The notes beneath the pieces were generated by a model. The model was not told where the DNA came from. It saw nothing but the letters and a program-made list of their open reading frames with translations, and did no database searches. This document shows positions 1 to 64,000 of a stretch of DNA of 64,000 nt, piece after piece (within the stretch, counting starts at the first letter, position 1; each line of letters starts with the position of its first letter). Both the position numbers and the translations under genes were made by a program. Source of the stretch: Laetmonice hystrix (taxonomy: Eukaryota). The stretch is taken from assembly GCA_965235115.1 (NCBI GenBank), contig OZ249440.1, positions 9,300,001-9,364,000 of the forward strand, given 5' to 3'.

Positions 1-210
1 GGTACCCGGTACCATGTTGGTACCGGCTGTGAGAGCCGGTACCGGCTGTGAGAGCCGGTACCGGCTGGGAAGGCCGGTACCCGGTACCATGTTGGTACCG
101 GCTGGGAGAGCCGGTACCATAATGGTACCGGCTGGGAGAGCCGGTACCCGGTACCATGTTGGTACCGGTTGGGAGAGCCGGTACCGTGATGGTACCGGCT
201 GGGAGAGCCA
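1..210. repeat. Palindromic minisatellite of GGTACCGGCT-GGGAG-AGCCGGTACC hairpin units interleaved with GGTACCA-TGT-TGGTACC
   Basis: Direct reading; many KpnI sites; truncated by the window start. Confidence 0.9.
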
Positions 211-2297
211 GTAGTAGTACTGGTCGGGGTTGGTGATGCCGCCGTGTCGTCCTCTATGGTAGGGGTGTCGTGTCGTGCGGCGCCGTTGCCCTGCCACGCT
301 GTTGCCACAGCCGGTCTGACAAAATACGACTCTATGACCATTGTTAATACCACCCGATAGAAGCGATCACAATGATAGACATGACGTCTCTTTACCGTGA
401 TCGCCGTCACAGACACAATAAATACCGTCATTATCGACGATCGAGAGGGAACGCCTTTAAAAAAACACTCAGAGACCCGACTGCTGGCTAGTGAGAACTC
501 CTCCCTGTGCCCATCCACAGAACGTCTCATAACAACGTAAACACCTCCTCGTAACCCATCCATTCACCACCTCAGGTCGACCATAAACAAGAGTTAGCGG
601 TCGTCGTGTAACAACATGGAGTTAGGGCTGACTTGAGATGGGGGCCGTCTGGTGGTGGAAGCCATCTAACGACCCCCCTGGCGGTGGGCAGGGGAAGCAA
701 AGCTTGACGTTATATGCCGTCACATCCTAGCAGTTAGCGCACTGAGGACCTTCTAGACGTAAAATGGCACTTAATTATGTGCGGTAGAACGCAAGGTAGG
801 AGCTATGTAAGCGATCTAATAGGTAGGAAAGCATTAGTGACAATAGGCACCATCTCTTTGAGGACTATTCCTATAGATCCATCCCATTTTCTCATGTCAA
901 GTTTATTGAAGTCTGGCTAGTTTATCACTGGGCGTATCTTGGTACCTTGGTACCTGACCTTACAATGATAAAAGGTCTCCAAATGAATATCCTTGAGTTC
1001 ATCAGTCTTTTAAACAAGGGAGGTATACATGGGATATCTGTAATGTGTTTGGAAGTACACACAGGTTGGTCGAGTAGCCTGGGTACTTGGTCCCAGCCTT
1101 GAGGTGATCGAGTCGGTCGGGACTGATCGTCCGATCCGTCCGTCTGTGCGTGGGCCCACCAATAAACAGCTTCTACAATTGATCCGTTAATATTGACGGA
1201 AGCGGACACGGCTAGGTCGCCGACCCCGCATAGTAAGCTTCATTCAGCAGGCCTCACTCGCACCAGGCTACCCTGTTACCACGGCAATATAAAACAACGT
1301 ATCAATAGTGGTGCAAGCTTTCAATCGGCAATAGCCTATCAATACGGCCAGCGGCGGCCGGCCTTGTGTGTACCGCCATGTTAATATCGGTATTGATCTC
1401 AATGTCGATAGCGCCAAGCAGCAAGGATATTACGCTCAATTTCCGCTATAATAATATAAATATTGACCCTTGTACCTCAGCCAAGCTATATTTGCAAATT
1501 TTGCCACCATTTTAAACCTTTCATGTTCTGTCTGCATAGAAGTTGCATCGCCTTGGAGTAACATAAGTAGTATATGAGAGTAAGCGAAGATTTGAAATAG
1601 AAACACAGACAGACACAGATGCATGTGTGTGCTAGCTTTGGCTTCCGCAGAGCAAACGAAAGATCTGTATTTTCATGAAGATTTTTCGATATAGAATTTC
1701 GATTTGCTCGCCTCTACGCCGGAGGCACCAAGTTCTGATGCCATGTCATTACGGAAAATATCAATGGAGATGCCTTACCCCTAGAGAAATTGATGTAACT
1801 GAATACTGAAGTTCAATCAGAAGACAGAATTGGCATTTTATTCATGAATGAATGCAATTTTCTTTCAAGTTGATGCACTTCCAATTAATGATCCGAGAGA
1901 TTTCCAAGTAATAGCGGTATTAGATGTTGTTTTATACAAGCTATTGAAAATGTCCTTTCCAGTTAATTCAAATAGATGTGCTTATAATTCTGACTAAATA
2001 TGACCATCCATTATTCCATAGATTTCCTATAGACCTTTTGGTTATCAAACTGTTTGCGTTACCTTGTCTGTAACATATGACAAATTGTATATAGGGAGAA
2101 ATAAAATTATTGCAATTGTAATAGCTCCAATGACGATCTGAGAAACTTCTCCACGCTTGCCTCTGTACAACTTGCAAGAAAGAGCCAAGTAAAGCCAACG
2201 ATTGAATTTATGGAGTAGGTACAGTGAACGGCTATAAGAAACGGCACCGGCGAACAGAGCACGTCCCTGACACAAGTCTCTGTACCTGAGCGCCGTG

Positions 2298-2345
2298 ATG
2301 TTATTGGAGTGCCTATGTTATTGGAGTGCCGATGTTATTGGAGTG
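2298..2345. repeat. 17-bp tandem repeat x3 (ATGTTATTGGAGTGCCN)
   Basis: Direct reading. Confidence 0.85.
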
Positions 2346-2847
2346 AACTCAATATGGACTCGGTTATTGTCAGGCGTCCGTCTGCACCGTGCCTTGACCT
2401 GTGGCGGTGTGGGGAGCCCAAGGGTTGACCCCGCCGGCAGGAAACAGCGTCACCTAGTGGCCTCGCCTGAAAACAAGCGAACGTTTTTAGTTTCCAATCA
2501 GCGGCATGAACGCAAACAAATTTTTACCTTAATAAAAGATCCTATAAAAGACACTGTTGGAAGATATCTCCAATAGCGGAGTGCAGCGCAGGGAAGTATA
2601 AATGGAAACTTGTTCATAATGGGTGTAGATTACATGAGTTTTAAGTCCATATGGCAGCGGTCGTGTCCTGACAACGCTGGTTACAGTAAACATTTGGAGG
2701 CTGTAGAGAAATACGACCCCAACTGAACAGTAGCAAAGGTCAGACGCAGGTCCGTACAAAGACAAAATCTGGAGTCTACTATTGAAACATCATTGGGGTT
2801 TTAGAGACAGAATAGAATAGGATACCTTCGGTTTAGTAACAGTAAAC

Positions 2848-3054
2848 TGCTGAACCCACCAAGGCGATTCCCCTTGCGACGGCCATGCGATTTTTGATTT
2901 AATGGTGGAATTTCACTCTGAAATTTTTTCTGGCTGGCCTTCTCTGTTTCAGGAAATGTGTTCCATCCTTTAATCTCAAAATTACAATAAAATAAAAAGG
3001 TGATGTCAAAATCGCATGGGCGTCGCAAGGGGAATCGCCTTGGTGGGTTCAGCA
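2848..3054. mobile_element. MITE-like fold-back element with ~50-bp imperfect terminal inverted repeats
   Basis: TGCTGAACCCACCAAGGCGATTCCCCTTGCGACGGCCATGCGATTTTTGA (2848-2897) is mirrored by TCAAAATCGCATGGGCGTCGCAAGGGGAATCGCCTTGGTGGGTTCAGCA (3006-3054); no clear target-site duplication. Confidence 0.7.
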
Positions 3055-3894
3055 CTTAAAAGTCAATGTGTCCTGATGGTGGAAACAGAGAGACAATAGA
3101 GATAGAATAGTGAAGGAGAGATACAACGTCCTTGCAAGTGAACGGCCGGATACTCAGTGCGAGTTACATTCTCTTCTAATTAACTGCCTCAACATGTCCT
3201 TTAGGAAGACAGCATCTCATGAGTGACGTGACGTATTCTTACACGGGTGGGCGATAATAGGTGTAACGACCTTAGCCAAACTGCAGGGTGGACACCAGAG
3301 TTCATAGCAGGCCTATGAAATCGGGACCCTACACGCTAAATGCGTCCTTCTTCAAAGTAGACATAAGAAAGGAGAACTTGAAATCGAAACGCCAGCGCCA
3401 AAGGAGAATGAGGTGTTATAAAGAAGAAGTCCCCAGGTTTGGCTCCGTTGATGAAGGCACTTTGCGGCATGTTGTAAACACGGACAGGGACTACAGTGGT
3501 AGGAAAACGGCGAGTTGGCGGGTCAGTGTCACTTGATGAGAGACAATAGTTCACAAATTGAGCATCCTTCAGAAACGTCGCCCGCCACAGTCTTGTCACA
3601 CGACCAATCTACATGGAGACACCACTCAGTGGACGATTGCGACCGTCTAATCTGTGCCAGTTTGCGGCTGTTTGTTCTCGAGTACCATTTGTCGAGGGTT
3701 TAGTGGCCAATCTCCTGGCTGAGGGCTATACAATCTCAGACAGTCGATGGGGGATGGTGTATCGTCTTAAACGAGTCACAATTTTGCCACTGCTCGACAG
3801 TGGCCTTCCAAGCGTTCATTTCTTATGTCAGTATTGAAAGGACTTGCGTGATTTATTCTGTTTACTAATCAGTCGTTTTTCTTGTGTCTTGCAG

Positions 3895-3982
3895 AACATT
3901 TTCACATATTCGTTGGCGATCTCAGTCCAGATATAGAAACACACCAACTAAGAGATGCGTTCGCACCGTTTGGACAAATATC
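3895..3982 (+). CDS. TIAL1: TIA/TIAR exon (88 nt), RRM2 N-terminal part: [29 protein letters not shown]
   Basis: Branch-like TACTAAT at ~3863, acceptor ...cttgtgtcttgcAG at 3893-3894, donor TC|gtaagt at 3983; RNP2 IFVGDL. Confidence 0.97.
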
Positions 3983-6900
3983 GTAAGTAGCTAACATCTT
4001 TTTGAACTGGTATGTTACAATTACTCTGTACCGTGCCCTATGTAAGAAGTACTTTTACCCGGTTGACACATATCAAAACATGATGGCAAAAGGTTTCGGC
4101 CTTTTTTTAGGCCTACAAAGAGATGACAGGGGAATGTGAGGGGGATAAGAAAAAAAAACGATGTGATTGCTGAGTGTGATCATGAAAGACAAGAACAACA
4201 TAACAGATTCCCCGTGCTCAACAAGCCAAGTGTTGCTACTCAAGTGTACGCGCTAAACATTTTGTATGTATGTCCATAACAAAACTCTTTGAAACAGCCA
4301 ACCCGGGAAGCGTTGTTCTTTTGATGTGTTAAACTCGTTCCTCATCGAAACACATTTCCATGGCAACGAACTTATCTATCTGTTGACCTATATCTGTTAA
4401 TTGAATACATGTCGGTTCCTTTTTTCATTGCGCCCCGCCATGAACTCTCTTTGATTCGAAGATAATAATTTGAGATTGTTTTCAACGATTGCTATGTGAC
4501 AGAGGTAATGACAAGAAACCTCGGAAGATTACACACATTGCTCGGATAAAGCGCGCCATCTGTTGGCTTGTCAATACCTCATCAAAATAGTAATTAAAAA
4601 CTAAAAGGAGGCTCCTCCTGCTGAAATTGGGACCACTGCATTCAATCTTGGCCCTGGCCGCTCCAGGTGGAGTTGTGTTGACTGGACTGTCAAGCTTTTT
4701 CCCAGCTCACCGTCCAGTAGTTTTATCAATATCCATTGCATTAACCGACTGCAGTACACTGACAGCCGAGTGTAATCGATTAGAAGGTGGACTTGTTTGT
4801 AAATACCGAGGCCAACAATGTTTGCCGACAGAAGTTGTAATTTCACAGGGATAGGACGTAAATTATATGCAGGCGTATAAAACAATGGGATTTGCCTGAA
4901 GGTGATCAGTGCTGTAGGTAATCGATGGCGCAGAAAAAGAAGACGAATACAAACGGACGGAAGGAAGTTAGGAGAATAACAGAATTGGGGGAACGAGGGG
5001 AGACAGCTACAGATGTGGAAAGCGGGGAGGGGTTGGAAACGCGCGGTAAGGCACTGTCAGCTGAGATTAATGGATTAAAGCCAAAACAGGAACAGATTGG
5101 CAAATCTAATTAACAGCAGATCCCTCAAACAATATGCTCAACAGCTTAATTTTTTTTCGTGTTGGTCTTGTTTTCATTGACAGTTAAACTTTACACAGAT
5201 TAAAACCAGGACAAATGTTGTCTATTCAGAAACAAGTACAGATAACCTACTCCATTTTGTGGGAAATTTGTCATCCTCAAAGAATTAATTCCATAAGATC
5301 ATTGGAAGCGGTGTTGAGTATATGTTTTAAGTTATAAATCCAAGTTTCACCTATCGCTGAACCGAAACAATTATGTTAAGATTCCATGATATCATGTATG
5401 GAAGCACATTTGAAACACAGTGGAAAGCATGTCGAGGCTTGTGTGGTTCACTTTGGCGGCCTCAAGACAAGAACATGGGCGAGAAAGTCATCGGAAGAAA
5501 TATCGATGAAATATCGTTTAACAGTTATCAGTAAGATTCACGTAAATAATTATTTTTTTAAGAGAAGAAAAATAGATTATATCAGCGTAAGGGATCTAAA
5601 TTGGTTACCCCACAATTAGGCATTAGTAGATCATTACAATAGTTGGGTTTTTTCCTAAGAAGAGACATGGCGAGGCATCCGAAGCTATAGCTCGTAAATT
5701 GCGCAGATGAATCGGGCGATATCGCCGGGAAAGTCTTTGTGGTGTCATTGAAACGGTGACTATCTTTTGACGGATTTATTTATGATGATTGCGTTGTTTT
5801 TCTAACCAAGTTTTAACGGTCCCTTGTGTGAGGGAGACGGCATGGGTATGTCGTCGGATTGAGTGTAAGTCTGCTTACCATCGAGTATAAATCTGCTTAA
5901 CAGGGGTGGGGGGAGGAGGGTGGGGGGAGGGAGGAGGCTCCAGATCAGAATACAGCGTCCGTCCAAGCTAATCTTGTGTCGCCTAGCACTTAGTGAAATC
6001 TTCCACAGAAGTAGGTTGTCATAACAACAGATAGGCGAGCTGGGGACTTTACCTTATTTCTTCTCATGAAGAAGGGGGGAGTGGGGTGGCGGTGGCCGAG
6101 TGGGTTTGGGCGCTGGCTGTGTTAATACGGTCCCGTAACACCATGCAGTGCTGCACATTAAAGAACTGTTGCATCTTCTCTAATAGAGTCGGACGTTGTC
6201 CCGGTGTGCCGGTTTCTTCGGTTCCCTTATTATTCAGTGAAGTTCGGCAGAAGTCGTGCCGGTGACAAGAATTGCAAAGAGACGAATCCAACTGAAAGGG
6301 AGGACGCTCAGTCCAGAGACTGGACGCTCAGTCCAGAGACTGGACGCTCAGTCCAGAGACTGGACGCTCAGTCCAGAGACTGGACGCCCAGTCCAGAGAC
6401 TGGACGCTCAGTCCAGAGACTGGACGCTCAGTCCAGAGACTGGACGCCCAGTCCAGAGACTGGACGCTCAGTCCAGAGACTGGACGCTGCGCCGGCTTCA
6501 GTAAGTCGGCCAAAGATTGCAATACGAACGGCAGCCGGTCGGTTCGCATGCTGCAGTCAGGCCACCTGGAGATCGGGAAATCGGAGAAATCACCTGGGTC
6601 CCTTTGATCTGCAAGAACTTTGCAGGTGTTTATCACGCCAGTGGTTCTCGTTAACATTAACTCTTCTAGAGAAAACCTGCGGCACAGTCGATTTAAACCC
6701 GCCTCATTCTACCGCGCATTTTCATGTTTTCACTTCAAGCTTGGCACAGGTAGCCGTATTTGTAGTTGCCGGAGAGGTTTCCCCCAAGGCTGGCTAACAC
6801 AGGAACTTGGCTAGGTTTTGGTGGGTGTTTGTCCGATAGCGTTGAACGAGCGCCTGGGAGGGATGCCTGCTGTGCCCGTTAGAGGGAGCCAGCAGTGTTC

Positions 6901-9900
6901 GAAGCCAGCGTGCTCCGTGATCTGGCAGTCAGTGACATAGGTAGCGGAGAGCATGGATCATCCACGATGCGTGATATCCGGGCCATAGATCATCCTCGCC
7001 CTATTGTCAGGGGATTAGGAATCTAGGATTACTTGCTGAGGATAAGACAATGTGGCATTGTAGCCTGGTGAAAGAGCGTTGAAGGAAAGAAGGGGGGGGG
7101 GAGGAGTCGGAGAGCCTGGAGTGTGGATCAGCCGACATGCATACATCATGGGGCATGGAGGAGCAGGGCAACGGGTAGCACCCCTGGGGTGGCTCAGGTG
7201 CCTTCAGCAGCATCCCAAAATGAGGCTTGATCCCGGGTGGACGGGGTAGAGCTGCCCCCAGAGACCCCTTGGGGGTGTTTACCAGCCCGCCGTTGCCCCC
7301 TGCCCGGTCTTTGGCTGTCCAGTCACAAGTTCACCGTGGGAAAGTTTGTCGTAGGTGACTGGATTAGTGTCGGTTCGCGGTGAAGATCCAGTTTTGAACC
7401 GGTTAGTGGAGGGAGAGGAGGTTGAGATTATTGTCTTGATCCTATCCTAGCTGTAACAGGCCTTGTGGTCAGGGATAACTCCTTGTGTACGAACAGCATC
7501 AGTATTTTAATGTGTTTTGTAAATCTATTTATAACGCACAAGTAACGCTATCCATATTGGTCATGTATTTAATTCCATTAAAAAGCCTTCCACTATCATG
7601 CCGACGACCTTTACTCCGATTACTGTGCTATAAAGTAGTTTGACGTGGTTCTTCATTCCCATAGATTACCAGCCTGTGGCTGAACATGTTTTCAAGTCGC
7701 TATTATCTACGACTGTCGTCTGCAGTCGCCCGACAGCTCACGGCGGGAGTCGCAAGCGGCGGGTGGGTCGTGAAGGCGGATTTATTGAGTCCGACCTGAA
7801 AGAGAAACATTGTCTGTTGTTTCGGTATTGATGGTTGATAGCGGTTGGGGAGGAATAGGAGGATTTGGAGCAGACATAGCCTGATGTTCGTCTCGGCTGG
7901 AGAGGTGTATTAGGGAGGTCCTAGCTATACGGGTCTATGTTCTGTTCACCACTCCTTGTACTGCGGTCAGCATAATATTCTAACAATTCTCACATAGATC
8001 GGGATCAGTCGGGGTCGATTCGAACGGAGACAGCTGTCAGCCTGGTCGTATGGCTCAGGTAGTCGTCATCAATCGGGAGGGGGGGGGGGTGAACAAAGAT
8101 TGGGGGGGGGGGCAATCATCGGAATGTGTCCGATTATCCTCTCATCTTCGAGCCAAACTCATCTTATTCCATCTTCATGAAAGAGAAACTTCTGATGTGA
8201 AGTAACCGTACGTAACCAGTATTATGTACAACCTGGATGACACCAAGATGTACATGGATGTCGCTAACAGTTTCTGCCCGCCAGTCTCTCTGTAAACAAT
8301 TGCAGCGTATCGCCTTGGATTCTCTAACGATATCGCAATAAAGTAATGCAGGCCGGCGGCTTGTGTTGGGTGATTTCATCAAATAATGTCAGATAATAGA
8401 TGTGATAAAATGGCGGGAAATGATGCCGTCTGACACCGTCGTGTTGGATTGCGGGACATGTTGAGATGGACGACGAGGGTGAGTTATACATATTGAAGGG
8501 AGGTATGAACACTTTCTGCAGGACAGCCTCGGCGTTTTGCCACAATAATGTCCCATCGTCATCCGTTTAGGTCAGACGTCAGAGTTCACATGAGGTCAGG
8601 GGCCAGAGGTCAACAGGAGATGGGAGATGAAGGGATCCGGGAGAAGGGCGAGGATCGACTGGTGAATCGGATCCGACTTTTTGGCGGAAGGCTGGTGATC
8701 AGTTCAGATCAGCCTTGTATAGGGATGGCTTGTGATTCGGATCGGCCTTGTAAAGGGATGGCTTGTGATTCGGATCAGCCTTGTAAAGGGATGGCTTGTG
8801 ATTCGGATCAGGCTTGTAAAGGGATGGCTTGTGATTCGGATCAGGCTTGTAAAGGGATGGCTTGTGATTCGGATCAGGCTTGTAAAGGGATGGCTTGTGA
8901 TTCGGATCAGCCTTGTAAAGGGATGGCTTGTGATTCGAATGGCAGTTGATTCGGAACAGCCTTGATGGAGGAAAGCTGATAATTCGGATCAACCTTGCCG
9001 GAGAATGGCCGGTGATTCAGATCAACCTTGTTCGGCGCTGAGTGCATAGCTGGCGGCCTTGAGAGGCTGGGCCGCAGGCGCGACCCCTGCTGGCCCTAAA
9101 TTGGAGCAAATCCCCAGTGTGTATCCCCTCTCCCAATCAATGGCATTCTAGGGGAGCACAAAGGCTGAGGGAGCAATTGGATGGCGACGCCACAAAAGTA
9201 TGGTTAGGTATTATTGATATGTATTGTGTGTAGAATGGGCAGAGGCTGAGGTGGGAGGTGGAAGGCCGAGTTATGGCTCCTATACCTTTCAAATTTAGTT
9301 GACCGGGATCAATTTTGATGAGAGTTATCCTTGTGGGCACCCCCTACCAACAACCCCCGCCAACATCCACGGCTAACCCCACAACACCCACCCCATCCCA
9401 GCCGACACTAGGTACAAGTGTGCACCATTCGCTGGTGATAGGGTGCTGCTACGTGCACCATTCAGTGGTGATGGGGTTGGACGTGCACCATTCAGTGGTG
9501 ATGGGGTTGGACGTGCACCATTCAGTGGTGATGGGGTTGGATGTGCACCATTCAGCGGTGATGGGGATGGACGTGCACCATTCAGTGGTGATGGGGTTGG
9601 ATGTGCACCATTCAGTGGTGATGGGTTTGGACGTGCACCATTCAGTGGAGATGTGGTGGGGAGGCGACCCAGTCATATACTTAATAAAGGGGCACTCGAT
9701 GTCCTGTCTAGGAGAGCTGTGATCTCAGCGGTCTGGCTGTGCCCTCTGGACGAACACTGTTCCATCCTGGAGGGATGTAGTTTAGTCCGTTTTGGCTAGT
9801 GAGACCTTGGCAGGTGTTAAGTTACCGATAACCGTTTCATTATTAGCAATTCGATAAGAGAGAAAGCTGACCGCAGTCGTGCTGCCTTGAAGTTTGCTGT

Positions 9901-12900
9901 CTTACAGTAATTAATTGATGACCTTTGTCATGACATTTTGAGAGACACCTGTATTCTGAGCTCATGTCATATTATCTTGACTCTAGAGGCTTGAGTGTAA
10001 CCGTATGTATGACATTCAGGCTTTACTCAGGTCCAGATTTGTCCATGATTCACATTGCTTGTTATTGGATCAGACAGCAAAGTCTGTCAAAGTTCATTTG
10101 ACAAAGAACTATGGCTAGGCCTACATGGAAGCGGATCTTGATTAGAGAAACAAAAGTTGGGGGGCGGAAAGTTTTTTCAAGGCTCGAATCAGGCGGTGTT
10201 ACAGTATTTCTCCGATTCTAAACTTGGTACAATATTATGGACAACGCTTTAGATTCTGCATTTGCTGCGTGTTCCATCGACAGGGTCAGTGCCGTTTCAC
10301 CGGGTGTAGCAGCGTTAGTAGTTCCCGTCTCGAGGACGAGAGGGACTGTTCTCAAAGTTGATGGTTGGGATGGTGCACGGCAAGAACAAATGCCCCTTGG
10401 CGTACGAGGCGAAGTACTGGTGGTAACCCCTAGTGGCGAGGGAGTCCCCCCTGTCGGTGCTGCCATGGGGTCAGTCAGCCCTGCCACCATGCCACAGGCC
10501 CGCCATGACGCAGTCTGAAGGCACGACCAGCCAGGCCAGCCAGGAGTTTGCAAAGCAAACAGTGGCCATGGATGCGTTTTGTCTCCATTAGTGATCCCAA
10601 CGCCATCGAGCCAGAACAACACCGAAGTGAACTTTGCCACACAATGCAGCGTGCCCACGAGCTATTATCTTTGCCCACGACGATGCCTAGCCAAATATTT
10701 CCTGTGAAAACGCCCCCACCCCCTCCCTCCTCTCCCTGCCACCCCAAACCACTAGTTCTGTCGTCGTGTAGTTCAGTGTTGCCCGGGCACTGTACCGTTT
10801 ACCGAACTCGGGACGCCCGCCGGACGATCGGTGGTGAAGGCACTAGGACAAGCTTGCTTGAATTGGGTGGACTTATATCGATTGTCATCACGGCCGGTGG
10901 TACGACTGTCAACAGGCCAGGGCGATGGTGGACACGCTGGCGCTGAGGGCGTGGACCAGGCAAACACCAGCTCCACCAAGCTATCACCTCATGGAATTTC
11001 TCACCTGGGCTGACTGTACATGGCAGGTGCCAGGTGTGACCAGCAGCTCGATTTTACTGCGAGTTGGAAACGAAAAGTCATTGGTGAATCCAATGTGGTG
11101 GCAAGCTTCCATTGGAGCAAGGCTCTACTAAGGCTTGCCCGTCCGACAGGGCGCAGCTGGTGGAGGCCATCTGTCAGAAAGAGAGAGATACCCAACAAAC
11201 AAGACAATAGAACACGCTCGAGTGGCTTTATCTAAGAGGTTTATTAGATTTAACAGTGTCGGGTGTCAGGGAAGGGAACGCTTTACGAGTTGGTTGTCAG
11301 TTTTTTCTCCGTTTTGAAGATGACGGACGGCCACCAGCTAGGCGGTGTTTGTGTGGTGTTGGGAGGGTAGTGGTGAGGGTGGGGGATTGACCAGTGGGGG
11401 ATTCACCCTAAAGTTCTTTTGAACATTTACGTTTACTTACTGCTCGTATGTAAAGGTTGGCTACCATGAGCAACGACTTTCTGTGCTCTTAACATTTTGT
11501 TCTGTTAGTCAGGTTCCAGACTAACATGTTAATCACTTATATAACGCTTCTAGTTTACTGAAATCGACAAAATGACGGACTTATTGCTGTTATCACATGG
11601 ACATATTGTACAGTTGATAAAGGCCGTCATTGTTTGTGCCTATAGTATGAACTGGTGCTGTTAAGCAAATTAAATAGAAAATGGGGAGTGAAGGCTGACG
11701 TGGCCTTGTGGGCATATTGCTGGTATTACAGGGGAAACGACAAATAACCAGTGTCATGGTTGGTGTATCATGATTGGTGTATCATGGTTGGTGTATCATG
11801 GTTGGTGTATCATGGTTGGTGTATCATGGAAGTTCTACCTGTGAAATATAACATTCAGTGAACACTTTGGGTTTTTAACCCATCGAACGGTATGCTATTA
11901 AAGATAATTAAAGGCTTGTCACGGATCGACGACTAATTAAACGGTAGCGTTTGGAGAGCCTTAGTGAGGCAGGTTTGATGCCGGATGAGTGCTCCTCCTG
12001 CCATACTTGACGTCAAATCCTTTAATTACTTTGCTGCCGTCTGAATCGTACTGCTAAATCAAATGTAATGCCCCTCTAAAGGCCCCAGAATCAACGTCGG
12101 CCATTTCTGTCGGTCTTGTGTTGACAACTCCCCAATGTAAAAAGATCTTCGTTTCAGTGGGTGATATTTCCCCCGGGGCGGGTCGGGGGGTACCGACGTG
12201 AGAAACGAGAAATGATTGCCCTGGCCTCGGAGGAGTTCTGGGAGGACGTTAAGGAATCTTGATTACCACAAGGTGGGTTTGTGGGTTCAGATCAGCAGGA
12301 CGACAAGTCACTCAAGGGTCGGTTACTGATATTATCAAGATGTTGGCGACAGTTGTCACCTGGAGGGTTCTCTAACCGTCTGTGGCGTTCTTATCGCCAG
12401 TCAGTGTCAACCTCAGTCCGGGACGGCTGAGAGAAGCCATGGGATAGAGGCGTCTTTGGTATAGATTGAGTCAGCTTTTAACTGTGATCAAATCATACTA
12501 ATAAGTTGGGTTCTGTGGGGACTGGGGGATGTGTTTGGCAACAGGAACGGGTCGTTGGTAGTCACAGCGACCTCTCTCGCTGGAGAGAGACGGAGAGAAA
12601 AAGACCTGCCTCTACTGGAATATTAACCCAAATCAGATTTCACTCAAATGTCTCACTTAAAACATTGGCAATCTGATTAGAACAGATTGCTATTGTCCTT
12701 TTTGTGTATTATTAAAAGTTTTCCAGGCGCTTGATTATTCACAAAGCTGTCAGACCCCTGAAATTGGCATTGATGGTGTGACAAATGTGATTTCTTTATG
12801 ATTAGTAGTTTTATGCCGGGCGGGCCTCGGGCTGAGACGGGTCCAGGGAGGGGTTTTCGCTCGAGTTGCCACGACAGCGTGACACTTTCCCAGTCAATAT

Positions 12901-15900
12901 TTCGTAAACAGGCGTGCTGGTAGGCACGTGGAGCGGTATCGGAAAAAATAACCGTCCTTGTTTGGGATCCAGTAAAATGTGCACATTGATTCCTAGAACC
13001 ATGGAACACCCTCCGCTATCAAAAAGAAATCACCAAGGAGTTAACCCTTATGATGTACAAGTATCTACTGTAGCACGTTTCATTCTAATGGCGTTGGCTG
13101 AATCAAAGGGTTGTGTTGAATTTGGAATCTATGAGTCGATCTGTTTGATGGCCATGACAATGGCGGGGACGAGACCAGAGTTAATAGTGACCTCGATGGT
13201 TTTGTCATGTGGACAAGGGGGTAGTTTATTCAAGTGGGACATCCTTGGATAGGTAATTACCAGCAAGGATGGCCTGGAAAAAGTCGTTGGCCCACACAGC
13301 AGGCACCAAGTGGGCGGCTAGCAGGAAAGTAGAATGCAGAAATTCGGTGACGAGCAACAAATTATGCAGAAAGTGGGTGACTGGTAACAAAGCAGGTAGA
13401 AAGGAGACGGGCAAAGAACGCGTCACGGGATGTTGTAATTGATGAGACTGACTCAGCACACTTAGAGGAGGAAGAGGAAATGTGGGCAAGGAGTGTGCAA
13501 TAGATGGGATTAGCGGGGAAGGAGTGTGCAATAGATGAGGCAGTTATTGGGTAATTCAACACTCTTGTTTGCACTCGTAAGCAGGGCATAAGCTATTTAC
13601 ATGTCAGCAGTGAGTTCATTGCTGTCTATCCGACCCAAAACTACCGTGGAAAAACCCCACAGAACAGATTTAGTTGTTTGATACTTTCAAGAGCGATCGT
13701 TTGACAAAACCGGGGCCCTGCATAACATTGTTTCTGCTCTTTTGATATTCAAAGAGGAAGTGAACACAGTAATGCATTTATTTTTCAAAAGAACAGATAT
13801 AAACTAAATGGCATGCCCGATAAAAGGTTCGGTTCTATGTTGTGATATTGTAAAGTAAATTGATTATGCTTCCACGAAAGGGAAAAATGACGAGGTCTTG
13901 CTCAGTGATTTGCTAGAACCAGCTTCCTGCCATAGCTTTATTTCAATGTGGGTGTGCTGCGTGTTGCGGTAGCATAGTTGTGCGCGAGATAAAAGAGGGT
14001 TATGCTTTCAAGTGGACAGAATTGTTTCCCTCCCGCTATGATAGCGAGCCACCGACTGGCATGTTAGTTGGTGGCGCTGATCAAGCTTGGTCAGGTCACA
14101 GAAGTGCAGTAGGGTCACAGCAGTCGGGTGGGGTGGGGGTGGGGGTGGGGGTGGGGGGGGGTTCCATTGGCCATCTAGTCAGGACACAGATAGATTCTAG
14201 TGATTAGGGGAATACACGAAATGCTGTCCTTACGCCTGTGTCTTTTTAAAATTAATTTTTATTATTATCTTTTTGGTACCTGCAGGTACATTAGCACCAT
14301 TTTTGATTTAGATCCTAAAACAGACGGGTTTGACATGGACAGGCAAAGCTGGCGTTGCGGGATGAATGCTAGCTCCGACACCCAAAGTTGATAAGCATTA
14401 ATACGCTTATCTTGACTGGATTAGGCGAGAGTGAGAGAGAGAGAGAAAAAAAAAGGAGGATGAAAATAACTGTCAAGTAAAATTAAGTGTTGCTAAATGG
14501 CCTCGAGCCGCAGATGTCAGTGGGAGGCGATGTTGACTCGGCATATCGAGTAAATGGCTTTGGGCAGGCAAGTCGGGCCTTTTCTGTCCAAGCACGCAAA
14601 TTAAATTGGTTTAGATAATGGTAAGGCGTTTAAAAATGCAACTAGCCGGCAGGTGTTCTGGCCATGTGGATTCTTACGAGAAACAAAGTAACAGGTTGAA
14701 AAAGACTGTTGACACAGAGGAAAGTGACGGATGGCCTTCCGAAGGTTGGCCATAGAATTCTATACTTATTGCCCCATTTCCAGTCAGGTCATAAATAGGC
14801 TTTTTCCATGCGCCGGGAATATTGCTTCTGTGGAGGAGAAAAGGGCGATATGGTTTATGTGAAAGTCATCTTTGAAAAATAAGGCATGGGGAATGTTGAT
14901 TTGTGGTCAGAAATTCGCAGCTGCGTGGAAAACTTGTTCAATGCTGTGATGTAGCGGTGGCAAACCATGTCTACAGCACCGTGTTGTATTCACTTTGAAA
15001 AAAAACTAAAATGAAAAAAGGAGCGAAAAAACAAATATGAAGTCTGTCATGAGTAGTATGTAAATATTAACGGCATCATTAATATGGTGGCGTCTGTGCG
15101 AGGCGGATCCGAAGCTAACATATTGTCGCCATGGCGGCAGCGTGTCAACACAGGTGGGGAACATGATTATTTCAATGAGTACCTCCCGCCGGCGGGGAGG
15201 GATAGATATGTGTTCAGCGTGGCGCGCCCATCGCAGCAGCTGTCCGTAACCATGGCCAGAACCGTTGAGTCGTCCTTGGTCTCCTGCCCCTCCTCCCCCT
15301 CCTCCTCCTCCCTTCTCCTTCTCCTCCCTACTCCTCCTTGTCTCCGTCACCAATATGAAAGCTCCCGTCGAAGATGAATATTTCAGAGACGACCCCCAAT
15401 GTGTCTGATTGAATCCAGCAGGAGTGAGGTGTTGAAGGCAGACGTACAGCAGCCTACTGATTGAGGCGAGCACCATGTTCACACTATGTTTATCCTTATC
15501 TTCACCTATAGTGGGAGATAATGTATTACAATCTGTTTAGGCTGAGATAGAGGCACTACCCGATCGCTTGCCTCATCCCCCCCCCCCCCCCCACCACTCC
15601 CGGTATGGCGGTGGCACGTACGTCGCTTATGAAGGATTTAAAATATTTAGAGCTCTTTGCAATGCACCATTATCATGTGGTGGCAGGACGGTGAATGTGA
15701 TCACGTTACACAATATACATAATAATAGGGCGACCCCATCGTCAGGATTGTCGGGCACGGGTCGATCAACCTCACCGCCCGTCATCAGGCCCCCACATGG
15801 GGACGAGACAGAGAGCGGTCGCAAATTAAATGTAGGTAAAACGGGGTAATTTACGTGAGGAACACACACTGGGACCCGACCGAGAGGGCAGGGAGGGAGG

Positions 15901-18900
15901 GTCGTGAACCTGGTTATGTTTTTATGGACATCAATATTGATGACAAACATTTTGAGCAATTAATGAATAATTTTACAGTTATGCACTTGAACGCAGTTAC
16001 ACTTGGCTTGGTAGAGTATACACACAGACAGCAGGTCGGATCACGTTGCCATGGTAACGCCTCAACAACAAACAGGTCGATGTTTTACAAACTTTACATA
16101 GCCGGGGTTGGAACTTTACATAGAAGAGAGATGACGTTATCGGCGGCGCAGCGATCATGACGACGAAAATACCAGATAATGATCGAGCTGATTCACAGGA
16201 ACACACACAACACACGACACGGGATGCCCCCCCCCCCCCTGAGAAAGTCAAAGTTGATAGGGGAAGGGGGGATGCGCCCTGGCTACCTGATGGTGCAATG
16301 AACGTTGTTGTTATTGAGTGTTGTCAGTGAAACGACCATTGTGTTGTCTTAGGGTTCAACTGTTTCGTGTCGTTGGGCGCAGCTGAGTACTGTAAAGCTC
16401 CTGTCCAATGACAAAAGACGCCCAGGTGGAAAAAAATCCGAAATCTTTTCAATATCGAACCTTTAACAATATCGGATACTGATCCATTGAAGTTTTCGAG
16501 AGATATTTCCAGGAACGGAGGAAAGTGTGATGAAATTGCTGGTGTTTGCATGTAGTTTAAAGATATATGTAGTCATGGAATAAAGGCAGGTTGTGTAAGA
16601 TTTTGAGTAAAGAATGAGCGAGGACATGACGACAGACTGGTGTGAGTATATTCCAGTAAGTAAAAACCCAACCCGTCAGTGTTTACCTCGCAAAGGTGGA
16701 ATAGAAAAGAAGCTCAAGGAAGGGAAGCTCAAAGGGGGAACAGAATTTGAAGGGAGTTTATTAGATCTGTTTGAATTGCTGGAGGGGGCGGGAGAGGGCT
16801 GGGAGTTCAATTTGGCCATCACTACTGAATTTTGTCTTTGGCCATAAGGTTGCTTGCCACAGAGATGCCAACTATGGGGACGGAATTGATAGAACATCGG
16901 CTGGCCACTTAGAAGAAGAACGTTTTACGCTGTGTGAACATGTTGGTGTTGGGAAACTTTGAGTGACTTTAGGCGGCAGGCGGTGGACGGAAGAGAAAGT
17001 TGAACTTTATGGGCAGTGAGGGTGGGGTTGTCGTCGTTAGACGTCCTACAGTAGGTGGTCGTCGGCGTTGGCATCTCTGTGACTCGGCACGTAAATATGG
17101 CCGCCGCTGTGACATGAGTACTTGACTAAATCTACGCCTCCGTTTCCTCCAATGGCAGATCAGAATTGGCGGTCACATGACATGAAAGAATTTGAGCTCC
17201 ACTTGACGTGTGACGCCAACTACCAACAAATAAAGCGTGTGCACTGAACATGTCCAGGCTATGTATGCCTTTTCATTCCTATTTTATTTATTATTTGTTA
17301 CCTTTTTATTACATCGTCATTTTCCTCTTTATCCTACTGTCTTGCCCTTACCGTGAGTGGTATCTCCGTGGTCGGATACATTTTATCAAACTACTTCAGT
17401 CGACTAACTAGTACGCACCATTTGACATGTTTAGAGAAGGAAATAAATTTGTTCATCATTATATTTGTTCCTAGGTATTATGGAAAAAATCGACTAGAAG
17501 TTTTTATATTGTTTACCATCTCAAGGCAGTCTTTTTTTTAGCTCTTTCTCTTCCTTTTCTAAATCCACTAATTCACCCCGTTCAAAACGAACGCGTTTCG
17601 TTCGCCCGGATGACCTCATTATGAACTTCACCCATAATGAGGTCAGCAATGGGTCGTTCCAATTTCTATCCTTGCTCCGTTTTTTTTATTTGAATGTCTT
17701 ACGATTAGCTGAATGCAGTGCAACACAGCCAATACTATTAACCTTTGCCTATCTGCTAACCCAGCGGCCTGTCGGTGCAATGCTTTTATTTTTTGGTAGT
17801 AGGCCAAGAAATAAGTATGAAGAAAACAAGTCTGATTTTGGGGTAAACCTGTGTCAGCTTTAAAGAGGTCAGTTGCCATGGAAACGTGTAACAGTTGAAG
17901 GGATACAATGTGTTGGGGTTTAGGATGGGATTACCAGAATAGAGGCTTCCCATGGACAGTTACCGTTGGCAAGCGGAGTCATCCAGTATCTGCAGGCTCC
18001 AGTTATTCAGGAATTCAGGAGGTGGTAGTTGGATAAACGGGAAATAATAATAATAATTTTTAAAAAAGCTATGGGGATGGGAAAAATAAGGGCATTGCAT
18101 GAGGTCAGGTCTGGCAACATTTGACTACCGTACTTTTAGAAAGTGTTTTTCCTGCTCTGTATGTGTGTCTATGATGTGTGGTCGTTGTAAATGTGGCCGG
18201 TTGGCGAAGTATGTTCTTTACATTAACAAGATGCCTCCGAACCCCCCAACCCCAGTCCCCTCACCCCGCCCAGGTAAATCAGTACACCTTGGCCAGACAG
18301 ACCCACCTCTAACATCCGACCTCGCAGTCCTCAAAAAGTGAAACTGGTATGACTAAAATTTTGATATGGGCATCCAAAAAGCTTCTCTTTTTGGGGTTAG
18401 CCTTTGTGGATAGGCTGCGGCTGGATGGGTTGTCTCAGCTCCGGCACGGAGAGTAGACTCGAGTATACGACGAATGAGGGGAAAACAGACTCACGCGTAT
18501 GTAGACACTCAAAAGGTGAAAGAAAATCTCTTGTGTGGGCGGGCAGGAAGAAGTTAAGCAGGTGCCGGACTTGCACAAAGTTACTCGAGACGAGATGACG
18601 TAGTCGGGCAGACGGCAGAGAGTTGAGGCCCAAAGCGAGGCAGAGCGATGGTTGCTGCGCATGACAGCTACATTACATTTTCTGACCGACAGAGGGCGCT
18701 GTGTAAGGCCAGGTGGGTGTCGGTACAGTTAAGGAGATCCCGACTCCCTGTTGTATTGTTGGTCTCGTCAGTTTCACCATAGTGAACAGAGCACCAGTCT
18801 CATCCGTCAGACGGGAGGCCCCGTGAGGATATTTACCCGGGGGCTGTAAGTTAACATTCGGACAACCCCACCCAACCCCCCACTCCTCACCCCTAGAACA

Positions 18901-21900
18901 CCCATACAGCTCCCCATGGACTGGCATGTAATTAAAGTCAGCTATAGAAGAGGGAATTAGAATGCTAATGCCAGCGGGCCATATGTGACATGTATGTCAT
19001 GTTGGCCGGTGGCAACCCGGGCACCAGTCTCAAGATACCTGGCCTTCAGCGCCTACAAGGTCCGGGTAAGGAAAACACGGGAAAGTCAGTGTGCAGCCAG
19101 GGTAAGATGGGAATGGATGCTGCCAACCTTAGATCCGGAAGGGGGCTGGGAATGGGGGGGGAGAGCACCCCCCCCGTCCCCCTTTTTTTAGATCGTCTCA
19201 TTTGGCAGCTTGCCTGATGGTTTACAACTACTTGCAGAGTTCGTTCCGTTGTAGTTAAACATGACAGCCATTGCGGCCAACCGGCAGTTAAGTGGGGATG
19301 AGACCAAACACCAGTCCTGGTCCCCACGAAAAAGACATTTTCGTACATAATTCATTGATGTTTTATTGTTTATTGAATGCAGCCCCCCCCCCCCCCCACC
19401 GCCACCACCACCTCCCCACCACCACCACTATCACCACCACTACCACCACCTTCCCCCCACCCCATCCTTTCCCCCGTCCATCCCTGGGTTTATGTTTTCT
19501 TCACTTTCACCACCGCATGTCTCATTTTGTCCCATTCACAGTCCTGTTCTCTGATTGAAACGATTCTCCGTTTTTCATCCCCTGATTACCAGCACCAAAA
19601 CCTGTGTCAGTATCATTCACTTGCAATGGGTGATTTTGAAATCCTCTGAGGATTACGAAAAGCGACACTGTAACAATGCATCCTATGATTGAAAATGCTT
19701 TTTGAATGTCACAAATGTTTTTGACTATTTTGGCCGAAAATGAAAGTTTTGCCTTTGTATAAGCTAAATGGAATCGGTTATTTTTTCAGCCATGAAAACA
19801 TTGGGAATGTTGTAGTTTTCCCTGTAACGACTTAAGTATATGCTGAAGAGAACACGGCATCTTGTTTTACGTAGTCTCATTTTCACACTATTTCTAATCT
19901 CTCTTTAACACTTTGCACGGTCTTGCATATTTTATTTTCGGTGTTATCATCCCATGATTAATTCCCCGGAATAATGATGTTTGGAATTTAAAGCATGGAA
20001 TCCCATTACCGGCATAATCTGATGTTTCCAAAATTAGGTGCGGCGTCAGAAAACTACGAATTGATTTTTGGTTAATGACAAGGACTGTGCGGACACCAGC
20101 CAAGACGTGCATATACCTAACGGGCTTCGAATAAAAGGAGGGGCGGGGGTTCCTCTGTCGCGTCACCGCCGTGAAATTACACAATAATGGCAGGGTAATT
20201 AGCTAAAGGCAGCCTCCATTTTGTTCTAATTAAGCAGCAGTTATCATGGAAATGTTTAATGGCCAAATAACGGCTGAACCGACATAAACTGATGAATGTT
20301 TGATCGGTTGTGTCACACCAGGAGGTGGCAGCTCCTAGGAGACTGTGGCTCGCTGTAGGACGAGGCCCCGAATCCCCTGTCAGGCCGACTGGAGAATAGG
20401 CGATGAGCCCCGGCCCGAGCCCAACTTCACCCCTAGTCATTGAAGAAGCTCCCATAGCACCAGCCTATGAATTCTCTATACCTGTAATATTTGAGCTTTA
20501 ATGGAGTAATTTGTGCAGTCCGGAAGTGATTAAATGGACGCGGTTGAATTTTTCATTCCTACTTTTAAAAGTCCGAGACTGGTTCTGGAATGGAACTTTC
20601 CCGCAGTCTACTGAGACGGGGGACGTTAATAGTGCAGTGGGCTGGACTGACAATAGGACCCTTTAGGACACAAGAGGCAGTTCACAGCAACTTCTATTTC
20701 CAACAAGTACGTGTTAGGGGGCCACGGATACCCCAGGAGCATCTATCAAAGTGGTGTCCCTATTTCAAAAGTGGCTCAGAAACTTAGGGAATTGAAGGAG
20801 TGCAATGAGCTGCAAGAGTTTAACATCGATGCTGGTTTTCGAGTCCGACTGCTCCATTTGACCGCAGAACAGGACTTTGGGAGTTTGCGAAGAATTGGGG
20901 TTGTCCGAAGGAGTGCATGTTACAACAGTGAAGCATGTGCAATCAAAAGCAACTACGGTTGCTAGAATGATCTAGAACCGTGTGTGGTTTTGGTGTTTGT
21001 TCGGTGGCAAGCATGGTTGGATGATGTAGACTAGCAGTAAGGTCGAGTCCCAGCCAAGTCGACAACCATAATATATGTCTGTTATTCACCGAACCCCAAT
21101 CCTTCCATATAGGCAGTAGTCCTAATGTGTCTGGCATTAGATGGTGGAGGGAAGGCGAGTGTGAGCGGTGACAATTAGCCTGGAGGGGCGACGAGTCGGG
21201 AGGAGACGATCAGGAGGAGGTTACAGCCCTCCTGGCTCCAGTGATCCTCTCCGCACACACCCCTCAACAAGGGCCACAAATGAAGAATTGCGAGCGAACC
21301 AAAACGGGCGTGGTTGGGCCGGCTGTTGGCAAGTGTAGCGTAAATTGGCAGGTTACCGTGAGTGACCCGCCCGTAGTGGGGGGCTGGGGGGCTGGGGGGG
21401 GGGGGGGGCCTGGAGTGTGGTGAAGGTCCCTGACTTGAGACGGTTCAAGTCTGCAGAGCACAGTGATCAGAGTGGTATAGTAGTCTTTACCCTAACCCTC
21501 TACCCCCCCTTCCTGGCCGGGGCTGAGATGAAGCTATTCCTCCCATCCCCTGCCAATAAACACCCCCATGCTTCCCGCTACCGCCCGCCCTGCTGTGTGA
21601 TTATGAGTAGACACCGTCTGATTCAAGGTCGAAATACAAAAGTCGAGACATTTCGGCTCATAATCACACGTTTCCAGTGTGTGCACGCAGAGCGAGGAGG
21701 GAATCCTCAATGCCATGTTGGCTGTCAGGTTGGCTGGTTCGGACCTTGCCAGCCAGGGCACACACTATTCCTACCCTGGCCTGCCTTACCCGTCTCAACA
21801 GTAGCGGCAGAATGGTATTCATACCATATGAACATTGCTGAATGCAACCAGCGATGCAGCGGCTATGAAACTAGCCCGTCTCAACCCAAATGGCTTTCTC

Positions 21901-24900
21901 ATGTACGGCAGGTGCATATAAAATTTGGTGGAAATTCTCAATTTAAACTTAGGTGTGGCGAGGCAGAGCAGCCCGCCTTGGAACAGGAAGCTGTACCCCT
22001 TGCGGTTGACAAACCAGAATGTTTTTCCTGGCAGTTTTGCATTTCCACTGGTATTGTTTTGCTGGTGGAGGCATAGTAAGCTGCGGAAATGTGATGTAAT
22101 CCATCTTATCGTAATAGTGGAGGAAAGTCGGCGTGGTCAGGCAGATAAGGCAGCCGTAATAAAGCCATTTTCACCTCGCCAATTGATCCGTGGTGAAGTT
22201 ATCCATTCATCAACCATTGTAGCACCCGTTTCTGTTTGACATGAGAAATGATACTCAAACCACATCAATTGTAATAAATTTGTCCGGAAAGTGCACCAGA
22301 TGTATTGTGCATTGAACCAGCAGACTTAACCTGAATGTCCCGAGCAAAGCCCAAAGCCATTAAACACAATCGATTCAGAGGGGATTTCTCCTTTTTTTTT
22401 ACCCCAAAAAGGGTCCATTTTAAACCAAATTTCGGTGGTTTTATTACCCATTCATTGAATTTCTGACATATGTAAATTTTCACTAAATCAATGTCTACAC
22501 AACAGCATCTTCTGTGCAGGATTTTCTATGCCCATCATATTTGCTGATGTGCATGAATGGGTGGTGACTCATTTGTTGCTTGCCTGGTTACGTGAATACC
22601 TACCTTGCCTTGGCCGCCATAGATCTAAGTTAACAATCACCACTTGAATTCATTGTGCCGCTATTTAAGAATCTGGTCGATCCCGCTCGGCTCTGCTATG
22701 TTGCGCTACGCCATTTGCCATAGTACTTGTTTAACCAAGCATCCAAAGTTTCACATGTTAAATCTAATATTCTATAGCCGTGAGCTTTTCAAGTCACTCC
22801 AATGTAACCCTCTTTTCATGCAAACCCTTTTTTTATTACAGCTTATAGATTTTTGTTAACAAATTTCCGAAACGCAAGCTAATGGTTTGCATGGTGATCC
22901 AGCTGTCCGAGGATAATATCCTTCCCATGAGCTGAGTTTCTTACTCTATAGTCAGTAGTGTCCTTTTAACAGAAAAAGGTTGCCAGGGTCTGTCAGATTA
23001 GGAAAACAAGAAGAGGCTCACAACTAAATACTATCATGCAATTAGAGTATAATTTAAGGGAAGGGGTAAGTTGTCCCCCTCTGATCGTGAACTATTTGTC
23101 TCCGGTGATAATTTATATGAGGACAGTGTAGGGTTACAGTAAAGTAAGGATGGTTACCGGAGATTGTGTCGTGAAGATGTGAGCGAGAGACATGAACCTT
23201 GTCGTGACGGTTGTGAGTGCACCAACCAGCCACGTTTTGGGGCCTACCACAGCCCAACCTCGACCCACACTCACTGGTGGTGTAAACACCAACACATCAT
23301 ACAGTTTCATTCACGTCAATACCACGGCTCCCCTCACTCCCTCCCTCCTTCCCTGTACCCATCCGTCCTTACTCCCAACATCCACCCAGATCTTACAATT
23401 CCTGAAATGTTTCTTGCCCCGATCAGTACACGTCCCATCCAGCGGTTGCTGGCGCCAATGACCGACCGCCACTAACTCATCAACTATTGCTTTTGTAGAG
23501 ACTGTAAAATCATCCGCGACCCACAAACGCTCAAGTCTCGGGGCTACGGATTTGTTTCATTCGTCAAAAAAGAGGTGAGTGGATTTTGTTGTCTTGATGG
23601 CAGATTACGGTTCGGGGGTCCAGTTTTTTAAGATCTTGCTTAAGCTTAACATTTTTGGTTGGCTGGTCTGCGTAAGTTTTGAAAAGCTGAGCCCAGGGAT
23701 ATATTCCGACGTGCCTGCTGGGCCGTTCCTCATATAATAGACGGGAAGGTTTTTAGATCAGAAAAGTGTTAACAATTTGCTTGTATCTTGTTGCTTTTTG
23801 TTTAAAAGTACAGGTTTTAGCTGATATATTTCCTTTACTGGGTGACCTTGAAGTTGCATGTTTGTCCAGGTCGAACTGAGGTTACTTCTATCCCAAGATG
23901 ACTAGATTAAATTTTATAATATCATATACGTTATCAGCATCGACCTAGCCCAGATCTGCACCTTATAATGGTAAACTTGAATGTGTCGTTTTTTCCGCAA
24001 GTAGGCGAGGAATCAAAAACATTGGTGGGACTAAAATGGGGGTTTGAGTGTGAATGGCCAGGTAGCCCTTGCGTAGGGGGTTACGGTTGGGGTGGAGGGA
24101 GAGAGGAGGGTTCCCGGTACATGAAGCTGACCACAAGGCAGCATCACCCGGCCACTTGGCATTCTGTCCAGGTGTGCTTTATGTCCACCCATCAAGTCGG
24201 CGATATCTGCAATCGCTCAAAGCGGGCGCCAACAACACATGGCCGGAGCGTGCCCTGACGTCAGTAATGGGTCGATCCGTCAAACGTCAGCCGTGGCCAC
24301 GTTATCCCGCATTCACGGCCACATGCCACCCGACGGGTCGGGCAGGTGGCGCGACGGGCCGAGCCCCAGGCTGGCCCTAAACACGTGGCTTTGTGTCTAG
24401 GTGTAGCATCGTGGCGGTCCGGCAAGGGGGGCGCTAGACGTGGACGGTCCGGCAAGGGGGGCGCTAGACGTGAACGGTCGGCAAGGGGGACGCTAGACGT
24501 GGACGGTCCGGCAAGGGGGGCGCTAGACGTGGACGGTCCGGCAAGGGGGGCGCTAGACGTGGACGGTCCGGCAAGGGGGGCGCTAGACGTGGACGGTCCG
24601 GCAAGGGGGGCGCTAGACGTGGACGGTCCGGCAAGGGGGGCGCTAGACGTGGACGTACAGAATATTACAATGATAATGACAACGGGGACTACAATGAGGC
24701 ATGGCCAATAGATGTCAGCATCATGTTGGGCATTCCTGGGGCAGTAATCAGACCAACCCAAAGTGATATCACCATACTCGGACAGCAATCAGACCAACCC
24801 AAAGTGATATCACCATACAGTGACAGCAATCAAACCAACCCAAAGTGATATCACCATACAGTGACAGCAATCAGACCAACCCAAAGTGATATCACCATAC

Positions 24901-27900
24901 AGTGACAGCAATCAGACCAACCCAAAGTGATATCACCATACACGGACAGCAATCAGACCAACCCAAAGTGATATCACCATACACGGACAGCAATCAGACC
25001 AACCCAAAGTGATATCACCATACAGTGACAGCAATCAGACCAACCCAAAGTGATATCACCATACACGGACAGCAATCAGACCAACCCAAAGTGATATCAC
25101 CATACACGGACAGCAATCAGACCAACCCAAAGTGATATCACCATACAGTGACAGCAATCAGACCAACCCAAAGTGATATCACCATACAGTGACAGCAATC
25201 AGACCAACCCAAAGTGATATCACCATACAGTGACAGCAATCAGACCAACCCAAAGTGATATCACCATACAGTGACAGCAATCAGACCAACCCAAAGTGAT
25301 ATCACCATACAGTGACAGCAATCAGACCAACCCAAAGTGATATCACCATACAGTGACAGCAATCAGACCAACCCAAAGTGATATCACCATACAGTGACAG
25401 CAATCAGACCAATATATTGCAGGTAATTGTATGATGTGGAAAATGTATGTTTTATAGATGCAACCTGATAGCCCTCCACCCCACCCCGCACCCCCACCTT
25501 GATGACCCGCTGTGTGGTCCAGGCCACTACTGTTAGCGGTCAGACGATGGGTGGCCCTCTAGTGGCCACTCGGTGAACCAGAGCTCCTGGTCCAACGTCT
25601 GTTCGGTATTCGGCGTGGTGCCTGATGGTCCCACGTCGGGCCCTCTAACAGGGTCAGAGCCTGCCAGCCTGCATGCTCAACTATCCCGCCATGGACCAGT
25701 TTACTATGCTCAAACATTCGGCTTCGGGGAATGTTTGCAGATTGCCTTGTGCACATCGATGCAGGGCCTTTTTAACAAATTCTATATAAGTTAAATCAGA
25801 AATATTACCTATTAACAGGTAGCGTATGTGATTTGTAATTCTCCCTTCAAAACGGACTTCGTTAGCTGTCTCAAATTGAAAAGCTTTCCAGTGCTTAAAA
25901 AAAGAAGGCATTGCTTTGACCTGCATGTGGCAGTCGGCGTTTATAAAACCGAGTGTTTAATTTAAGGCAGCATGTTCATGTCACACGACTAGTTTCGTGT
26001 TAGCGCGGAAATAGGAAAGAAATGTGAATCTTTCAAGATCGGAAATCACTGCGACAAAGAAGATGGCTTCTTTCCGTTCGGCGCTGTGTTTTTCGTAGCA
26101 GCCACATTTACTGTCGCTTGATCTCAGTAAAGCGACGTAACTTTCAAAGTGTCAGTGCCCTACTCAAAGTAGTAAAAGTCTGAAGGCCTGAAGGTGCAGC
26201 ATGAAGCTCTCAGGACTGTACTGTAACGTCCTGCGCATGGTGTCCGATTTTCCCTGTTAGGTACCGGCGTCCGAAAGTTTAAACATCAGGGATTCACAAA
26301 AACGTGTCCGCTCCATGGGTAGGGGGTTCTCTGTAATGTTTCGGTGGCCCATCCTAACACATCAGAATTTCCCTGTAAGGTGTCCCAAACCACTGTAATG
26401 TGACAGTTTCCCAAGCCACTGTAAGGTGCCAGTGTCCTAAGCCACTGTTAGGTGTCAGTTTCCCAAACCACTGTAATGTGACAGTATCAAAAGCCACTGT
26501 AAGGTGTCAATTTCCAAAGCCACTGTAATGTATCAGTGTCCCAAACCACTGTAAGGTGTCTGTGTCCTATCTGAATCCCTCTGAACCCATTGCTAACCCC
26601 ACAGCTGCCCCTTTCCATGGAACGTTAACTACTTTCCTTCAGTGTAGACGGGCGCCCTAACTGCCTGTTCTACCATGCTTAAATCGAGTCCCTACGAGTC
26701 ATAAAGTGGAGGTCACATCATCCTAACCCAGCCCCACCAAAGCCGATTTCTCCCATTCATGTGAAGTGTTATTACAGCAGTGTGGTGCGGTGGCGAGGTT
26801 GCCGGAACGTTACATGTTCAACCGCTCCGTTGGATTCGATCTAAAAAAATGTAGGCGCAGGTCTGGGCAAAGGGACTTCAGAGGTACCGCCTGACTGTGG
26901 GCAATGGGTAGCGGCCTGAGCCATTCGCGCGGGCAAATTGTCCGGGACAGAGAGGTAAATAGTGAAATTAGAGGCGTGGAGATAGACTCTGTATGCGGGC
27001 GGCCTCCTTTGATGTCATCCTGAGGCCTCGTAGACGATCTTTCTGAGGGACTCATCCCCGACTGTTTGCATGACCTGTCCGACTTTGTCACGGTCCATTA
27101 GGGGTGCCTGCTGTACTTGGGCCTAGAGGGGAGTGTCAGCAAAACTAAGGGTTACTATACAGAAACGGGAAGAAGATAGAGAAAAGATGGTTAGATGTCT
27201 TAGAGAGGGCATTCTGGTTTGAGGGGTCTGTTTAAACGTAAAGGCAGGAGTGGTTGCGAGTTGGAGGGTTAACTTTGTGTTTGCTGAGATGTTGAGGATG
27301 AGGAAGCATCAGTTTGGGCGCGGGGAGGGTTAGAAGGGAGGGCACTGTCGCAGGGCCCGTCACTGATGCCTTTTGTCATGGATCGGTGCTCCATTCCCTT
27401 CCACCACCGACCTGACTTTCTCCTAGGTCATTTCGCAGACGCGTGGTTTTTCCTCCGAGGATCACAGCCCATCGATCTGTATTTTTCCGCTCGACCTGCT
27501 GACCGTGGGAGTGACTGGCTGTGGTGGTCAAGGCGGGGGAGGGGGGATCTGAGCAGTGACCGGTGGCCGCCTGAGGTGTTTGGGTGTACTGACCCGAGAA
27601 AGGAGGACAACCGCCAGGAGCGAGCGGCTGAGGTCCTCCATGATCGTACGTTGGCGAGCCCAGAGTCACTGTTTCACTGACAACGAATTCATGAGCTGCA
27701 TCAAAGTCGGACGACTATCAGCCGACGACCAAATCTTTGGCATATTGTGGAGAGTGAAAGCTGCATGGTGTAGAGCTCGTGAATGTAAAGCTTGCTCGAT
27801 GTCGTCAAGCTACATCAGAACAATTCAGTACACGATGGGTTTATATTGACTTCTCAACATTTTCTTGCATTCTGCTGTATTATGTTGGCTTGTATAGGAC

Positions 27901-30900
27901 ATTGTCTAGGCAAGCTTGGCGGTAAGACATTGCCTGGACAAGCTTGACGGTAGGACTTTGCCTGGACAAGCTTGACGGTAAGACATTGCCTGGACAAGCT
28001 TGGCGGTAAGACATTGCCTGGACAAGCTTGACGGTAAGACTTTGCCTGGGCAAACTTGACGGTAAGACTTTGCCTGGACAAGCTTGACGGTAAGACATTG
28101 TCTGGGCAAGCTTGACGGTAAGACTTTGCCTGGACAAGCTTGACGGTAAGACATTGCCCAAGACATTGCCTGGACAAGCTTGACTGTAGACATTTGAGGG
28201 AAGAATCATGACAAAGCATCTTGCCACCTAAGTACACCGAACCATGGCTCGTACTACGTTGAATCGATGACTCTGTGTATAAACGCCAACCCAGTTAGGT
28301 CTGGGACCTCCTACCAGACGTCACTGTCAGTAGGACCTCCCACTCACACCCACTTTAAACATTGGACCTCCCGCGGACCTCCAATCAATATAGGACCTGG
28401 ACCAGCTGATGTAGGGCCGTACCAAGCTTCCTTAACTCGGACCAAGTTTAGTTCGGAGCCCAGATACCATCAGAGATTAGGACCTGTAGGACTGTACCGG
28501 GTGAGGAACCTCCCCTCCCTTCCCGCCACCCATGCCGCCGACTCGGCCATTGATTTGAACCTGACGCACGTAGATCATGTTGGACGAGAACAAGTGTCTT
28601 AGAGAAATCTGACCACCGACCCAGTATTTGCATGCCGGGGCCGTTTGGTCGGGGCCCTGTCTGGTTGCACTGTACTCTGTAAACCTTGGATCGATGGAGA
28701 CCTGCTACCCGGCAGACATGCCAAGTTTCTTCCCGTCATGAAACTGGGCAGGTTGAGGTGGGCAGGCACTGACGGGGGCCCATCCCCGACTCGCCACAGC
28801 CACTTGTATAGAGGCGGTAGGGGTTGGACTGACCTGGAGGCCAGGTCCGTTTCTGGGCGACTCCAGTGCCTGCACATCATGGTGACCTGTATCAAGTGGC
28901 CAGTCACCAGTCGATGTTCGTTATAGCATGTCTGTTTTTATTTGATCCTCGTTGAAGGTTTTTGAGTTGGAATTTGACGTATGTGAATGGGTGAGGTATG
29001 TGGATGTATACTTGTTTCCATAGCCAGGGGAGGGTTTCCATAGCCAGTGGAGGACATTAATAGGGTTAGGCCGTAGGTTTAGATTGGATAAATCGTGAAC
29101 GGTTGTAAACACATCCAATGATATCGTGTCAGGCACAGGTCCTGCAGGGACCCAGACGTAGGTCAACCACAAGGATATATTTACAGCCGACGGGAAACCC
29201 TTCATGTGACCTTGCCAAGGTCAATACAGGCGATACGAGAACCAGCCAGCCAGCCGGACAGCCACATGGCCGGCCGGAGCTGTCGGAGAGGTGGCGTGGG
29301 GCCGTAAAAATGGTCCTGGGTGAAGTAAGAGCGCCAAGTCCGGGATCAGCCCCCCGCCCCCCGTCCTGGCCCCCCCCCCCCGGACGGTCACGCCGTGTTG
29401 GCCGACGTTGGAAGAGGAGGGGGTCATTGGGAGACTGAGCCTACTGGCGTGTCGGTCTGTTCTTACCCGCCCTGCTTTTCCTCTTGACTTTGTGCTGGCC
29501 TTGAGGATGTCAAGTGGTGGATTCATGAAGGGATGTTGTGAGCTGGTCTGTGTTAGCAACGCCTACACCGTCCCGCCCGCTTGTCGCCTCCAAACTGTGG
29601 GCATGTATAGCGGTTTACCTGATGTTGCCACCAGGTGGCACCGCCATCGTCAAGTTTAGAATGAATATACACTATCAGACTGGAGGTGTGTTACATTACA
29701 GACCTGATAGTCTGGAGTTAACCCCGCAGGGAAATTACACTTTTGGTTTCCGTGAAGTTGAATGAAGTATTTCACCTCAAATATTTTAGGAAACGATTTT
29801 GTTGGAGGCGGTGAGTGTACAGCGCTTGGTGAAGCAGACCTTTTGGCAACAATGACATAGAGAAAGCCCCCCCCTCCTCACGTTCCCCGCCAAGTTTTGT
29901 TTGTGGTTTGGTTTTTGCCGTGTTCAGAGAGCGTTGGGACTGAGCCGGCCGTGCCCTGGGACGTGGGGAGCCAAGGGTCCGGGATGGGTGGGAAGGACAT
30001 TGCGCCCCATGACTATAGACCGGGGTAATGGTATTCATGGTCGTAGACGGCAGGGTCCACACTGTATTATGGCGGGCCCTCGGTGCCCCTGTCCTGTCTG
30101 CATTCTATAACCCTAGTAAGTGGAGCGGGGGATAGGCTTGGGGTGTGGGGTGTGTGTGTGTGTGTGGGGGGGGGGGGGGAGGGTGTGCTATGGCTTCCTC
30201 AGTGAGGTTCATTCAGCATCGTAAATAACGAAAGTGGAGGCCGGGTACAATGAATGTATAAAACCCAAGGGGACTACTACTCCCGCATGCCACGGCCCTG
30301 TAGCCTCATACACGGGAAAAACAAGCCACAAGTTCATCATGCAAAAGTTTGGCCCTGACTTGAGTCGCCCCCCCCCCCCCTCCCACAACTCTCTGACTCC
30401 AGGCCGGGCCAGGCGTTGGCTCGTATGACGCAGCGAGAGTAGATGATCGCTAGGCTGTCTGTGGTCAAGCGGAGGCAACCAATTGTCTGACTTCAGATCA
30501 AGGGATAGAGGTGCGCAGGGGTCAAGCCCAGGGGACTGCCCGCTTGTCTCCGCTTGACCGTGTCTTGTCATAGTTTATGTTTGAGATACGTCCATACGGC
30601 GGCTGGTCAAGGGGTGGGGAGACACGCGTTGTACAATGGGTGTTTCTGTGGATATACCCCATCCACCATCTTACAGGGCTGGAGACCCTGTACTGACACA
30701 CCCCATCCACCACGTACCTTATACAGTGGTGGAGACCCAGCCACACCCCATCCACCACCTTACAGTGGTGGAGACCCATCCACACCCCATCCACCACCTT
30801 ACAGTGGTGGAGACCCACCACACCCCATCCACCACCTTACAGTGGTGAAGACCCATCCACACCCCATCCTCCACCTTACAGTGGTGGAGTCCCTGACACT

Positions 30901-33900
30901 CCACATCCACCACCTTACAGTGGTGGAGAACCTGACACACCACATCCACCACCTTACAGTGGTGGAGTCCCTGACACTCCACATCCACCACCTTACAGTG
31001 GTGAAGACCCATCCACACCCCATCCACCACCTTACAGTGGTGAAGACCCATCCACACCCCATCCTCCACCTTACAGTGGTGGAGTCCCTGACACTCCACA
31101 TCCACCACCTTACAGTGGTGGAGTCCCTGACGCTCCACATCCACCACCTTACAGTGGTGGAGAACCTGACACACCACATCCACCACCTTACAGTGGTGGA
31201 GACCCACCACACCTCATCCACCACCTTACAGTGGTGAAGACCCATCCACACCCCATCCTCCACCTTACAGTGGTGCAGGCCCTGACACTCCACATCCACC
31301 ACCTTACAGTGGTTGAGAACCTGACACACCACATCCACCACCCTATAGTCATGGTGTTTGGGACAAAAAGCATCCATTATCTTATAGAGATCCCCAGGGA
31401 TCGAGCCCGACACAACAGTGGAATTACGGCTCCCATTTCACCACTCATCTTGCCGACTACAAGCGACGATAGATTCCGGCCCCATTTATCCCCGTAGGGT
31501 TTGGTGCGGTAGTTTCTATGGCCGCGCCCGACGATCAAGGGTCGTAGGTTGGACGTTTGCCAAGGGCCTTTCTTTGCTCGCGTGCTGTTGGGGCGTGGGG
31601 CGTGGCCCTTTCCGGGGGCAAGGTCTCGCCCGTGGACAGCAATGACCAGTGGTCAGTTTGAGGGGTGTGGTCAGCCGCAAGGGGGTAGTCAGCCAGGGAG
31701 AAAGGGTGGGTGGTGGTGCCCTGTGCCCGGGCTGCCTTGTTGTTATGGGTGATGAGATGGGTTTGGTGCCGGACATGAGGGAGTCAACGAGCCTTGCGAT
31801 GACGGTCATTGGCCAAGCAATGACCGGCTACGGTTCCGGCAGACCGCGATGGTGAGCCACTCCCCCAGCCCAGGTCATCATCCAGACGGTGTACTTTGGC
31901 TAAGGAGGACACTTGCTAATTCCTTCCAAGAGCCACGGTCCTAAACCTGGCGGCAGGGGCTGGTTGTGTAAGCCGGTATAATTTGTACACAGATCGTAGC
32001 TCAACAATCGGCCCCGTCGGCCAATGATGGACCACCATTCAACGGGAATGTCCCCCGGAGGAGAAAGGCTGGGGGGCTTGGGGTCAGAACCAACCACGTC
32101 CCTAACTCGGGAGGCCATCTGGGAATAGGACAGCGCAAATCTCTGAGGCACCGGTGCAAATTGTACTCGAGGGCTCTCAGTGAGGCTTTACCAAATATGG
32201 ACCAATAAAATTATGTGCTGGTCATTTCGCGAGGACCGTCGCCAGCGAGGCAGCGCTCAGGGGGCAGTTTGGCCCTGATCACTACCATCCATTTTACTTG
32301 GCCCCGGCCCAGCGGCCACGGTACTGTCAGCTGCTATAGGTGGTCGGAGCGCTCTGTGACCAGGACATCCACAACACCCCCCATCACCACCCACGGACCC
32401 CGCCAGAATAGACCCTGTCAGGGATCTGCCAGTTTATTCCCCACCTCCCGTTCACCCCACTGATTGGAAGCCACATCTGCAAGTGGCCAGCCAAATGCTA
32501 AATTCCACCAAATAGCTGTGCTAACCAATATATATGCTGAGCAGCCATCGACCCTTATTGTGGTCTCCAAGGGCAGGGGTTGACCGTTCCACCCCCTTAC
32601 ATCCCCTTTCTTATCTAATATTGCACCCCGACACACTCGGACTATATATCACAGGGCGCTATCACAAATACCGATATCTTTCCTGATAGGGTTAGCAAAG
32701 GGAGGGAAAAAACGCGCGGAATTCCGTGTGCACTTGACTCAGCTGCTTTGATAAGTTGGTCCTTAATAAGTTCAGCTGGTTTGTCGATCTCCCTATACAA
32801 TACATCGGAACAAATCATGCCACTTTGTTTGTCTCATGAGACATGCGATGAGCTACGTCCTCCTCACAGAAGAGTTCTTTAGTTTCGGTGGAAAAAGAAG
32901 GCAAGCGAAGGACTACAAATCGTTGTTTGCTTCCTATTAGTGTAGCTGAACAGCGACATACATTCTTCAAAGTTAGTTGTGGAGGGCATCCAATAAGGGA
33001 AAGTACTGAGGTAGAGACGGCATCAAAGGAACTTGACTGTAGTCGGGGGCGAGCGAGGTGGCAATTGGTGTATTGATGCTGGTGGTATGGGGTGAGACGG
33101 TTGATGGCTCAGTTCAGGCCCAGCACTGGATGCCCAGTCCCAGCACTAACACCCAGTCCCAGCACTGAATGCCCAGTCCCAGCACTGAATGCCCAGTCCC
33201 AGCACTGAACGCCCAGTCCCAGCACTGAATGCCCAGTCCCAGCACTGAATGCCCAGTCCCAGCACTGAACGCCCAGTCCCAGCACTGAACGCCCAGTCCC
33301 AGCACTGAAGACCCAGTCCCAGCACTGAATGCCCAGTCCCAGCACTGAACGCCCAGTCCCAGCACTGAACGCCAAGTCCCAGCACTGAACGCCCAGTCCC
33401 AGCACTGAACGCCCAGTCCCAGCACTGAAGACCCAGTCCCTGCACTGAATGCCCAGTCCCAGAACTGAAGACCCAGTCCCAGCACTGAAGACCCAGTCCC
33501 AGCTCCCAGCACTGAACGCCCAGTCCCAGCACTGGATGCCCAGTCCCTGCACTGAATGCCCAGTCCCAGAACTGAAGACCCAGTCCCAGCACTGAACGCC
33601 CAGTCCCAGCACTGAACACCCAGTCCCAGCACTGAACACCCAGTCCCCCCCTGAACACCCAGTCCCAGCACTAACACCCAGTCCCAGCACTGAAGACCCA
33701 GTCCCAGCACTGAACGCCCAGTCCCAGCACTGAACACCCAGTCCCAGCACTGAACGCCCAGTCCCCCCCCCTGAACACCCAGTCCCAGCACTAACACCCA
33801 GTCCCAGCACTGAAGACCCAGTCCCAGCCCTGAACGCCCAGTCCCAGCCCTGAACGCCCAGTCCCAGCACTGGATGCCCAGTCCCAGCACTGAACGCCCA

Positions 33901-36900
33901 GTCCCAGCACTGAACGCCCAGTCCCACCACTGAACACCCAGTCCCAGCACAGAACACCCAGTCCCACCACTGAACGCCCAGTCCCAGCACTGAACACCCA
34001 GTCTCACCACTGAACACCCAGTCCCACCACTGAACGCTACCGCCAGGCCCAGCCCCAGCACAGAAAGAAAGCCGCCAAGCGAACGTTACAAATTACTAGT
34101 GTTGTGTTTTGGCTGGCGGGTTAACATTGGGATTGATCTCCCAAGGCATGGCAGGATTTAGAGCTGGACTTTAGGAAAGCGCTTCAATCCGAGCGACATC
34201 CAAAAATGCCGGAAGAAGGGAGCTCATCTGCATTAACGTTGAGGAGGGACGGCCTGTCATGCATCCCCGGATCAGTTTGAAACGGTCGTTTTAATTGGCT
34301 CCGCGTGTACTTTTGAGTGTTGTTTGAGCGAGGTTGTACTGGATGGCAGCAGAGGGGAGAAAAACGTTGAAACGAATGAGGACGGGTGGGGGATTAAGGC
34401 AGCAATGAGAACCGTATTTGGCGGAAAGCGGGCGTGATTAGTCGGACACCAACCTGACGGCTTTACCGTCTTGTTCTGCCCGGGGTGAGTTTTTTTTATC
34501 GAAGTCAAGCCTCCCCCAGGTTGGAAACAATGACATTGTTTGGCTCGCTCGGTCTGACATCAACCACGCAGCGGTCTGCCCCTGCCTCCTCCCCCGAAAC
34601 CATTATCAATAAAACAATTGTGCAGATGAAATCGGACAAGGCGGTAGCCAGACATGAAAATTGCTTTCCTCTGTGTATCCAGACATGGCAATTGGTTGCG
34701 TCGGTGCCTTCTATTCTTGCTGACTTTGCCCCGCGAACATTGGCAGGATGCTGGAAGTCCCGACGGCTCCGATCAGGTAGCTGGCTGGCTGGCGTGGTCT
34801 CGGCCAACTAATGGCAGGCTGGTTGTTTCACTACACTAAACTGGCGCGCGAACGTGAGCCTTTCCGTCCCGATCCGTCGTCCCAGCCGCTGGCGGCTGGC
34901 GGTATGGGCACAGACGGCTGACAGTGGATAGTGTCAGCCAACAGATACCAATTCCAACAAGTCAAATCGACACAAATTACCGAAACTTGCTCTGGTGACC
35001 TGCGGAGTGGGATGGGCGAGGGAAGGGATCGCCGGCGGGGAGGGGAGGGTTGGAGGAGTTGGTGGGAGGGTAATGTATTAATACACACTGGCGGAATGAA
35101 TTTATCACCTTCCATTGAATTATTGAAATATGGGAAGTCCCTCAGAAGCCTAAAGGGCTGGTCTGTCGATGCTCAAAAATAGAAGTATTTAGCAGTCCTC
35201 TAAATTAACTAAGTCGTATACGTGATTTTTTAAAAATTCATGATGGCAGTTGCATATAGGGCAAATATGCAGCTAATGGGTGTGTTCCTGTCAGAAAATG
35301 ATAACCACTAAAAAAATATCGTATGTTAAACATTTTTATCTTTGTGTTTTTCAGGATGCAGAAAATGCAATAGCTGGAATGAATGGTCAGTGGATCGGAA
35401 GTCGGGCAATACGTACAAACTGGGCATCTCGGAAACCACCTGCACCAAGCAATAAGGAGTGTAAGTTTCACATTCAGTTATACGTATAGTAGCTGTAGTC
35501 TAATGCCAAGTTGAAGCGTACCATGATAAGGAATGTAAGTTGCTCATTTAACATTGAATTATACATATACACTGGCTATGGTCCATTACAAGTGTAAATG
35601 CACCATAATAAGAACTGTAAGTTGCTCATTTAACATGGAATTATACACTGGTTATTGCCTCAGGGCCGTCACTACCGAGTTGAGGAAGTGCACCATTATA
35701 TGTGCAAGGACTATGAGATCATAATGTACGAGTGAGCAAGGACTATGAGATCATAATGTACGAGACTAAGTGAAGAATGATTGTTAGTCATTGTAATGGT
35801 TCATAACACTTGCCATAAAACGCCAGGGGGCGTAAAGGGAAAATTACCTTGTAACAAGACTGTCTTAATTTTTCTGGCCCTATTAAGAGAAGATTGGTAC
35901 TTCCATCTTCTTTTTAATGAAGAAATGTTCAACTTGTGCAGAACCACAACGAAAATATACGATTAGCCCAAAGTGGTACGAACGGCCCTGAGAAGCTGTC
36001 GAGTAAGCAAGCGGCTATTGTCTAGTAATATAGTGGCAGCCGTGCCTGCCAGGTTATCATCAACACCAATTGGAGTGAGCCGTAAGTTTAGGATCCCGAC
36101 GTATCTGTAGGGATGGCGGGAGACAAAAGGTTAGGAGGGCCTCCGTTACCACAGGGGGTCGTTAGAGCGGCCACCGCCTCCTGGTGCAAGGCAAGCAAGA
36201 TGAATTCATCCCCCCTAGAGTGTTAGGGGACTGTGTCGGCCCCGGACCTGCCCACCACGTTGGCAGACCGTCATTTGTTGGCATCAACCCCGAAAAAATC
36301 AATAGGGGGGAGGCAAAAAATTCTTAAGTCTTCCTTGTTGTTCAAAGGCTGGCGTGAATATATTAGAAGAATTTATTTCGGTAGAGTGTAAGTGAGGTGT
36401 ATTATTGATGAGCAGAAGTGAGCAGGTGAGTTTCTACACTACTTCACCTGCCGGGGTGATGTGGGCAGCCCCCAGCCCCCAGTTTGTCATTTGTCCTGGT
36501 CTCTCGTCCTGAACAAACCCCATTCTGTGCCAGTGAGATGTAGAACCTCTCATTCCGGCCACAGTCTAATGTCCCCAGAAACCCCGAGCCTCCACATTTC
36601 TCGTATGCCGTCAGAAGGTCGCCTGATGGCCTCTCGTCGACAGCCCAGTCCCTCCAGGTAGTTGGCCCCTGGCTTTCCATTACTTACACGTTGTCATTGT
36701 GTCCCGGAATAATCCCTCGCGGCCCCCTCCCACCCTCGACCATTTCCCGGGACCCCCATTAAATCCAGACGCCATGAAATAACGCCATGTGTAAAGGGCC
36801 CACATTGTCCAGCGTGACCACATCCCTCAAGTACTTGCCGCCAAATTAAGGTCATAAAACATACATCGCGAGTTAACTGTGGGTGCATTCAACCATTGGT

Positions 36901-39900
36901 TCCCCGGGCCATGTTGAGGCGGTGATAGCTTAGGGTTGTGGGTTCCCCGGGCCATGTTGAGGCGGTGATAGCTTAGGGTTGTGGGTTCCCCGGGCCATGT
37001 TGAGGCGGTGATAGCTTAGGGTTGTGGCGGTGTTCAACCATTGGTTCCCCGGGCCATGTTGAGGCGGTGATAGCTTAGGGTTGTGGGTTCCCCGGGCCAT
37101 GTTGAGGCGGTGATAGCTGAGGGTTGTGGCGGTGTTCAACCATTGGTTCCCCGGGCCATGTTGAGGCGGTGATAGCTTAGGGTTGTGGGTTCCCCGGGCC
37201 ATGTTGAGGCGGTGATAGCTTAGGGTTGTGGCGGTGTTCAACCATTGGTTCCCCGGGCCATGTTGAGGCGGTGATAGCTTAGGGTTGTGGGTTCCCCGGG
37301 CCATGTTGAGGCGGTGATAGCTTAGGGTTGTGGGTTCCCCGGGCCATGTTGAGGCGGTGATAGCTTAGGGTTGTGGCGGTGTTCAACCATTGGTTCCCCG
37401 GGCCATGTTGAGGCGGTGATAGCTTAGGGTTGTGGCGGTGTTCAACCATTGGTTCCCCGGGCCATGTTGAGGCGGTGATAGCTTAGGGTTGTGGGTTCCC
37501 CGGGCCATGTTGAGGCGGTGATAGCTTAGGGTTGTGGCGGTGTTCAACCATTGGTTCCCGGGCCATGTTGAGGCGGTGATAGCTTAGGGTTGTGGCGGTG
37601 TTCAACCATTGGTTCCCTGGGCCATGTTGAGGCGGTGATAGCTTAGGGTTGTGGCGGTGTTCAACCATTGGTTCCCCGGGCCATGTTGAGGGGGTGATAG
37701 CTTAGGGTTGTGGCGGTGTTCAACCATTGGTTCCCCGGGCCATGTTGAGGCGGTGATAGCTGAGGGTTGTGGCGGTGTTCAACCATTGGTTCCCCGGGCC
37801 ATGTTGAGGCGGTGATAGCTTAGGGTTGTGGCGGTGTTTGAGGCCAAGGCAGCATCTTGGCTTCCGTTGTCTATATGCAAACTGCGCGAACGTTAATGAC
37901 GGCGGCGGAAAAAAAACACACGGCGGGAGCAAATTGTCTGTCACATCAGCGGGGAAATCATGCGGGAACAGCGAGGCATTTACATAGATCTGACAAACAA
38001 GAATGGTTGCAATCAGTCGTGCCTTGCCGTTACCAGCGCCCGCTTCCAACAGGGACGGGGCCAGCTTCCTCTCAAAAACTATGCGTATTCAAACTGTGAA
38101 ACTGAAACACATCAAAATGGTAATTGGTGGATATGGTAATGTTCCAAGTCGTTAGTCTTCAACTCCCTTGCCGGAGAAGCTGAAGCTGATAGAGGAATTA
38201 AGGCGGGTGTTTTATGGCAGGCGGTTCTAGGCCAGGAAGAATGATTCCTTGAACTTGGTCTTCAATCTTCCACTCGATTCAAAGATGGGATGATCGAACG
38301 TCGTGTGAGACACTGTAATACAACAGCCTAAAGACATTATGGACGCGGAAGAACGGGAAACCTTCATTGACGATCTAGTAAAGACAATTGGCAGATTCCG
38401 CAATTGAAAATTATTCTTAACATTCAGGATAAAAGACCGCGCTGCTACTAAGTAGAAGTAGAATAGCGTTTAATATGTTCCTGAAGAGATTTAATTGATA
38501 GATTCCTCTGATGAAAGCAAGTAGCGCTAACATCTGTTGTGGGAACACGACTTAACACATTGAAATGTGTTGGTGCTGAAGCAGCTGTTAGCAGCTGAAT
38601 GTCATGAATTAATTGGGTATTGTTGATAAAAGCTACATTTATAATTGCCGACGTAACGATCCATCGTGATGCGAGTAAGCGACTTCCACCAGACTAGACC
38701 TTGACAATTGCACCAGAAGATCGTGAAGATTTTTTGAAGCAGAATTTCTGCTGGGCCCGGTTTTTTTGTTTACTTTTCCACCGTGAGCAAGGGTGAGCTG
38801 AGCTGAGCAAGGGTGAGCAGAAGCTCTTTCTCAGCGTTTTGCTCAACGTTTTCGTTTTTTGGGGTGTTTTTCCGCGAGCTTGCTCACCATGAGCACATCT
38901 CATGGAAAAAAACAACCCCAAAAAACACGGAAACGGTAAAAATGAGCTTATGCTCACCCTTGCTCAGCTCAGCTCACCCTTGCTCACGGTGGAAAAGTAA
39001 ACAAAAAAACCGGGCCCAGAACACATTGCATGACGTCTTTCCAACATGGCGGTGGTGTCAGCGATGTTCTTTTCTTGCCTGCAATGGAGAGCACATAGAT
39101 GTTTCCAAACGTACACCGGGACAAGGCAAAGGTCATGAATTCATTGAGCAAACCAATAGAAACCAGGCGTGACAAACGAGGACGTTACGGCATGTTAACG
39201 TGGCCCAGAATGACGGGCCTATAGGTCGGGGAATTGAACCCGCCACCCGAAACGGCCAGAGCCTGACAAGGAGCCATTTCACGTTTGAGCTTGTTTGGTT
39301 TGGAGGAAGACGGGTGGTGGTAGCGGTGGTGTTGGTGGGAGAAAACAGTTTCAAACAAGGATTTAACCGGATTTACCTTGGATAAGACAGCTACCTTATT
39401 TGGGGCTCCCTGAGGTGCGCAGATCTCTGTGAAATAGACAACCCGGCACAGAGGATGATTGGGGAGATACTGATGACGAGGGTTTTCTGGGGTTGGCCGC
39501 TAGGGGGACAGGCCGACCGCTGAAACGGTTAGCCGACACAAGGGCAGTCCGAGCAGTTTTTTTACCGACTGACCAGGACAAAGATTTCTATGTAACAACA
39601 GCCGACAACGTTTTACGATATGACCCAACAGTAGGAGACATTTGAGCGTTGCTAATCAGGAAACTCATTCCTGTCGAGGTTTGCCACTGTCCTGTTGGTT
39701 TGGGAGAATTAAAGGATAACGCAGCAGGTTTGGGGCAAATTCCCCTGACGAAAGTAGAAGTTGAATGGTTTCTGACAATGCTACGACGGTGACGAATTCC
39801 TGCGGCTTTCTGTGGGGTAAATGGCAAGTTTTGTGTGTGCCTCATTGTGGGTCGAGATGTCTGCCGGGGAAGGTTTAACAATGGTGGGGATGGTACCATT

Positions 39901-42900
39901 GTGAGGTGGTAGATCTAGGGTGGCTGTTGGCTCCATCCTGAAGTGCTGCTGCGACGAGCTGGTTGTGGTGCTGATCCGGAGATCGGGCAGACCCGTGTGG
40001 CTCATTAGGGTGAAGGCCGGGCCCAGGCTGGCTCCTTACATTCATCATGTATTGTGATGCTTGACGGTTGATGTATGCCAGACAGGAGACATTAAGGTGA
40101 CTGGTGTTGAATTGTGGGCCAACATTGGGAGGAAGGAGGGTGGGGGTTAAGATGGGCGGCAGGTCGTCCTTGGTTTGGGGTGGGAGTAGGGTAGGACATT
40201 GGCGGCTGATCCGGCCCGGGCAGTAGCTCGCTAGCAGTCGCGCCAGGCCGGCCGCTGCCAGACTTTCCACATGTCCGGAATCACTCATGGACCGAGCCCC
40301 ATAGAAAGGCAGCAGCCGGGGCGGTCATTGCGAGCACGACTCCCTTTGTCGGGCCGTGTATCGGAGGGTCGTAAATCTCGTATTGTACGCCGTCCTGCTG
40401 ATCAGACTGCGATACGTCGCCTGATGGGACAGCGCGGTGTCCTACCGAATGGGATCAATGGTGTGCATCGGCCACACATGTCCCCCGCCCGGCCACCTGC
40501 AAGGCAAACATACCTGGCCCAGAAATAGGATGCCGCAATGCGATACTCGCTCATTCTTCTGTTGGGGGACACAAGACAAGAAATGTTGGTGAATGGAAGT
40601 GGCGCTTGGTGTTGGCGCGAGTAGAACTGATTCATGTCCTAACACGGACAAGTTGTAGATATTCTACCCCTAGATTATTGTAGGGGAGGCGGGGGCGATA
40701 CGGAGGTAGAGACCGGTTGAGGGTAGAGTTGGTCACCCTTGGCGGACTGACTTACCCTTATGCTGGCTTATAACCCTGACCGGTCAGATTTACTGGTCGA
40801 TAAGGTAGGATGGTCACAAAATACGGCCATGATTACCACGGAATTCTGACCAAGGCACTGAATGATATGTACTTGGTTGTCCCTCTATGTTTNNNNNNNN
40901 NNNNNNNNNNNNNNNNNNNNNNNNNNNNNNNNNNNNNNNNNNNNNNNNNNNNNNNNNNNNNNNNNNNNNNNNNNNNNNNNNNNNNNNNNNNNNNNNNNNN
41001 NNNNNNNNNNNNNNNNNNNNNNCAGCCTCTCGCTCTCTCGCTCTCGCTCTCTCATTCTTGTTCTCTCACTCTCACTCCCTCGCTGTCACTCCAACCCAAC
41101 GATATGATACCCAGACACATAGATGGGTTTCTGTTTACAGATCCATTATCTTGATTGATAAACATTGTTCATGGTCCATGCCTGACTCCGTGGTTTTTTT
41201 CTTGTTGCAGCCTCTAAGCCCCTGAGTTTTGAGGAGGTGTACAATCAGTCCAGCCCAACCAACTGTACAGTCTACTGTGGCGGCATTCTCAATGGTCTAT
41301 CTGGTGAGTTTATATGCTGTTCTCGTCGAGTAATACCCATAGCTACTGTATCATATATGCGCTCCATAAAAACATTATTTTCTAACAATATAACATGTTG
41401 GAAAGCTGATGAGTGTGTATTATTATGGCTTGGCTGCGTGTACTGTTCATTAAACTAGCATAAATTGAAGGTTTTCTTTAATGTCTGTGTGCTGTCATAT
41501 CTATGATCAGCGTTGTCTGAGAGAGTATCAGCAATATGTGTGTGTTTACAATACACACAGACTACTCATGTTTAGAGGATACTGTTCGCACGATGAAAGC
41601 ACCATATCATGTAGAAATGGGGGTCCCACATCGATGATAAAATTGTTCGATCTATCTCACCGGTGTAAGATTGATATACTACCCTCCCCTACCCCCGCTC
41701 CCCCCTTCCACCCATCCATACTCATCCATCGTTCATTCGCGGGAGGTTGCTATTTGAGCGTATAGTGTTCGCCGATAACCTTTGACCTCTATCACCTAAC
41801 GCCGAATGACCAGGTCAAGTGCTTTTTACAACCTTGTAAAGGTCAGACCCGGCTGTGGCGACCTTGACCTTTCTGTGATTGGTGATAGACTCGGAAGGTC
41901 GGGCGGGGTGGCGCGCGCGCTAAATGAGAACTGGCCGCCAAATGAGTACTCGGACGGCGGTTGGCGGCCATGATTTCCCAGGACGCACCGCGCCGCGCTG
42001 TCTCAGTTATGAGGTAGATAAGAAGTTTGCAGGAGAGAAAAGCGCGCCAAAAGGAGAGAACGGCGTCCGTGGCTGATCAAAGGCCAAAAGTGGTGGTGGA
42101 TTGGGGAGGGGTGGGCGGCTCTGGATAGACCCGTGAACTTGGTGTGTTCGGCTGGGTTTTTTAAATAGTAAGTTAGAGGCAGGCCTGAGGGAAAGGAGCC
42201 TTGTGGTAGGTTAGCTTCGGTGAATCGATTTCCTGACTTTAATCAAACCGTAAGAACAAGAAAGATTGCGCTGACAGGGGCTTAGCGTTGGTACACGCTA
42301 CTCTATCTATTGGTTGACGTTGCTACCAGTAGTATATAAAATGGGAGTTCTGGACCAGGACTCTCATTTTATATACTACTAATACTACCTCAGGGCAGTA
42401 CCTTCCTTACCAATGAAATGCTGGACGATTAACGCGATGCTGAAGATAGTTGAGGATGTCATAGTGTGATAAGCTCATTGCCATCAGTGTATCAGATGTG
42501 CAAGTGTTGAATTTAGACCAGGGAGAGTTTCGGGGGGGGGGGGGGTGTATGAGTGGGTTTAGGCGCTGGCTGTGTTAAACCCTCGTAACCAACCCCTTAT
42601 GGGCTCGCCCTCTTCTTTCGCCACCACCTCCCAAGATACATGTCGGACTAAGCCAAGTGAGGGAGGAGTAGCAGTTGTAGTATGTAGTAGCAGTTGTAGT
42701 ATGTAGTAGTAGTATGTAGTAGTAGTATGTAGTAGCAGTAGTAGTATGTAGTAGTAGTATGTAGTAGTAGTAGCAGCAGTAGTAGTATGTAGTAGCAGTA
42801 GTAGTATGTAGTAGCAGTAGTAGTATGTAGTAGTATGTAGTAGCAGTAGTAGCAGTAGTGCCCGACTGTAGAGAGATTAGGTAGTATGAAACATGAGCGT

Positions 42901-45900
42901 TGTGGACCAGTATTTGGCACTGCCTCCCCTTAATGACGTTAGACCGGTGTGTTAGGGAACTATGTTCTATTGTTTGTATACACCGGTGTAATCACAGCGC
43001 AACCGGCAGCTCTCTCCTTCTGTCTCTCTCTCACGGGAGTGGTCCATGATTAATTAGAGCTTGCCGCTAATTAGTGCTTAGCTATATTGAATGATCCCCA
43101 TCGTTAGTCTTAGAAGTCGAGCTTAATCAGCGGCGGGTAGGCATGAGACGTTCTCCGAGTTGTAGGACGTCAGTGAAGAGAGAGGGAGGGAGAGGGATAG
43201 AGAGGGGCTCCCTCCCCTCTCTCAAGTCCCGGCGATGTCTGGCCACGTGGTGCTAACACTCATGGGGGAAATGACAATATATTGGATTAGGAGAAGATTT
43301 GTATGAGCTCCATCAAGAAAATATAATCCGAGTTAGCAACACCTGCCAGGGCTGGCGGCTCAGGCGACAATATCGAACATATGGTGGGGGCTGGGCACAA
43401 AGCCAGTGATTATGAACATGTGTCTTTTTTACAGGATTTTATTGTGGAGCGAAGGCTGTGGATGGGGTGAGGTTTCCATGGGCAGTGTGAAACCCAGGTC
43501 TGAGGGTGTCATGTGACGTGACTTTCCGTTAGACCTGACTGTGTACAGTCTGGGTATTCCATGTGGCCTAACTTTGTGCAGTCTGGTGTTCCCTGTGGCT
43601 TGACTTCGTCCAGTCTGGGTTTCCATGTGGCCTGACATTGTACAGTCTGGGTTTCCATGTGGCCTGACATTGTACAATCTGGTTTTCCATGTGGCCTGAC
43701 AGTGTACAGTCTGGGTTTCCATGTGGCCTGACAGTGTACAGTCTGGGTTTCCATGTGGCCTGACATTGTACAGTCTGGGTTTCCATGTGGCCTGACAGTG
43801 TACGGTCCGGGTTTCCATGTGGCCTGACATTGTACAATCTGGGTTTCCATGTGGCCTGACATTGTACAATCTGGGTTTCCATGTGGCCTGACATTGTACA
43901 ATCTGAGTTTCCGTATGGTCTGACATTGCACAGTCTGGGTTTCGATATGGTCTGACATTATACAGTCTGAGCCAGGCGTGCAGTGAGGTTCACTGAGAAC
44001 TGATTTTGTACAGACTAGGATCCCTGCAGCCTGGCGCCGAGTCAGGTTTCATGTGCCGGTGCCACCGCCCTGTACTATAGCACTACCAACAGAAGCTATA
44101 ATTACGGTGGGCAGACCAGGAGCCTAGGCATCCCGGCGTTTTTTAACGCTACCATTTCAAAGACGATTATGTCAAATTGTCGTTGCTTGCTGCTCAAAGG
44201 GGGACTTGCCTGTAATTTTGCATGTATTTTTCTCATTGGTCTAGGCAGTCTGGCCTCCCAGTAACCTATTACCGTGCCCCCCAGGGGAAGCGCATTTTCA
44301 CAGCACATTTCTATATATATTTGCAATGATCATGAACAAGCATGCTAAATTGGGTGAGAACGGGTTCGTAGAAGTTGTGCCTTTTGCGACTTGTGCTGCA
44401 ATTTGCTCATTCCTGCCCCGATCAGGCATAGGAAATCATTGATATTGACAAACGGGCATTGTTTACCTATTTACTATTGACATATCGACCCGGTATATGT
44501 ATCACGTGGTACATGGTTAGCCAATGGAAACGAAGTCCACTGTTAACGATCTTGGCTTGTTATTGAATGACTTCGACATCATTCAACACTTGTGAATGCA
44601 GGCGTCTCCACAGTAGCCAGGAAAAAAAGGGTCGAATCAATGGAATGAATCAAAAATATTTATGCGGCCCTAGGAAAAGAAATTCCTACGAGGTGCGCCC
44701 TTAGGATCCACGTCCGTTGTAGCGGACAATGCCATGTTTCAGCAGTCATGATGAGGCAATGGAAATGATGCCTGACATCAAAAGGGGTGCATAATACATG
44801 CATGATTGTTACTTTAAAGATTAATGAATCGGCAGAGAAGAGAATGGGCACATCGAGTTGGGATGGTAAATTTACCACGGCCGTGTTGGGCCGGTTCGGA
44901 CATCAAGCCGTGGCCCAACTCCCCAAGGTATTCATTAGATGTGACAGGTACAATTCTTCATACGTCCTTTACGGCCGGTGCGGGGCCGGCTTCCTTCTGA
45001 GTAAATATGCCAAGAATCAGTTCATGGTAATCTCCACCGCCCGTTCTTCTGGTTCATTACCCCCTGCAAAAACATCGAGAAAGTTTGAGAAGAGCACCTC
45101 GCTCCTCCGACCTCTGTCGTGTTGTGTAAATCGCTCACAAGGGGGCGTCCTTGATTGTAGCCGCGCTCCAAGTGAAAACGGAATGGTGTAACATTAGCGT
45201 CACAATTAAAAGAATGGGGTTTTCGCAGTTATAGATAATTGTAGCTGTCTATTAGCAGATGGATTTTGTGTATCCGAACAAGTTGGCAGTTATAGAAACA
45301 GAATTTGAGAGTGATTAGTCAGTGTTTCACCAACCATCAGTGGTGGTGTGTTTAGAGTAGCTTCGGACGGTACAGAATTGTTATGACATTGAGTTATGGA
45401 AACAGGTTTCAGACCAGGCAGACCAGGCACTGAAAACAATCACATTATTGGGTTATTAATTCAGTTGGCCCGCCCTAACTTGCTGACCCTGGCACGGGAG
45501 GGAGGGACAGAGCCGACCGGGGACAGCTCTGCAGGCCCGATTATCGCCCATTCCGCTCACACGTCTGGCCAACTGACTGCCTCACTTTATGGCGCGCCGG
45601 CCAAAGGCCTGCCCAGGTGACTGCCATGTTTCTAGCATTCACACAGGGAAATTTACTGCTCCCCGATTCGGCAGGGAAAAAAACAAATTTTAGTATGTGA
45701 ACTTTGGGTGTGGTGTGCATGTAAAAAAGGGCCCGTGCCGGCAGGGCCTGTCATAGAGGGGCCCCTGGTCTGCATACCGAGGTGAACGGCCCCGTGAGCT
45801 GAGAGACAGCGTCGACTTGGGCCACTGGCGAAGGATGGGTCAGCTGGGAAATTAGAACCCTCCCTGGCTTCGACCGGCTAAAGAGGCGACCACTGTATAG

Positions 45901-48900
45901 TGGTCAGCAGTCGGTCCTTGGAGCAGGGCACTCAGAAACGGTCGGGAGTAATTTCCTTCCATTACTGCATAGAGTGGGTTGCTTGTCATTTAAACATAAA
46001 AAAATGACCTTGGAATGTCCAGATTGCATGCTCATTGTTAGCCTTGTCTCGATCCTGCTTCTTGTTGCCCACGGTGGTATTTTTCATGGAGGGGGGGGGG
46101 GGGGTACTTGTAATATAATGTACTATTGTGGACTGAAAACTTTGAGAGAAAAGTTTCAAGATAACTTTGGCCCATTTCAGCAAAGTTTTGATGGTTATGG
46201 CCTTAGTCTCCAGTGGGATGAAAAGGTTTCAACTGAAAGCAGTCAGGAGGTAGTGAACATCACCAACCTTTGCTTAGGTGATGGAATTTGGAAAGCCAGA
46301 CTGAATTCTAGCAGTGAATGTTTGATGGTGTGATAAAGCGATTTGTTGTTCGACCCCTACCGTACACAGTCGGAGGTAATGTTTTCTCTCAGACCCGTCA
46401 CCCGGCGAGGTTGTTCTCCAAGATGAGACCGCTGTTGACCAAAAAAAGTCGGGCGCGGCAGTCAACAGCGCCCCCTATGTATGAGCACCTGCATGGCGAG
46501 TTCTTTTGGGGGATGCGAGCGAGCAAGCGGGCAACAACACGTCAAACGTGCAAAGATCAACATTGACTTATGCAAGGTCAAACATTGCGAGCAGACGGCT
46601 TACGTTTCCATACGTGCCATGGAACTCTGCGATTGTTGGCCGGTGATCGGCTTACATGCCACTTAGTGCGCTGCGATGCGGCAGATAAGAAAGTGAAACT
46701 GATCGAGTTTGAGTTCCATTCGGGCTCCGTTGTGTGCGCCCACATTACGGCATGGTCACGTTTTGAGAGAGTGGTGGTGTTTCATTACAAGGAGGCGAGT
46801 TTATTGCGATCGATTTGGCCGTTCAGGTAAGAGACAGAAACATCCACATCACGACTCCAGGCCAGTCCATGCATATCGAGATCCTTGAAATGAATCACTG
46901 GGTAGCAGCAGAGATCCTGGTTCCAGTATCGTTGACGTGCACAGATGTGTGTCTCCTGAGACCTTAACGGCTACGTCACGTGACGTACAGCCCCGCCAAT
47001 CACAGCCTCCCTGTCGCATCACGTGACGTACAGCCAGCCCATCACAGCCTCCCTGTCGCAGCACGTGACGTACAGCCAGCCAATCACAGCCTCCCTGTCA
47101 CATCACGTGACGTACAGCCAGCCAATCACAGCCTCCCTGTCGCATCACCTGACGTACAACCAGCCATTCTGGCCGGGTCGCGTCACCCGTCTGATATATA
47201 GAGTTCGAACCAGACACTCACATGTGGACATACCTCTCTGGTCAACAAGCGGTGGCGAGATCCCCCATCTCATACACAATAGTGATTTCAGTGATTTTCA
47301 TGACTCATGACATGTTACTTGTTTCATTTAAATAAAGTGTGAACAGGAGATGCATTGAGTATTCGCCATTGTATTATAACATAAATACCCTTTTGAAAGA
47401 AAAATAAATACATGTTGTCTTCTGAGGCCATTACATTTTGCGGGCCAGTCGGATGCTGCCCCCCTGTATACATTATGCTGAGAGGGAGGGAAGATAGCAA
47501 CCTTGGAGTCAGGTGGATTTGAAGCCAGTAATTCTGACCGGTTCATGATCAGTGTACATATGTACACCACCCAACCGGCACCCATCAGATTGAAAACGCC
47601 ATAACAGATAGATCATTTTCTGCCGATCAGTCAGAAATTCAGGCTCGAATTTGATGAAAGCCTCATCTGGTTGCCGTGCCGTTTCGGGGGTACATCTGCC
47701 ACCCCCGCCGCCGGGGCAGTACCTCGTACCGTATGTTAACTGCGTTCCATCGACCCAGTTTGTTTCAATTTGGCGCCCACAGCCGTCCCAGACAATATTG
47801 GGTAATTTGACGGCCTTTGGGTTGGTTTAGTCCCTGCGAACGTGTAGGGGCGCCATTCCGGGAACAGTCCGCCCCCTGGATCACGTGACCTTTGTGCCGA
47901 CTGCCCGGAGACTGGTCAGTTCCCTGATGACAGTGGGTGGGGCCCTGGTCACGTCCTGGTCATCATGACCACCCACAGAGACCCTCCGGCCCCTGGAGAG
48001 GGTCAAAAAGGTCAAGGGCAGGGCGCCGCCTGTTTGTGAGGGAGAGGGATTTTAAACAGGTTGATAATATTATTTATAATAGGGACACGAAAAAATGAAA
48101 GAAAAATGTTTTGCGGCTAATGCCGTTTTAATCGCATTTCTGTGGAAGAGTAATTTGACACGACCACCCACCCCCACCCCTCCGGTCCCAGGTGGACCAT
48201 ATCAAACTTAAGTAGACATCTCATTTTCACATGGTCGGAGGGCGGTTGGGTTGTTTTTACCGGGCTGTCACCGGCATGCCGCCACACGCCGCCTTGTTTG
48301 GTTGGTTGTCAACCCTTACATTGGAAACCCATTTCCGGCGTGTTTCCTAAACCTCACGACCAGCAGAGGCACACAGATAGAAACCTCTTCCTAAGTGTAT
48401 TGACACGTCACCGGCCAAGGCAGCCTCTCTGAAACAATCTGTTCACTTAAACAGTCCTGGCTGAGTCCGATTGATATTCATGGCAGGGAGTGTGGCGGTT
48501 TGGTGGAGAGATACATGCAATCTATTCACACGGTGGTCGAGGGGGCGGTTAGGAGGGGTTGGGAGGGGTTAGGAGCGGTTAGGAGGGGTTGGGAGGGGGT
48601 GGGAGGGGGTGAGCGCCCACCCATTGAAACAATCGGCCGGTCATCAACATTGACTACCGCCACCCGTCCACCAGCACGATCCCAAGCCCAGAGTCGTCCT
48701 CTGGAGAGAGCACCCACATGACCTTTCCGTACCCACCAACCTAACCCCGTAAGGTCAAATATTTACATAGCCATTCCAGCCAGCCAGTTATGACTCTCCC
48801 TGACGAGCTTATAGATCCGATGTGTGATATGTCCTCAGTTAGGTCTTGGGCAATGGGTCTTGGGCAATAGATCTTGGGTCTTCAGAAGGAAAATGATAGA

Positions 48901-51900
48901 CGGTGTAATGTCAATGTCCTCAGACAGCATGTGTGATGGGTATTGTGTCCTCAGCCAGCAGATGTAATATTTGTGCTGTTTCCGACTTTTGAATCTGCAG
49001 AAGAGTTGATGCAGAAGACCTTCGGGTCCTTCGGACACATCCAGGAGATTCGTGTCTTTAAAGACAAAGGCTACGCATTTGTAAGGTAAGTCTTATGGAA
49101 AAACGATTTACTTTTATAGTTTATTTAAATTCAAGTTTGCAGCACTTGTTCAGAATAAGTTCTCTTGGAAATTTAGCAATGATTAGAATGTGCCTGCGAA
49201 CTTTTCGTGAAGCCAAGAAATTCACGGTGGCTTCCAGTTTGCTTTCACTCAATATAAGATCTTAGCACCCCTTAAATCTGATTAAAATTTGTCACTTTTG
49301 ATGAGCATGTATTTTCTCTCGTTCTTACTGCCCGGTTGTTGTTGTGGTGTTTAGATTTTCCACAAAAGAAGCAGCAGCGCAGGCGATTGTTTCGGTGCAT
49401 GGTACCGAGATCAACGGTCACACAGTGAAGTGTTCGTGGGGCAAGGAATCGAGCGACCCCAGTCAGAATGCTAACTCTGGCGGAGCTGCCGGGTCTGGCG
49501 GACAGGTGGCAGCACAGCCGGTAAGTAACTCCCCTCGCCCACCCTCTCAACTCCCACCAACTCAAAGCTTTCACTCTCTCACTCACTCTTCTCTCCTGTT
49601 ACGTTTTCTAGACTAACCTTAAGTCTCTACAGTTAAGTTACAGTGAGTGCTTTAGATAGAATTAAGAGAGAGAAAAAATCAAAGAAAAATTGACACATTC
49701 GAGAGAGCCACTAATCACAGTTTTTGTCCAGTGTATGTTACCAACTCGTGGTTGTGCCAAACCAGAAGTGATTTCCTCACCATCGTGGTGTGATCTGGTC
49801 GTATTAAGCCTTCCATATTACACATACCACATTTGCAATGCCTTGAGTGTTTTTGTTTTATTTGAGTTTTTAATTGACTCAGGATTTTTTGGTTTGCTTT
49901 TCTCAAGTTAGTTTGGATCAGCTCTAGCCCACATGTGTAAATCTTGCTGTGTATTTTTGTCATATATTCACATCTTCTCCCCCCCCCCCCCAACCGCCCC
50001 AGATAAAGTTACGAATTACATTGAAGATCTCATCTCCGAGAAACCCGTTAAAAACCGGCCTTCCATCGCTCGGCGTCTGGATTCGATTAAGGGCACAATA
50101 GGATCATTAGACGTGAAATTCCCACACTTCCCAACACAATTAACCTGAAGGGGTTAGACCATTCCGGCTAGGCTCAGACAAGATTTGCCTTCTGGCTGAA
50201 AAAAAGGAGTGGAAACCCAGGACGGTCGACTACTTGAGAATAGTCACCCATTGACGGACTATTTTCCCATGTGGTTCAAGTAATCTGAGTGATTTTGTCA
50301 GTCTCAGTGTGTAAGCTTAGGTTGACTTGGCTAATCTTACCAAGCTTACGAGAACAGAGAAGTGGGGAGATGGGGGTGACTGGTAGAAGGTGGGATCATG
50401 GCTATGGCCGGATGTGTTTTTATTTGGCAATATTGGCAAAGAGCGCAGTCGGTTCGTAAGTTTGTCCGATTTACGCCGATAAGTCGGACTCTTCCGTTAG
50501 TTGATTCGTCGGAGAATCGCCCCAATTCCTTGAATACGTAAAATCGCATTGGCAAAGTAAACGGTTCATGTGAAGTGGAGAGGGATAAGATTGAGGACTT
50601 GGAAAAGGGGATTTTTGATATCAGGTCCGGGCAAAGTCAATGGCAATGCATATTGAAAGTGGATAGAGTTATTGGATGGAGTTATGATGGATCCCTCATT
50701 ACATGTAAACACTATATAGACTGACACAAGCAGATACCTGGCGGATTCAGGAAACAGTTCGACCGATGGCTCCAAGTTTGACAACAATTCAACAATTAAC
50801 TCAATACTTCTTAAACTGAATACTTCTTGGCACAAACCTTACGAGTACTTGCTAGATCGCCTTTAGTCTGTGCGCCAGGACAGCGCCCCCTCCCAATTCT
50901 CAAACTAGGACCGGCCTACCTAAGTGTTTATTGGTGCACTGTCAGAATATTTGGCAAGGCCGAATTGGGTCACATGCTCCTTCTCAAGGGGCAATTTTCT
51001 TCCGGCGTCCATGTTTGTTGAGTGGACAGCGAGAGAAACAAATGCTTGAAGCCAAGACACGAAATCGTGTCTACATTGGGTAATTCAATACGTAGCCTGG
51101 CCCAAGTGTTGATGAATGTGATTGTAATTAATGCGAGGAGTATTGGCGCAGAGACTGCACAGGTCCCATCGGTCATATCCTTGGTAGAAGAAGAAGATCT
51201 AATGTTCTCCCGGGAAATAGCTACTTATGGTGTCGCTTTGGTCCGGGGATGCCAAGGTCATTGGGTGTGGGTTTCAAATTGAAACGTTCATGTTAAATAA
51301 TGCTGAGGAATGGGAGGAAAATGGTAAGCCTTCACGATTCTTGGGAAAATTAGTTTCGCCTTCGTCTTCAGATTGGGTGGGTGTGTGGGTGTGTGGGTGG
51401 GTGAGGGGTAGTGTTGTTTAACGGGTTGTACAGAAGTAGGTCAAGGCCACACGTCATATGTCACGTGACAGTTTTGGGAAGAGGCCGTTCGACTGTCTCC
51501 GCGACTGGACGATCTTTACGTATTCAGCGGGCTGTAAATAAATTGAAATTAATCTATTGTTGATGAGACGAACACTTTTTTCTCGTTGCTTGTACCGTTT
51601 GCATTCAGGTGTTTTCTTTCGGCGCCAGGGAAGATTTGTTGGAATTGGGCATAGTATATTGGGGTGATTAAAAAATATATGCTTCACGGGTATGTTACGT
51701 AGTTAGTTGGTAGCTGAGATACTAAAACGGTAACGGAAAACGATGGTGGGACCAAACTCAGCGGTAATCTAAGGGATTTAATTATGGAAAAGGGAAAAAG
51801 GTCGCGACTTTGGGGTCGACATGTGATTCATTGATTAACTTATCCATTACATTTACTGACCATTGGCCTATAAATTTGTCTTTTTAGACGTAGGTCAAAT

Positions 51901-54900
51901 CTTTTATCTTTTTTTTCAATTTTTAATGGGACTTTTTACACAGCAATATTTAACTCCACAAGTTGAGATCCATAAGAAAATGTTTTTGTTACTTTTCTTA
52001 GTCTTTTCAAGTTAAAAGCTGCCCATATGAGGTCTTTTTCCTTTCTTATTTTTCCTCTTTGAATTAGTTCTGCGTTGACATTCGCAACATTTGAGGTGGT
52101 GTAGTGTGGTATGTTAGTCAAGTACAGTAAAACTTAAGTCCATCGCCCTCCATTTTTTTTTTCATTCCAATTCAAACTGTGATATTAACACCACTCTTTA
52201 TGGTTCTCCAATATTTCAATAACGCAGGCCTCACCACTAGGGCTAACACTTTTGCCCGGAGAAACTAAAATCAGCATTCAGGCAAGTGGATTTTACTCCA
52301 TGGTTGTCCGAATGGGCAAGTGAAATCTTATTTACATCTAAAATACCTTGTGCCCTGCGCTGTGCTGGAATGCCTTAGTTTCTTCCCGCGTCACAAAGCG
52401 CCTCATTGCCAACAAGCTATGCAGAACGTTTCAATGTAGTAGCACAGAAGATCTGGATTTTAGACCTTTGTGTATTTTGATAGTTTTAATATGGCCAGCA
52501 GTTTAAGCTAAATATAACAAGATTTTAAGGTCTCTGAAAGCGTACGAGTAGACGGTGTATCATTGTATATGGTATGTTAATTCTGTGGACCACACGTTAG
52601 GTCACTTGCCCAGGTGGACAGTCCGTCCCATTCACTGTGTTATGTACTTGTCCGTGCAAGTCCTCAGATTGTTCACGACTGTATACTTTAGCTGCCGCTT
52701 CTGCTTCGTCTCGCTCAGCTCGACATAGTATACATCCACACACTCGCACATTATGCGACAAAACGTCTGGAAGCCATTCGTTGTTTATCTCTATTTAGCT
52801 CAAATTGTAGAGAGAAAAAAAGCAAATAGATGCAGCAGCTGACGTTAAGATAAGAATCCGGTAGAACGTTTTGGTAAAGATTTAGGTTAGATATTTGTAC
52901 AAACGGGACGCGGAGGACTACTATTGTGTTTGTTGGCTTCAGGAAGATTTAGTACGGTAGTGGTGTTGTTTTGTGCCTAGAATCGTCTTGGTAGAATGTG
53001 TCAGTGTGTTGATGTGTTTAGGGTATTGATGTCATGTAACGTTGGATTGGGAGGGTATAGGTGACATTGAAGGCAGGGAAACCCCTGTCACCAGGATGGC
53101 CGGCCAGGAGAGCCACGTTGTTGGGTGGTGAATTGGTCGGCCGGTAGGTGGTGTTGATGGTGTAACTGTCATTCTGCTGCCTCGGCTGCCGGCTCACTCA
53201 TGGTCTAATCCCGACTATCACATCTTCATTCCTTCTCAGATACTGAACCCTTAAACAGAGATAAGAGAAAAGTCAGATTGTTTGGAAATAGGCATAATGA
53301 AATACACATCATTGCCATAGTGGGTCACTCTTGACGAAAGTAAGCTGCCAGAACCTTTGAAATTGATTGAACCAGCTGCATGGAATAACTAAACATTCCT
53401 TGTACATCACTCAAAGCATATGTTACAGTTTATGCTAATATTCTGAGAACCATTCTTAATTGACATTTAATGCGAAATGACCAGAATATGTCTTTGTTCC
53501 ATGTTAGGTTGCCAAGAATGATTTCTGTGTTTCTATAAATGAAGGTTTTTCATTGGGTGTTGTATTTTTCTTCTCTTCCTACAGCAACAGTACGGAGGCC
53601 AGCCCTATGGCCAGCCCTACTATAACCAGTTGGGCTACTATTACCAAGGTTACCAGCAGGCGGCCATCACACAACAGATGGGCTACACCCAACCCTACGT
53701 TCAGCAGGGCTACAGTTATCAGGGGTACGGGTAGGTGCTCGCTATAGCTAACACTAGGCCTTAGTTACTCATGGTGCTCTCCTAATATAGTCACTCGCTT
53801 GGTCTGCATCAACTCAGTCAGAATTGTTGGGGGGGGGGGGGGGGATCTGGAAACCGAAATTTTAACATTTGTTTTGTTGTTTCCAAAGTGTCTTTTTTTT
53901 ATGGACAGTGTCAGTGCGGGGATGTATGTTTGTATTAAATTTTGTTATTTTGTTTTTTGTATGTTGGGATAAAAAGCACGTGTGTTGAGAATTTTTTGTA
54001 ACAAAAGTTTGTGTTACAAACGGGGTGATTTGATAAAGAAGACAAAGATGAGAAAATTGATTTATATTTGGTTAAACCTAAAACCTGAGCCAAAGCGTGG
54101 ACAATACACATTTGGCATACCTTTGAGAGACAAGATGCAAACAAGCAAGGAGACATACAAATTAGTCATCATTTCACTGTCGTAAGGGGAAAACGTCCCC
54201 GTATTTTCTCTAGCCTGGCCGAGTTCGTTGGGACTTTGAATAAACAAGCCTTACGAATCTCTAGGAAAGCACCAAGAGATGTAGTTTTGTCTTTGTGCAT
54301 AATCCTTTCGTTTTGTAAGAGTTGGAAAGAAGATTCTGTTGAAGTCTGGACGAGTCAGGTAAGTTTTCTATCTCAGACTGCTGTTGTTTTTTATGTTTCT
54401 GGATTACCTTTCGTGTAGCTGGTCCCCTGTTGGTCTTGGAGCGTTAACCCGCTGCCTACAGATCACTTACTAAACCATAGATATGTAAACATTAAGCAAA
54501 TATTGAAATGGAATTTTTATTCTGTATTTGAAGGTGTTTTTCGAAATTGACTGCGGAGAATTTGGCGTTTATTCTTTATACTATTTCTCAACTTTTAGTC
54601 ATTTACCGTCTGCATGATTTTTTCCCCTCTCAATTCCTTCATCATATATATATTAATTAGTGAGTGTTGGCAAACGTATCATGTACCTAACCCACCCGTT
54701 GAGATTCCAAACATCAAGTTGTTCTAACCTGCCGCTGTCAACTTTACATCTCTAGGTTTTACCTATGTCGGTGTCGTATCCTTCAACTCTTGGTAGTCAG
54801 AAGTCAGAAACCCTAAAGGAAGGACGAAAATTAAAGGAAAATATTTAAATTGACAGATAACTCACAGCATCGACACAAATAACCCATAGCAAGGAATTTG

Positions 54901-57900
54901 ACGACCTGGGGGTAGCATGTGTTTTAGATCGGACAAGAATGTGACATCTTTTGTCTGTTAATATGTCTCGAGATTCCTGACAGCCAAATCCCTAAATTTA
55001 CCTTTTCGTCTGAGTCCTGTAGAGGTCGTGCGTTTTTATAAAGTTTATTTTTAAAGTTTATAACATTTCAAATATTCGGAAAAGGTCCTCGCGAGTTTTA
55101 GGAGGGATATTGCACAGGTTTTTTTTAATTCTCTGAGATACTTAGTGTTTGCACAGATATGTCACAAAACACTTCGTACAAGAGTGCACTTGATTTCTAA
55201 GCCTGATCCAAACCCCAAACGACCCGACCCTTGGGCCCTTGGAGATGGTGCCGCATTTTATGTGCATTTTACTACAATTTTCCTAATACTTAGAATGCAT
55301 ATTTTTGTTTGTGACGTAGTTTGTACTCTTTCATATAATCTGCTAAATATAGTCCTAGTCATTGAATCACAATTAATGTCAACTAGTTACTAACATTGTG
55401 TAGTTAAGTAACAAATATAGTTCTTTAGTAATACCGTTTCAAGTTATTTTAAGAACCAGTTAACCTTAGAAACTATTAAGCCAATTCCTGATACCTGTAG
55501 CTTTTACAACCAAATTATACACACACCTCTCGCCCGAGAAATAAATATTGCCAAGGAGACTGGCACAGATATGTAACTCTGTTTATACTCAGGGGGCATA
55601 GATTTCAAAAGTGTAACAAATCACAAAGATATCCCCCCCCCCCATTTAGTAGCCGGAAAGCCGGAAGAATCAAAACTAGGTCCTAATTTGACAGCATTAT
55701 TGATGTAGTTCTTTTAAATTTCCTACCGAATAAAACTTTGGTATTATATTATTTTTTTCAAAACACACATTTCGAATCCTGACCTCAACGATTCGCCCCT
55801 ATTGACGATCTGAAGAACTCAGGCCCTGTCGTGTTCGTTGTTGCTGCGTTGTTGAGTGTTGTTCTGATGGTGGTTGTTTTGTGTTGGTTTACAGGGGCAT
55901 GAACATGCCTATGCAGGCGGCCTGGGGCGGGCTTCAGATGCAGCCAGGACAGCAGCAGCAGTACAACGGCCAGCAACAGGGGATGCTCGGGTACCCTATG
56001 CAGCAGGGTCAGTAGAGGCCCAGTCTACTGTATCCTTCCTACAACACCCTAAAATGTAAATTCCCAAAAACGCAAATCCACCAGCATGAAGCATCGCACC
56101 ATGTCCGCACCACCTTAGACCTTGAAAAGCTCTCTGAAGTTACTTTTTGGGATGGGTATCTGAGACTCGGTGAGAATTAGTTGAAATCGTCCTTTTGAAG
56201 TTGTGTTTTTTTAATGATTTAAATGATGGCATTGAACAGAGAGAAGAAGTCTAGGACAGACCGGCAGGTGCTATGTTTACTGTTGGTGAAGGAACGTGAG
56301 AATGTGAATATTGCTCTGACACAAATGGTACGAAGCTCTGAGTATGATGTGTGTTGGTTGATTGAGGTGGAGAGAAGCAGGTCGTAGAGACAGATGGTTA
56401 GGTCCTTGGAGAGAAGTGATAGTCGAGATATGAGACAGCGATGAGGCGTTTTTCTGTGTTTACAAAGGACTTGAATGGACGTGCTTTACGGCAGGTTATA
56501 AACACCTAGTTTGTATTCACAACGCATCATCATTCAGCAGAAAATGGGTGGCAGTAAATCTTATATTGGCTGGGACCATTTGAAGCGGGGTGAAATGGGC
56601 TGTAACCTGACACAGTTATGGCAGAATTTGTTTGTGATTTTCTGGAGGGACCCTACCACAGTGGGCGACTCGTAGGTTGGTGAGGCTTGAAATCTGTCTT
56701 CGTCCTGAACTTCAGATGCGGTTCCATCTGTTCTCCATATTCACTCCCCAGTTCGGGACCAGATGCACCCCACATCCAAACCACAGTTTGGTTCCATCTG
56801 TCCCTCTCCTTCCCCACAATAACAGTTCCATCTGCCATCTCAACACTAGCACATCGGTCCAGTTCCAGCTGCTGTCTCCACATTGATATTACCCCATAGT
56901 GTTCCAGCTGCCCCCTAACCCATCACTCATTGCCATGGCACCTGAGGTGCATTTCTAGTTGCAGCCCCCCCCCCCACATTGACACCTCAGTATACTGTTC
57001 CATCTGTCCACATTAATATTTCAGCTGCACCTCCCCACTTGCCTTCCCCATTTTACCGTTAAGCTGTGGTTCCAGCTGACTCCCGACCGCCGGTACTTTA
57101 GAAGCAGTTTGTGATGCCGTTCGGCGGCTGTAGGCAGTCTTTGTAAGACGGTATTGGAGGTCTTCACCGACCAGGTTATAAAAGCGGCGTAAAGAGCCGA
57201 ACCAATCAAAGTGGCAGAATGACCGACCACCTGCCAGTCAAGTGGCCGATCGTGCAGGCCTCCATATACTGTCGCTGGACTGGGCCGTTAACGGCACCAA
57301 GTCAAACACCGCCAGTCTGCCCACCATTAGAGGGGAGGGGAGCCGAAGCCGGAGGAGAGCGGGCAGGGCAGGGGCGGACCAAGAATTTTGCATAAAAAAA
57401 GGGGTTAGTCCGACGTGGAAAACTGTCAAAGAAAGGGATTCAACCTCCCCCCCCCCCCCCCAAAAAAAAAGTTGGGATCAGAAAAATTATGGGGAAAAAT
57501 CAGATGACTCAGGGGGTCCGGACTCCCTAGATCCTTCCAGGGGCCCACAGGACATGTGAAGGTAAAGTTTGGATGTTAGCCACCAACTTCTCCCCCGTCA
57601 TCCCGTCTAGGGAGGGTATTTACCCGAGGCCAGGGAGGGGGGTCAGACAATGCACCCCGTACATACACCACCCATTGAGACCGGTAGGAGGTTTGTGTAG
57701 GGAGAAGACGTAACAGGGAAAACGAATTAGAGACAGAATGTTGAGGGTGGGGCGGGCGATGGTAGACGCCATGTCCCACTCTGGTGGCTGGAGTATTGTT
57801 TTGACAACATCACACACTGGATGGTGGCGGTTGTTTTTGGCGGGTGTGGTGATTTTAGGCGGGTGTGGTGATTGTAGGCGGGTGTGGTGATTGTAGGCGG

Positions 57901-59108
57901 GTGTGGTGATTGTAGGCGGGTGTGGTGATTGTAGGCGGGTGTGGTGATTGTAGGCGGGTGTGGTGATTGTAGGCGGGTGTGGTGATTGTAGGCGGGTGTG
58001 GTGATTGTAGGCGGGTGTGGTGATTGTAGGCGGGTGTGGTGATTGTAGGCGGGTGTGGTGATTGTAGCTAGTATTGTAGGTTAGAAGGGTTATCTATCAA
58101 TTGGTCATTCAAAACACGGATAGTTCACGACTGTTTTCATTATCAAGCCCCCCTCCCCCACCACCACCACCACCACCAGCTCCTTCCAAAAGCATCTTTA
58201 CTGATGGAATCTTGATGTTGGTAATGGTATTTCAGTGGTGTAGGAAGGAAAACAATATGGGGGGGGCAGAAGTGACGTCACAATGACTTAGGCCGACGGC
58301 TCTGCATTAAACCTGTAGTCATTTTATAAATATGGGGGGGGGGGGGGGGAGCTGCAGCCCCCTCAGCCCCCAGTTTCCTACGCCTATACATTTAATAATA
58401 AACTATATGTTTTGTGTTTTGTTAGGGTTAAACACGTTAGGCGTTGGTCTAAGTTCAAACCATATCTGTCCGTAAGTAGTTGGGGCTGTAATGGACAAAG
58501 GAACGACGTGATTGCTCATTATATGGGTCCGTAACCATTGGAAACAGAGTAGGGTTTTGGATTTCAAAGCTGATCAAACTATTCCACTGATACCCTGCTT
58601 AGAGCTACCTATTAAAGTACACCGAGTCCTTAAAGCATGTTTGGTCTTGGAAAGAATTTTTTTTTTAATATGGTGAGGAAATATTTAACTTGCCTACAGC
58701 CTTCTTGGTTTCATCAGTATGAACCCCCCACCCTCCATTTTTTAGTGCTTACTTCGTTTTTGCAGCCCACCTTCCTTTGCAATCGGCGGGGTATTGGAGC
58801 GAGATTAAAAATATTAATATTAAATAAGAACGCCGGATAGTAGGAGGTTTGATACAATTTAGACTGACAACGAAAGAAAAGGAAGAAGGGACTAGTTCGG
58901 GTTGGGAGGATATTCCTTCAAGAGAAGTTTGTAGTTTAGTCAGCCAGCAAGGGACCATGTCTGGGTGGGTTTGGATTGTCAGTCGTTGTCTCTCAGTGTT
59001 GTATGTGGAGTTTAGTATAAAGTTGTTTGATGCAAGATGTTCTATTCACAGATGGCCTGATGTGTGTGTTCTGCTTGTTTCTTTTCAGGGTTCCAGCAAG
59101 CTCAATAA
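3895..59108 (+). CDS. TIAL1: TIA-1/TIAR family RNA-binding protein, 5'-partial spliced gene (9 coding exons in window: RRM2, RRM3, Q/Y/G-rich prion-like domain)
   Basis: Joined exons translate without stops: [30 protein letters not shown]/[152 protein letters not shown]...[27 protein letters not shown]...[16 protein letters not shown]...GYPMQQG/FQQAQ*. RNP2 (IFVGDL, VYCGGI) and RNP1 ([16 protein letters not shown]) motifs and IRTNWA are typical of TIA1/TIAL1. Exon sizes of 88, 76, 85 and 146 nt match human TIA1 as I recall them. TIA1 versus TIAL1 cannot be distinguished; it is probably a co-orthologue of both. Confidence 0.96.
6302..6488. repeat. 20-bp minisatellite GGACGCTCAGTCCAGAGACT, ~9 copies
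   Basis: Direct reading. Confidence 0.95.
8695..8965. repeat. 33-bp minisatellite (GATTCGGATCAGCCTTGTAAAGGGATGGCTTGT), ~8 copies
   Basis: Direct reading; gives the 11-aa periodic ORFs. Confidence 0.95.
9420..9652. repeat. 30-bp minisatellite (GTGCACCATTCAGTGGTGATGGGGTTGGAC), ~7.5 copies
   Basis: Direct reading. Confidence 0.95.
11755..11829. repeat. 14-bp tandem repeat CATGGTTGGTGTAT, ~5 copies
   Basis: Direct reading. Confidence 0.9.
16045..16058. promoter_or_regulatory. RFX X-box GTTGCCATGGTAAC
   Basis: Match to the RFX palindromic consensus; motif only. Confidence 0.45.
17475..17525 (+). other. Candidate 51-nt alternative cassette exon with GC donor
   Basis: ttatatttgttcctAG|GTATTATGG...CATCTCAAG|gcagtctttttttt; CTAAC branch-like motif at ~17404; in frame, adds [17 protein letters not shown]. 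Confidence 0.45.
17872..17885. promoter_or_regulatory. RFX X-box GTTGCCATGGAAAC
   Basis: Match to the RFX consensus; motif only. Confidence 0.45.
19381..19465. repeat. poly-C plus (CCA)n low-complexity tract
   Basis: Direct reading. Confidence 0.85.
23499..23574 (+). CDS. TIAL1: TIA/TIAR exon (76 nt): [25 protein letters not shown]
   Basis: Branch ACTAAC at 23471, acceptor ttgcttttgtAG at 23497-23498, donor GAG|gtgagt at 23575; RNP1 RGYGFVSF; phase fits previous exon. Confidence 0.97.
24415..24655. repeat. 30-bp minisatellite (CGGTCCGGCAAGGGGGGCGCTAGACGTGGA), ~8 copies
   Basis: Direct reading. Confidence 0.95.
24742..25412. repeat. 41-bp minisatellite (GACAGCAATCAGACCAACCCAAAGTGATATCACCATACAGT), ~16 copies
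   Basis: Direct reading; period 24781 to 24822; two variants (CAGTGAC / CACGGAC). Confidence 0.96.
26371..26567. repeat. Degenerate 26-bp minisatellite (CCACTGTAAGGTGTCAGTGTCCCAAA), ~7 copies
   Basis: Direct reading. Confidence 0.88.
27895..28193. repeat. 28-bp minisatellite (TTGCCTGGACAAGCTTGACGGTAAGACA), ~10 copies
   Basis: Direct reading. Confidence 0.95.
29628..29641 (+). promoter_or_regulatory. CTCF core motif CCACCAGGTGGCAC
   Basis: Matches CCASYAGRKGGCRS; motif only. Confidence 0.4.
30657..31345. repeat. ~33-36-bp minisatellite with core CCACCACCTTACAGTGGTGG, ~19 copies
   Basis: Direct reading; several unit variants. Confidence 0.95.
33119..34036. repeat. 20-bp minisatellite CCCAGTCCCAGCACTGAACG, ~45 copies
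   Basis: Direct reading; source of the 302/315-aa pseudo-ORFs. Confidence 0.97.
35355..35460 (+). CDS. TIAL1: TIA/TIAR exon (106 nt): [31 protein letters not shown]
   Basis: Acceptor tttgtgtttttcAG at 35353-35354, donor T|gtaagt at 35461; IRTNWA motif ending RRM2. Confidence 0.97.
36889..37838. repeat. Compound minisatellite of 43-bp (A) and 59-bp (B) units sharing CCCCGGGCCATGTTGAGGCGGTGATAGCTTAGGGTTGTGG
   Basis: Direct reading; A+B = 102 bp gives the 34-aa ORF period. Confidence 0.96.
38751..39019. mobile_element. 269-bp MITE-like fold-back element with perfect 69-bp terminal inverted repeats
   Basis: 38751-38819 (CTGGGCCCGGTTTTTTTGTTTACTTTTCCACCGTGAGCAAGGGTGAGCTGAGCTGAGCAAGGGTGAGCA) is the exact reverse complement of 38951-39019; the interior is also partly self-complementary; the GGGCCC ends resemble PIF/Harbinger MITEs (inference). 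Confidence 0.85.
40893..41022. other. Assembly gap (130 N) next to a CT-rich microsatellite
   Basis: Run of N. Confidence 1.
41211..41303 (+). CDS. TIAL1: TIA/TIAR exon (93 nt): [30 protein letters not shown]
   Basis: Acceptor ttttttcttgttgcAG at 41209-41210, donor G|gtgagt at 41304; NCTVYCGG starts RRM3. Confidence 0.97.
42667..42859. repeat. (GTA)n/(GTAT/GCA) compound microsatellite
   Basis: Direct reading. Confidence 0.92.
43522..43969. repeat. 32-bp minisatellite (CATGTGGCCTGACATTGTACAGTCTGGGTTTC), ~13 copies
   Basis: Direct reading; period 43623 to 43655. Confidence 0.95.
46976..47168. repeat. 42-bp minisatellite (TCACGTGACGTACAGCCAGCCAATCACAGCCTCCCTGTCGCA), ~4.5 copies
   Basis: Direct reading; units start at 46976, 47019, 47061, 47103, 47145. 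Confidence 0.93.
48541..48610 (+). repeat. G-rich imperfect repeat (GGTTAGGAGGGGTTGGGAGGGG), G-quadruplex candidate
   Basis: At least six G3+ runs in 70 nt. Confidence 0.6.
49001..49085 (+). CDS. TIAL1: TIA/TIAR exon (85 nt): [28 protein letters not shown]
   Basis: Acceptor gaatctgcAG at 48999-49000, donor AG|gtaagt at 49086; RNP1 KGYAFVRF. Confidence 0.97.
49355..49520 (+). CDS. TIAL1: TIA/TIAR exon (166 nt): [32 protein letters not shown]...AAQP
   Basis: Acceptor ggtgtttAG at 49353-49354, donor CCG|gtaagt at 49521; VKCSWGKE ends RRM3. Confidence 0.96.
53585..53730 (+). CDS. TIAL1: TIA/TIAR exon (146 nt), Q/Y/G-rich prion-like domain
   Basis: Acceptor ttcttctcttcctacAG at 53583-53584, donor GG|gtaggt at 53731; [25 protein letters not shown]... 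Confidence 0.92.
55895..56007 (+). CDS. TIAL1: TIA/TIAR exon (113 nt), prion-like domain: [37 protein letters not shown]
   Basis: Acceptor gttggtttacAG at 55893-55894, phase 2 fits the previous exon; donor CAGG|gtcagt at 56008 (read-through would stop at TAG 56013-56015). Confidence 0.88.
57840..58067. repeat. 19-bp minisatellite GCGGGTGTGGTGATTGTAG, 12 copies
   Basis: Direct reading. Confidence 0.96.
58336..58388 (-). mobile_element. Possible end fragment of a nonautonomous DNA transposon (ATAGGCGTAGGAAACTGGGGGCTGAGGGGGCTGCAGCTCCCCC)
   Basis: Resembles a repeat end I recognise from marine invertebrate genomes; no partner end identified. Confidence 0.3.
59089..59108 (+). CDS. TIAL1: Probable terminal coding exon: (G)FQQAQ*
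   Basis: Strong acceptor ctgcttgtttcttttcAG at 59087-59088; phase 1 fits donor 56008; TAA at 59106-59108; GFQQAQ* resembles the ...GYETQ*/...YQTQ* ends of vertebrate TIA1/TIAL1. Confidence 0.75.
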
Positions 59109-59750
59109 CCAATAATCAATAAACAGGAATAGGCCTCATTGAAGACTCATTGAACTGTATAGGACTACTAGGATATAGCAAATACGGCACTTCAGCAGCA
59201 GGGATCGCTCCGTTTGCCACAGCACCCTTTGACCTCGAGCGAGAAGACGGAGCGCGCGTCCTCATGTGAACACCACCAGAGGGAGCCACGATCTTGTTCA
59301 CGCGGGAGACCGTCGTCCTTCTCACCAGAGGGTGCTGCAGTAGGCCTGCCCCCCTGTGACGTGATGTGACTGTAGCGTTGGCGACAGCACCCGAAGTTCC
59401 TAATACCAAGGGAGAGCAGTTTCCTTGCAATGTTTAAAAAGAAGAAGAAGAAGAAAAAGCCAGCGGTCCGAAGGGTAGCGGGGAGCGTCCGAGAACCGGT
59501 CGGGTAGTTCCCCCGCAGGACAAGGTGGTTTCTGGCGAACCTAGAGACACAGGGGGACAATGTTCCTGTAGCCCGTTGTCTGCGTGCCTTCGGCGGGTTA
59601 GGATGGATGTACATACAACAACCTTTGTTATATAGCTAGGCCATGCTTGGTCTGCAGAGCCGCCCATTAAGGCTGAAAGGTTGACATGTTTTGATATATA
59701 TAGAATGAGCGATGCTGATGCAGACTATATATATAGATTATATATATATA

Positions 59751-59756
59751 AATAAA
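59751..59756 (+). terminator. Candidate polyadenylation signal AATAAA (another at 59118-59123)
   Basis: AATAAA after a (TA)n run about 640 nt past the stop, followed by a U-rich stretch; motif only. Confidence 0.35.
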
Positions 59757-59826
59757 GCGCAATTGTTGACTTATTCTCCGCAGCAAGGGGTCGGGTGTGG
59801 AATGCTTCAAACTTGTATCCTTTGGA

Positions 59827-59885
59827 CATGGTGTGACCAGTCATGGTGTGACCAGTCATGGTGTGACCAGTCATGGTGTGACCAT
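59827..59885. repeat. 15-bp tandem repeat CATGGTGTGACCAGT, ~4 copies
   Basis: Direct reading. Confidence 0.9.
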
Positions 59886-60245
59886 TCAGCGGAACCTCCT
59901 CAGCAAATTGTACAAGTATCTAGGGGTAAAAAAAATGCAAGGTTGTTATTCTATAGAACATCTGGCATGCGGGGGATTTTCTAGACACATGCCCGATTTC
60001 AAACAGTGAAGCACATGGCCGTGCGTTCCTAGTTTTCCGTTTATTTAATGCGGCCTGTTCCAGATCAGGGTTAGGGGGCGTGCAGCCCCAGTAGACATGA
60101 CGTCACAGTAAATTTTGCTGCCATTTATAGTGTAAGATTGTAAAAGGTTTTTATTAAACTAACAGGGCTATCAGACGATGGTCAGCACTCTCCGGTGGGT
60201 TTTTGTATTCGGGCCACCACTGCGATCTCATTGGTTATTATTGTT

Positions 60246-60259
60246 GTTGCCATGGTAAC
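60246..60259. promoter_or_regulatory. RFX X-box GTTGCCATGGTAAC
   Basis: Match to the RFX consensus; motif only. Confidence 0.45.
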
Positions 60260-60937
60260 ATGGTGGTTGTGGGGAGTCGCCCAAGGCTTCTTCCTTTTCT
60301 AACTAGCAGGAAATTGTGTTAAGCCTTAAATCTCGGATTTGTAACTATTTCAGGGGAGAATTGCCAGTCTAGTGTGCCCAGTCTAGGAGTGATACGAATT
60401 AGTATTGGCAATGCATAGCTCGGGTGCGTATGGTACTGAATAAGGAATTATTATGCAAGATTTTTCATCAAAAATGATGTGCTTTCTGGTAAGGTTGGTT
60501 GGACGTTGAACCTAGTCACGTATTCGATGGCGGTGCTGAGTTGCACCGTATGTTGGTAAATCCTACTTTACACCTTATTTTATGTACAGTTTAAGACTTG
60601 ACTGGTTAGATAACAATATCGAGGGTCAGACAAAACTGTGTCGTAACTGCTAACGTGTCTCCCAAGTTGTGAGGAAGTAGCGTTGCACACATTTTCTGCC
60701 CCCGATGTTATATACTCAGGTTGGTGGTTTCCTGTTCAGTAACATTCCAGTGTTGGTCCGTTCCTAATTAATAGACGTTTTAGAAACTAGTGTTCAGAAT
60801 TTACAGCAATGAGAATGCCCCTGGATAGGTTATAAGCCTCAGTTAAGAGGAGCTATAGTGAAAAGACTGGTTAAGGCAGAGACTGGCAGTCTTGCGTGTT
60901 TATAGTTGCCTTTACCGAGGTTTTGGTGAGGTACTGG

Positions 60938-61205
60938 GGTCGGTCGGTCGTCGGCTGGTCGGTCGGTCGGTCGGTCGGTCGGTCGGTCGGTCGGTCGGTC
61001 GGTCGGTCGGTCGGGCCTATCTCTCCGACCTGGCTCGGTCGGTCGGTCGTCGGCTGGTCGGTCGGTCAGTCGGTCGGTCGGTCGGTCGGTCGGTCGGTCG
61101 CTGGGGCCTATCACTCCGACCTGGGTCGGTCGGTCGGTCGGTCGGTCGGTCGCTGGGGCCTATCTCCCCGACCTCGTTCGGTCGGTCGGTCGTCGGTCGG
61201 TCGGG
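60938..61205. repeat. (GGTC)n microsatellite interrupted three times by a GGGCCTATC(T/A)C(T/C)CCGACCT spacer
   Basis: Direct reading. Confidence 0.92.
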
Positions 61206-64000
61206 CAGGTTTGTTGCAGACACAGATCGGGGGGAAGCCTTGGTGTAAACAGTGCCACGGGTGTTCGATTGATGGCAGGCTACTTGTTCTGTGTATCGCC
61301 ATGGAAGCACAGTTAAAGTCGGCTTGAGGTGCAGACTTTTGTAAAGTTCCATTGGTTCATGTACCGGAATAAGTAGCCTTTCTCCCCTTCCCCGACTCTC
61401 CCCTGCCGCAATGATGCATTCTGTAGGAAAAGTCAGTTAGGAAATTGTGGGATGATTAAATTGCTTTATGTTGGAGGGCAGGGGAGGTAGGGGGGAAAGA
61501 AGGGTATAGGAACCTCTTGCAATGTAAGAGTATCATACTTGATATTAAGGTAAAACTATTATTATTCCTAATATTATTGTTTTATTGTTTGCGGCTCGAA
61601 GCGCGGCCCTATGGTATTTATAATGCAGACCAAGTCGGTAATCACCCAGATCGGTCGGCATCTAGTGTCCTTAAAAGGAAACCAAACTTTTCTATGTGTC
61701 GAGCGGGAGGAGGAAATCATAGCCAGAGTCAGGGGGTTGGATTGGAATACCAAGCCGGTTGATAGTATTCAAGTATGGGAAAATATACTACGTATCTACA
61801 CGAGTCTCAGACATTGAATCACCAAGCAATAGTGATGGAACCAGTCGGAACTTGGACCTGATTTCGTGATCATTTTTAGTTAGGATGCGTGATCCCTCCT
61901 CGCCCAAAACCATTGTGATGATCGCACAATCAAAACTCTTTAAATAGGAAAATAAAATGATTTTTTTCTGAAATATTATTATCCGATAAATGAATTTTTG
62001 GCTATTTTCGTTCTTATGGTTTTAAAAGCTGCCTCTCAGACAGTAGCCGTAAAGGCTTGCTCTGAATGTGGCTGATCGGATCCAAATTTAACTTATTAAT
62101 TACTAGTGCATTGATTCACATCATAAATGAACAGAACGTTATATTTTGCTAATTTGTGATATATTCAAGGTACACGTGATTTTGAGAGATGAGAATTTCA
62201 AGAGGTCTGAATGGCATTCTGCAAATGTACATTACTACTACCAAAACCAGGAATCTTAGTGAGCATTAGGTGCGGTGGTATTGTTGAAGGCCCTGCATTC
62301 TTACATAGCTGCCTACATGTATACGCCGTAGTGGAGTTAACAGTCCACTGCAGTGATTAGCACACTCAAAGTGTCCGCAGACCCCAGGGCATAGCTGACT
62401 GAGTTTCTGCGAAACAAATATGTAATTGTATATGTAATAATAACAATGACGTTTACTGGAATGAAATGTGAACATAGGTCATACATAGAAACCCCAACAA
62501 CAATTATAACGCAGGATAAGTATGAAAAAAAATATTTAAAAATATATATATAAAAAAAAACAAAAATAAAAAAGGGGTTGGGGTGAATATATGCTGTGTG
62601 TTCAACGTGTTTGTGGTTGGTTGGTTGGCTGGTTGGTTGGCAAAGGTCAAAACAGCTCGAGTAGTTAAATAAATAAAAAAAACACTGTAGCCGTTATATT
62701 GCATGTCAGTTATGTACATTGTGAACCTCAAGAACCCTACACTGTGAGGTGTATGGACGTACATACACACAGACAATTACCCATACTGGGGTTTTAGGAT
62801 TAGTTGTAGAAATAAACACTATGTATGTTGATATAAACGTAAATGACTATAAATACGAGAATTAGGTAACACCTCAAGCATATAAATATATATATAAATG
62901 TATATGTAACCCTGCCATATATATATATATGTGTGAGCCCAGTATGTCATGTCTGCGCCTCCTCCAGACTATTTTTGCAGCAGTTCAGTTTTTGAAAGTG
63001 ACTGAAGATCTCCGAAACGTTTTTGAAATATTTGAAGGGAACCAAATATGTTTTTAGACTCTTTAGTACATATACTGTTAGAAGATTGTGCATGAGTCGG
63101 TTCTCCTTGTACAGAGACCTAGCGTTGATACGGTTATACATAACAGAAAGTTAACCAAGAGAGAATGAAACTAATGCCTATTGACGAGGAATTTTTGTAC
63201 AGTTTTGTAATGCCTCCTGATAATGAGACAACCAGCTACGTGCAGTGCAATGCATCTGCCAGTAATAATACTATTACAACTACTACCACTACTATTACTT
63301 CTACTACTAAGACAATGTTGAAATGTAAAGCTGAACGTAGAGCTTCTAAACGACTGGAGACAACAGTCCCCTCCCATACACATATCTGTGCTTGGTGTGG
63401 CCGGCCGGGCAGGCGTCCCTGGCCCTCGTTGCAGTAGTCCAAAGCTTATGTTGTGTTGGTTGCCGTGCGCTGGTTTGAAGACGTGCGTACTGCCATATCA
63501 TAGCGTTTGTTGCACGCACACACACGCCCACATAACCCACGTACCCACTCACAGATCGCCGACTGGAGGAAGTGTATCTAAGCGGCAGTTTCAAGTCACT
63601 CTCCCAGGGATAGGGGGCCGTCGTATATAGGGCTATGCAGGATGATACAGATTCGATTCCCACGCCTCCCCTAGACCTCAGTGCATTACGGGGTGGAGTG
63701 CTGGGCGCCTCCAAAAATCCGAGGTATTATTATTATTATTATTATAATATTATGATTATAACCATTCCCTCTTCACGCCCCCAACCCTAACTCACGGTGG
63801 CCCCCACCGTAGGCTGCGCACAACCCTAGGTTTATTCAGGATCTATGGGACAAACTGACAGGCGTTTTCCATCGCTTCAGGCCTTAGAGCCCGCTCACAC
63901 ACTACTCAATACTTTTTAAAGGCAATTTTACAATAAGGTACTGTACGTGTATAAGTATGTATATACATGCTCTGGGATTTTAACTGTGTCTGCGTCTTCT

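What the first reader, a model, noticed from the sequence alone, without database searches (positions are those of the whole stretch)
17230..17650. Candidate TIA-autoregulated cassette exon (17475-17525) with a weak GC donor and U-tract, inserting 17 aa into RRM2
Seen: an AT/U-rich island deep in the 19.5-kb intron. It has a CTAAC branch-like motif (~17404), a good acceptor (ttatatttgttcctAG|G at 17474/17475) and a 51-nt open stretch. This is followed by a non-canonical donor AAG|GCAGTC and immediately TTTTTTTT-AGCTCTTTCTCTTCCTTTTCT. Phases fit exactly (TC|G ... AG|A), giving [29 protein letters not shown] with no stop. Established: TIA-1/TIAR bind U-rich tracts just downstream of weak 5' splice sites and recruit U1 snRNP via U1-C. 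Mammalian TIA1/TIAL1 use this to include normally skipped exons in their own pre-mRNAs, including in the intron after the 88-nt RRM2 exon as I recall it. Inference: this is an invertebrate equivalent of that feedback loop. It would make an RRM2-disrupted protein rather than an NMD target. If the GC donor is skipped and a later donor is used (e.g. TAA|GTATGA at 17815), the TAG at 17539-17541 would make it a poison exon, so there could be two outcomes.
Basis: partly seen in the sequence, partly recalled or inferred. Interest (0 to 1): 0.75.

Follow-up and report, generated by a model that had tools for sequence, protein, structure and literature searches.

The report
Wrong exon, conserved poison exon nearby
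The proposed 51-base exon in this TIA1/TIAR-like gene looks like a chance pseudo-exon, but 316 bases upstream lies a stop-carrying exon-like unit, conserved across species, with a weak splice donor and a U-rich tract, which is the layout TIA proteins are known to use on their own transcripts.

Summary
None of it is more than chance. The 19.5-kb intron holds 2233 frame-preserving, stop-free AG..GY pseudo-exons, and 72 score at least as well. The GC donor AAG|GCAGTC is far from the GC-donor consensus. In a related genome the acceptor, the donor and the T8 tract are all absent, and the stretch is at background identity with frame-breaking indels.

The flagged island does overlap a strongly conserved block, 17123-17344. 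It is 84-86% identical to the relative, against about 80% for the coding exons, while the rest of the intron does not align. The block reads as an exon unit:
- an ACTAAA branch-like motif, a pyrimidine tract and CAG|AT;
- exon 17159-17262, with an in-frame TGA at 17178;
- a weak donor TAT|GTATGC;
- a U-rich tract at 17270-17349, 92% identical.

The same unit sits in the orthologous intron of Ridgeia and Capitella. Vertebrate TIA1/TIAL1 have truncated isoforms that branch off at the same junction. No RNA data exist for this species, so inclusion and TIA dependence are inferred. The case is a new member of a known kind.

The parts
3895..3982 (+). Constitutive 88-nt exon encoding the first half of RRM2 ([29 protein letters not shown]). 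It ends in phase 2 (...ATA TC|gtaagt).
   Evidence: It matches the relative's mRNA contig L003:526-613.
23499..23574 (+). Next constitutive exon, 76 nt ([25 protein letters not shown]), with donor GAG|gtgagt.
   Evidence: The L003 mRNA joins 3982 directly to 23499.
17475..17525 (+). My reading is a chance pseudo-exon.
   Evidence: Its features are present. In the relative it is 49% identical with 14 gap columns, and the AG acceptor is lost. 72 frame-preserving pseudo-exons in the intron score at least as well.
17526..17565 (+). Non-consensus GC donor-like site GCAGTC, followed by T8 (17532-17539) and a pyrimidine-rich run.
   Evidence: It is 35% identical to the relative, where both the GC and the T8 are absent. 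One run (X3) carries a 1-nt deletion in the T8 tract.
17125..17158 (+). Conserved 3' splice-site region: the branch-like ACTAAA (17125-17130), a pyrimidine tract, and CAG (AG at 17157-17158).
   Evidence: It is nearly invariant between the window and relative E. The acceptor scores 4.3 bits in both species, within the range of this gene's real acceptors. ACTAAA and CAG|AT are also present in Ridgeia, and CAG|AT in Capitella.
17159..17262 (+). Candidate conserved poison exon, 104 nt. Read in the phase set by the upstream exon it gives TC|A TCA GAA TTG GCG GTC ACA TGA, with the stop at 17178-17180.
   Evidence: It is 78% identical to the relative. All six frames carry stops in both species, so it is non-coding. 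The equivalents are 108 nt in E, 114 nt in Ridgeia and 51 nt in Capitella, each with an early in-frame TGA. No transcript evidence exists.
17263..17268 (+). Weak 5' splice site TAT|GTATGC. GTATG is invariant in all four species, and exon position -1 is never G.
   Evidence: The matrix score is -1.1 bits in the window and in E, and it is the best conserved donor in the block. The invariant columns are shown.
17270..17349 (+). Conserved U/pyrimidine-rich tract (58% T, 80% pyrimidine) starting 7 nt after the GT. It contains TTATTTATT at 17284-17292. I propose it as the binding platform for the TIA protein.
   Evidence: 17263-17344 is 91.6% identical to the relative, the best-conserved part of the block. 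It is the most T-rich 80-nt stretch on the + strand of the whole window. U-rich tracts follow GTATG in Ridgeia and Capitella as well.
17400..17462 (+). It has no conserved acceptor after it.
   Evidence: alignment columns 385-450.
17676..17805 (+). Second conserved intronic block, 71% identical. It ends in an invariant acceptor-like ttttattttttggtagtag|GC (AG at 17801-17802). Its role is unknown.

Best explanation
The 51-nt stretch at 17475-17525 is a chance pseudo-exon. The functional element in the island is a conserved alternative-exon unit 316 nt upstream. It consists of a branch-like ACTAAA, a pyrimidine tract and CAG|AT acceptor, a roughly 104-nt non-coding exon (17159-17262) with an in-frame TGA seven codons in, a conserved weak donor TAT|GTATGC, and directly after it a highly conserved 80-nt U-rich tract (17270-17349).

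The proposed mechanism is inferred, not shown. The exon is normally skipped. When the TIA protein is abundant it binds the U-rich tract through RRM2/RRM3 and helps U1 snRNP onto the weak donor. The exon is then included, and the stop truncates the reading frame inside RRM2, so the mRNA is unproductive and probably degraded by nonsense-mediated decay. The result would be negative feedback of the kind described for mammalian TIA1/TIAR.

Shown here: the sequence anatomy, its conservation, the stops and the identity of the host gene. Inferred: that the exon is ever spliced in, that TIA is the factor binding the tract, and that the product is degraded.
For: - Host gene. It is a single-copy TIA1/TIAR ortholog. 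Its protein is 97% identical to P0154, and P0154 matches the TIA-1 RRM2-RRM3 structure 2mjn at E 5.6e-78.
- Conservation against a related genome. Coding exons are only about 80% identical at the DNA level, and introns otherwise do not align. Yet 17123-17344 aligns at 85.5% over 228 nt with E 1e-63. The U-tract part is 91.6% identical.
- Splice-site anatomy. Conservation starts at a branch-like motif about 30 nt upstream of a 4.3-bit acceptor. The best conserved donor is the weak GTATGC.
- Non-coding. All six frames have stops, and indels are not multiples of three.
- Deeper conservation. The same unit lies on the sense strand of the orthologous intron in Ridgeia piscesae and Capitella teleta. 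In each it has CAG|AT, an early in-frame TGA and GTATG followed by a U-rich tract.
- Uniqueness. GTATGY followed by at least 22 T in 40 nt occurs exactly once per locus, always at this place, and nowhere else in 412 kb.
- Shuffle tests. The donor plus U-tract match is reached by 0 of 200 composition-preserving shuffles of the orthologous intron in Ridgeia and 5 of 200 in Capitella. The ungapped Ridgeia match is reached by 1 of 500.
- Vertebrate parallel. TIA1/TIAL1 have many truncated isoforms that leave the canonical sequence exactly after ...FG(R/K)IS.
- Literature. [quoted passage not shown] Pyrimidine tracts within about 20 nt of weak donors, and the TIA/U1C pair, are conserved across metazoans (PMC2766253).
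Against: - No RNA evidence of inclusion exists. The only runs holding this genome are DNA.
- The one relative mRNA in hand skips the region.
- None of 159 invertebrate or other homologs with this junction shows the predicted ...GQIS-SE.AVT tail.
- The block contains motifs that also read as transcription-factor sites (a CCAAT box; E-box-like GTCAC.TGAC, present as two perfect CACGTG copies in Capitella; TGACGTG). Neighbouring small conserved blocks look like enhancer modules.
- The exon body is less conserved than the tract.
- The Capitella match is only moderately significant (5 of 200 shuffles; acceptor 13 of 200).
- I chose the thresholds of the composite pattern after seeing the sequences.
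- Other U-binding proteins (ELAV/Hu, PTB, hnRNP C) could be the readers of the tract.
Confidence: 0.6

Rival explanations
1. One reading: 17475-17525 is a real TIA-regulated cassette exon. It would use the GC donor and the T8 tract and insert 17 aa into RRM2, or act as a poison exon through the later donor at 17815.
For: All the sequence features exist and the phases fit. The acceptor score of 3.6 bits is within the range of real acceptors in this gene. A CTAAC-containing patch upstream is moderately conserved. A lineage-specific exon cannot be excluded without RNA data.
Against: The acceptor AG, the GC donor and the T8 tract are all absent in the relative. The stretch shows frame-breaking indels and background identity. 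The GC donor AAG|GCAGTC departs from the GC-donor consensus at +4 to +6, whereas this gene's conserved GC site keeps CAG|GCAAGT. 72 equally good frame-preserving pseudo-exons lie in the same intron. The T8 tract is length-polymorphic. A 17-aa insert between the two halves of RRM2 is seen in none of 159 homologs.
Confidence: 0.04
2. The conserved block 17123-17344 acts at the DNA level, as an intronic transcriptional enhancer or silencer, and is never an exon. Its splice-site-like features would be incidental.
For: It carries a CCAAT box, E-box-like palindromes (two CACGTG copies in Capitella) and TGACGTG. Other small conserved blocks in the same intron (18082-18122 and 18952-18993) look like POU/homeobox, CRE and E-box sites. 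Both species show a trough in diversity over about 1.2 kb, not only over the exon.
Against: What is kept across four species is the set of strand-specific RNA signals at fixed relative positions: CAG|AT, an in-frame TGA, GTATG and a sense-strand U-tract. The E-box-like motifs are not kept in E or in Ridgeia. The best-conserved part is an 80-nt U-rich run directly after a donor-like site. Vertebrate paralogs have spliced alternative exons in the same intron.
Confidence: 0.2
3. The unit is an alternative terminal exon with an intronic polyadenylation site. On this reading the acceptor at 17158 is followed by the AATAAA at 17229-17234, cleavage about 10-25 nt later, and the GU/U-rich tract acting as downstream element, giving a short truncated mRNA.
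For: AATAAA sits in a 24-nt stretch that is invariant between the window and the relative. The least conserved 11 nt lie just after it, where cleavage would fall, and a GU-rich then U-rich run follows.
Against: The hexamer is absent from the matching position in Ridgeia (AACAAAAT) and from Capitella, while GTATG and the tract are kept. No truncated protein with the predicted tail was found.
Confidence: 0.06
4. The unit is a real alternative poison exon, but its U-rich tract is read by another U-binding regulator (ELAV/Hu, PTB or hnRNP C type). This would be cross-regulation and not TIA self-regulation.
For: The tract contains an AU-rich nonamer (TTATTTATT) and many UCUU-like and CUUU-like elements. 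PTB is reported to antagonise TIA on such tracts (PMC2766253).
Against: The layout, a weak donor with the tract starting 7 nt downstream in the TIA gene itself, is the one documented for TIA self-regulation in mammals (PMC4385921). No data here separate the candidate binders.
Confidence: 0.1

Closest known systems
Mammalian TIA1/TIAR self-regulated alternative exons (Le Guiner et al. 2001, J Biol Chem 276:40638, as cited in PMC4385921; Sanchez-Jimenez et al. 2015, PMC4385921)
   Same: The host gene family is the same. The exon is normally skipped, has a weak 5' splice site and is followed directly by a U-rich stretch. Inclusion brings in a premature stop.
   Different: This is an invertebrate gene (closest named relative an annelid). 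Inclusion and TIA dependence are untested. The exon sequence has no detectable similarity to the vertebrate tails (SE.AVT here, against VSLKNGQ.., IAHKNGQ.. and ACFVHVS in vertebrates).
Vertebrate TIA1/TIAL1 truncated isoforms that branch off after the ...FAPFG(R/K)IS exon (for example P0370 Corvus TIA-1 X6, P0377 Chrysemys TIAL1, P0381 Agelaius TIAR X9, and the Logan clusters P0373 and P0382)
   Same: The alternative sequence enters at exactly the homologous exon junction and phase, and terminates within 6-40 codons.
   Different: I did not examine the vertebrate genomic sequence, so whether those exons have the GTATG plus U-tract layout is unknown. Homology as opposed to convergence is open.
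Highly conserved or ultraconserved poison exons of splicing regulators (Lareau et al. 2007; Ni et al. 2007; cited in PMC8980049)
   Same: It is a non-coding, stop-carrying exon unit, together with flanking intron, that is better conserved than the neighbouring coding exons of an RNA-binding protein gene.
   Different: Conservation here is 85-92% between two diverged invertebrates and only patchy at greater depth. It is not ultraconserved.
TIARa/TIARb 17-aa (51-nt) insert
   Different: The vertebrate insert lies in RRM1 and arises from alternative use of the last 51 nt of exon 3 (PMC9318959). It is not a cassette exon in RRM2, and nothing in the window corresponds to it.

Membership tests
TIA-activated alternative exon on the TIA gene's own pre-mRNA (weak 5' splice site plus downstream U-rich stretch) | The host gene encodes a TIA1/TIAR-family protein | tested here: met
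   The spliced window protein is 97% identical to P0154. P0154 hits the TIA-1 RRM2-RRM3 structure 2mjn at E 5.6e-78. Sources name the homologs nucleolysin TIA-1/TIAR.
TIA-activated alternative exon on the TIA gene's own pre-mRNA (weak 5' splice site plus downstream U-rich stretch) | Weak 5' splice site | tested here: met
   TAT|GTATGC at 17262/17263 scores -1.1 bits, against 1.5 to 8.1 for the gene's constitutive donors. It has the same score in the relative, and position -1 is non-G in all four species. The matrix is generic.
TIA-activated alternative exon on the TIA gene's own pre-mRNA (weak 5' splice site plus downstream U-rich stretch) | U-rich stretch of at least about 10 nt directly downstream of that donor | tested here: met
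   The tract at 17270-17349 starts 7 nt after the GT. It has 46 T in 80 nt, is the most T-rich stretch on the strand, and is 91.6% conserved. It is present in Ridgeia and Capitella.
TIA-activated alternative exon on the TIA gene's own pre-mRNA (weak 5' splice site plus downstream U-rich stretch) | Inclusion interrupts the reading frame with a premature stop | tested here: met
There is an in-frame TGA at 17178-17180. Equivalent early TGA codons occur in E, Ridgeia and Capitella.
TIA-activated alternative exon on the TIA gene's own pre-mRNA (weak 5' splice site plus downstream U-rich stretch) | The exon is actually spliced in at low level and rises with TIA dosage | not testable with these tools
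   No RNA run holds this genome. The reads laid were DNA contigs. The relative's mRNA skips the region, and no protein with the predicted tail was found.
   The relative lacks the AG, the GC donor and the T8 tract. The stretch is 49% identical with indels of 2, 11 and 1 nt.
   There are 2233 frame-preserving stop-free pseudo-exons in the intron, and 72 score at least as well.
GC-AG intron donor | Near-perfect consensus at the other donor positions, (A/C)AG|GCAAGT (from my own knowledge of published surveys, not checked here) | tested here: not met
   The candidate is AAG|GCAGTC, with mismatches at +4, +5 and +6. By contrast the conserved site at 52281/52282 is CAG|GCAAGT in both species.
Intronic polyadenylation site | Conserved AAUAAA hexamer upstream of a U/GU-rich element | tested here: inconclusive
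   The hexamer at 17229-17234 is invariant between the window and E. It is absent at the matching place in Ridgeia and Capitella.

The most novel reading that the evidence does not exclude
The stop-carrying exon in the intron after the ...FGxIS RRM2 exon, with its weak donor and U-rich tract, may be ancestral to bilaterians. On this reading annelid-type invertebrates and vertebrate TIA1/TIAL1 inherited the same self-regulatory poison exon at the same junction, and the TIA feedback loop is more than 500 million years old and was never lost.
Probability: 0.2. Interest if true: 0.7.

Novelty: new member of a known kind. Interest (0 to 1): 0.5.

Why it matters
Self-regulation of TIA1/TIAR through rarely used, stop-carrying exons with weak donors and U-rich tracts has been described in mammalian cells. 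A conserved unit with the same layout, at the same exon junction, in several lophotrochozoan genomes has two consequences.

First, the loop may be old and under strong selection. Here the U-tract is better conserved than the protein-coding exons.

Second, it gives a precise and cheap test. RT-PCR across one junction in Capitella teleta, a laboratory annelid, predicts a product 51 nt longer.

The case also carries a methodological lesson. Splice-like motifs in a long intron are abundant, and cross-species alignment moved the call by 316 nt and changed the predicted outcome from an in-frame insert to a poison exon.

Tried and rejected
- **RNA evidence.** The single run search, seeded with the terminal exon and 3'UTR so that expressing runs would be found, returned only three runs of one sample. 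All three proved to be DNA, with contiguous contigs across the intron and no joints. No splice junction could therefore be tested. The absence of reads is not evidence against either exon.
- **Repeat or transposon origin of the island.** The own-genome search found only the locus itself for 17230-17650 and for 17100-17360. Rejected.
- **Known RNA family or nested gene.** Rfam gave nothing below E 0.2, and no ORF of 90 aa or more lies near the island. Rejected.
- **The 13-bp perfect hairpin at 17611-17645** is not conserved in the relative. Set aside.
- **Protein-level search for included isoforms.** Two searches, with the N-terminal parts of P0154 and P0234, found no invertebrate protein continuing non-canonically after ...FGxIS. 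This is weak negative evidence, because stop-containing isoforms are rare and seldom annotated.
- **Metagenome-contig scans** for two invariant 22-mers of the block gave 0 hits.
- **A mollusc locus** (Ylistrum, P0159) could not be fetched because the gene range is too long. Owenia (P0223) is not on record. The nearest relative's contig (P0001) has no DNA available.
- **Polymorphism as a test of constraint.** The window species has a 1.3-kb SNP-free stretch at 16483-17811, and the relative's two contigs show a diversity trough there. With only 2-3 haplotypes, and similar troughs elsewhere, this is not decisive.
- **Le Guiner 2001** could not be read in the held library. Its content is taken from citing papers.
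Full report
**The observation.** The 88-nt exon 3895-3982 ends ...ATA TC|gtaagt, and the next exon begins at 23499. Deep in the 19,516-nt intron there is a CTAAC at about 17404 and an acceptor-like ttgttcctAG|G at 17474/17475. A 51-nt stretch (17475-17525) follows that is open in the correct phase, then AAG|GCAGTC, T8 at 17532-17539, an in-frame TAG at 17539-17541 and TAA|GTATGA at 17814/17815. The region is a low-GC island (GC 0.34-0.39 against 0.47 for the intron).

**The gene.** RNP motifs and exon-sized open stretches give these + strand exons:
- 3895-3982
- 23499-23574
- 35355-35460
- 41211-41303
- 49001-49085
- 49355-49520
- about 53585-53725
- about 55895 to the stop just after 56012, followed by the 3'UTR.

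A library-wide search with one exon and a follow-up search recovered TIA1/TIAR-family proteins. The spliced window protein is 97% identical to P0154. The mRNA contig of P0154 (L003) matches every exon boundary and joins 3982 directly to 23499. P0154 matches the TIA-1 RRM2-RRM3 structure 2mjn at E 5.6e-78. The gene is single-copy and very long, with RRM1 exons 50-360 kb upstream of the window. The closest named homolog is from the annelid Ridgeia piscesae, at 81%.

**Is the candidate more than chance?** It is not. The intron holds 42,378 AG..GY pairs 24-300 nt apart. Of these, 2233 are frame-preserving and stop-free. With a penalty for a GC donor, 72 of those score at least as well as the candidate; counting any frame, 1905 do. 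Requiring acceptor, donor and a U-tract all at the candidate's own level leaves only the candidate in 89 kb of intron, counting both strands. That is the frequency expected for the best pick from one 64-kb window. The donor AAG|GCAGTC also departs at +4 to +6 from the near-perfect consensus that real GC donors keep (my own knowledge of published surveys).

**RNA data.** It returned three runs of one sample. Laid on 14500-20499 they gave contiguous contigs with no joints, so they are genomic DNA. No splice junction can be tested for this species. The DNA does show that the T8 tract varies in length: run X3 has a 1-nt deletion at 17532. No SNP was listed between 16483 and 17811.

**Cross-species test.** An exon-sized ORF (P0003) led to a 4.3-Mb contig of a related animal in an ENA assembly. 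I walked along it in four look-ups to reach the orthologous intron (loci L004-L008). A second contig, 96% identical, gave L009. Between the two species the coding exons are only about 80% identical in DNA, and the introns do not align. Any alignable intronic block is therefore under constraint.

The candidate exon is not such a block. In the alignment the relative has no AG at the acceptor, no GC donor and no T-run. Indels of 2, 11 and 1 nt break the frame. Identity is 49% over the exon and 35% over the donor and tract, the same as the unaligned flanks.

**What is conserved.** Window 17123-17344 aligns to L008 6676-6900 at 85.5% over 228 nt, E 1e-63. That is better than any coding exon. The block overlaps the first 115 nt of the flagged interval. 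It is single-copy in the genome. It has stops in all six frames in both species and indels that are not multiples of three, so it is non-coding. It matches no Rfam family.

Its internal order reads as an exon unit:
- Conservation begins at a branch-like ACTAAA (17125-17130).
- It runs through a pyrimidine tract to CAG|AT, with the exon starting at 17159. The acceptor scores 4.3 bits in both species, within the range of the gene's real acceptors.
- The best conserved donor is the weak TAT|GTATGC at 17262/17263 (-1.1 bits in both species).
- Directly after it comes an 80-nt U/pyrimidine-rich tract (17270-17349). It is 91.6% identical, the best-conserved part of the block, and the most T-rich 80-nt stretch on the + strand of the whole window.
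- In the phase set by the upstream exon, the unit reads TC|A TCA GAA TTG GCG GTC ACA TGA, a stop after seven codons.

**Deeper conservation.** I fetched the annotated TIA loci of Ridgeia piscesae (L011) and Capitella teleta (L012). BLAST finds only the exons. A profile of the block places its best hit in the orthologous intron, on the sense strand, in both species, though at weak E-values of 0.17-0.19. Reading those places shows the same unit.
- Ridgeia has ACTAAA, a pyrimidine tract and CAG|AT at 13648/13649. GTATGT follows at 13763, then a pyrimidine-rich run of about 100 nt.
- Capitella has ...GGCAG|AT at 38304/38305 and CAGGCTTA|GTATGC at 38355/38356, followed by TTTCATTC and a long U-run.
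- Both upstream exons end ...ATC TC|GT, so the reading phase is the same. Ridgeia reads TC|A TGA. Capitella reads ten codons ending ...GCT GTC ACG TGA.
- The exon lengths are 104 nt (window), 108 (relative E), 114 (Ridgeia) and 51 (Capitella).

A composite pattern (GTATGY followed by at least 22 T and at least 30 pyrimidines in 40 nt) occurs exactly once in each of the four loci, always at this place. Each occurrence has a CAGAT acceptor 45-120 nt upstream. The pattern occurs nowhere else in 412 kb counted on both strands. I set its thresholds after seeing the sequences. As a more neutral test I used local alignment of window 17255-17300 against composition-preserving shuffles of the orthologous introns. 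The observed score is reached by 0 of 200 shuffles for Ridgeia and 5 of 200 for Capitella. The ungapped 25/36 match in Ridgeia is reached by 1 of 500. The four-species alignment (A4) has CAGAT and GTATG invariant.

[quoted passage not shown] The resulting isoforms carry premature stops and lower TIA expression (PMC4385921, citing Le Guiner et al. 2001). Pyrimidine tracts within about 20 nt of weak donors, and the TIA/U1C pair, are conserved across metazoans, and the effect depends on distance (PMC2766253). The unit at 17159-17349 has each sequence-level feature of that class.

My last protein search returned an unplanned result. More than twenty vertebrate TIA1 and TIAL1 truncated isoforms follow the canonical sequence up to ...FAPFG(R/K)IS and then either stop or continue with short novel tails such as VSLKNGQ.., IAHKNGQDLEG, ACFVHVS and CPNSKMVVKN. 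The tails cannot be intron read-through, because a read-through codon after TC|G would start with T. They come from spliced alternative exons.

It is unrelated.

**Limits and rivals.**
- No transcript shows the conserved exon included. The relative's mRNA skips it. No invertebrate protein in the searched collections carries the predicted tail. Scans of metagenome contigs for two invariant 22-mers found nothing.
- The block also contains motifs that could be transcription-factor sites, and nearby small conserved blocks look like enhancer modules. A DNA-level enhancer therefore remains a serious rival (about 0.2).
- An intronic poly(A) site is suggested by an invariant AATAAA at 17229-17234, but the hexamer is not kept in Ridgeia or Capitella.
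- Which U-binding protein reads the tract is untested.

**Verdict.** The island it flagged contains the donor and U-tract of a conserved, stop-carrying alternative-exon unit that is most likely the invertebrate counterpart of the TIA self-regulatory exons. It is a new member of a known kind, of moderate interest, and directly testable by one RT-PCR.

Noticed in passing
window 52228-52281 (conserved block 52189-52326): A second conserved exon-like unit lies in the intron between 49520 and about 53585. It has the acceptor aataacgcag|GCC, a 54-nt stretch that is open in the phase left by exon 49355-49520 ([18 protein letters not shown]), and a consensus GC donor CAG|GCAAGT. It is 87.7% identical to the relative over 138 nt. 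Three of the four exon differences are synonymous in that frame. The relative's mRNA skips it, and none of the fetched homologs contains the peptide.
   Followed up: partly
window 17676-17805 and 17803-17814: This conserved block ends in an invariant acceptor-like ttttattttttggtagtag|GC. Twelve non-conserved bases then precede GTAT in both species (TAA|GTATGA here, GCA|GTATAT in the relative). It could be a micro-exon, an alternative 3' splice site, or chance.
   Followed up: partly
window 18082-18122, 18952-18993, 21876-21936: Small collinear conserved blocks (74-88% identity to the relative) carry motifs that look like octamer/POU, homeobox, CRE and E-box sites. They are possible intronic enhancers.
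   Followed up: no
window 17611-17645: A perfect 13-bp inverted repeat with a 9-nt loop (TGACCTCATTATG / CATAATGAGGTCA). It is not conserved in the relative.
   Followed up: partly
window 17532-17539 and 17680-17687: Both T8 runs vary in length among the three DNA runs (a 1-nt deletion in X3 and in X1 respectively). No SNP was listed between 16483 and 17811.
   Followed up: partly
G000 contig C5, 8.94-9.36 Mb: The TIA gene is very long. The RRM1-coding exons match at C5:8944669, 9020201 and 9252789, so the gene spans more than 410 kb. No close paralog exists in the genome.
   Followed up: partly
proteins P0370, P0373, P0377, P0381, P0378, P0383, P0387: The tails of the truncated vertebrate isoforms resemble each other between the two paralogs (TIA1 VSLKNGQN.. 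against TIAL1 IAHKNGQDLEG and fish NAHRIGQELEG). This suggests that their alternative exon predates the TIA1/TIAL1 duplication.
   Followed up: no
L008 versus L009 (ENA ERZ25767047, two contigs): The related assembly holds the locus twice, at 96.4% identity over 16.8 kb. These are probably two haplotypes. Diversity is lowest around the conserved blocks (12 differences in 1250 nt against about 10 per 250 nt on average).
   Followed up: partly
protein P0283: A 121-aa TIA-like fragment is filed in NCBI as a hypothetical protein of Escherichia coli, on a 385-nt contig. It is almost certainly animal contamination of that assembly.
   Followed up: no
window 40893-41022: A run of 130 N lies just upstream of exon 41211-41303.
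   Followed up: no
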